This document shows, one piece after another, positions 1 through 64,000 of a stretch of 64,000 nucleotides of DNA. A program made the translations under genes and the position numbers. Numbering within the stretch: position 1 is the first letter of the stretch; each line of letters starts with the position of its first letter. Source of the stretch: Eledone cirrhosa. Taxonomy: Eukaryota. Location: positions 37,014,001 through 37,078,000 of the forward strand of contig OZ024748.1 in NCBI GenBank assembly GCA_964016885.1. Direction: 5' to 3'. The notes below the pieces were generated by a model. It had not been told where the DNA came from. It did not search any database and saw only the letters and a program-made list of their open reading frames with translations.

Positions 1-3000
1 CTCCCACTCTCTCATACTAAACCAGGTCCAACACAGAGGAACCAAACTCCTACTGTCACTGCCTCTGTCTCTCCCACTCTCTCATATACACAAGGTCCGA
101 ACACAGAGGTACGAAACCCCCACTGTCACTGCCTCTGTCTCTCCCACTCTCTCATATTACACCAGGTCCTAACACAGAGGAACCAAACTCCCACTGTCAC
201 TGCCTCCGTCTCTCCCACTCTCTCATACTAAACCAGGTCCAACACAGAGGAACCAAACTCCTACTGTCACTGCCTCTGTCTCTCCCACTCTCTCATATAC
301 ACCAGGTTCGAACACAGCAGTATGAAACCCTACTGTCACTGCCTCTGTCTCTCCCACTCTCTCAAATTAGACCAGGTCATAACACAGAGGAACCAAACTC
401 CCACTGTCACTGCCCCTGTCTCTCTTACTCTCTCATATTACACCAGGTCCCAACACAGAGGGACCAAACTCCCACTGTCACTGCCCCTGTCTCTCTTACT
501 CTCTCATATTACACCAGGTCCCAACACAGAGGAACCAAACTCCCACTGTCACTGCCTCTGTCTCTCCCACTCTCTCATACTACACCAGGTCCTAACACAG
601 AGGAACCAAACCCCCACTGTCACTGCCTCTCTCTCTCCCACTCTCTCATATTACACCAGGTCCTAACACAGAGGAACCAAACCCCCACTGTCACTGCCCC
701 TCTCTCTCCCACTCTCTCATATTACACCAGGTCCTAACACAGAGGACCCAAACTCCCACTGTCACTGCCTCCGTCTCTCTCACTCTCTCATACTAAACCA
801 GGTCCAACACAGAGGAACCAAACTCCCACTGTCACTGCCTCTGTCTCTCCTACTCTCTCATATACACCAGGTCCGAACATAGAGGTACGAGACCCCCACT
901 GTCACTGCCTCTGTCTCTCCCACTCACTCATATTACACCAGGTCCTAACACAGAGAAACCAAACTCCCACTGTCACTGCCTCTGTCTCTCCCACTCTCTC
1001 ATATTACACCAGGTCCCAACACAGAGGAACCAAACTCCCACTGTCACTGCCTCTGTCTCTCCCATTCTCTCACATTACACCAGTTCCCAACACAGAGGAA
1101 CCAAACTCCCACTGTCACTGCCTCTGTCTCTCCCACTCTCTCATATTAGACTAGGTCATAACACAGAGGAACCAAACTCCCACTGTCACTGCCTCCGTCT
1201 CTCCCACTCTCTCATACTAAACCAGGTCCAACACAGAGGAACCAAACTCCCACTGTCACTGCCTCTGTCTCTCCCACTCTCTCATATACACCAGGTCTGA
1301 ACACAGAGGTACGAGACCCCCACTGTCACTGCCTCTGTCTCTCCCACTCTCTCATATTACACCAGGTCCCAACACAGAGGAACCAAACTCCCACTGTCAC
1401 TGCCTCTGTCTCTCCCACTCTCTCATATTACACCAGTTCCCAACACAGAGGAACCAAACTCCCACTGTCACTGCCTCTGTCTCTCCCACTCTCTCATATT
1501 ACACCAGGTCCCAACACAGAGGTACCAAACTCCCACTGTCACTGCCTCTGTCTCTCCCACTCTCTCATATTACAACAAATCCCAACACAGAGGAACCAAA
1601 CTCCCACTGTCACTGCCTCTGTCTCTCCCACTCTCTCATATTAGACTAGGTCATAACACAGAGGAACCAAACTCACACTGTCACCGCCTCTGTCTCTCCC
1701 ACTCTCTCACATTACACCAGTTCCCAACACAGAGGAACCAAACTCCCACTGTCACTGCCTCTGTCTCTCCGACACTCTCATATTACACCAGGTCCTAACA
1801 CAGAGGTACCAAATCCCCACTGTCAGTGCCTCCGTCTCTCCCACTCTCTCATATTACACCAGGTCCCAACACAGAGGAACCAAACTCCCACTGTCACTAT
1901 CCTCTGTCTCTCCCACTCTCTCATATTACACCATGTCCCAACACAGAGGGACCAAACTCGCACTGTCACTGCCTCTGTCTCTCCCACTCTCTCATATTAC
2001 ATCAGGTCCTAACACAGAGGAACCAAACTCCCACTGTCACTGCCTCTGTCTCTCCCACTCTCTCATATTACACCAGGTCCCAACACAGAGGAACCAAACT
2101 CCCACTGTCACTGTCTCTGTCTCTCCCACTCTCTCATATTACACCAGGTCCCAACACAGAGGAACCAAACTCCCACTGTCACTGCCTCTGTCTCTCCCAC
2201 TCTCTCATATTACACCAGGTCCCAACACAGAGGAACCAAACTCCCACTGTCACTATCCTCTGTCTCTCCCACTCTCTCATATTACACCATGTCCCAACAC
2301 AGAGGGACCAAACTCGCACTGTCACTGCCTCTCTCTCTCCCACTCTCTCATATTAAACCAGGTCCCAACACAGAGGACCCGAACTCCCACTGTCATTGCC
2401 TCTGTCTCTCCCACTCTCTCATATTACACCAGGCCCTAACACAGAGGAACCAAACTCACACTGTGACTGCCTCTGTCTCTCCCACTCTCTCACATTACAC
2501 CAGTTCCCAACACAGAGGAACCAAACTCTCACTGTCACTGCCTCTCTCTCTCCCACTCTCTCATATTACACCAGGTCCTAACACAGAGGAACCAAACTCC
2601 CACTGTCACTGCCTCCGTCTCTCCCACTCTCTCATACTAAACCAGGTCCAACACAGAGGAACTAAACTCCCACTGTCACTGCCTCTCTCTCTACCACTCT
2701 CTCATATTAGACCAGGTCCTAACACAGAGGAACCAAACTCCCACTGTGACTGCCTCTGTCTCTCCCACTCTCTCACATTACACCAGTTCCCAACACAGAG
2801 GAACCAAACTCCCACTGTCACTGCCTCTGTCTCTCCCACACTCTCATATGACACCAGGTCCTAACACAGAGGTACCAAACTCCCACTGTCACTGCCTCCG
2901 TCTCTCCCACTCTCTCATACTAAACCAGGTCCAATACAGAGGAACCAAACTCCTACTGTCACTGCCTCTGTCTCTCCCACTCTCTCATATACACCAGGTC

Positions 3001-4895
3001 CAAACACAGAGGTACGAAACACCCACTGTCACTGCCTCTGTGTCTCCCACTCTCTCATATTACACCAGGTCCTAACACAGAGGAACCAAACTCCCACTGT
3101 CACTGCCTCCGTCTCTCCCACTCTCTCATACTAAACCAGGTCCAACACAGAGGAACCAAACTCCTACTGTCACTGCCTCTGTCTCTCCCACTCTCTCATA
3201 TACACAAGGTCCGAACACAGAGGTACGAAACCCCCACTGTCACTGCCTCTGTCTCTCCCACTCTCTCATATTACACCAGGTCCTAACACAGAGGAACCAA
3301 ACTCCCACTGTCACTGCCTCCGTCTCTCCCACTCTCTCATACTAAACCAGGTCCAACACAGAGGAACCAAACTCCTACTGTCACTGCCTCTGTCTCTCCC
3401 ACTCTCTCATATACACCAGGTTCGAACACAGCAGTATGAAACCCTACTGTCACTGCCTCTGTCTCTCCCACTCTCTCAAATTAGACCAGGTCATAACACA
3501 GAGGAACCAAACTCCCACTGTCACTGCCCCTGTCTCTCTTACTCTCTCATATTACACCAGGTCCCAACACAGAGGGACCAAACTCCCACTGTCACTGCCC
3601 CTGTCTCTCTTACTCTCTCATATTACACCAGGTCCCAACACAGAGGTACCAAACTCCCACTGTCACTGCCTCTGTCTCTCCCACTCTCTCATACTACACC
3701 AGGTCCTAACACAGAGGAACCAAACCCCCACTGTCACTGCCTCTCTCTCTCCCACTCTCTCATATTACACCAGGTCCTAACACAGAGGAACCAAACCCCC
3801 ACTGTCACTGCCCCTCTCTCTCCCACTCTCTCATATTACACCAGGTCCTAACACAGAGGAACCAAACTCCCACTGTCACTGCCTCCGTCTCTCTCACTCT
3901 CTCATACTAAACCAGGTCCAACACAGAGGAACCAAACTCCCACTGTCACTGCCTCTGTCTCTCCTACTCTCTCATATACACCAGGTCCGAACATAGAGGT
4001 ACGAGACCCCCACTGTCACTGCCTCTGTCTCTCCCACTCACTCATATTACACCAGGTCCTAACACAGAGAAACCAAACTCCCACTGTCACTGCCTCTGTC
4101 TCTCCCACTCTCTCATATTACACCAGGTCCCAACACAGAGGAACCAAACTCCCACTGTCACTGCCTCTGTCTCTCCCATTCTCTCACATTACACCAGTTC
4201 CCAACACAGAGGAACCAAACTCCCACTGTCACTGCCTCCGTCTCTCCCACTCTCTCATACTAAACCAGGTCCAACACAGAGGAACCAAACTCCCACTGTC
4301 ACTGCCTCTGTCTCTCCCACTCTCTCATATACACCAGGTCTGAACACACAGGTACGAGACCCCCACTGTCACTGCCTCTGTCTCTCCCACTCTCTCATAT
4401 TACACCAGGTCCCAACACAGAGGAACCAAACTCCCACTGTCACTGCCTCTGTCTCTCCCACTCTCTCATATTACACCAGTTCCCAACACAGAGGAACCAA
4501 ACTCCCACTGTCACTGCCTCTGTCTCTCCCACTCTCTCATATTACACCAGGTCCCAACACAGAGGTACCAAACTCCCACTGTCACTGCCTCTGTCTCTCC
4601 CACTCTCTCATATTACAACAAATCCCAACACAGAGGAACCAAACTCCCACTGTCACTGCCTCTCTCTCTCCCACTCTCTCATATTAGACTAGGTCATAAC
4701 ACAGAGGAACCAAACTCACACTGTCACCGCCTCTGTCTCTCCCACTCTCTCACATTACACCAGTTCCCAACACAGAGGAACCAAACTCCCACTGTCACTG
4801 CCTCTGTCTCTCCGACACTCTCATATTACACCAGGTCCTAACACAGAGGTACCAAATCCCCACTGTCAGTGCCTCCGTCTCTCCCACTCTCTCAT
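1..4895. repeat. Higher-order duplication: 1-~1855 repeated at 3115-~4895 (offset 3114, then 3043 after loss of one monomer)
   Basis: The rare variant TTCGAACACAGCAGTATGAAACCCTACTG occurs at ~307 and 3421, and ORF-track entries 322 and 3436 are nearly identical. TACAACAAATCCC and CCGACACTCTC variants recur at offset 3043. Confidence 0.9.
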
Positions 4896-7800
4896 ACTAA
4901 ACCAGGTCCAACACAGAGGAACCAAACTCCTACTGTCACTGCCTCTGTCTCTCCCACTCTCTCATATACACCACGTCCGAACACAGAGGTATGAAACCCC
5001 CACTGTCACTGCCTCTGTCTCTCCCACTCTCTCATATTACACCAGGTCCTAACACAGAGGAACCAAACTCCCACTGTCACTGCCTCTGTCTCTCCCACTC
5101 TCTCATATTACACCAGCTCCTAACACAGAGGAACCAAACTCCCACTGTTACTGCCTCTGTCTCTCCCACTCTCTCATATTACACCAGGTCCTAACACAGA
5201 GGAACCAAACTCCCACTGTCACTGCCTCTGTCTCTCCCACTCTCTCATATTACACCAGGTCCCAACACAGAGGAACCAAACTCCCACTGTCACTGCCTCT
5301 GTCTCTCCCACTCTCTCATATTACACCAGGTCCCAACACAGAGGAACCAAACTCCCACTCTCACTGCCTTTCTCTCTCCCACTCTCTCACATTACACCAG
5401 TTCCCAACACAGAGGAACCAAACTCCCACTGTCGCTCCCTCTGTCTCTCCCACTCTCTCATATTACACCAGGTCCTAACACAGAGGAACCAAACTCCCAC
5501 CGTCACTCCCTCTGTCTCTCCCACTCTCCCATATTACACCATGTCCCAACACAGAGGGACCAAACTCGCACTGTCATTGCCTCTCTCTCTCCCACTCTCT
5601 CATATTAAACCAGGTCCCAACACAGAGGAACCGAACTCCCACTGTCATTGCCTCTGTCTCTCCCACTCTCTCATATTACACCAGGCCCTAACACAGAGGA
5701 ACCAAACTCCCACTGTGACTGCCTCTGTCTCTCCCACTCTCTCATATTACACCAGTTCCCAACACAGAGGAACCAAACTCCCACTGTCACTGCCTCTCTC
5801 TCTCCCACTCTCTCATATTACACTAGGTCCTAACACAGAGGAACCAAACTCCCACTGTCACTGCCTCCGTCTCTCCCACTCTCTCATACTAAACCAGGTC
5901 CAACACAGAGGAACCAAACTCCCACTGTCACTGCTTCTCTCTCTCCCACTCTCTCATATTAGACCAGGTCCTAACACAGAGGAACCAAACTCCCACTGTG
6001 ACTGCCTCTGTCTCTCCCACTCTCTCACATTACACCAGTTCCCAACACAGAGGAACCAAACTCCCACTGTCACTGCCTCCGTCTCTCCCACTCTCTCATA
6101 CTAAACCAGGTCCAATACAGAGGAACCAAACTCCTACTGTCACTGCCTCTGTCTCTCCCACTCTCTCATATACACCAGGTCCAAACACAGAGGTACGAAA
6201 CCCCCACTGTCACTGCCTCTGTCTCTCCCACTCTCTCATATTACACCAGGTCCTAACACAGAGGAACCAAACTCCCACTCTCACTGCCTCTGTCTCTGCC
6301 ACTCTCTCATATTACACCAGGTCCCAACAAAGAGGGACCAAACTCCCACTGTCACTGCCTCTCTCTCTCCCACTCTCTCATATTACACCAGGTCCCAACA
6401 CAGAGGAACCAAACTCCCTCTGTCACTGCCTCTGTCTCTCCCACTCTCTCATATTACACCAGGTCCTAACACAGAGCAACCAAACCCCCACTGTCACTGC
6501 CTCTCTCTCTCCCACTCTCTCATATTACACCAGGTCCTAACACAGAGGAACCAAACCCCCACTGTCACTGCCTCTCTCTCTCCCACTCTCTCATATTACA
6601 CCAGGTCCTAACACAGAGGAACCAAACCCCCACTGTCACTGCCTCTCTCTCTCCCACTCTCTCATATTACACCAGGTCCTAACACAGAGGAACCAAACAC
6701 CCACTGTCACTGCCTCTCTCTCTCCCACTCTCTCATATTACACCAGATCCCAACACAGAGGAACCAAACTCCCTCTGTCACTGCCTCTCTCTCTCCCACT
6801 CTCTCATATTACACCAGATCCCAACACAGAGGAACCAAACCCCCACTGTCACTGCCTCTCTCTCTCCCACTCTCTCATATTACACCAGGTCCTAACACAG
6901 AGGAACCAAACACCCACTGTCACTGCCTCTCTCTCTCCCACTCTCTCATATTACACCAGATCCCAACACAGAGGAACCAAACCCCCACTGTCACTGCCTC
7001 TCTCTCTCCCACTCTCTCATATTACACCAGGTCCTAACACAGAGGAACCAAACCCCCACTGTCACTGCCTCTCTCTCTCCCACTCTCTCATATTACACCA
7101 GGTCCTAACACAGAGGAACCAAACACCCACTGTCACTGCCTCTCTCTCTCCCACTCTCTCATATTACACCAGATCCCAACACAGAGGAACCAAACTCCCA
7201 CTGTCACTGCCTCTCTCTCTACCACTCTCTCATATTAAACCAGGTCCTAACACAGAGGAACCGAACTCCCACTGTCACTGCCTCCGTCTCTCACACTCTC
7301 TCATACTAAACCAGGTCCAACACAGAGGAACCAAACTCCCATTGTCACTGCCTCTGTCTCTCCCACTCTCTCATATACACCAGGTCTGAACACAGAGGTA
7401 CGAGACCCCCACTGTCACTGCCTCTGTCTCTTCCACTCTCTCATATTACACCAGGTCCTAACACAGAGGAACCAAACTCCCACTGTCACTGCCTCTGTCT
7501 CTCCCACTCTCTCATATTACACCAGGTCCCAACACAGAGGAACCAAACTCCCACTGTCACTGCCTCTGTCTCTCCCACTCTCTCATATTACACCATGTCC
7601 CAACACAGAGGAACCAAACTCCCACTGTCACTGCCTCTGTCTCTCCCACTCTCTCATATTACACCAGGTCCCAACACAGAGGAACCAAACTCCACTGTCA
7701 CTGCCTCTGTCTCTCCCACTCTCTCATATTAGACCAGGTCCTAACACAGAGGAACCAAACTCCCACTGTCACTGCCTCTGTCTCTCCCACTCTCTCACAT

Positions 7801-10800
7801 TACACCAGTTCCCAACACAGAGGAACCAAACTCCCACTGTCACTGCCTCTGTCTCTCCCACTCTCTCATATTACACCAGGTCCCAACACAGAGGTACCAA
7901 ACTCCCACTGTCACTGCCTCTGTCTCTCCCACTCTCTCATATTACACCAGGTCCCAACACAGAGGTACCAAACTCCCACTGTCACTGCCTCTGTCTCTCC
8001 CACTCTCTCATATTACAACAAATCCCAACACAGAGGAACCAAACTCCCACTGTCACTGCCTCTGTCTCTCCCACTCTCTCATATTAGACTAGGTCCTAAC
8101 ACAGAGGAACCAAACTCCCACTGTCACTGCCTCTGTCTCTCCCACTCTCTCACATTACACCAGTTCCCAACACAGAGGAACCAAACTCCCACTGTCACTG
8201 CCTCTGTCTCTCCGACACTCTCATATTACACCAGGTCCTAACACAGAGGTACCAAACTCCCACTGTCAGTGCCTCTGTCTCTCCCACTCTCTCATACTAA
8301 ACCAGGTCCAACACAGAGGAACCAAACTCCTACTGTCACTGCCTCTGTCTCTCCCACTCTCTCATATACACCACGTCCGAACACAGAGGTATGAAACCCC
8401 CACTGTCACTGCCTCTGTCTCTCCCACTCTCTCATATTACACCAGGTCCTAACACAGAGGAACGAAACTCCCACTGTCATTGCCTCCGTCTCTCCCACTC
8501 TCTCATACTAAACCAGGTCCAATACAGAGGAACCAAACTCCTACTGTCACTGCCTCTGTCTCTCCCACTCTCTCATATTACACCAGGTCCAAACACAGAG
8601 GTACGAAACCCCCACTGTCACTGCCTCTGTCTCTCCCACTCTCTCATATTACACCAGGTCCCAACACAGAGGAACCAAACTCCCACTGTCACTGCCTCTG
8701 TCTCTCCCACTCTCTCATATTACACCAGGTCCCAACACAGAGGAACCAAACTCCCACTGTCACTATCCTCTGTCTCTACCACTCTCTCATATTACACCAG
8801 GTCCCAACACAGAGGAACCAATCTCCCACTGTCACTGCCTCTGTCTCTCCCACTCTCTCATATTACACCAGGTCCTAACACAGAGGAACCAAACCCCCAC
8901 TGTCACTGCCTCTCTCTCTCCCACTCTCTCACATTACACTAGTTCCCAACACAGAGGAACCAAACTCCCACTGTCGCTCCCTCTGTCTCTCCCACTCTCT
9001 CATATTACACCATGTCCCAACGCAGAGGGACCAAACTCGCACTGTCACTGCCTCTCTCTCTCCCACTCTCTCATATTAAACCAGGTCCCAACACAGAGGA
9101 CCCGAACTCCCACTGTCATTGCCTCTGTCTCTCCCACTCTCTCATATTACACCAGGCCCTAACACAGAGGAACCAAACTCCCACTGTGACTGCCTCTGTC
9201 TCTCCCACTCTCTCACATTACACCAGTTCCCAACACAGAGGAACCAAACTCCCACTGTCACTGCCTCTCTCTCTCCCACTCTCTCATATTACACCAGGTC
9301 CTAACACAGAGGAACCAAACTCCCACTGTCACTGCCTCCGTCTCTCCCACTCTCTCATACTAAACCAGGTCCAACACAGAGGAACCAAACTCCCACTGTC
9401 ACTGCCTCTCTCTCTCCCACTCTCTGATATTAGACCAGGTCCTAACACTGAGGAACCACACTCCCACTGTGACTGCCTCTGTCTCTCCCACTCTCTCACA
9501 TTACACCAGTTCCCAACACAGAGGAACCAAACTCCCACTGTCACTGCCTCTGTCTCTCCCACACTCTCATATGACACCAGGTCCTAAAACAGAGGTACCA
9601 AACTCCCACTGTCACTGCCTCCGTCTCTCCCACTCTCTCATACTAAACCAGGTCCAATACAGAGGAACCAAACTCCTACTGTCACTGCCTCTGTCTCTCC
9701 CACTCTCTCATATACACCAGGTCCAAACACAGAGGTACGAAAGCCCCACTGTCACTGCCTCTGTCTCTCCCACTCTCTCATATTACACCAGGTCCTAACA
9801 CAGAGGAACCAAACTCCCACTGTCACTGCCTCCGTCTCTCCCACTCTCTCATACTAAACCAGGTCCAACACAGAGGAACCAAACTCCTACTGTCACTGCC
9901 TCTGTCTCTCCCACTCTCTCATATACACAAGGTCCGAACACAGAGGTACGAAACCCCCACTGTCACTGCCTCTGTCTCTCCCACTCTCTCATATTACACC
10001 AGGTCCTAACACAGAGGAACCAAACTCCCACTGTCACTGCCTCCGTCTCTCCCACTCTGTCATACTAAACCAGGTCCAACACAGAGGAACCAAACTCCTA
10101 CTGTCACTGCCTCTGTCTCTCCCACTCTCTCATATACACCAGGTCCGAACACAGCAGTATGAAACCCCCACTGTCACTGCCTCTGTCTCTCCCACTCTCT
10201 CATATTACACCAGGTCATAACACAGAGGAACCAAACTCCCACTGTCACTGCCCCTGTCTCTCTTACTCTCTCATATTACACCAGGTCCCAACACAGAGCG
10301 ACCAAACTCCCACTGTCACTGCCTCTGTCTCTCTTACTATCTCATATTACACCAGGTCCCAACACAGAGGAACCAAACTCCCACTGTCACTGCCTCTGTC
10401 TCTCCCACTCTCTCATATTACACCAGGTCCTAACACAGAGGAACCAAACCCCCACTGTCACTGCCTCTCTCTCTCCCACTCTCTCATATTACACCAGGTC
10501 CTAACACAGAGGAACCAAACCCCCACTGTCACTGCCCCTCTCTCTCCCACTCTCTCATATTACACCAGGTCCTAACACAGAGGAACCAAACTCCCACTGT
10601 CACTGCCTCCGTCTCTCCCACTCTCTCATACTAAACCAGGTCCCAACACAGAGGAACCAAACTCCCACTGTCACTGCCTCTGTCTCTCCCACTCTCTCAC
10701 ATTACACCAGTTCCCAACACAGAGGAACCAAACTCCCACTGTCACTGCCTCTGTCTCTCCCATACTCTCATATTACACCAGGTCCTAACACAGAGGAACC

Positions 10801-13800
10801 AAACTCCCACTGTCACTGCCTCCGTCTCTCCCACTCTCTCATACTAAACCAGGTCCAACACAGAGTAACCAAACTCCTACTGTCACTGCCTCTGTCTCTC
10901 CCACTCTCTCATATACACCAGGTCCAAACACAGAGGTACGAAACCCCAACTGTCACTGCCTCTGTCTCTCCCACTCTCTCATATTACACCAGGTCCTAAT
11001 ACAGAGGAACCAAACTCCCACTGTCACTGCCTCCGTCTCTCCCACTCTCTCATACTAAACCAGGTCCAACACAGAGGAACCAAACTCCTACTGTCACTGC
11101 CTCTGTCTCTCCCACTCTCTCATATACACCAGGTCCGAACACAGAGGTATGAAACCCCCACTGTCACTGCCTCTGTCTCTCCCACTCTCTCATATTACAC
11201 CAGGTACTAACACAGAGGAACCAAACTCCCACTGTCACTGCCTCCGTCTCTCCCACTCTCTCATATTAAACCAGGTCCCAACACAGAGGACCCGAACTCC
11301 CACTGTCATTGCCTCTGTCTCTCCCACTCTCTCATATTACACCAGGCCCTAACACAGAGGAACCAAACTCCCACTGTGACTGCCTCTGTCTCTCCCACTC
11401 TCTCACATTACACCAGTTCCCAACACAGAGGAACCAAACTCCCACTGTCACTGCCTCTCTCTCTCCCACTCTCTCATATTACACCAGGTCCTAACACAGA
11501 GGAACCAAACTCCCACTGTCACTGCCTCCGTCTCTCCCACTCTCTCATACTAAACCAGGTCCAACACAGAGGAACCAAACTCCCACTGTCACTGCCTCTC
11601 TCTCTCCCACTCTCTGATATTAGACCAGGTCCTAACACTGAGGAACCACACTCCCACTGTGACTGCCTCTGTCTCTCCCACTCTCTCACATTACACCAGT
11701 TCCCAACACAGAGGAACCAAACTCCCACTGTCACTGCCTCTGTCTCTCCCACACTCTCATATGACACCAGGTCCTAAAACAGAGGTACCAAACTCCCACT
11801 GTAACTGCCTCCGTCTCTCCCACTCTCTCATACTAAACCAGGTCCAATACAGAGGAACCAAACTCCTACTGTCACTGCCTCTGTCTCTCCCACTCTCTCA
11901 TATACACCAGGTCCAAACACAGAGGTACGAAAGCCCCACTGTCACTGCCTCTGTCTCTCCCACTCTCTCATATTACACCAGGTCCTAATACAGAGGAACC
12001 AAACTCCCACTGTCACTGCCTCCGTCTCTCCCACTCTGTCATACTAAACCAGGTCCAACACAGAGGAACCAAACTCCTACTGTCACTGCCTCTGTCTCTC
12101 CCACTCTCTCATATACACCAGGTCCCAACACAGAGGAACCAATCTCCCACTGTCACTGCCTCTGTCTCTCCCACTCTCTCATATTACACCAGGTCCTAAC
12201 ACAGAGGAACCAAACCCCCACTGTCACTGCCTCTCTCTCTCCCACTCTCTCACATTACACTAGTTCCCAACACAGAGGAACCAAACTCCCACTGTCGCTC
12301 CCTCTGTCTCTCCCACTCTCTCATATTACACCATGTCCCAACGCAGAGGGACCAAACTCGCACTGTCACTGCCTCTCTCTCTCCCACTCTCTCATATTAA
12401 ACCAGGTCCCAACACAGAGGACCCGAACTCCCACTGTCATTGCCTCTGTCTCTCCCACTCTCTCATATTACACCAGGTCATAACACAGAGGAACCAAACT
12501 CCCACTGTCACTGCCCCTGTCTCTCTTACTCTCTCATATTACACCAGGTCCCAACACAGAGCGACCAAACTCCCACTGTCACTGCCTCTGTCTCTCTTAC
12601 TCTCTCATATTACACCAGGTCCCAACACAGAGGAACCAAACTCCCACTGTCACTGCCTCTGTCTCTCCCACTCTCTCATATTACACCAGGTCCTAACACA
12701 GAGGAACCAAACCCCCACTGTCACTGCCTCTCTCTCTCCCACTCTCTCATATTACACCAGGTCCTAACACAGAGGAACCAAACCCCCACTGTCACTGCCC
12801 CTCTCTCTCCCACTCTCTCATATTACACCAGGTCCTAACACAGAGGAACCAAACTCCCACTGTCACTGCCTCCGTCTCTCCCACTCTCTCATACTAAACC
12901 AGGTCCCAACACAGAGGAACCAAACTCCCACTGTCACTGCCTCTGTCTCTCCCACTCTCTCACATTACACCAGTTCCCAACACAGAGGAACCAAACTCCC
13001 ACTGTCACTGCCTCTGTCTCTCCCATACTCTCATATTACACCAGGTCCTAACACAGAGGAACCAAACTCCCACTGTCACTGCCTCCGTCTCTCCCACTCT
13101 CTCATACTAAACCAGGTCCAACACAGAGTAACCAAACTCCTACTGTCACTGCCTCTGTCTCTCCCACTCTCTCATATACACCAGGTCCAAACACAGAGGT
13201 ACGAAACCCCAACTGTCACTGCCTCTGTCTCTCCCACTCTCTCATATTACACCAGGTCCTAATACAGAGGAACCAAACTCCCACTGTCACTGCCTCCGTC
13301 TCTCCCACTCTCTCATACTAAACCAGGTCCAACACAGAGGAACCAAACTCCTACTGTCACTGCCTCTGTCTCTCCCACTCTCTCATATACACCAGGTCCG
13401 AACACAGAGGTATGAAACCCCCACTGTCACTGCCTCTGTCCCTCCCACTCTCTCATATTACACCAGGTACTAACACAGAGGAACCAAACTCCCACTGTCA
13501 CTGCCTCCGTCTCTCCCACTCTCTCATACTAAACCAGGTCCAACACAGAGGAACCAAACTCCCACTGTCACTGCCTCTGTCTCTCCCACTCTCTCATAAT
13601 ACACCAGGTCCCAACACAGAGGAACCAAACTCCCACTGTCACTGCCTCTGTCTCTCCCACTCTCTCATATTACACCAGGTCCCAACACAGAGGAACCAAA
13701 CTCCCACTGTCACTGCCTCTGTCTCTCCCACTCTCTCATATTACACCAGGTCCCAACACAGAGGAACCAAACTCCCACTGTCACTGCCTCTGTCGCTCCC

Positions 13801-16800
13801 ACTCTCTCATATTACACCAGGTCCCAACGCAGAGGAACCAAACTCCCACTGTCACTGCCTCTGTCTCTCCCACTCTCTCATATTAGACCAGGTCATAACA
13901 CAGAGGAACCAAACTCCCACTGTCACTGCCTCTGTCTCTCTTACTCTCTCATATTACACCAGGTCCCAACACAGAGGGACCAAACTCCCACTGTCACTGC
14001 CTCTCTCTCTCTTACTCTCTCATATTACACCAGGTCCCAACACAGAGGGACCAAACTCCCACTGTCACTGCCTCTCTGTCTCCCACTCTCTCATATTACA
14101 CCAGGTCCCAACACAGAGGAACCAAACTCCCACTGTCACTGCCTCTGTCTCTCCCACTCTCTCATATTACACCAGGTCCTAACACAGAGGAACCAAATCC
14201 CCACTGTCACTGCCTCTCTCTCTCCCACTCTCTCATATTACACCAGGTCCTAACACAGAGGAACCAAACTCCCACTGTCACTCCCTCCGTCTCTCCCACT
14301 CTCTCATACTAAACCAGGTCCAACACAGGGGAACCAAACTCCCACCGTCACTGCCTCTGTCGCTCCCACTCTCTCATATTACACCAGGTCCCAACACAGA
14401 GGAACCAAACTCCCACTGTCACTGCCTCCGTCTCTCCCACTCTCTCATACTAAACCAGGTCCAACACAGAGGAACCAAACTCCTACTGTCACTGCCTCTG
14501 TCTCTCCCACTCTCTCATATACACCAGGTCCAAACACAGAGGTACGAAACCCCAACTGTCACTGCCTCTGTCTCTCCCACTCTCTCATATTACACCAGGT
14601 CCTAATACAGAGGAACCAAACTCCCACTGTCACTGCCTCCGTCTCTCCCACTCTCTCATACTAAACCAGGTCCAACACAGAGGAACCAAACTCCTACTGT
14701 CACTGCCTCTGTCTCTCCCACTCTCTCATATACACCAGGTCCGAACACAGAGGTATGAAACCCCCACTGTCACTGCCTCTGTCTCTCCCACTCTCTCATA
14801 TTACACCAGGTACTAACAGAGAGGAACCAAACTCCCACTGTCACTGCCTCCGTCTCTCCCACTCTCTCATACTAAACCAGGTCCAACACAGAGGAACCAA
14901 ACTCCCACTGTCACTGCCTCTGTCTCTCCCACTCTCTCATATACACCAGGTCCGAACACAGAGGTACGAGACCCCCACTGTCACTGCCTCTGTCTCTCCC
15001 ACTCTCTCATATTACACCAGGTCGTAACACAGAGGAACCAAACTCCCACTGTCACTGCCTCTGTCTCTCCCACTCTCTCATAATACACCAGGTCCCAACA
15101 CAGAGGAACCAAACTCCCACTGTCACTGCCTCTGTCTCTCCCACTCTCTCATATTACACCAGGTCCCAACACAGAGGAACCAAACTCCCACTGTCACTGC
15201 CTCTGTCTCTTCCACTCTCTCATATTACACCAGGTCCCAACACAGAGGAACCAAACTCCCACTGTCACTATCCTCTGTCTCTCCCACTCTCTCATATTAC
15301 ACCATGTCCCAACACAGAGGGACCAAACTCGCACTGTCACTGCCTCTGTCTCTCCCACTCTCTCATATTACATCAGGTCCTAACACAGAGGAACCAAACT
15401 CCCACTGTCACTGCCTCTGTCTCTCCCACTCTCTCATATTACACCAGGTCCCAACACAGAGGAACCAAACTCCCACTGTCACTGCCTCTGTCTCTCCCAC
15501 TCTCTCATATTACACCAGGTCCCAACACAGAGGAACCAAACTCCCACTGTCACTGCCTCTGTCGCTCCCACTCTCTCATATTACACCAGGTCCCAACGCA
15601 GAGGAACCAAACTCCCACTGTCACTGCCTCTGTCTCTCCCACTCTCTCATATTAGACCAGGTCATAACACAGAGGAACCAAACTCCCACTGTCACTGCCT
15701 CTGTCTCTCTTACTCTCTCATATTACACCAGGTCCCAACACAGAGGGACCAAACTCCCACTGTCACTGCCTCTCTCTCTCTTACTCTCTCATATTACACC
15801 AGGTCCCAACACAGAGGGACCAAACTCCCACTGTCAATGCCTCTCTCTCTCCCACTCTCTCATATTACACCAGGTCCCAACACAGAGGAACCAAACTCCC
15901 ACTGTCACTGCCTCTGTCTCTCCCACTCTCTCATATTACACCAGGTCCTAACACAGATGAACCAAACCCCCACTGTCACTGCCTCTCTCTCTCCCACTCT
16001 CTCATATTACACCAGGTCCTAACACAGAGGAACCAAACCCCCACTATCACTGCCCCTCTCTCTCCCACTCTCTCATATTACACCAGGTCCTAACACAGAG
16101 GAACCAAACTCCCACTGTCACTCCCTCCGTCTCTCCCACTCTCTCATACTAAACCAGGTCCAACACAGGGGAACCAAACTCCCACTGTCACTGCCTCTGT
16201 CGCTCCCACTCTCTCATATTACACCAGGTCCCAACACAGAGGAACCAAACTCCCACTGTCACTGCCTCTGTCTCTCCCACTCTCTCATATTAGACCAGGT
16301 CATAACACAGAGGAACCAAACTCCCACTGTCACTGCCTCTGTCTCTCTTACTCTCTCATATTACACCAGGTCCCAACACAGAGGGACCAAACTCCCACTG
16401 TCACTGCCTCTCTCTCTCCCGCTCTCTCATATTACACCAGGTCCCAACACAGAGGAACCAAACTCCCACTGTCACTGCCTCCGTCTCTCCCACTCTCTTA
16501 TACTAAACCAGGTCCAACACAGAGGAACCAAACTCCCACTGTCACTGCCTCTGTCTCTCCCACTCTCTCATATTACCTCAGGTCCCAACACAGAGGAACC
16601 AAACTCCCACTGTCACTGCCTCTGTCTCTCCCACTCTCTCATATTACACCAGGTCCCAACACAGAGGAACCAAACTCCCACTGTCACTGCCTCTGTCTCT
16701 CCCACTCTCTCATATTACACCAGGTCCTAACACAGAGGAACCAAACCCCCACTGTCACTGCCTCTCTCTCTCCCACTCTCTCATATTACACCAGGTCCTA

Positions 16801-19800
16801 ACACAGAGGAACCAAACTCCCACTGTCACTGCCTCCGTCTCTCCCACTCTCTCATACTAAACCAGGTCCAACACAGAGGAACCAAACTCCCACTGTCACT
16901 GCCTCTGTCTCTCCCATTCTCTCATATACACCAGGTCCGAACACTGAGGTACGAGACCCCCACTATCACTGCCTCTGTCTCTCCCACTCTCTCATATTAC
17001 ACCAGGTCCTAACACAGAGGAACCAAACTCCCACTATCACTGCCTCTGTCTCTCCCACTCTCTCATATTACACCAGGTCCCAACACAGAGGAACCAAACT
17101 CCCACTGTCACTGCCTCTGTCTCTCCCACTCTCTCATATTACACCAGGTCCCAACACAGAGGAACCAAACTCCCACTGTCACTGTCTCTGTCTCTCCCAC
17201 TCTCTCATATTACACCAGGTCCTAACACAGAGGAAGCAAACTCCCACTGTCACTGCCTCTGTCTCTCCCACTCTCTCATATTACACCAGGTCCCAACACA
17301 GAGGAACCAAACTCCCACTGTCACTGCCTCTCTCTCTCCCACTCTCTCATATTAGACCAGGTCATAACACAGAGGAATGAAACTCCCACTGTCACTGCCT
17401 CTGTCTCTCCCACTCTCTCATATTACACCAGGTCCTAACACAGAGGAACCAAACCCCCACTGTCACTGCCCCTCTCTCTCCCACTCTCTCATATTACACC
17501 AGGTCCCAACACAGAGGAACCAAACTCCCACTGTCACTGCCTCTGTCTCTCCCACTCTCTCATATTACACCAGGTCCTAACACAGAGGAACCAAACCCCC
17601 ACTGTCACTGCCCCTCTCTCTCCCACTCTCTCATATTACACCAGGTCCCAACACATAGGAACCAAACTCCCACTGTCACTGCCTCTGTCTCTCCCACTCT
17701 CTCATATTAGACCAGGTCATAACACAGAGGAACCAAACTCCCACTGTCTCTGCCCCTGTCTCTCCCACTCTCTCATATTACACCAGGCCCCAACACAGAG
17801 GAACCAAACTCCCACTGTCACTGCCTCTGTCTCTCCCACTCTCTCATATTACACCAGGTCCTAACACAGAGGAACCAAACCCCCACTGTCACTGCCTCTC
17901 TCTCTCCCAGTCTCTAATATTACACCAGGTCCTAACACAGAGGAACCAAACCCCCACTGTCACTGCCTCTCTCTCTCCCACTCTCTCATATTACACCAGG
18001 TCCCAACACGGAGGAACCAAACTCCCAATCTCACTGCCTCTGTCTCTCCCACTCTCTCATATTACACCAGGTCCCAACACAGAGGAACCAAACTCCCACT
18101 GTCACTTCCTCTGACTCTCCCACTCTCTCATATTACACCAGGTCCCAACCCAGAGGAACCAAACTCCCGCTGTCACTGCCTCTGTCTCTCCCACTCTCTC
18201 ATATTACACCAGGTCCTAACACAGAGGAACCAAACCCCCACTGTCACTGCCTCTCTCTCTCCCACTCTCTCATATTACACCAGGTCCTAACACAGAGGAA
18301 CCAAACCCCCACTGTCACTGCCTCCGTCTCTCCCACACTCTCATACTAAACCAGGTCCAACACAGAGAAACCAAACTCCCGCTGTCACTGCCTCTGTCTC
18401 TCCCACTCTCTCATATTACACCAGGTCCTAACACAGAGGAACCAAACTCCCACTGTCACTGCCTCTGTCTCACCCACTCTCTCATATTACACCAGGTCCG
18501 AACACAGAGGAACCAAACTCCCACTGTCACTGCCTCTGTCTCTCCCACTCTCTCATATTACACCAGGTCCCAACACAGAGGAACCAAACTCCCACTGTCA
18601 CTGCCTCTGTCTCTCCCACTCTCTCATATTACACCAGGTCCCAACACAGAGGAACCAAACTCCCACTGTCACTGCCTCTGTCTCTCCCACTCTCTCATAT
18701 TACACCAGGTCCCAACACAGAGGAACCAAACTCCCACTGTCACTGTCTCCGTCTCTCCCACCTTCTCATACTAAACCAGGTCCCAACACAGAGGAACCAA
18801 ACTCCCACTGTCACTGCCTGTGTCTCTCCCACTCTCTCATATTACACCAGGTCCCAACACAGAGGAACCAAACTCTCACTGTCACTGTCTCCGTCTCTCC
18901 CACTTTCTCATACTAAACCAGGTCCCAACACAGAGGAACCAAACTCCCACTGTCACTGTCTCTGTCTCTCCCACTCTCTCATATTACACCAGGTCCTAAC
19001 ACAGAGGAACCAAACTCCCACTGTCACTGCCTCTGTCTCTCCCACTCTCTCACATTACACCAGGTCCTAACACAAATGAACCAAACTCCCACTGTCACTG
19101 CCTCTGTCTTTCCCGCTCTCTCATATTACACCAGGTCCTAACACAGAGGAACCAAACTCCCACTATCACTGCCTCTCTCTCTCCCACTCTCTCATATTAC
19201 ACCAGGTCCAACACAGAGGAACCAAACTACTACTGTCACTGCCTCTGTCTCTCCCACTCTCTCATATACACCAGGTCCGAACACTGAGGTACGAAACCCC
19301 CATTGTCACTGCCTCTGTCTCTCCCACTCTCTCATATAAACCAGGTCCGAACACAGAGGAACCAAACTCCCACTGTCACTGCCTCTGTCTCTCCCACTCT
19401 CTCATATTTCACCAGGTCCTAACACAGAGGAACCAAACTCCCACTGTCACTGCCTCTGTCTCTCCCGCTCTCTCATATTACACCAGGTCCTAACACAGAG
19501 GAACCAAACCCCCACTGTCACTGCCCCTCTCTCTCCCACTCTCTCATATTACACCAGGTCCCAACACATAGGAACCAAACTCCCACTGTCACTGCCTCTG
19601 TCTCTCCCACTCTCTCATATTACACCAGGTCCCAACACAGAGGAACCAAACTCCCACTGTCACTGCCTCTGTCTCTCCCACTCTCTCATATTACACCAGG
19701 TCCTAACACAGAGGAACCAAACCTCCACTGTCACTGCCTCTCTCTCTCCCAGTCTCTCATATTACACCAGGTCCTAACACAGAGGAACCAAACCCCCACT

Positions 19801-22800
19801 GTCACTGCCTCTCTCTCTCCCACTCTCTCATATTACACCAGGTCCTAACACAGAGGAACCAAACTCCCACTGTCACTGCCTCCGTCTCTCCCACTCTCTC
19901 ATACTAAACCAGGTCCAACACAGAGGAACCAAACTCCCACTGTCACTGCCTCTGTCTCTCCCACTCTGTCATATACACCAGGTCCGAATACAGAGGAACC
20001 AAACTCCCACTGTCACTGCCTCTGTCTCTCCCACTCTCTCATATTACACCAGGTCCCAACACGGAGGAACCAAACTCCCACTCTCACTGCCTCTGTCTCT
20101 CCCACTCTCTCATATTACACCAGGTCCCAACACAGAGGAACCAAACTCCCACTGTCACTTCCTCTGACTCTCCCACTCTCTCATATTACACCAGGTCCCA
20201 ACACAGAGGAACCAAACTCCCGCTGTCACTGCCTCTGTCTCTCCCACTCTCTCATATTACACCAGGTCCCAACACAGAGGAACCAAACCCCCACTGTCAC
20301 TGCCTCTCTCTCTCCCACTCTCTCATATTACACCAGGTCCTAACACAGAGGAACCAAACCCCCACTGTCACTGCCTCCGTCTCTCCCACACTCTTATACT
20401 AAACCAGGTCCAACACAGAGGAACCAAACTCCCACTGTCACTGCCTCTGTCTCACCCACTCTCTCATATTACACCAGGTCCGAACACAGAGGAACCAAAC
20501 TCCCACTGTCACAGCCTCTGTCTCTCCCACTCTCTCATATTACACCAGGTCCCAACACAGAGGAACCAAACTCCCACTGTCACTGCCTCTGTCTCTCCCA
20601 CTCTCTCATATTAAACCAGGTCCAACACAGAGGAACCAAACTCCCACTGTCACTGCCTGTGTCTCTCCCACTCTCTCATATTACACCAGGTCCCAACACA
20701 GAGGAACCAAACTCCCACTGTCACTGCCTCTGTCTCTGCCACTCTCTCATATTACACCAGGTCCTAACACAGAGGAACCAAACTCCCACTGTCACTGCCT
20801 CTGTCTCTCCCACTCTCTCATATTACACCAGGTCCTAACACAGAGGAACCAAACCCCCACTGTGACTGCCCCTCTCTCTCCCACTCTCTCATATTACACC
20901 AGGTCCCAACACAGAGGAACCAAACTCCCACTGTCACTGCCTCTGTCTCTCCCACTCTCTCATATTACACCAGGTCCTAACACAGAGGAACCAAGCTCCC
21001 ACTGTCACTGCCTCTGTCTCTCCCACTCTCTCATATTACACCAGGTCCTAACACAGAGGAACCAAACCCCCACTGTTACTGCCCCTCTCTCTCCCACTCT
21101 CTCATATTACACCAGGTCCCAACACAGAGGAACCAAACTCCCACTGTCACTGCCTCTGTCTCTCCCACTCTCTCATATTACACCAGGTCCCAACACAGAG
21201 GAACCAAACTCCCACTGTCACTGCCTCTGTCTCTCCCACTCTCTCATATTAGACCAGGTCATAACACGGAGGAACCAAACTCCCACTGTCTCTGCCCCTG
21301 TCTCTCCCACTCTCTCATATTACACCAGGTCCCAACACAGAGGAACCAAACTCCCACTGTCACTGCCTCTCTCTCTCCCACTCTCTCATATTACACCAGG
21401 TCCTAACACAGAGGAACCAAACCCCCACTGTCACTGCCTCTCTCTCTCCCAGTCTCTCATATTACACCAGGTCCTAACACAGAGGAACCAAACCCCCACT
21501 GTCACTGCCTCTGTCTCTCCCACTCTCTCATATTACACCAGGTCCTAACACAGAGGAACCAAACCCCCACTGTCACTGCCTCCGTCTCTCCCACACTCTC
21601 ATACTAAACCAGGTCCAACACAGAGAAACCAAACTCCCACTGTCACTGCCTCTGTCTCACCCACTCTCTCATATTACACCAGGTCCGAACACAGAGGAAC
21701 CAAACTCCAACTGTCACTGCCTCTGTCTCTCCCACTCTCTCATATTACACCAGGTCCCAACACAGAGGAACCAAACTCCCACTGTCACTGCCTCTGTCTC
21801 TCCCACTCTCTCATATTACACCAGGTCCCAACACAGAGGAACCAAACTCCCACTGTCACTGTCTCCGTCTCTCCCACTTTCTCATACTAAACCAGGTCCC
21901 AACACAGAGGAACCAAACTCCCACTGTCACTGCCTCTGTCTCTCCCACTCTCTCATATTACACCAGGTCCCAACACAGAGGAACCAAACTCCCACTGTCA
22001 CTGTCTCCGTCTCTCCCACTTTCTCATACTAAACCAGGTCCCAACACAGAGGAACCAAACTCCCACTGTCACTGTCTCTGTCTCTCCCACTCTCTCATAT
22101 TACACCAGGTCCTAACACAGAGGAACCAAACTCCCACTGTCACTGCCTCTGTCTCTCCCACTCTCTCACATTACACCAGGTCCTAACACAAATGAACCAA
22201 ACTCCCACTGTCACTGCCTCTGTCTTTCCCGCTCTCTCATATTACACCAGGTCCTAACACAGAGGAACCAAACCCCCACTATCACTGCCTCTCTCTCTCC
22301 AACTCTTTCATATTACACCAGGTCCAACACAGAGGAACCAAACTACTACTGTCACTGCCTCTGTCTCTCCCACTCTCTCATATACACCAGGTCCGAACAC
22401 TGAGGTACGAAACCCCCATTGTCACTGCCTCTGTCTCTCCCACTCTCTCATATAAACCAGGTCCGAACACAGAGGAACCAAACTCCCACTGTCACTGCCT
22501 CTGTCTCTCCCACTCTCTCATAATACACCAGGTCCTAACACAGAGGAACCAAACTCCCACTGTCACTGCCTCTGTCTCTCCCACTCTCTCATATTTCACC
22601 AGGTCCTAACACAGAGGAACCAAACTCCCACTGTCACTGCCTCTGTCTCTCCCGCTCTCTCATATTACACCAGGCCCTAACACAGAGGAACCAAACCCCC
22701 ACTGTCACTGCCCCTCTCTCTCCCACTCTCTCATATTACACCAGGTCCCAACACATAGGAACCAAACTCCCACTGTCACTGCCTCTGTCTCTCCCACTCT

Positions 22801-25800
22801 CTCATATTACACCAGGTCCCAACACAGAGGAACCAAACTCCCACTGTCACTGCCTCTGTCTCTCCCACTCTCTCATATTAGACCAGGTCATAACACAGAG
22901 GAACCAAACTCCCACTGTCTCTGCCCCTGTCTCTCCCACTCTCTCATATTACACCAGGTCCTAACACAGAGGAACCAAACCTCCACTGTCACTGCCTCTC
23001 TCTCTCCCAGTCTCTCATATTACACCAGGTCCTAACACAGAGGAACCAAACCCCCACTGTCACTGCCTCTCTCTCTCCCACTCTCTCATATTACACCAGG
23101 TCCTAACACAGAGGAACCAAACTCCCACTGTCACTGCCTCCGTCTCTCCCACTCTCTCATACTAAACCAGGTCCAACACAGAGGAACCAAACTCCCACTG
23201 TCACTGCCTCTGTCTCTCCAACTCTGTCATATACACCAGGTCCGAATACAGAGGAACCAAACTCCCACTGTCACTGCCTCTGTCTCTCCCACTCTCTCAT
23301 ATTACACCAGGTCCCAACACGGAGGAACCAAACTCCCACTCTCACTGCCTCTGTCTCTCCCACTCTCTCATATTACACCAGGTCCCAACACAGAGGAACC
23401 AAACTCCCACTGTCACTTCCTCTGACTCTCCCACTCTCTCATATTACACCAGGTCCCAACACAGAGGAACCAAACTCCCGCTGTCACTGCCTCTGTCTCT
23501 CCCACTCTCTCATATTACACCAGGTCCCAACACAGAGGAACCAAACCCCCACTGTCACTGCCTCTCTCTCTCCCACTCTCTCATATTACACCAGGTCCGA
23601 ACACAGAGGAACCAAACTCCCACTGTCACTGCCTCTGTCTCTCCCACTCTCTCATATTACACCAGGTCCCAACACAGAGGAACCAAACTCCCACTGTCAC
23701 TGCCTCTGTCTCTCCCACTCTCTCATATTACACCAGGTCCCAACACAGAGGAACCAAACTCCCACTGTCACTGCCTGTGTCTCTCCCACTCTCTCATATT
23801 ACACCAGGTCCCAACACATAGGAACCAAACTCCCACTGTCACTGCCTCTGTCTCTCCCACTCTCTCATATTACACCAGGTCCCAACACAGAGGAACCAAA
23901 CTCCCACTGTCACTGCCTCTGTCTCTCCCACTCTCTCATATTAGACTAGGTCCCAACACAGAGGAACCAAACTCCCACTGTCACTGCCTCTGTCTCTCCC
24001 ACTCTCTCATATTACACCAGGTCCTAACACAGAGGAACCAAGCTCCCACTGTCACTGCCTCTGTCTCTCCCACTCTCTCATATTACACCAGGTCCTAACA
24101 CAGAGGAACCAAACCCCCACTGTTACTGCCCCTCTCTCTCCCACTCTCTCATATTACACCAGGTCCCAACACAGAGGAACCAAACTCCCACTGTCACTGC
24201 CTCTGTCTCTCCCACTCTCTCATATTACACCAGGTCCCAACACAGAGGAACCAAACTCCCACTGTCACTGCCTCTGTCTCTCCCACTCTCTCATATTACA
24301 CCAGGTCCCAACACAGAGGAACCAAACTCCCACTGTCACTGCCTCTGTCTCTCCCACTCTCTCATATTACACCAGGTCCTAACACAGAGGAACCAAACCC
24401 CCACTGTCACTGCCTCTCTCTCTCCCAGTCTCTCATATTACACCAGGTCCTAACACAGAGGAACCAAACCCCCACTGTCACTGCCTCTGTCTCTCCCACT
24501 CTCTCATATTACACCAGGTCCTAACACAGAGGAACCAAACTCCCACTGTCACTGCCTCCGTCTCTCCCACTCTCTCATACTAAACCAGGTCCAACACAGA
24601 GGAACCAAACTCCCACTGTCACTGCCTCTGTCTCTCCCACTCTGTCATATACACCAGGTCCGAATACAGAGGAACCAAACTCCCACTGTCACTGCCTCTG
24701 TCTCTCCCACTCTCTCATATTACACCAGGTCCCAACACGGAGGAACCAAACTCCCACTGTCACTGCCTCTGTCTCTCCCACTCTCTCATATTACACCAGG
24801 TCCCAACACAGAGGAACCAAACTCCCGCTGTCACTGCCTCTGTCTCACCCACTCTCTCATATTACACCAGGTCCTAACACAGAGGAACCAAACCCCCACT
24901 GTCACTGCCTCTCTCTCTCCCACTCTCTCATATTACACCAGGTCCTAACACAGAGGAACCAAACCCCCACTGTCACTGCCTCCGTCTCTCCCACACTCTC
25001 ATACTAAACCAGGTCCAACACAGAGGAACCAAACTCCCACTGTCACTGCCTCTGTCTCACCCACTCTCTCATATTACACCAGGTCCGAACACAGAGGAAC
25101 CAAACTCCCACTGTCACTGCCTCTGTCTCTCCCGCTCTCTCATATTACACCAGGTCCCAACACAGAGGAACCAAACTCCCACTGTCACTGCCTCCGTCTC
25201 TCCCACTCTCTTATACTAAACCAGGTCCAACACAGAGGAACCAAACTCCCACTGTCACTGCCTCTGTCTCTCCCACTCTCTCATATTACCCCAGGTCCCA
25301 ACACAGAGGAACCAAACTCCCACTGTCACTGCCTCTGTCTCTCCCACTCTCTCATATTACACCAGGTCCCAACACAGAGGAACCAAACTCCCACTGTCAC
25401 TGCCTCTGTCTCTCCCACTCTCTCATATTACACCAGGTCCTAACACAGAGGAACCAAACCCCCACTGTCACTGCCTCTCTCTCTCCCACTCTCTCATATT
25501 ACACCAGGTCCTAACACAGAGGAACCAAACTCCCACTGTCACTGCCTCCGTCTCTCCCACTCTCTCATACTAAACCAGGTCCAACACAGAGGAACCAAAC
25601 TCCCACTGTCACTGCCTCTGTCTCTCCCATTCTCTCATATACACCAGGTCCGAACACTGAGGTACGAGACCCCCACTATCACTGCCTCTGTCTCTCCCAC
25701 TCTCTCATATTACACCAGGTCCTAACACAGAGGAACCAAACTCCCACTGTCACTGCCTCTGTCTCTCCCACTCTCTCATATTACACCAGGTCCCAACACA

Positions 25801-28800
25801 GAGGAACCAAACTCCCACTGTCACTGCCTCTGTCTCTCCCACTCTCTCATATTACACCAGGTCCCAACACAGAGGAACCAAACTCCCACTGTCACTGTCT
25901 CTGTCTCTCCAACTCTCTCATATTACACCAGGTCCTAACACAGAGGAAGCAAACTCCCACTGTCACTGCCTCTGTCTCTCCCACTCTCTCATATTACACC
26001 AGGTCCCAACACAGAGGAACCAAACTCCCACTGTCACTGCCTCTCTCTCTCCCACTCTCTCATATTAGACCAGGTCATAACACAGAGGAATGAAACTCCC
26101 ACTGTCACTGCCTCTGTCTCTCCCACTCTCTCATATTACACCAGGTCCTAACACAGAGGAACCAAACCCCCACTGTCACTGCCTCTGTCTCTCCCACTCT
26201 CTCATATTACACCAGGTCCTAACACAGAGGAACCAAACCCCCACTGTCACTGCCCCTCTCTCTCCCACTCTCTCATATTACACCAGGTCCCAACACATAG
26301 GAACCAAACTCCCACTGTCACTGCCTCTGTCTCTCCCACTCTCTCATATTAGACCAGGTCATAACACAGAGGAACCAAACTCCCACTGTCTCTGCCCCTG
26401 TCTCTCCCACTCTCTCATATTACACCAGGCCCCAACACAGAGGAACCAAACTCCCACTGTCACTGCCTCTGTCTCTCCCACTCTCTGATATTACACCAGG
26501 TCCTAACACAGAGGAACCAAACCCCCACTGTCACTGCCTCTCTCTCTCCCAGTCTCTCATATTACACCAGGTCCTAACACAGAGGAACCAAACCCCCACT
26601 GTCACTGCCTCTCTCTCTCCCACTCTCTCATATTACACCAGGTCCTAACACAGAGGAACCAAACTCCCACTGTCACTGCCTCCGTCTCTCCCACTCTCTC
26701 ATACTAAACCAGGTCCAACACAGAGGAACCAAACTCCCACTGTCACTGCCTCTGTCTCTCCCACTCTGTCATATACACCAGGTCCGAATACAGAGGAACC
26801 AAACTCCCACTGTCACTGCCTCTGTCTCTCCCACTCTCTCATATTACACCAGGTCCCAACACGGAGGAACCAAACTCCCACTCTCACTGCCTCTGTCTCT
26901 CCCACTCTCTCATATTACACCAGGTCCCAACACAGAGGAACCAAACTCCCACTGTCACTTCCTCTGACTCTCCCACTCTCTCATATTACACCAGGTCCTA
27001 ACACAGAGGAACCAAACCCCCACTGTCACTGCCTCTCTCTCTCCCACTCTCTCATATTACACCAGGTCCTAACACAGAGGAACCAAACCCCCACTGTCAC
27101 TGCCTCCGTCTCTCCCACTCTCTCATACTAAACCAGGTCCAACACAGAGAAACCAAACTCCCACTGTCACTGCCTCTGTCTCACCCACTCTCTCATATTA
27201 CACCAGGTCCGAACACAGAGGAACCAAACTCCCACTGTCACTGCCTCTGTCTCTCCCACTCTCTCATATTACACCAGGTCCCAACACAGAGGAACCAAAC
27301 TCCCACTGTCACTGCCTCTGTCTCTCCCACTCTCTCATATTAGACCAGGTCATAACACGGAGGAACCAAACTCCCACTGTCTCTGCCCCTGTCTCTCCCA
27401 CTCTCTCATATTACACCAGGTCCGAACACTGAGGTACGAAACCCCCATTGTCACTGCCTCTGTCTCTCCCACTCTCTCATATAAACCAGGTCCGAACACA
27501 GAGGAACCAAACTCCCACTGTCACTGCCTCTGTCTCTCCCACTCTCTCATAATACACCAGGTCCTAACACAGAGGAACCAAACTCCCACTGTCACTGCCT
27601 CTGTCTCTCCCACTCTCTCATATTTCACCAGGTCCTAACACAGAGGAACCAAACTCCCACTGTCACTGCCTCTGTCTCTCCCGCTCTCTCATATTACACC
27701 AGGTCCTAACACAGAGGAACCAAACCCCCACTGTCACTGCCCCTCTCTCTCCCACTCTCTCATATTACACCAGGTCCCAACACATAGGAACCAAACTCCC
27801 ACTGTCACTGCCTCTGTCTCTCCCACTCTCTCATATTACACCAGGTCCCAACACAGAGGAACCAAACTCCCACTGTCACTGCCTCTGTCTCTCCCACTCT
27901 CTCGTATTAGACCAGGTCATAACACAGAGGAACCAAACTCCCACTGTCTCTGCCCCTGTCTCTCCCACTCTCTCATATTACACAAGATCCCAACACAGAG
28001 GAACCAAACTCCCACTGTCACTGCCTCTGTCTCTCCCACTCTCTCATATTACACCAGGTCCTAACACAGAGGAACCAAACCTCCACTGTCACTGCCTCTC
28101 TCTCTCCCAGTCTCTCATATTACACCAGGTCGTAACACAGAGGAACCAAACCCCCACTGTCACTGCCTCTCTCTCTCCCACTCTCTCATATTACACCAGG
28201 TCCTAACACAGAGGAACCAAACTCCCACTGTTAGTGCCTCCGTCTCTCCCACTCTCTCATACTAAACCAGGTCCAACACAGAGGAACCAAACTCCCACTG
28301 TCACTGCCTCTGTCTCTCCCACTCTGTCATATACACCAGGTCCGAATACAGAGGAACCAAACTCCCACTGTCACTGCCTCTGTCTCTCCCACTCTCTCAT
28401 ATTACACCAGGTCCCAACACGGAGGAACCAAACTCCCACTCTCACTGCCTCTGTCTCTCCCACTCTCTCATATTACACCAGGTCCCAACACAGAGGAACC
28501 AAACTCCCACTGTCACTTCCTCTGACTCTCCCACTCTCTCATATTACACCAGGTCCCAACACAGAGGAACCAAACTCCCGCTGTCACTGCCTCTGTCTCT
28601 CCCACTCTCTCATATTACACCAGGTCCCAACACATAGGAACCAAACCCCCACTGTCACTGCCTCTCTCTCTCCCACTCTCTCATATTACACCAGGTCCTA
28701 ACACAGAGGAACCAAACCCCCACTGTCACTGCCTCCGTCTCTCCCACACTCTTATACTAAACCAGGTCCAACACAGAGGAACCAAACTCCCACTGTCACT

Positions 28801-31800
28801 GCCTCTGTCTCACCCACTCTCTCATATTACACCAGGTCCGAACACAGAGGAACCAAACTCCCACTGTCACTGCCTCTGTCTCTCCCACTCTCTCATATTA
28901 CACCAGGTCCCAACACAGAGGAACCAAACTCCCACTGTCACTGCCTCTGTCTCTCCCACTCTCTCATATTACACCAGGTCCCAACACAGAGGAACCAAAC
29001 TCCCACTGTCACTGCCTGTGTCTCTCCCACTCTCTCATATTACACCAGGTCCCAACACAGAGGAACCAAACTCCCACTGTCACTGCCTCTGTCTCTGCCA
29101 CTCTCTCATATTACACCAGGTCCTAACACAGAGGAACCAAACTCCCACTGTCACTGCCTCTGTCTCTCCCACTCTCTCATATTACACCAGGTCCTAACAC
29201 AGAGGAACCAAACCCCCACTGTGACTGCCCCTCTCTCTCCCACTCTCTCATATTACACCAGGTCCCAACACAGAGGAACCAAACTCCCACTGTCACTGCC
29301 TCTGTCTCTCCCACTCTCTCATATTACACCAGGTCCCAACACAGAGGAACCAAACTCCCACTGTCACTGCCTCTGTCTCTCCCACTCTCTCATATTAGAC
29401 CAGGTCCCAACACAGAGGAACCAAACTCCCACTGTCACTGCCTCTGTCTCTCCCACTCTCTCATATTACACCAGGTCCTAACACAGAGGAACCAAGCTCC
29501 CACTGTCACTGCCTCTGTCTCTCCCACTCTCTCATATTACACCAGGTCCTAACACAGAGGAACCAAACCCCCACTGTTACTGCCCCTCTCTCTCCCACTC
29601 TCTCATATTACACCAGGTCCCAACACAGAGGAACCAAACTCCCACTGTCACTGCCTCTGTCTCTCCCACTCTCTCATATTACACCAGGTCCCAACACAGA
29701 GGAACCAAACTCCCACTGTCACTGCCTCTGTCTCTCCCACTCTCTCATATTAGACCAGGTCATAACACGGAGGAACCAAACTCCCACTGTCTCTGCCCCT
29801 GTCTCTCCCACTCTCTCATATTACACCAGGTCCCAACACAGAGGAACCAAACTCCCACTGTCACTGCCTCTGTCTCTCCCACTCTCTCATATTACACCAG
29901 GTCCTAACACAGAGGAACCAAACCCCCACTGTCACTGCCTCTCTCTCTCCCAGTCTCTCATATTACACCAGGTCCTAACACAGAGGAACCAAACCCCCAC
30001 TCTCACTGCCTCTGTCTCTCCCACTCTCTCATATTACACCAGGTCCTAACACAGAGGAACCAAACTCCCACTGTCACTGCCTGCGTCTCTCCCACTCTCT
30101 CATACTAAACCAGGTCCAACACAGAGGAACCAAACTCCCACTGTCACTGCCTCTGTCTCTCCCACTCTGTCATATACACCAGGTCCGAATAAGGAGGAAC
30201 CAAACTCCCACTGTCACTGCCTCTGTCTCTCCCACTCTCTCATATTACACCAGGTCCCAACACGGAGGAACCAAACTCCCACTGTCACTGCCTCTGTCTC
30301 TCCCACTCTCTCATATTACACCAGGTCCCAACACAGAGGAACCAAACTCCCGCTGTCACTGCCTCTGTCTCTCCCACTCTCTCATATTACACCAGGTCCT
30401 AACACAGAGGAACCAAACTCCCACTGTCACTGCCTCCGTCTCTCCCACACTCTCATACTAAACCAGGTCCAACACAGAGGAACCAAACTCCCACTGTCAC
30501 TGCCTCTGTCTCACCCACTCTCTCATATTACACCAGGTCCGAACACAGAGGAACCAAACTCCCACTGTCACTGCCTCTGTCTCTCCCACTCTCTCACATT
30601 ACACCAGGTCCCAACACAGAGGAACCAAACTCCCACTGTCACTGCCTCTGTCTCTCCCACTCTCTCATATTACACCAGGTCCCAACACAGAGGAACCAAA
30701 CTCCCACTGTCACTGCCTCTGTCTCTCCCACTCTCTCATATTACACCAGGTCCCAACACAGAGGAACCAAACTCCCACTGTCACTGTCTCCGTCTCTCCC
30801 ACTTTCTCATACTAAACCAGGTCCCAACACAGAGGAACCAAACTCCCACTGTCACTGTCTCTGTCTCTCCCACTCTCTCATATTACACCAGGTCCTAACA
30901 CAGAGGAACCAAACTCCCACTGTCACTGCCTCTGTCTCTCCCACTCTCTCACATTACACCAGGTCCCAACACAGAGAACCAAACTCCCACTGTCACTGCC
31001 TCTGTCTCTCCCACTCTCTCACATTACACCAGGTCCTAACACAGATGAACCAAACTCCCACTGTCACTGCCTCTGTCTTTCCCGCTCTCTCATATTACAC
31101 CAGGTCCTAACACAGAGGAACCAAACTCCCACTGTCACTGCCTCTGTCTCTCCCACTCTCTCACATTACACCAGTCCCTAACACAGAGGAACCAAACTCC
31201 CACTGTCACTGCCTCTGTCTTTCCCGCTCTCTCATATTACACCAGGTCCTAACACAGAGGAACCAAACTCCCACTATCACTGCCTCTCTCTCTCCCACTC
31301 TCTCATATTACACCAGGTCCAAGACAGAGGAACCAAACTACTACTGTCACTGCCTCTGTCTCTCCCACTCTCTCATATACACCAGGTCCGAACACTGAGG
31401 TACGAAACCCCCATTGTCACTGCCTCTGTCTCTCCCACTCTCTCACATTACACCAGGTCCTAACACAGAGGAACCAAACTCCCACTGTCACTGCCTCTGT
31501 CTCTCCCGCTCTCTCATATTACACCAGGTCCTAACACAGAGGAACCAAACCCCCACTGTCACTGCCCCTCTCTCTCCCACTCTCTCATATTACACCAGGT
31601 CCTAACACAGAGGAACCAAACTCCCACTGTCACTGCCTCTGTCTCTCCCGCTCTCTCATATTACACCAGGTCCTAACACAGAGGAACCAAACCCCCACTG
31701 TCACTGCCCCTCTCTCTCCCACTCTCTCATATTACACCAGGTCCCAACACATAGGAACCAAACTCCCACTGTCACTGCCTCTGTCTCTCCCACTCTCTCA

Positions 31801-34800
31801 TATTAGACCAGGTCATAACACAGAGGAACCAAACTCCCACTGTCTCTGCCCCTGTCTCTCCCACTCTCTCATATTACACCAGGCCCCAACACAGACGAAC
31901 CAAACTCCCACTGTCACTGCCTCTGTCTCTCCCACTCTCTCATATTACACCAGGTCCTAACACAGAGGAAGCATACTCCCACTGTCTCTGCCCCTGTCTC
32001 TCCCACTCTCTCATATTACACCAGGCCCCAACACAGACGAACCAAACTCCCACTGTCACTGCCTCTCTCTCTCCCACTCTCTCATATTACACCAGGTCCT
32101 AACACAGAGGAACCAAACTCCCACTGTCACTGCCTCCGTCTCTCCCACTCTCTCATACTAAACCAGGTCCAACACAGAGGAACCAAACTCCCACTGTCAC
32201 TGCCTCTGTCTCTCCCACTCTGTCACATACACCAAGTCCGAATACAGAGGAACCAAACTCCCACTGTCACTGCATCTGTCTCTCCCACTCTCTCATATTA
32301 CACCAGGTCCCAACACGGAGGAACCAAACTCCCACTCTCACTGCCTCTGTCTCTCCCACTCTCTCATATTACACCAGGTCCCAACACAGAGGAACCAAAC
32401 TCCCACTGTCACTTCCTCTGACTCTCCCACTCTCTCATATTACACCAGGTCCCAACACAGAGGAACCAAACTCCCGCTGTCACTGCCTCTCTCTCTCCCA
32501 CTCTCTCATATTACACCAGGTCCTAACACAGAGGAACCAAACCCCCACTGTCACTGCCTCTCTCTCTCCCACTCTCTCATATTACACCAGGTCCCAACAC
32601 AGAGGAACCAAACTCCCGCTGTCACTGCCTCTCTCTCTCCCACTCTCTCATATTACACCAGGTCCCAACACAGAGGAACCAAACTCCCGCTGTCACTGCC
32701 TCTCTCTCTCCCACTCTCTCATATTACACCAGGTCCTAACACAGAGGAACCAAACCCCCACTGTCACTGCCTCCGTCTCTCCCACACTCTCATATTACAC
32801 CAGGTCCAACACAGAGGAACCAAACTCCCACTGTCACTGCCTCTGTCTCACCCACTCTCTCATATTACACCAGGTCCGAACACAGAGGAACCAAACTCCC
32901 ACTGTCACTGCCTCTGTCTCTCCCACTCTCTCATATTACACCAGGTCCCAACACAGAGGAACCAAACTCCCACTGTCACTGCCTCTGTCTCTCCCACTCT
33001 CTCATATTACACCAGGTCCCAACACAGAGGAACCAAACTCCCACTGTCACTGTCTCCGTCTCTCCCACTTTCTCATACTAAACCAGGTCCCAACACAGAG
33101 GAACCAAACTCCCACTGTCACTGCCTCTGTCTCTCCCACTCTCTCATATTACACCAGGTCCCAACACAGAGGAACCAAACTCTCACTGTCACTGTCTCCG
33201 TCTCTCCCACTTTCTCATAATAAACCAGGTCCCAACACAGAGGAACCAAACTCCCACTGTCACTGTCTCTGTCTCTCCCACTCTCTCATATTACACCAGG
33301 TCCTAACACAGAGGAACCAAACTCCCACTGTCACTGCCTCTGTCTCTCCCACTCTCTCACATTACACCAGGTCCTAACACAAATGAACCAAACTCCCACT
33401 GTCACTGCCTCTGTCTTTCCCGCTCTCTCATATTACATCAGGTCCTAACACAGAGGAACCAAACTCCCACTATCACTGCCTCTCTCTCTCCCACTCTCTC
33501 ATATTACACCAGGTCCAACACAGAGGAACCAAACTACTACTGTCACTGCCTCTGTCTCTCCCACTCTCTCATATACACCAGGTCCGAACACTGAGGTACG
33601 AAACCCCCATTGTCACTGCCTCTGTCTCTCCCACTCTCTCATATAAACCAGGTCCGAACACAGAGGAACCAAACTCCCACTGTCACTGCCTCTGTCTCTC
33701 CCACTCTCTCATAATACACCAGGTCCTAACACAGAGGAACCAAACTCCCACTGTCACTGCCTCTGTCTCTCCCACTCTCTCATATTTCACCAGGTCCTAA
33801 CACAGAGGAACCAAACTCCCACTGTCACTGCCTCTGTCTCTCCCGCTCTCTCATATTACACCAGGTCCTAACACAGAGGAACCAAACCCCCACTGTCACT
33901 GCCCCTCTCTCTCCCACTCTCTCATATTACACCAGGTCCCAACACATAGGAACCAAACTCCCACTGTCACTGCCTCTGTCTCTCCCACTCTCTCATATTA
34001 CACCAGGTCCCAACACAGAGGAACCAAACTCCCACTGTCACTGCCTCCGTCTCTCCCACTCTCTCATACTAAACCAGGTCCAACACAGAGGAACCAAACT
34101 CCCACTGTCACTGCCTCTGTCTCTCCCACTCTGTCATATACACCAGGTCCGAATACAGAGGAACCAAACTCCCACTGTCACTGCCTCTGTCTCTCCCACT
34201 CTCTCATATTACACCAGGTCCCAACACGGAGGAACCAAACTCCCACTCTCACTGCCTCTGTCTCTCCCACTCTCTCATATTACACCAGGTCCCAACACAG
34301 AGGAACCAAACTCCCACTGTCACTTCCTCTGACTCTCCCACTCTCTCATATTACACCAGGTCCTAACACAGAGGAACCAAACTCCCACTGTCACTGCCTC
34401 TGTCTCTCCCACTCTCTCATATTACACCAGGTCCCAACACGGAGGAACCAAACTCCCACTCTCACTGCCTCTGTCTCTCCCACTCTCTCATATTACACCA
34501 GGTCCCAACACAGAGGAACCAAACTCCCACTGTCACTTCCTCTGACTCTCCCACTCTCTCATATTTCACCAGGTCCTAACACAGAGGAACCAAACTCCCA
34601 CTGTCACTGCCTCTGTCTCTCCCACTCTCTCATATTACACCAGGTCCCAACACAGAGGAACCAAACTCCCACTGTCACTGCCTCTGTCTCTCCCACTCTC
34701 TCATATTACACCAGGTCCCAACACGGAGGAACCAAACTCCCACTCTCACTGCCTCTGTCTCTCCCACTCTCTCATATTACACCAGGTCCCAACACAGAGG

Positions 34801-37800
34801 AACCAAACTCCCACTGTCACTTCCTCTGACTCTCCCACTCTCTCATATTACACCAGGTCCCAACACAGAGGAACCAAACTCCCGCTGTCACTGCCTCTGT
34901 CTCTCCCACTCTCTCATATTACACCAGGTCCTAACACAGAGGAACCAAACCCCCACTGTCACTGCCTCTCTCTCTCCCACTCTCTCATATTACACCAGGT
35001 CCTAACACAGAGGAACCAAACCCCCACTGTCACTGCCTCTGTCTCTCCCACTTTCTCATACTAAACCAGGTCCCAACACAGAGGAACCAAACTCCCACTG
35101 TCACTGCCTCTGTCTCTCCCACTCTCTCATATTACACCAGTCCCTAACACAGAGGAACCAAACTCCCACTGTCACTGCCTCTGTCTCTCCAACTCTCTCA
35201 TATTACACCAGGTCCCAACACAGAGGAACCAAACTCCCACTGTCACTATCCTCTGTCTCTACCACTCTCTCATATTACACCAGGTCCCAACACAGAGGAA
35301 CCAATCTCCCACTGTCACTGCCTCTGTCTCTCCCACTCTCTCATATTACACCAGGTCCTAACACAGAGGAACCAAACCCCCACTGTCACTGCCTCTGTCT
35401 CACCCACTCTCTCATATTACACCAGGTCCCAACACAGAGGAACCAAACTCCCACTGTCACTGCCTCTGTCTCACCCACTCTCTCATATTACACCAGGTCC
35501 CAACACAGAGGAACCAAACTCCCACTGTCACTGTCTCCGTCTCTCCCACTTTCTCATACTAAACCAGGTCCCAACACAGAGGAACCAAACTCCCACTGTC
35601 ACTGCCTCTGTCTCACCCACTCTCTCATATTACACCAGGTCCTAACACAGAGGAACCAAACCCCCACTGTCACTGCCTCCGTCTCTCCCACACTCTTATA
35701 CTAAACCAGGTCCAACACAGAGGAACCAAACTCCCACTGTCACTGCCTCTGTCTCACCCACTCTCTCATATTACACCAGGTCCCAACACAGAGGAACCAA
35801 ACTCCCACTGTCACTGCCTCTGTCTCACCCACTCTCTCATATTACACCAGTCCCTAACACAGAGGAACCAAACTCCCACTGTCACTGCCTCTGTCTCTCC
35901 CACTCTCTCATACTAAACCAGGTCCCAACACAGAGGAACCAAACTCCCACTGTCACTGCCTCTGTCTCTCCCACTTTCTCATACTAAACCAGGTCCCAAC
36001 ACAGAGGAACCAAACTCCCACTGTCACTGTCTCTGTCTCTCCCACTCTCTCATATTACACCAGGTCCCAACACAGAGGAACCAAACTCCCACTGTCACTG
36101 TCTCTGTCTCTCCCACTCTCTCATATTACACCAGGTCCCAACACAGAGGAACCAAACTCCCACTGTCACTGTCTCTGTCTCTCCCACTTTCTCATACTAA
36201 ACCAGGTCCCAACACAGAGGAACCAAACTCCCACTGTCACTGCCTCTGTCTCTCCCACTCTCTCATATTACACCAGGTCCCAACACAGAGGAACCAAACT
36301 CCCACTGTCACTGTCTCCGTCTCTCCCACTTTCTCATACTAAACCAGGTCCCAACACAGAGGAACCAAACTCCCACTGTCACTGTCTCTGTCTCTCCCAC
36401 TCTCTCATATTACACCAGGTCCCAACACAGAGGAACCAAACTCCCACTGTCACTGCCTCTGTCTCTCCCACTTTCTCATACTAAACCAGGTCCCAACACA
36501 GAGGAACCAAACTCCCACTGTCACTGCCTCTGTCTCTCCCACTCTCTCATATTACACCAGGTCCCAACACAGAGGAACCAAACTCCCACTGTCACTGCCT
36601 CTGTCTCTCCCACTCTCTCATATTACACCAGGTCCCAACACAGAGGAACCAAACTCCCACTGTCACTGTCTCTGTCTCTCCCACTTTCTCATACTAAACC
36701 AGGTCCCAACACAGAGGAACCAAACTCCCACTGTCACTGCCTCTGTCTCTCCCACTCTCTCATATTACACCAGGTCCCAACACAGAGGAACCAAACTCCC
36801 ACTGTCACTGTCTCCGTCTCTCCCACTTTCTCATACTAAACCAGGTCCCAACACAGAGAACCAAACTCCCACTGTCACTGCCTCTGTCTCTCCCACTCTC
36901 TCACATTACACCAGGTCCTAACACAGAGGAACCAAACTCCCACTATCACTGCCTCTCTCTCTCCCACTCTCTCATATTACACCAGGTCCAAGACAGAGGA
37001 ACCAAACTACTACTGTCACTGCCTCTGTCTCTCCCACTCTCTCATATACACCAGGTCCGAACACTGAGGTACGAAACCCCCATTGTCACTGCCTCTGTCT
37101 CTCCCACTCTCTCACATTACACCAGGTCCTAACACAGAGGAACCAAACTCCCACTGTCACTGCCTCTGTCTCTCCCGCTCTCTCATATTACACCAGGTCC
37201 TAACACAGAGGAACCAAACCCCCACTGTCACTGCCCCTCTCTCTCCCACTCTCTCATATTACACCAGGTCCCAACACATAGGAACCAAACTCCCACTGTC
37301 ACTGCCTCTGTCTCTCCCACTCTCTCATATTAGACCAGGTCATAACACAGAGGAACCAAACTCCCACTGTCTCTGCCCCTGTCTCTCCCACTCTCTCATA
37401 TTACACCAGGCCCCAACACAGAGGAACCAAACTCCCACTGTCACTGCCTCTGTCTCTCCCACTCTCTCATATTACACCAGGTCCTAACACAGAGGAACCA
37501 AACCCCCACTGTCACTGCCTCTCTCTCTCCCAGTCTCTCATATTACACCAGGTCCTAACACAGAGGAACCAAACCCCCACTGTCACTGCCTCTCTCTCTC
37601 CCACTCTCTCATATTACACCAGGTCCTAACACAGAGGAACCAAACTCCCACTGTCACTGCCTCCGTCTCTCCCACTCTCTCATACTAAACCAGGTCCAAC
37701 ACAGAGGAACCAAACTCCCACTGTCACTGCCTCTGTCTCTCCCACTCTGTCACATACACCAGGTGCGAATACAGAGGAACCAAACTCCCACTGTCACATC

Positions 37801-40800
37801 CTCTGACTCTCCCACTCTCTCATATTACACCAGGTCCCAACACAGAGGAACCAAACTCCCACTGTCACTGTCTCTGTCTCTCCCACTCTCTCATATTACA
37901 CCAGGTCCCAACACAGAGGAACCAAACTCCCACTGTCACATCCTCTGACTCTCCCACTCTCTCATATTACACCAGGTCCCAACACAGAGGAACCAAACTC
38001 CCGCTGTCACTGCCTCTGTCTCTCCCACTAACTCATATTACACCAGGTCCTAACACAGAGGAACCAAACCCCCACTGTCACTGCCTCTCTCTCTCCCACT
38101 CTCTCATATTACACCAGGTCCTAACACAGAGGAACCAAACCCCCACTGTCACTGCCTCCGTCTCTCCCACACTCTCATACTAAACCAGGTCCAACACAGA
38201 GGAACCAAACTCCCACTGTCACTGCCTCTGTCTCTCCCACTCTCTCATATTACACCAGGTCCTAACACAGAGGAACCAAACTCCCACTATCACTGCCTCT
38301 CTCTCTCCCACTCTCTCATATTACACCAGGTCCTAACACAGAGGAACCAAACTCCCACTGTCACTGCCTCTGTCTCTCCCACTCTCTCATATTACACTAG
38401 GTCCTAACACAGAGGAACCAAACTCCCACTGTCACTGCCTCTGTCTCTACCACTCTCTCATATTACACCAGGTCCTAACACAGAGGAACCAAACTCCCAC
38501 TGTCACTGCCTCTGTCTCACCCACTCTCTCATATTACACCAGGTCCTAACACAGAGGAACCAAACTCCCACTGTCACTGCCTCTGTCTCTCCCACTCTCT
38601 CATATTACACCAGGTCCTAACACAGAGGAACCAAACTCCCACTGTCACTGCCTCTGTCTCTACCACTCTCTCATATTACACCAGGTCCCAACACAGAGGA
38701 ACCAAACTCCCACTGTCACTGCCTCTGTCTCTACCACTCTCTCATATTACACCAGGTCCCAACACAGAGGAACCAAACCCCCACTGTCACTGCCTCTCTC
38801 TCTCCCACTCTCTCATATTACACCAGGTCCTAACACAGAGGAACCAAACTCCCACTGTCACTGCCTCTGTCTCTCCCACTCTCTCATATTACACCAGGTC
38901 CTAACACAGAGGAACCAAACTCCCACTGTCACTGCCTCTGTCTCTACCACTCTCTCATATTACACCAGGTCCCAACACAGAGGAACCAAACTCCCACTGT
39001 CACTGTCTCCGTCTCTCCCACTTTCTCATACTAAACCAGGTCCCAACACAGAGGAACCAAACTCCCACTGTCACTGCCTCTGTCTCTCCCACTCTCTCAT
39101 ATTACACCAGGTCCCAACACAGAGGAACCAAACTCTCACTGTCACTGTCTCCGTCTCTCCCACTTTCTCATACTAAACCAGGTCCCAACACAGAGGAACC
39201 AAACTCCCACTGTCACTGTCTCTGTCTCTCCCACTCTCTCATATTACACCAGGTCCTAACACAGAGGAACCAAACTCCCACTATCACTGCCTCTCTCTCT
39301 CCCACTCTCTCATATTACACCAGGTCCAACACAGAGAAACCAAACTACTACTGTCACTGCCTCTGTCTCTTCCGCTCTCTCATATAAACCAGGTCCGAAC
39401 ACAGAGGAACCAAACTCCCACTGTCACTGCCTCTGTCTCTCCCACTCTCTCATAATACACCAGGTCCTAACACAGAGGAACCAAACTCCCACTGTCACTG
39501 CCTCTGTCTCTCCCACTCTCTCATATTTCACCAGGTCCTAACACAGAGAAACCAAACTCCCACTGTCACTGCCTCTGTCTCTCCCGCTCTCTCATATTAC
39601 ACCAGGTCCTAACACAGAGGAACCAAACCCCCACTGTCACTGCCCCTCTCTCTCCCAATCCCTCATATTACACCAGGTCCCAACACATAGGAACCAAACT
39701 CCCACTGTCACTGCCTCTGTCTCTCCCACTCCCTCATATTACACCAGGTCCCAACACAGAGGAACCAAACTCCCACTGTCACTGCCTCTGTCTCTCCCAC
39801 TCTCTCATATTACACCAGGTCATAACACAGAGGAACCAAACTCCCACTGTCTCTGCCCCTGTCTCTCCCACTCTCTCATATTACACCAGGTCCCAACACA
39901 GAGGAACCAAACTCCCACTGTCACTGCCTCTGTCTCTCCCACTCTCTCATATTACACCAGGTCCTAACACAGAGGAACCAAACCTCCACTGTCACTGCCT
40001 CTCTCTCTCCCAGTCTCTCATATTACACCAGGTCCTAACACAGAGGAACCAAACCCCCACTGTCACTGCCTCTCTCTCTCCCACTCTCTCATATTACACC
40101 AGGTCCTAACACAGAGGAACCAAACTCCCACTGTCACTGCCTCCGTCTCTCCCACTCTCTCATACTAAACCAGGTCCAACACAGAGGAACCAAACTCCCA
40201 CTGTCACTGCCTCTGTCTCTCCCACTCTCTCATATTACACCAGGTCCCAACACAGAGGAACCAAACACCCACTGTCACTTCCTCTGACTCTCCCACTCTC
40301 TCATATTACACCAGGTCCCAACACAGAGGAACCAAACTCCCGCTGTCACTGCCTCTGTCTCTCCCACTCTCTCATATTACACCAGGTCCCAACACAGAGG
40401 AACCAAACCCCCACTGTCACTGCCTCTCTCTCTCCCACTCTCTCATATTACACCAGGTCCTAACACAGAGGAACCAAACCCCCACTGTCACTGCCTCCAT
40501 CTCTTCCACACTCTTATACTAAACCAGGTCCAACACAAAGGAACCAAACTCCCACTGTCACTGCCTCTGTCTCTCCCACTCTCTCATATTACACCAGGTC
40601 CCAACACAGAGGAACCAAACCCCCACTGTCACTGCCTCTGTCTCTCCCACTCTCTCATATTACACCAGGTCCCAACACAGAGGAACCAAACTCCCACTGT
40701 CACTGCCTCTGTCTCTCCCACTCTCTCACATTACACCAGGTCCCAACACAGAGGAACCAAACTACCACTGTCACTGCCTCTGTCTCTCCCACTCTCTCAC

Positions 40801-43800
40801 ATTACACCAGGTCCTAACACAGATGAACCAAACTCCCACTGTCACTGCCTCTGTCTCTCCCACTCTCTCATATTACACCAGGTCCCAACACAGAGGAACC
40901 AAACTCCCACTGTCACTGCCTCTGTCTCTCCCACTCTCTCACATTACACCAGGTCCTAACACAGATGAACCAAACTCCCACTGTCACTGCCTCTGTCTCT
41001 CCCACTCTCTCATATTACACCAGGTCCCAACACAGAGGAACCAAACTCCCACTGTCACTGCCTCTGTCTCTCCCACTCTCTCATGTTACACCAGGTCCCA
41101 ACACAGAGGAACCTAACTCCCACTGTCACTGTCTCCGTCTCTCCCACTTTCTCATACTAAACCAGGTCCCAACACAGAGGAACCAAACTCCCACTGTCAC
41201 TGCCTCTGTCTCTCCCACTCTCTCATATTACACCAGGTCCCAACACAGAGGAACCAAACTCCCACTGTCACTGCCTCTGTCTCTCCCACTCTCTCACATT
41301 ACACCAGGTCCCAACACAGAGGAACCAAACTCCCACTGTCACTGCCTCTGTCTCTCCCACTCTCTCACATTACACCAGGTCCTAACACAGATGAACCAAA
41401 CTCCCACTGTCACTGCCTCTGTCTCTCCCACTCTCTCATATTACACCAGGTCCCAACACAGAGGAACCAAACTCCCACTGTCACTGCCTCTGTCTCTCCC
41501 ACTCTCTCACATTACACCAGGTCCTAACACAGAGGAACCAAACTCCCACTGTCACTGCCTCTGTCTCTCCCACTCTCTCACATTACACCAGGTCCCAACA
41601 CAGAGGAACCAAACTCCCACTGTCACTGCCTCTGTCTCTCCCACTCTCTCACATTACACCAGGTCCTAACACAGATGAACCAAACTCCCACTGTCACTGC
41701 CTCTGTCTCTCCCACTCTCTCACATTACACCAGGTCCCAACACAGAGGAACCAAACTCCCACTGTCACTGCCTCTGTCTCTCCCACTCTCTCACATTACA
41801 CCAGGTCCTAACACAGATGAACCAAACTCCCACTGTCACTGCCTCTGTCTTTCCCGCTCTCTCATATTACACCAGTTCCTAACACAGAGGAACCAAACTC
41901 CCCCTGTAACTGCCTCTCTCTCTGCCACTCTCTCACATTACACCAGTTCCCAACATAGAGGAACCAAACTCCCACTGTCACTGCCTCTGTCTCTCCCACT
42001 CTCTCATATTTCACCAGGTCCCAACACAGAGGAACCAATCTCCCACTGTCACTGTCTCTCTCTCTCCCACTCTCTCATATTACACCAGTTCCTAACACAG
42101 AGGAACCAAACTCCCACTGTCACTGCCTCTGTCTCTCCCACTCTCTCATATTACACCAGGTCCTAACACAGAGGAACCAAACCCCCACTGTCACTGCCTC
42201 TCTCTCTCCCACTCTCTCATATTACACCAGGTCCTAACACAGAGGAACCAAACCCCCACTGTCACTGCCTCCGTCTCTCCCACACTCTCATACTAAACCA
42301 GGTCCAACACAGAGGAACCAAACTCCCACTGTCACTGCCTCTGTCTCTCCCACTCTCTCATATTACACCAGGTCCTAACACAGAGGAACCAAACCCCCAC
42401 TGTCACTGCCTCTCTCTCTCCCACTCTCTCATATTACACCAGGTCCTAACACAGAGGAACCAAACCCCCACTGTCACTGCCTCCGTCTCTCCCACACTCT
42501 CATACTAAACCAGGTCCAACACAGAGGAACCAAACCCCCACTGTCACTGCCTCTCTCTCTCCCACTCTCTCATATTACACCAGGTCCTAACACAGAGGAA
42601 CCAAACCCCCACTGTCACTGCCTCCGTCTCTCCCACACTCTCATACTAAACCAGGTCCAACACAGAGGAACCAATCTCCCACTGTCACTGTCTCTCTCTC
42701 TCCCACTCTCTCATATTACACCAGTTCCTAACACAGAGGAACCAAACTCCCACTGTCACTGTCTCTCTCTCTCCCACTCTCTCATATTACACCAGGTCCG
42801 AACACAGAGGAACCAAACTCCCACTGTCACTGCCTCTGTCTCTCCCACTCTCTCATATTACACCAGGTCCCAACACAGAGGAACCAAACTCCCACTGTCA
42901 CTGCCTCTGTCTCTCCCACTCTCTCATATTACACCAGGTCCCAACACAGAGGAACCAAACTCCCACTGTCACTGTCTCCGTCTCTCCCACTTTCTCATAC
43001 TAAACCAGGTCCCAACACAGAGGAACCAAACTCCCACTGTCACTGCCTCTGTCTCTCGCACTCTCTCATATTACACCAGTCCCTAACACAGAGGAACCAA
43101 ACTCCCACTGTCACTGCCTCTGTCTCTCCCACTCTCTCATATTTCAACAGGTCCCAACACAGAGGAACCAAACTCCCACTGTCACTGTCTCCTGTCTTTC
43201 CCACTCTCTCATATTACACCAGGTCCCAACACAGAGGTACCAAACTCCCACTGACACTGCCTCTGTCTCTCCCACTCTCTCATATTACACCAGGTCCCAA
43301 CACAGAGGAACCAAACTCCCACTGTCACTGTCTCTGTCTCTCCCACTCTCTCATATTACACCAGGTCCCAACACAGAGGTACCAAACTCCCACTGTCACT
43401 GCCTCTGTCTCTCCCACTCTCTCATATTACACCAGGTCCGAACTCAGAGGAACCAAACTTCCACTGTCACTGTCTCTGTCTCTCCCACTCTCTCACATTA
43501 CACCAGGTCCTAACACAAATGAACCAAACTCCCACTGTCACTGCCTCTGTCTCTCCCACTCTCTCATAATACACCAGGTCCTAACACAGAGGAACCAAAC
43601 TCCCACTGTCACTGCCTCTGTCTCTCCCACTCTCTCATATTACACCAGGTCCTAACACAGAGGAACCAAACCCCCACTGTCACTGCCCCTCTCTCTCCCA
43701 CTCTCTCATATTACACCAGGTCCCAACACATAGGAACCAAACTCCCACTGTCACTGCCTCTGTCTCTCCCACTCTCTCATATTACACCAGGTCCCAACAC

Positions 43801-45159
43801 AGAGGAACCAAACTCCCACTGTCACTGCCTCTGTCTCTCCCACTCTCTCATATTAGACCAGGTCATAACACAGAGGAACCAATCTCCCACTGTCTCTGCC
43901 CCTGTCTCTCCCACTCTCTCATATTACACCAGGTCCCAACACAGAGGAACCAAACTCCCACTGTCACTGCCTCTGTCTCTCCCACTCTCTCATATTACAC
44001 CAGGTCCTAACACAGAGGAACCAAACCCCCACTGTCACTGCCTCTCTCTCTCCCAGTCTCTCATATTACACCAGGTCCTAACACAGAGGAACCAAACCCC
44101 CACTGTCACTGCCTCTCTCTCTCCCACTCTCTCATATTACACCAGGTCCTAACACAGAGGAACCAAACTCCCACTGTCACTGCCTCCGTCTCTCCCACTC
44201 TCTCATACTAAACCAGGTCCAACACAGAGGAACCAAACTCCCACTGTCACTGCCTCTGTCTCTCCCACTTTGTCATATACACCAGGTCCGAATACAGAGG
44301 AACCAAACTCCCACTGTCACTGCCTCTGTCTCTCCCACTCTCTCATATTACACCAGGTCCCAACACGGAGGAACCAAACTCCCACTCTCACTGCCTCTGT
44401 CTCTCCCACTCTCTCATATTACACCAGGTCCTAACACAGAGGAACCAAACTCCCACTGTCACTGCCTCTGTCTCTCCCACTCTCTCATATTACACCAGGT
44501 CCCAACACGGAGGAACCAAACTCCCACTCTCACTGCCTCTGTCTCTCCCACTCTCTCATATTACACCAGGTCCCAACACAGAGGAACCAAACTCCCACTG
44601 TCACTTCCTCTGACTCTCCCACTCTCTCATATTACACCAGGTCCCAACACAGAGGAACCAAACTCCCGCTGTCACTGCCTCTGTCTCTCCCACTCTCTCA
44701 TATTACACCAGGTCCCAACACAGAGGAACCAAACTCCCACTGTCACTGCCTCTGTCTCTCCCACTCTCTCATATTACACCAGGTCCCAACACAGAGGAAC
44801 CAAACTCCCGCTGTCACTGCCTCTGTCTCTCCCACTCTCTCATATTACACCAGGTCCCAACACAGAGGAACCAAACTCCCACTGTCACTTCCTCTGACTC
44901 TCCCACTCTCTCATATTACACCAGGTCCCAACACAGAGGAACCAAACCCCCACTGTCACTGCCTCTCTCTCTCCCACTCTCTCATATTACACCAGGTCCT
45001 AACACAGAGGAACCAAACCCCCACTGTCACTGCCTCCGTCTCTCCCACACTCTCATACTAAACCAGGTCCAACACAGAGGAACCAAACTCCCACTGTCAC
45101 TGCCTCTGTCTCACCCACTCTCTCATATTACACCAGGTCCGAACACAGAGGAACCAAAC

Positions 45160-48100
45160 TCCCACTGTCACTGCCTCTGTCTCTCCCACTCTCTCATACT
45201 AAACCAGGTCCCAACACAGAGGAACCAAACTCCCACTGTCACTGTCTCCGTCTCTCCCACTTTCTCATACTAAACCAGGTCCCAACACAGAGGAACCAAA
45301 CTCCCACTGTCACTGTCTCCGTCTCTCCCACTCTCTCATATTACACCAGGTCCTAACACAGAGGAACCAAACTCCCACTGTCACTGCCTCTGTCTCTCCC
45401 ACTCTCTCACATTACACCAGGTCCTAACACAGATGAACCAAACTCCCACTGTCACTGACTCTGTCTTTCCCGCTCTCTCATATTACACCAGTTCCTAACA
45501 CAGAGGAACCAAACTCCCACTGTAACTGCCTCTCTCTCTCCCACTCTCTCACATTACACCAGTTCCCAATATAGAGGAACCAAACTCCCACTGTCACTGC
45601 CTCTGTCTCTCCCACTCTCTCATATTTCACCAGGTCCCAACACAGAGGAACCAATCTCCCACTGTCACTGTCTCTCTCTCTCCCACTCTCTCATATTACA
45701 CCAGTTCCTAACACAGAGGAACCAAACCCCCACTGTCAATGCCTCTGTCCCTCCCACTCTCTCATATTACACCAGTTCCTAACACAGAGGAACCAAACTC
45801 CCATTGTCACTGCCTCTGTCTCTCCACTCTCTCATATTACACCAGGTCCTAACACAGAGCAACCAAACTCCCACTGTCACTGCCTCTGTCTCTCCCACTC
45901 TCTCATATTACACCAGGTCCTAACACAGAGGAACCAAACTCCCACTGTCACTGCCTCTGTCACTCCCACTCTCTCATATTACACCAGGTCCCAACACAGA
46001 GGAACCAAACTCCCACTGTCACTGCCTCTGTCTCTCGCACTCTCTCATATTACACCAGTCCCTAACACAGAGGAACCAAACTCCCACTGTCACTGCCTCT
46101 GTCTCTCCCACTCTCTCATATTTCACCAGGTCCCAACACAGAGGAACCAAACTCCCACTGTCACTGTCTCTGTCTTTCCCACTCACTCATATTACACCAG
46201 GTCCCAACACAGAGGAACCAAACTCCCACTGTAACTGCCTCTGTCTCTCCCACTCTCTCATATTACACCAGTTCCTAACACAGAGGAACCAAACTCCCAC
46301 TGTAACTGCCTCTCTCTCTCCCACTCTCTCACATTACACCAGTTCCCAACACAGAGGAACCAAATTCCCACTGTCACTGCCTCTGTCTCTCCCACTCTCT
46401 CATATTTCACCAGGTCCCAACACAGAGGAACCAAACTCCCACTGTCACTGCCTCTGTCTCTCCCACTCTCTCATATTTCACCAGGTCCCAACACAGAGGA
46501 ACCAAACTCCCACTGTCACTGCCTCTGTCTCTCCCACTCTCTCATATTTCACCAGGTCCCAACACAGAGGAACCAAACTCCCACTGTCGCTGCCTCTGTC
46601 TCTCCCACTCTCTCATATTACACCAGGTCCCAACACAGAGGAACCAAACTCCCACTGTCGCTGCCTCTGTCTCTCCCACTCTCTCATATTACACCAGGTC
46701 CCAACACAGAGGAACCAAATTCCCACTGTCACTGCCTCTGTCTCTCCCACTCTCTCATATTTCACCAGGTCCCAACACAGAGGAACCAAACTCCCACTGT
46801 CACTGCCTCTGTCTCTCCCACTCTCTCACATTACACCAGGTCCCAACACAGAGGAACCAAACTCCCACTGTCACTGCCTCTGTCTCTCCCACTCTCTCAT
46901 ATTTCACCAGGTCCCAACACAGAGGAACCAAACTCCCACTGTCACTGCCTCTGTCTCTCCCACTCTCTCATATTTCACCAGGTCCCAACACAGAGGAACC
47001 AAACTCCCACTGTCACTGCCTCTGTCTCTCCCACTCTCTCATATTTCACCAGGTCCCAACACAGAGGAACCAATCTCCCACTGTCACTGTCTCTCTCTCT
47101 CCCACTCTCTCATATTACACCAGTTCCTAACACAGAGGAACCAAACCCCCACTGTCACTGCCTCTGTCTCTCCCACTCTCTCATATTTCACCAGGTCCCA
47201 ACACAGAGGAACCAATCTCCCACTGTCACTGTCTCTCTCTCTCCCACTCTCTCATATTACACCAGTTCCTAACACAGAGGAACCAAACCCCCACTGTCAC
47301 TGCCTCTGTCTCTCCCACTCTCTCATATTTCACCAGGTCCCAACACAGAGGAACCAATCTCCCACTGTCACTGTCTCTCTCTCTCCCACTCTCTCATATT
47401 ACACCAGTTCCTAACACAGAGGAACCAAACCCCCACTGTCACTGCCTCTGTCTCTCCCACTCTCTCATATTTCACCAGGTCCCAACACAGAGGAACCAAA
47501 CTCCCACTGTCACTGCCTCTGTCTCTCCCACTCTCTCATATTTCACCAGGTCCCAACACAGAGGAACCAATCTCCCACTGTCACTGCCTCTCTCTCTCCC
47601 ACTCTCTCATATTACACCAGTTCCTAACACAGAGGAACCAAACCCCCACTGTCACTGCCTCTGTCTCTCCCACTCTCTTATATTTCACCAGGTCCCAACA
47701 CAGAGGAACCAATCTCCCACTGTCACTGTCTCTCTCTCTCCCACTCTCTCATATTACACCAGTTCCTAACACAGAGGAACCAAACCCCCACTGTCACTGC
47801 CTCTGTCTCTCCCACTCTCTCATATTTCACCAGGTCCCAACACAGAGGAACCAATCTCCCACTGTCACTGTCTCTCTCTCTCCCACTCTCTCATATTACA
47901 CCAGTTCCTAACACAGAGGAACCAAACCCCCACTGTCACTGCCTCTGTCTCTCCCACTCTCTCATATTTCACCAGGTCCCAACACAGAGGAACCAATCTC
48001 CCACTGTCACTGTCTCTCTCTCTCCCACTCTCTCATATTACACCAGTTCCTAACACAGAGGAACCAAACCCCCACTGTCACTGCCTCTGTCTCTCCCACT

Positions 48101-51100
48101 CTCTCATATTTCACCAGGTCCCAACACAGAGGAACCAATCTCCCACTGTCACTGTCTCTCTCTCTCCCACTCTCTCATATTACACCAGTTCCTAACACAG
48201 AGGAACCAAACCCCCACTGTCACTGCCTCTGTCTCTCCCACTCTCTCATATTTCACCAGGTCCCAACACAGAGGAACCAAACTCCCACTGTCACTGCCTC
48301 TGTCTCTCCCACTCTCTCATATTTCACCAGGTCCCAACACAGAGGAACCAATCTCCCACTGTCACTGCCTCTCTCTCTCCCACTCTCTCATATTACACCA
48401 GTTCCTAACACAGAGGAACCAAACCCCCACTGTCACTGCCTCTGTCTCTCCCACTCTCTTATATTTCACCAGGTCCCAACACAGAGGAACCAATCTCCCA
48501 CTGTCACTGTCTCTCTCTCTCCCACTCTTTCATATTACACCAGTTCCTAACACAGAGGAACCAAACCCCCACTGTCACTGCCTCTGTCTCTCCCACTCTC
48601 TCATATTACACCAGGTCCCAACACAGAGGAACCAATCTCCCACTGTCACTGTCTCTCTCTCTCCCACTCTTTCATATTACACCAGTTCCTAACACAGAGG
48701 AACCAAACTCCCACTGTCAATGCCTCTGTCTCTCCCACTCTCTCATATTACACCAGTTCCTAACACAGAGGAACCAAACTCCCACTGTCACTGCCTCTGT
48801 CTCTCCCACTCTCTCATATTACACCAGGTCCTAACACAGAGGAACCAAACCCCCACTGTCACTGCCTCTGTCTCTCCCACTCTCTCATATTACACCAGGT
48901 CCCAACACAGAGGAACCAATCTCCCACTGTCACTGCCTCTGTCTCTCCCACTCTCTCATACTAAACCAGGTCCCAACACAGAGGAACCAAACTCCCACTG
49001 TCACTGTCTCCGTCTCTCCCACTTTCTCATACTAAACCAGGTCCCAACACAGAGGAACCAAACTCCCACTGTCACTGTCTCCGTCTCTCCCACTCTCTCA
49101 TATTACACCAGGTCCTAACACAGAGGAACCAAACTCCCACTGTCACTGCCTCTGTCTCTCCCACTCTCTCACATTACACCAGGTCCTAACACAGATGAAC
49201 CAAACTCCCACTGTCACTGACTCTGTCTTTCCCGCTCTCTCATATTACACCAGTTCCTAACACAGAGGAACCAAACTCCCACTGTAACTGCCTCTCTCTC
49301 TCCCACTCTCTCACATTACACCAGTTCCCAATATAGAGGAACCAAACTCCCACTGTCACTGCCTCTGTCTCTCCCACTCTCTCATATTTCACCAGGTCCC
49401 AACACAGAGGAACCAATCTCCCACTGTCACTGTCTCTCTCTCTCCCACTCTCTCATATTACACCAGTTCCTAACACAGAGGAACCAAACCCCCACTGTCA
49501 ATGCCTCTGTCCCTCCCACTCTCTCATATTACACCAGTTCCTAACACAGAGGAACCAAACTCCCATTGTCACTGCCTCTGTCTCTCCACTCTCTCATATT
49601 ACACCAGGTCCTAACACAGAGCAACCAAACTCCCACTGTCACTGCCTCTGTCTCTCCCACTCTCTCATATTACACCAGGTCCTAACACAGAGGAACCAAA
49701 CTCCCACTGTCACTGCCTCTGTCACTCCCACTCTCTCATATTACACCAGGTCCCAACACAGAGGAACCAAACTCCCACTGTCACTGCCTCTGTCTCTCGC
49801 ACTCTCTCATATTACACCAGTCCCTAACACAGAGGAACCAAACTCCCACTGTCACTGCCTCTGTCTCTCCCACTCTCTCATATTTCACCAGGTCCCAACA
49901 CAGAGGAACCAAACTCCCACTGTCACTGTCTCTGTCTTTCCCACTCACTCATATTACACCAGGTCCCAACACAGAGGAACCAAACTCCCACTGTAACTGC
50001 CTCTGTCTCTCCCACTCTCTCATATTACACCAGTTCCTAACACAGAGGAACCAAACTCCCACTGTAACTGCCTCTCTCTCTCCCACTCTCTCACATTACA
50101 CCAGTTCCCAACACAGAGGAACCAAATTCCCACTGTCACTGCCTCTGTCTCTCCCACTCTCTCATATTTCACCAGGTCCCAACACAGAGGAACCAAACTC
50201 CCACTGTCACTGCCTCTGTCTCTCCCACTCTCTCATATTTCACCAGGTCCCAACACAGAGGAACCAAACTCCCACTGTCACTGCCTCTGTCTCTCCCACT
50301 CTCTCATATTTCACCAGGTCCCAACACAGAGGAACCAAACTCCCACTGTCGCTGCCTCTGTCTCTCCCACTCTCTCATATTACACCAGGTCCCAACACAG
50401 AGGAACCAAACTCCCACTGTCGCTGCCTCTGTCTCTCCCACTCTCTCATATTACACCAGGTCCCAACACAGAGGAACCAAATTCCCACTGTCACTGCCTC
50501 TGTCTCTCCCACTCTCTCATATTTCACCAGGTCCCAACACAGAGGAACCAAACTCCCACTGTCACTGCCTCTGTCTCTCCCACTCTCTCACATTACACCA
50601 GGTCCCAACACAGAGGAACCAAACTCCCACTGTCACTGCCTCTGTCTCTCCCACTCTCTCATATTTCACCAGGTCCCAACACAGAGGAACCAAACTCCCA
50701 CTGTCACTGCCTCTGTCTCTCCCACTCTCTCATATTTCACCAGGTCCCAACACAGAGGAACCAAACTCCCACTGTCACTGCCTCTGTCTCTCCCACTCTC
50801 TCATATTTCACCAGGTCCCAACACAGAGGAACCAATCTCCCACTGTCACTGTCTCTCTCTCTCCCACTCTCTCATATTACACCAGTTCCTAACACAGAGG
50901 AACCAAACCCCCACTGTCACTGCCTCTGTCTCTCCCACTCTCTCATATTTCACCAGGTCCCAACACAGAGGAACCAATCTCCCACTGTCACTGTCTCTCT
51001 CTCTCCCACTCTCTCATATTACACCAGTTCCTAACACAGAGGAACCAAACCCCCACTGTCACTGCCTCTGTCTCTCCCACTCTCTCATATTTCACCAGGT

Positions 51101-52630
51101 CCCAACACAGAGGAACCAATCTCCCACTGTCACTGTCTCTCTCTCTCCCACTCTCTCATATTACACCAGTTCCTAACACAGAGGAACCAAACCCCCACTG
51201 TCACTGCCTCTGTCTCTCCCACTCTCTCATATTTCACCAGGTCCCAACACAGAGGAACCAAACTCCCACTGTCACTGCCTCTGTCTCTCCCACTCTCTCA
51301 TATTTCACCAGGTCCCAACACAGAGGAACCAATCTCCCACTGTCACTGCCTCTCTCTCTCCCACTCTCTCATATTACACCAGTTCCTAACACAGAGGAAC
51401 CAAACCCCCACTGTCACTGCCTCTGTCTCTCCCACTCTCTTATATTTCACCAGGTCCCAACACAGAGGAACCAATCTCCCACTGTCACTGTCTCTCTCTC
51501 TCCCACTCTCTCATATTACACCAGTTCCTAACACAGAGGAACCAAACCCCCACTGTCACTGCCTCTGTCTCTCCCACTCTCTCATATTTCACCAGGTCCC
51601 AACACAGAGGAACCAATCTCCCACTGTCACTGTCTCTCTCTCTCCCACTCTCTCATATTACACCAGTTCCTAACACAGAGGAACCAAACCCCCACTGTCA
51701 CTGCCTCTGTCTCTCCCACTCTCTCATATTTCACCAGGTCCCAACACAGAGGAACCAATCTCCCACTGTCACTGTCTCTCTCTCTCCCACTCTCTCATAT
51801 TACACCAGTTCCTAACACAGAGGAACCAAACCCCCACTGTCACTGCCTCTGTCTCTCCCACTCTCTCATATTTCACCAGGTCCCAACACAGAGGAACCAA
51901 TCTCCCACTGTCACTGTCTCTCTCTCTCCCACTCTCTCATATTACACCAGTTCCTAACACAGAGGAACCAAACCCCCACTGTCACTGCCTCTGTCTCTCC
52001 CACTCTCTCATATTTCACCAGGTCCCAACACAGAGGAACCAAACTCCCACTGTCACTGCCTCTGTCTCTCCCACTCTCTCATATTTCACCAGGTCCCAAC
52101 ACAGAGGAACCAATCTCCCACTGTCACTGCCTCTCTCTCTCCCACTCTCTCATATTACACCAGTTCCTAACACAGAGGAACCAAACCCCCACTGTCACTG
52201 CCTCTGTCTCTCCCACTCTCTTATATTTCACCAGGTCCCAACACAGAGGAACCAATCTCCCACTGTCACTGTCTCTCTCTCTCCCACTCTTTCATATTAC
52301 ACCAGTTCCTAACACAGAGGAATCAAACCCCCACTGTCACTGCCTCTGTCTCTCCCACTCTCTCATATTACACCAGGTCCCAACACAGAGGAACCAATCT
52401 CCCACTGTCACTGTCTCTCTCTCTCCCACTCTTTCATATTACACCAGTTCCTAACACAGAGGAACCAAACTCCCACTGTCAATGCCTCTGTCTCTCCCAC
52501 TCTCTCATATTACACCAGTTCCTAACACAGAGGAACCAAACTCCCACTGTCACTGCCTCTGTCTCTCCCACTCTCTCATATTACACCAGGTCCTAACACA
52601 GAGGAACCAAACCCCCACTGTCACTGCCTC
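45160..52630. repeat. Near-identical tandem duplication of a 3762-bp (53-monomer) block
   Basis: Diagnostic variants AATATAGAGG (45568/49330) and AATGCCTCTGTCCCTCCC (45738/49500), and ORF starts 48720/52482, are all exactly 3762 bp apart. Confidence 0.93.
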
Positions 52631-55600
52631 TCTCTCTCCCACTCTCTCATATTACACCAGGTCCTAACACAGAGGAACCAAACCCCCACTGTCACTGCCT
52701 CCGTCTCTCCCACACTCTCATACTAAACCAGGTCCCAACACAGAGGAACCAAACTCCCACTGTCACTGCCTCTGTCTCTCCCACTCTCTCATATTACACC
52801 AGGTCCCAACACAGAGGAACCAAACTCCCACTGTCACTGCCTCTGTCTCTCCCACTCTCTCATATTACACCAGGTCCCAACACAGAGGAACCAAACTCCC
52901 ACTGTCACTGTCTCCGTCTCTCCCACTTTCTCATACTAAACCAGGTCCCAACACAGAGGAACCAAACTCCCCCTGTCACTGCCTCTGTCTCTCGCACTCT
53001 CTCATATTACACCAGTCCCTAACACAGAGGAACCAAACTCCCACTGTCACTGCCTCTGTCTCTCCCACTCTCTCATATTTCAACAGGTCCCAACACAGAG
53101 GAACCAAACTCCCACTGTCACTGTCTCCTGTCTTTCCCACTCACTCATATTACACCAGGTCCCAACACAGAGGAACCAAACTCCCACTGTCACTGTCTCC
53201 GTCTCTCCCACTTTCTCATACTAAACCAGGTCCCAACACAGAGGAACCAAACTCCCACTGTCACTGCCTCTGTCTCTCGCACTCTCTCATATTACACCAG
53301 TCCCTAACACAGAGGAACCAAACTCCCACTGACACTGCCTCTGTCTCTCCCACTCTCTCATATTACACCAGGTCCCAACACAGAGGAACCAAACTCCCAC
53401 TGTCACTGTCTCTGTCTCTCCCACTCTCTCATATTACACCAGGTCCCAACACAGAGGTACCAAACTCCCACTGTCACTGCCTCTGTCTCTCCCACTCTCT
53501 CATATTACACCAGGTCCGAACTCAGAGGAACCAAACTCCCACTGTCACTGTCTCTGTCTCTCCCACTCTCTCACATTACACCAGGTCCTAACACAAATGA
53601 ACCAAACTCCCACTGTCACTGCCTCTGTCTCTCCCACTCTCTCATAATACACCACGTCCTAACACAGAGGAACCAAACTCCCACTGTCACTGCCTCTGTC
53701 TCTCCCACTCTCTCATATTACACCAGGTCCTAACACAGAGGAACCAAACCCCCACTGTCACTGCCTCTCTCTCTCCCAGTCTCTCATATTACACCAGGTC
53801 CTAACACAGAGGAACCAAACCCCCACTGTCACTGCCTCTCTCTCTCCCACTCTCTCATATTACACCAGGTCCTAACACAGAGGAACCAAACTCCCACTGT
53901 CACTGCCTCCGTCTCTCCCACTCTCTCATACTAAACCAGGTCCAACACAGAGGAACCAAACTCCCACTGTCACTGCCTCTGTCTCTCCCACTTTGTCATA
54001 TACACCAGGTCCGAATACAGAGGAACCAAACTCCCACTGTCACTGCCTCTGTCTCTCCCACTCTCTCATATTACACCAGGTCCCAACACGGAGGAACCAA
54101 ACTCCCACTCTCACTGCCTCTGTCTCTCCCACTCTCTCATATTACACCAGGTCCCAACACAGAGGAACCAAACTCCCACTGTCACTTCCTCTGACTCTCC
54201 CACTCTCTCATATTACACCAGGTCCCAACACAGAGGAACCAAACTCCCGCTGTCACTGCCTCTGTCTCTCCCACTCTCTCATATTACACCAGGTCCTAAC
54301 ACAGAGGAACCAAACTCCCACTGTCACTGCCTCTGTCTCTCCCACTCTCTCATATTACACCAGGTCCCAACACGGAGGAACCAAACTCCCACTCTCACTG
54401 CCTCTGTCTCTCCCACTCTCTCATATTACACCAGGTCCCAACACAGAGGAACCAAACTCCCACTGTCACTGCCTCTGACTCTCCCACTCTCTCATATTAC
54501 ACCAGGTCCCAACACAGAGGAACCAAACTCCCGCTGTCACTGCCTCTGTCTCTCCCACTCTCTCATATTACACCAGGTCCCAACACAGAGGAACCAAACT
54601 CCCGCTGTCACTTCCTCTGACTCTCCCACTCTCTCATATTACACCAGGTCCCAACACAGAGGAACCAAACTCCCGCTGTCACTGCCTCTGTCTCTCCCAC
54701 TCTCTCATATTACACCAGGTCCCAACACAGAGGAACCAAACTCCCGCTGTCACTGCCTCTGTCTCTCCCACTCTCTCATATTACACCAGGTCCCAACACA
54801 GAGGAACCAAACTCCCGCTGTCACTGCCTCTGTCTCTCCCACTCTCTCATATTACACCAGGTCCCAACACAGAGGAACCAAACTCCCACTGTCACTTCCT
54901 CTGACTCTCCCACTCTCTCATATTACACCAGGTCCCAACACAGAGGAACCAAACTCCCACTGTCACTGCCTCTGTCTCTCCCACTCTCTCATATTACACC
55001 AGGTCCTAACACAGAGGAACCAAACCCCCACTGTCACTGCCTCTCTCTCTCCCACTCTCTCATATTACACCAGGTCCTAACACAGAGGAACCAAACCCCC
55101 ACTGTCACTGCCTCTCTCTCTCCCACTCTCTCATATTACACCAGGTCCTAACACAGAGGAACCAAACCCCCACTGTCACTGCCTCTCTCTCTCCCACTCT
55201 CTCATATTACACCAGGTCCTAACACAGAGGAACCAAACCCCCACTGTCACTGCCTCTCTCTCTCCCACTCTCTCATATTACACCAGGTCCTAACACAGAG
55301 GAACCAAACCCCCACTGTCACTGCCTCTCTCTCTCCCACTCTCTCATACTAAACCAGGTCCAACACAGAGGAACCAAACTCCCACTGTCACTGCCTCTGT
55401 CTCACCCACTCTCTCATATTACACCAGGTCCGAACACAGAGGAACCAAACTCCCACTGTCACTGCCTCTGTCTCTCCCACTCTCTCATATTACACCAGGT
55501 CCCAACACAGAGGAACCAAACTCCCACTGTCACTGTCTCCGTCTCTCCCACTTTCTCATACTAAACCAGGTCCCAACACAGAGGAACCAAACTCCCACTG

Positions 55601-58249
55601 TCACTGTCTCCGTCTCTCCCACTCTCTCATATTACACCAGGTCCTAACACAGAGGAACCAAACTCCCACTGTCACTGCCTCTGTCTCTCCCACTCTCTCA
55701 CATTACACCAGGTCCCAACACAGAGGAACCAAACTCCCACTGTCACTGCCTCTGTCTCTCCCACTCTCTCACATTACACCAGGTCCTAACACAGATGAAC
55801 CAAACTCCCACTGTCACTGACTCTGTCTTTCCCGCTCTCTCATATTACACCAGTTCCTAACACAGAGGAACCAAACTCCCACTGTAACTGCCTCTCTCTC
55901 TCCCACTCTCTCACATTACACCAGTTCCCAACATAGAGGAACCAAACTCCCACTGTCACTGCCTCTGTCTCTCCCACTCTCTCATATTTCACCAGGTCCC
56001 AACACAGAGGAACCAATCTCCCACTGTCACTGTCTCTCTCTCTCCCACTCTCTCATATTACACCAGTTCCTAACACAGAGGAACCAAACCCCCACTGTCA
56101 ATGCCTCTGTCCCTCCCACTCTCTCATATTACACCAGTTCCTAACACAGAGGAACCAAACTCCCATTGTCACTGCCTCTGTCTCTCCACTCTCTCATATT
56201 ACACCAGGTCCTAACACAGAGCAACCAAACTCCCACTGTCACTGCCTCTGTCTCTCCCACTCTCTCATATTACACCAGGTCCTAACACAGAGGAACCAAA
56301 CTCCCACTGTCACTGCCTCTGTCACTCCCACTCTCTCATATTACACTAGGTCCCAACACAGAGGAACCAAACTCCCACTGTCACTGCCTCTGTCTCTCGC
56401 ACTCTCTCATATTACACCAGTCCCTAACACAGAGGAACCAAACTCCCACTGTCACTGCCTCTGTCTCTCCCACTCTCTCATATTTCACCAGGTCCCAACA
56501 CAGAGGAACCAAACTCCCACTGTCACTGTCTCTGTCTTTCCCACTCACTCATATTACACCAGGTCCCAACACAGAGGAACCAAACTCCCACTGTAACTGC
56601 CTCTGTCTCTCCCACTCTCTCATATTACACCAGTTCCTAACACAGAGGAACCAAACTCCCACTGTAACTGCCTCTCTCTCTCCCACTCTCTCACATTACA
56701 CCAGTTCCCAACACAGAGGAACCAAATTCCCACTGTCACTGCCTCTGTCTCTCCCACTCTCTCATATTTCACCAGGTCCCAACACAGAGGAACCAAACTC
56801 CCACTGTCACTGCCTCTGTCTCTCCCACTCTCTCATATTTCACCAGGTCCCAACACAGAGGAACCAAACTCCCACTGTCACTGCCTCTGTCTCTCCCACT
56901 CTCTCATATTTCACCAGGTCCCAACACAGAGGAACCAAACTGCCACTGTCGCTGCCTCTGTCTCTCCCACTCTCTCATATTACACCAGGTCCCAACACAG
57001 AGGAACCAAACTCCCACTGTCGCTGCCTCTGTCTCTCCCACTCTCTCATATTACACCAGGTCCCAACACAGAGGGACCAAACTCCCACTGTCACTGCCTC
57101 TCTCTCTCCCACTCTCTCATATTTCACCAGGTCCCAACACAGAGGAACCAAACTCCCACTGTCACTGCCTCTGTCTCTCCCACTCTCTCACATTACACCA
57201 GGTCCCAACACAGAGGAACCAAACTCCCACTGTCACTGCCTCTGTCTCTGCCACTCTCTCATATTTCACCAGGTCCCAACACAGAGGAACCAAACTCCCA
57301 CTGTCGCTGCCTCTGTCTCTCCCACTCTCTCATATTACACCAGGTCCCAACACAGAGGAACCAAACTCCCACTGTCACTGCCTCTGTCTCTCCCACTCTC
57401 TCATATTACACCAGGTCCCAACACAGAGGGACCAAACTCCCACTGTCACTGTCTCTGTCTCTCCCACTCTCTCATATTACACCAGGTCCCAACACAGAGG
57501 AATCAAACTCCCACTGTCACTGCCTCTGTCTCTCCCACTCTCTCATATTACACCAGGTCCCAACACAGAGGAACCAAACTCCCACTGTCACTGCCTCTGT
57601 CTCTCCCACTCTCTCATATTACACCAGGTCCCAACACAGAGGAACCAAACTCCCACTGTCACTGCCTCTGTCTCTCCCACTCTCTCATATTACACCAGGT
57701 CCCAAGACAGAGGAACCAAACTCCCACTGTCACTGCCTCTGTCTCTCCCACTCTCTCATATTACACCAGGTCCTAACACAGAGGAACCAAACTCCCACTG
57801 TCACTGTCTCTGTCTCTCCCACTCTCTCATATTACACCAGGTCCCAAGACAGAGGAACCAAACACCCACTGTCACTGCCTCTGTCTCTCCCACTCTCTCA
57901 TATTACACCAGTTCCTAACACAGAGGAACCAAACTCCCACTGTCACTGCCTCTGTCTCTCCTACTTTCTCATATTACACCAGGTCTTAACACAGAGGAAA
58001 CAAACTCCCACTGTCACTGTCTCTGTCTCTTCCACTCTCTCATATTACACCAGGTCTTAACACAGAGGAAACAAACTCCCACTGTCACTGTCTCTGTCTC
58101 TCCCACTCTCTCATATTACACCAGTTACCAACACAGAGGAACCAAACTCTCACTGTCACTGCCTCTGTCTCTCCCACTCTCTCATATTACACCAGGTTCC
58201 AACACAGAGGGACCAAACTCCCACTGTCACTGTCTCTGTCTCTCCCACT

Positions 58250-60230
58250 CTCTCATATTACACCAGGTCTTAACACAGAGGAAACAAACTCCCACTGTCA
58301 CTGTCTCTGTCTCTCCCACTCTCTCATATTACACCAGTTACCAACACAGAGGAACCAAACTCTCACTGTCACTGCCTCTGTCTCTCCCACTCTCTCATAT
58401 TACACCAGGTTCCAACACAGAGGGACCAAACTCCCACTGTCACTGCCTCTCTCTCTCCCACTCTCTCATATTACACCAGTTCCTAACACAGAGGAACAAA
58501 CTCCCACTGTCACTGCCTCTGTCTCTCCCACTCTCTCATATTACATCAGTTGCTAACACAGAGGAACCTAACCCCCAATGTCAATGCCTCTGTCTCTCCC
58601 ACTCTCTCATATTACACCAGTTCCTAACACAGAGGAACCAAACTGCCACTGTCACTGTCTCTGTCTCTCCACTCTCTCATATTACACCAGGTCCTAACAC
58701 AGAGCAACGAAACTCCCATTGTCACTGCCTCTGTCTCTCCCATCTCTCATATTACACCAGGTCCGAACACAGAGGAACCAAACTCCCACTGTCACTGCCT
58801 CTGTCTCTCCCACTCTCTCATATTACACCAGTCCCTAACACAGAGGAACCAAACTCCCACTGTCACTGCCTCTGTCTCTCCCACTCTCTCACATTACACC
58901 AGTTCCCAACACAGAGGAACCAAACTCCTACTGTCACTGCCTCTGTCTCTCCCACTCTCTCACATTACACCAGTCCCTAACACAGAGGAACCAAACTCCC
59001 ACCGTCACTGCCTCTGTCTCTCCCACTCTCTCATATTACACCAGGTCCCAACACAGAGGAACCAAACTCCTACTGTCACTGCCTCTGTCTCTCCCACTCT
59101 CTCATATTACACCAGGTCCCAAGACAGAGGAACCAAACACCCACTGTCACTGCCTCTGTCTCTCCCACTCTCTCATATTACACCAGTCCCTAACACAGAG
59201 GAACCAAACTCCCACTGTCACTGTCTCTGTCTCTCCCACTCTCTCATATTACACCAGGTCTTAACACAGAGGAAACAAACTCCCACTGTCACTGTCTCTG
59301 TCTCTCCCACTCTCTCATATTACACCAGTTACCAACACAGAGGAACCAAACTCTCACTGTCACTGCCTCTGTCTCTCCCACTCTCTCATATTACACCAGG
59401 TCCCAACACAGAGGAACCAAACTCCCACTGTCACTGCCTCTGACTCTCTCACTCTCTCATATTACACGCGGTCCCAACACAGAGGAACCAAACTCCCACT
59501 GTCACTGCCTCCGTCTCTCCCACTCTCTCATATTACACCAGGTTCCAACACAGAGGGACCAAACTCCCACTGTCACTGCCTCTCTCTCTCCCACTCTCTC
59601 ATATTACACCAGTTCCTAACACAGAGGAACAAACTCCCACTGTCACTGCCTCTGTCTCTCCCACTCTCTCATATTACATCAGTTGCTAACACAGAGGAAC
59701 CTAACCCCCAATGTCAATGCCTCTGTCTCTCCCACTCTCTCATATTACACCAGTTCCTAACACAGAGGAACCAAACTGCCACTGTCACTGTCTCTGTCTC
59801 TCCACTCTCTCATATTACACCAGGTCCTAACACAGAGCAACGAAACTCCCACTGTCACTGCCTCTGTCTCTCCCACTCTCTCATATTACACCAGGTCCGA
59901 ACACAGAGGAACCAAACTCCCACTGTCACTGCCTCTGTCTCTCCCACTCTCTCATATTACACCAGTCCCTAACACAGAGGAACCAAACTCCCACTGTCAC
60001 TGCCTCTGTCTCTCCCACTCTCTCACATTACACCAGTTCCCAACACAGAGGAACCAAACTCCTACTGTCACTGCCTCTGTCTCTCCCACTCTCTCACATT
60101 ACACCAGTCCCTAACACAGAGGAACCAAACTCCCACCGTCACTGCCTCTGTCTCTCCCACTCTCTCATATTACACCAGGTCCCAACACAGAGGAACCAAA
60201 CTCCTACTGTCACTGCCTCTGTCTCTCCCA
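58250..60230. repeat. 1133-bp (16-monomer) higher-order duplication near the array edge
   Basis: GAGGAACAAACT occurs at 58491/59624 and CATCAGTTGCTAAC at 58544/59677. Confidence 0.88.
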
Positions 60231-61639
60231 CTCTCTCATATTACACCACATCCCAACACAGAGGAACCAAACTCCCACCGTCACTGCCTCTGTCTCTCCC
60301 ACTGTCTCATACTACACCATGTCCTAACACATAGGAACCAAACTCCCACTGTCACTGTCTCTGTCTCTCCCACACTCTCACATTACACCAGGTCCCAACA
60401 CAGAGGAACCAAACTCCCACTGTCACTGCCTCTGTCTCTCCCACTCTCTCATATTACACCAGGTCCCAACACAGAGGAACCAAACTCCCACTGTCACTGC
60501 CTCTGTCTCTCCCACTCTCTCATATTACTACCAGGTCCCAACACAGAGGAACCAAACTCCCACTGTCACTGCCTCTGTCTCTCCCACTCTCTCATATTAC
60601 ACCAGGTCCCAACACAGAGGAACCAAACTCCCACTGTCACTGCCTCTGTCTCTCCCACTTTCTCATATTACACCAGGTCCTAACACAGAGGAACCAAACT
60701 CCCACTGTCACTGCCTCTGTCTCTCCCACTCTCTCACATTACACCAGGTCCCAACACAGAGGAACCAAACTCCCACTGTCACTGCCTCTGTCTCTCCCAC
60801 TTTCTCACATTACACCAGGTCCTAACACAGAGGAACCAAACTCCCACTGTCACTGCCTCTGTCTCTCCCACTCTCTCACATTACACCAGGTCCCAACACA
60901 GAGGAACCAAACTCCCACTGTCACTGCCTCTGTCTCTCCCACTCTCTCACATTACACCAGGTCCTAACACAGAGGAACCAAACTCCCACTGTCACAGCCT
61001 CTGTCTCTCCCACTCTCTCATATTTCACCAGGTCCCAACACAGAGGAACCAAACTCCCACTGTCACTGCCTCTGTCTCTCCCACTCTCTCATATTACACC
61101 AGGTTCCAACACAGAGGAACCAAACTCCCACTGTCACTGCCTCTGTCTCTCCCTCTCTCTCATATTACACCAGGTCCTAACACAGAGGAACCAAACTCCC
61201 ACTGTCACTGCCTCTGTCTCTCCTACTCTCTCATACTACACCAGGTCTCAACACAGAGGAACCAAACTCCCTCTGTCACTGCCTCTGTCTTTCCCACTCT
61301 CTCATACTACACCAGGTCTCAACACAGAGGAACCAAACTCCCTCTGTCACTGCCTCTGTCTTTCCCACTCTCTCATATTACACTAGGTCCGACCACAGAG
61401 GAACCAAACTCCCACTCTCACTGCCTCTGTCTCTCCTACTCTCTCATATTACACCAGGTCTCAACACAGAGGAACCAAACTCCCTCTGTCACTGCCTCTG
61501 TCTTTCCCACTCTCTCATATTACACTAGGTCCGACCACAGAGGAACCAAACTCCCACTGTCACTTCTTCCGTTTCTACAGCTCTCCCCATCTCTCACTAT
61601 TATGAAGAAATGGTCCTCCACATTCTGGCCGCCCCTTTT

Positions 61640-61780
61640 GAACGGCGGACAGAAATGAGAAGGTGTTTCTCCGGTGGATTGAGAGGGAGATGCGCTGGAA
61701 GAGCCGTTCCAGCTGGTGAGGCTCACACCTACGGGTAACCAACCATGTGCCGATGGTGGGGAGCAGGGATAACATGCAGC
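61640..61780 (-). mobile_element. Degenerate 3' fragment of a CRE-like (RLE-type) non-LTR retrotransposon ORF
   Basis: The - strand translation LSLLPTIGTWLVTRRCEPHQLERLFQRISLSIHRRNTFSFLSA matches, from memory, the C-terminal motif of CRE-clade elements (..L..IG.RL....G(D/E)PR...(F/W)LFQR(L/I)S(I/L)AIQRGNA.S(V/I)L). LFQRISLSIHRRNTFSFLSA spans 61644-61703. No RT domain is visible and the motif is decayed (RRN for RGN). Confidence 0.6.
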
Positions 61781-62020
61781 TAAAAGTAAAGACAGTCACA
61801 ACCACATATTTTTAGATTATATTCGGGGATGGGGGTGTACTGTAAAAAGAAGACTCACCTTGAATTTGAAGAATGACCTTTACAAGTTTAGTCAATCACG
61901 CAAACCCCAATATCTATCAATCTAGTTCAGCCTGATATTTATTCCATGGATCATTATTTAATCGACTACTGGGGTAACATTTTTTTAAGTAACATCGCTT
62001 TTTACAACGGTTTTGAAACA

Positions 62021-62088
62021 CCCCCCCCCCCCACACACACACACCTCTCTCTCTCTATATCTATATATATGAGTGTGTGTGTGTGTGT
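62021..62088. repeat. Compound microsatellite C12-(AC)n-(CT)n-(TA)n-(GT)n
   Basis: Read directly from the sequence. Confidence 0.95.
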
Positions 62089-62147
62089 CTATATGGTGAT
62101 GGTATGCTTGCGTGCATGTCTGTAAGGTTTCCTTTAATAGCTTACAC

Positions 62148-62226
62148 AGTAGTAGTAGTAGTGTGTAGTAGTAGCATTAGTAGTAGTAGTAGTATTAGTA
62201 GTAGTAGTAATAGTAGTAGTAGTAGT
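62148..62226. repeat. Imperfect (AGT)n trinucleotide microsatellite
   Basis: Runs of agtagtagt with interruptions. It produces the poly-Ser and poly-Tyr ORF artefacts. Confidence 0.95.
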
Positions 62227-62235
62227 TATATTTAC

Positions 62236-62496
62236 CGGCGTTGTTGTTTGGTCTCTTCTCAAAATAGGTAAACTTTAGAGAATAAGTAAGTCTGGCTTGT
62301 GAGGTTGTAACAATATGTATATAACACAATCCAGGCGGTTGCTTGTAATCAAATGATGTACAAGACGCCGATGACAAACATTTTATTGCACAATTGTCAA
62401 TTCCAGTCTTGAATGTTAAAACTGGCGTTGCCAAAATTTTTGCAGATTTAATCTTGATGAAGCTACTTTGAAATGGCAATGATAGTTCCGGCGGTG
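62236..62496 (-). CDS. Coding exon for a PAN/apple domain (261 bp, phase 1-1)
   Basis: The translation (x)PPELSLPFQSSFIKIKSAKILATPVLTFKTGIDNCAIKCLSSASCTSFDYKQPPGLCYIHIVTTSQARLTYSLKFTYFEKRPNNNA has the PAN signature C-x3-C-x5-C-x-SF-x-Y-x6-C followed by ..YFEK. On the - strand a long pyrimidine tract ends in AAAG|CA at 62497/62496, and a donor GCCG|GTAAAT lies at 62236/62235. The length is divisible by 3. Confidence 0.82.
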
Positions 62497-62599
62497 CTTT
62501 TGTTTCAGTAAGAACAAAAAGGAAGAAAAGAAATACAAAAAAATTAAAATAAACAAAACTGTGTGATTAAAGGTTTCATATAGAATATAGTAAATATTA

Positions 62600-62813
62600 T
62601 GAGGCGGTGTTGAAAAGTTCTTGGCTGTAAAGGCCTCGAGAAAGGGTCGAACTGTTACCTTTACAGGGGAGGTAGGACTGTTACCTTTACAGTTTTATTA
62701 CCACTGCAATAAACGTGTGAATCTGAGAAGGGAATATGTTGAATAAAATCATAATTAACTGATCCTCCTGTATTTTCTTTACCCAAAGCCAGGAACTGTT
62801 CAGCACTCTCTTG
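62600..62813. mobile_element. Tc1/mariner-type MITE (214 bp), decayed
   Basis: 29-bp terminal inverted repeats at 62600-62628 (TGAGGCGGTGTTGAAAAGTTCTTGGCTGT) and 62785-62813 match at 20/29 positions. TA flanks both sides (62598-99, 62814-15). Terminal TG and CA are consistent with CpG decay of a CGAGGG.. mariner-like end. Confidence 0.68.
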
Positions 62814-62868
62814 TAGATATGTATGTGTATGTAAATATATATGTATGTGTATGTAAATATATATATAT
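62814..62868. repeat. TA/TG-rich low-complexity tract with a 22-bp tandem duplication
   Basis: ATATGTATGTGTATGTAAATAT occurs twice, followed by (TA)n. Confidence 0.85.
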
Positions 62869-63053
62869 GCGAGAAAAACCACAAACCCTCCATCTCAACT
62901 CTACTTTTGAAAAGCACAAGAATGCGAAACCGGTAAAGGAAACAAATAAATATTCCTAAAAAGACTCCAGTTTCATTTTCGATTTCATCTTTTTTCCTTA
63001 TACTTTCACTCGTGTAGGACATCTCGTCTTTTTCATTTTGTAAAACAACCCTC
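62869..63053 (+). mobile_element. Solo pseudo-LTR of a Penelope-like element, between (TA)n tracts
   Basis: Contains a complete minimal hammerhead motif, then AATAAA, a CCAGTT motif (62967) and a pyrimidine-rich tail, with TA repeats on both sides. Minimal hammerheads are an established hallmark of PLE pseudo-LTRs. Confidence 0.65.
62904..62938 (+). ncRNA. Minimal type-I hammerhead ribozyme, U3:A8 variant
   Basis: CTT-TTGAAAA-GCA-CAAGAA-TGC-GAAA-CCGG-TA-AAG: 3-bp stem I, 7-nt core UUGAAAA (C3U plus G8A covariation), 3-bp stem II, GAAA, palindromic CCGG stem III, and a GUA cleavage triplet after 62935. Confidence 0.78.

Positions 63054-63080
<27 letters not shown>
63054..63080. repeat. (AT)13 microsatellite
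   Basis: Perfect AT run separating the two PLE-derived segments. Confidence 0.97.
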
Positions 63081-63082
<2 letters not shown>

Positions 63083-63086
<4 letters not shown>

Positions 63087-63671
63087 TATCTTTAAGTCGT
63101 TTGGAAGCCTCGACAATGCAAATGGGTAAATCTCCGGGTAACAAGATCCGGTGGTGGAGAGAGAGATTTAAGTGGGTGTACGTTGAGATGCGTGGTGTGT
63201 AAAGATGTGTAAATGTGTAGAAGAAAGAAGGGAAGAGTATAAAGGATAAACTAAAAATAACAACACAAGAGAGAGTTACCTTGGGAGAGATTTAATAGTC
63301 CCTATATATTTCGGATTCACATCCATCAACTGGGGTTTTTTTCCGGGGTAAAGGTTGTCTGTCGGACAGGTGCGAAACGCGTCCTCCGCTGTTTGTTGTT
63401 TTGAATATCCGGAAAAAACCCCAGTTGATGGATGTGAATCCGAAATATATAGGGACTATTAAATCTCTCCCAAGGTAACTCTTTCTTGTGTTGTTATTTT
63501 AATTTTATCCTTTATACTCTTCCCTTCTTTCTTCTACACATTTACACATCTTTACACACCACGCATCTCAACGTACACCCACTTACATCTCTCTCTCCAC
63601 CACCGGATCTTGTTACCCGGAGATTTACCCATTTGCATTGTTGAGGCTTCTAAACGACTTAAAGATATTTA
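63083..63671. repeat. Long inverted repeat: arms 63083-63346 and 63409-63671 with a 62-bp spacer
   Basis: Manual comparison of the arms gives 6 substitutions and a 1-nt homopolymer indel over ~264 bp (~97% identity). Confidence 0.97.
63355..63388 (+). ncRNA. Partial/degenerate minimal hammerhead ribozyme (3' half intact)
   Basis: A stem II hairpin CTGT-CGG-ACAG is followed by C-GAAA-CGCG-TC (63373-63383). The CUGANGA box is absent; GTAAAGG sits in its place. Confidence 0.5.
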
Positions 63672-63685
63672 TTTATTATTCCACA

Positions 63686-64000
63686 ATGCTTCAAGCAAAC
63701 TTGAATACTCTCTTATCCTTACACCTGAGCCAGGAATTGTTTTCATCCGTAAGGGAACTGTTTAGACTGTCGGAGAAATGGGCCAACGCTGGCTGTCAAA
63801 TTATTTTCCTGAAACGCTGCCTAAAAAACGATGTCATCCCCAACACCATCAGGAACATCCGCTTACCAGTAAGCCTACGTACACCAGCTTTCCAAAACAC
63901 CACTAACCGCATACATCGCACGTGTATTCAACAGATCCTGAGACATCTCAACCGCCAATTACACGTCCATAAGCGGACACTCTCAGAGCGGACACATCGA
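63686..64000 (+). CDS. N-terminus of a Penelope-like element polyprotein (105 codons, open at the window edge; not in the ORF track)
   Basis: ATG at 63686 gives MLQANLNTLLSLHLSQELFSSVRELFRLSEKWANAGCQIIFLKRCLKNDVIPNTIRNIRLPVSLRTPAFQNTTNRIHRTCIQQILRHLNRQLHVHKRTLSERTHR with no stop. FLKRCLKNDVIP starts at 63806. Confidence 0.8.
   Translation, partial: MLQANLNTLLSLHLSQELFSSVRELFRLSEKWANAGCQIIFLKRCLKNDVIPNTIRNIRLPVSLRTPAFQNTTNRIHRTCIQQILRHLNRQLHVHKRTLSERTHR

Follow-up and report, generated by a model that had tools for sequence, protein, structure and literature searches.

Does a satellite that adjoins a retrotransposon derive from that element, or is it the target into which the element inserts? 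The question is raised by a 64,000-nucleotide stretch of DNA (here called the window; G000:C8:37,014,001-37,078,000, from a 3.0-Gb genome), for which the initial annotation, made from the letters alone, described a satellite of more than 61 kb starting directly at the 3' end of a CRE-like retrotransposon fragment, and left both readings open. We think it likely that the satellite is the 3'-terminal segment (about 78 bp) of an RLE-type, CRE-like element, repeated some 2,770 times in place and flanked by the body and the tail of a single truncated copy, with a first duplication that probably arose during reverse transcription and growth that followed at the DNA level.

The element fragment lies on the minus strand (Table 1), where an open frame reads LFQRISLSIHRRNTFSFLSA, the motif ending at 61,644 as first reported, and runs on in frame through HNSERWGEL to a stop, so that the frame ends at 61,575. 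This stop (61,577-61,575) is premature in the window copy; the stop of the family is a TGA at 61,562-61,560. The 5' junction of the body, at about 61,769, adjoins unrelated flank, and there is no array upstream of the body at this locus. Tandem Repeats Finder (TRF) assigns positions 1-61,564 to the 71-bp array (868.9 copies, 93% matches). A stretched monomer had been described about 20 bp past the motif, and this was right for bases 61,602-61,523, which align to the majority monomer with 63/71 identities and two gaps, of 1 and 8 bp (score 93; the highest of 2,000 shuffles scores 21). Bases 61,622-61,603, by contrast, are element body: they match 44 other element copies, typically at 11-14 of 20 positions (ungapped), and match the monomer end at only 2/20. 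What was taken for a degenerate monomer is in fact the undeleted ancestral 3' segment, from which the 71-mer has lost 9 bp. The 5' boundary of the repeated unit coincides with the loop and the start of the 3' arm (about 61,602-61,596) of a predicted hairpin.

Table 1. Features of the retrotransposon-satellite junction (window positions)
Feature	Position	Strand	Evidence
5'-truncated RLE-type (CRE-like) body, C-terminal endonuclease coding end	61603..61769	-	alignment, peptide match, ~80% identity to 39 places
Predicted 3' hairpin of element RNA	61587..61613	-	fold, 25-copy scan
First unit, element form, 80 bp: last codons, TGA, 3' UTR	61523..61602	-	monomer alignment; single in other copies
71-bp satellite, window part	1..61522	-	TRF, sampling, distal end

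The array is real and larger than first stated: it continues beyond the window to G000:C8:36,878,995, for a total of 196.6 kb and about 2,770 units of 71 bp (the far end was located by sampling, with approximately 103 of the 197 kb read directly). It is opened by about 170 bp of element body plus one undeleted 80-bp unit and closed by the element's own 3' tail, which begins TATGTATATATTTATTTACC, directly follows the last unit at C8:36,878,995 and best matches the tail of a single copy elsewhere, L020 (score 26; 180 control windows reach at most 20). Because the body and the tail of one copy bracket the array, birth of the 71-mer from the 3' end of the element is supported more strongly than the initial annotation proposed; the source, which had been placed in the 3' UTR, includes the UTR and also the last ~13 codons and the stop.

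The array has the properties of a satellite, being long, arranged head to tail and composed of homogenised monomers (1,131 monomers of 71 bp average 96.5% identity to the majority). The ancestral C preceding GGACC is retained by 21 of these 1,131 monomers, yet both terminal units have it. Matches to a rare junction variant run through the unsampled interior; they recur four times at a spacing of 9,574 bp, and also at 7,579 and 8,503 bp, a trace of multi-kb block duplication, and a scan for higher-order repeats to lag 100 gave a faint dip at lag 2 only (3.8 versus about 4.1 differences). The main junction pattern of the array has 759 exact matches in the genome, all on one strand (100 of them listed), and the window density predicts approximately 770 for this array alone; the 71-bp form therefore appears, by this count, to be confined to the window locus. 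The array is interstitial on a 60.6-Mb contig, in a region that is rich in satellites, given the unrelated tandem repeats found 0.1-0.9 Mb from its far end (L042, L043, L045 and L047, at C8:36.0-36.8 Mb).

Elsewhere in the window (63,078-63,676 and 63,638-64,000, continuing in L049:387-2289) a 264-bp inverted repeat (97% complementary, 71 nt apart) precedes an open frame; the continuation has a GIY-YIG domain (E 1.4e-5), and the frame is broken. We take this layout to be that of a Penelope-like element with an inverted terminal repeat.

We identified the parent through its relatives, the window copy being too short to contain a reverse transcriptase (RT). A query of 216 junction bases has 2,248 candidate relatives, of which 40 were scored, the 39 other than the window itself at 78-83% identity. 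The peptide encoded in the window aligns to the C-terminal end of proteins that carry an RT (most closely to P0003, with 50% identity and E 4e-9, in a set of 20 proteins; tblastn E 8e-5 against the loci collected in this analysis), bearing out its earlier reading as a retrotransposon C-terminus. Walking upstream through other copies leads to a CCHC knuckle followed by a K/R-PD..D core, an endonuclease motif typical of animal CRE elements; the CCHC half was read in five copies (a sixth match was spurious), the PD..D half in five, and both halves unbroken in none. A search with a 165-amino-acid open stretch from L068 yielded 20 longer proteins, of which ten have a precomputed RT domain and two are named (Octopus sinensis). 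Four homologues match Pfam RVT_1 (E 3e-13 to 6e-18), three of them also showing a weak N-terminal match to PHD that stays under the curated cut-off, and the best relatives of the homologue profile among solved structures in the PDB are R2 proteins. At L143, which matches residues 396-966 of P0008 by tblastn and reads QQGDPLG and WYVDD, RT and endonuclease sequence lies directly upstream of a 58-unit array. From the RT and endonuclease in L143 and in the homologues, we class the parent as an RLE-type non-LTR retrotransposon. Its copies have a common 3' end and variable 5' truncation (body of 0 to more than 1,469 bp in 30 copies); the homologues from other sources are single proteins of 885-1,035 amino acids, and the element's own full-length copy was not recovered.

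The label CRE-like is a fair one as a resemblance (RT, CCHC and K/R-PD..D) and not as a placement within the CRE clade. The full endonuclease motif is present in 151 of 179 homologous proteins in a relaxed form (three spacings loosened by 1, the residue after RH free), and the strict SLACS/CRE1-2 spacing, as quoted in the available part of PMC12857005, in 0/179. A cluster-mate of one homologue is automatically annotated as 'Retrotransposable element SLACS protein'. Pfam assigned no family to the endonuclease peptides of L068, L078 and the window at E up to 1, and a search of the ESM Atlas with homologue P0017 returned only unnamed RT clusters. Among homologous RT proteins from other sources (P0026, P0029, P0030, P0040, P0041, P0043 and P0046), several have a ubiquitin carboxyl-terminal hydrolase domain (PF00443) as a fusion partner, and two others contain PF02338.

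How often the segment is repeated in ordinary copies was counted in two sets chosen irrespective of duplication. Among 57 copies picked by their upstream body, 47 keep the segment: 44 once, two twice and one four times. In the first 30 matches on C1, in order of position, to a pattern at the hairpin site, it is present once in 29 and twice in one. The segment thus does occur in the 3' ends of other copies, but as a single unit in 73/77, between unrelated flanks, so that the satellite is not the target of the element. The hairpin-site pattern has 589 exact matches in the genome and matches 10 of the 47 body-selected copies, suggesting by extrapolation some 2,800 element copies. After the unit come a short tail, of several subfamily types, and then unrelated DNA. 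The distance from an FQR anchor to the end of the open reading frame (ORF) has a mode of 102 bases, in frame (exactly 102 in 34 of 59 copies), and it is on this modal spacing that we place the in-frame end of the ORF within the unit; when the anchored copies are read as far as their first stop, 9 of 60 end at the family TGA and the others are frameshifted or decayed.

The element family is not site-specific. Insertion into a tandem target, as proposed by analogy with CRE/SLACS elements, was not seen: the copies are dispersed and their flanks unrelated by inspection. C1, with 14.8% of the genome, holds 81 of the 589 hairpin-site matches (13.8%). A search for target-site duplications in 20 of the 30 position-ordered copies gave no excess (6.15 versus 5.76), the ragged ends making this a weak test.

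Tandem copies of the segment are found at 41 other inspected loci besides the window array, a count that is at least 41, with more junction sites listed. Two junction forms are common, with 1,117 (CATG) and 3,110 (TATG) exact pattern matches, about 78 of the latter in the window array. Most of these loci were found by such exact patterns (the exceptions being L005, L076, L086, L181 and the window array), and their common breakpoint is therefore partly so by construction. Unit numbers form a series of 2, 3, 4, 5, 7, 9, 17-74, 101, 115, 171 and 327, followed by arrays of more than 100 kb; periods are mostly 78 bp, with variants of 60-85 bp. Upstream element sequence starts 36 of the 42 multi-unit loci, and six start inside a unit. 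At the other end, 24 of 41 visible ends exceed the 95th percentile of 180 control windows in their match to a single-copy tail; 17 fall below this threshold, several of them stopping mid-unit. Inspection of array ends thus gave, at many loci, both features looked for in a retroposon-derived satellite: a terminal unit continuous with the parent, and intermediate sizes at other copies.

Two further giant arrays lie on C28. One (C28:30,879,554-31,009,438, minus strand, 129.9 kb) comprises body, first unit, array and the same tail type as the window array; the other (C28:30,337,895-30,476,244, plus strand, 138.3 kb) has body and first unit. They are in opposite orientation, 400 kb apart, with other satellites between them, and each starts from a different parent copy. 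Both carry one common 80-bp variant despite their different bodies, so sequence has moved between them and they are not independent; this points to exchange, or to an inversion with its breakpoint within the arrays. At C2:217.100-217.111 Mb local segmental duplications have multiplied one copy with its array to four, of 6, 27, 8 and 6 units, indicating that array length changed after duplication. Approximately 12 multi-unit sites crowd C15:30.7-35.9 Mb, possibly a regional hotspot; among them are arrays of 171 units (60 bp) and 101 units (78 bp). Tandem junctions are scarce on the largest contigs while element copies, judged by C1, look evenly spread (C1-C7, 65% of the genome, hold 59 of the 1,117 CATG junctions, and C1-C2, 29% of the genome, hold 95 of the 3,110 TATG junctions); we treat this scarcity as a lead only, because a few arrays dominate the junction counts.

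These observations lead us to a model in several steps. Its first, second and fourth steps, namely single-unit spread, the junction pattern and DNA-level growth, we hold jointly with high confidence. The element spread as thousands of mostly 5'-truncated copies with the segment once. About 5% of copies have two to four units, with a junction leading from the first tail bases back to the 3' arm of the hairpin. Dimers grew by duplication of units and of multi-kb blocks, small deletions becoming fixed (60-85 bp periods; 71 bp here) and arrays homogenising, with ancestral bases kept in the terminal units. For the intervening step, on balance we favour seeding during reverse transcription, in which the RT would copy up the 3' arm and the 5' arm of the RNA would displace the cDNA end, which would re-prime on a short repeat with which the tail begins; dimeric source elements then probably passed on some of the dimers. 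In a last step, only some chromosomal regions may permit arrays of at least 100 kb. The arrays themselves are most likely neutral by-products, and no function is implied.

The reverse transcription step draws on a predicted structure. Of 27 windows scanned across the last 300 bases, only that of the hairpin gives a strong local fold (mean z -2.26; 14 of 25 copies below -2), and folds of the whole segment gave z of -2.4, -0.2, -1.0, -0.9 and -4.6. In the hairpin alignment 92.9% of cells are paired, with no double-sided (compensatory) changes, and the pairing is not above a shuffled control (477 of 500 shuffles as high), so that what it does in the RNA is a prediction. Slippage on the template at the 3' end of a LINE has been described for UnaL2, and 3' stem-loops in stringent LINEs (PMC3747384, in the part available). 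We also considered insertion of a second truncated copy into the tail of an older copy, and rejected it because the dimers show one tail and not two.

The first duplication could instead have been made purely in DNA, by slippage during replication or by repair of a break at the hairpin and short repeat after insertion, the rest of the model remaining the same; we regard this as the less likely course, although several observations suit it. First and second units are identical or nearly so at L005 (0/74 differences), C20:6.37 (0/75) and C7:4.41 (1/75), which fits duplication in DNA as well; rare variants common to the first unit and the majority of its own array average 0.67, versus 0.14 for other arrays; and a different, upstream 79-bp coding segment is also tandemly duplicated, at L009:1140-1536 (element orientation) and L143:4932-5250. 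Against it, the two units of five clean dimers are 11-15% diverged. Single copies (25 compared) differ by 19% on average, a baseline that mixes subfamilies and leaves the argument from dimer age soft, and internal units of arrays of at least five units differ by 0.6-9%. (Left out of the dimer comparison were C5:126.79, which has a partial first unit, and C4:74.75, C14:42.24, C12:12.06, L181, C1:325.86 and C3:17.30.) The six loci that begin inside a unit are nevertheless followed by fuller units: C5:126.79 starts at unit reference position 53 with a full unit next, and three more start at 14-19, so that the missing 5' part could not have been supplied locally unless it was deleted later. The junction letters, moreover, mostly agree with the tail of the copy itself: TAT- tails end 7 of 8 TATG-junction loci, and C-starting tails end 11 of 16 complete CATG-junction loci, none of which ends in TATG (hand count). 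Dimer divergence, mid-unit starts and this agreement of junction and tail favour a seed made during retrotransposition.

At three loci a CATG junction is combined with a GCAG tail, a combination that simple slippage from the copy's own tail could not make and that suits another reading, which we consider improbable as a general account: that seeds were inherited from a few source elements with a doubled 3' end, or transferred into existing copies by ectopic exchange, so that the loci are not separate births. The second unit of L076 shares an 8-bp deletion with the window monomer, and the variant common to the two C28 arrays and the crowding of sites on C15 point the same way. The general match of junction letters to each copy's own tail type does not, nor do the differences among arrays in tail type, period and 5' truncation point, nor the near equality of observed and expected matches to the window junction pattern. 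Inherited dimers are in any case compatible with seeding either by reverse transcription or in DNA.

Mis-assembly of the array length or of the junctions is very unlikely. Long tandem arrays are difficult to assemble and no read spanning either junction was seen: in runs X1 and X2 (one sample, possibly the source) a 503-base contig is identical over 61,543-62,000 but stops inside the first unit, giving no bridge to the regular array, and the RAD runs X4 and X5 yielded related copies only. The window and the sampled array pieces, however, contain no N, the monomers differ from one another, the terminal units keep ancestral bases, and dozens of short loci show this arrangement too. Still harder to credit is an older satellite into which the element inserts site-specifically, carrying its target at its 3' end, for although body and array adjoin and most families of the CRE, R2, R4 and NeSL clades are target-specific (PMC4640811, available part), the unit stands singly between unrelated flanks in nearly all copies and contains the in-frame end of the ORF, no array precedes the body, the array ends in element tail, and dimers have one tail.

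With seeding during reverse transcription as the preferred reading, a bolder extension may be offered tentatively: that the 3' stem-loop makes the RT slip at one fixed position, so that each wave of insertion would scatter ~78-bp dimers, of which dozens would have grown separately, three to more than 100 kb, with the parent ends still attached. A family with such a slip-prone 3' stem-loop would, if this were true, supply satellite seeds in a programmed way, and would serve as a replicated natural experiment showing at which positions a dimer can become a satellite. Because copies look evenly spread and junctions are scarce on the largest contigs, sequence is nearly constant in this comparison and position becomes testable.

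The finding is ordinary in kind, a retroelement-derived satellite, and it is already known that retroelement 3' ends yield satellites. What is unusual is that both parent ends are kept around 197 kb, marking the start and stop of array growth, together with an RLE donor, a single breakpoint and a full size series. The first tandem duplication and the selective growth of seeds are the least observed steps of satellite birth, and here one sequence is caught at 1, 2, 3, 4, tens, hundreds and thousands of units in a single genome. In the literature searched, which covered few subscription papers and neither Repbase nor supplements, we found no report of a CRE- or RLE-derived satellite, and none of the 37 rows of Table 1 of PMC9659126 names a CRE or other RLE donor.

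Among known systems, the donor itself resembles CRE1/2, SLACS, MoTeR and FoTeR, which have the same order of RT, CCHC knuckle and R/K-PD..D endonuclease (PMC4640811 and PMC12857005, available parts), and among molluscs CRE types are reported mainly from cephalopods in the accessible text of PMC10294476. It differs from these CRE-clade elements in being dispersed among unrelated flanks and not site-specific, in a motif spacing that departs by 1-2 residues from the published SLACS/CRE pattern (PMC12857005), and in the weak N-terminal PHD match of its homologues.

Among satellites derived from LINE 3' ends, the monomers of chicken HinfI/SCR1 (CR1 3' UTR plus part of ORF2) likewise include coding sequence, and the common cetacean satellite likewise has a monomer homologous to an L1 3' end; in both the donors are APE-type LINEs and the link is one of sequence similarity (PMC9659126, in part), whereas here the parent copy still brackets the array. 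The 3'-UTR satellites of legume Ogre elements (FabTR and PisTR-A; PMC7004042 and PMC9659126, available parts) also expand in place from a 3' region, with visible stages and regional bias. Ogre, however, is an LTR element that already carries tandem repeats (PMC7004042); the present donor is a non-LTR element, single-unit in nearly all copies, in which one segment yields all arrays.

The closest known case is that of the SINE-derived satellites of squamates (sSat), as presented in the available part of PMC10702118. In both systems a piece of a retroposon has become tandem at many loci, with independent origins; a longer terminal unit retains the parent sequence, and sizes grade from internal duplications to long arrays. 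The donor is a SINE in sSat and a protein-coding RLE element here; sSat arrays reach about 1,000 units, compared with about 2,770 here; retention of both element ends, usual here, is a minor variant in sSat; and sSat is attributed to unequal recombination, whereas here the breakpoint lies at a predicted hairpin.
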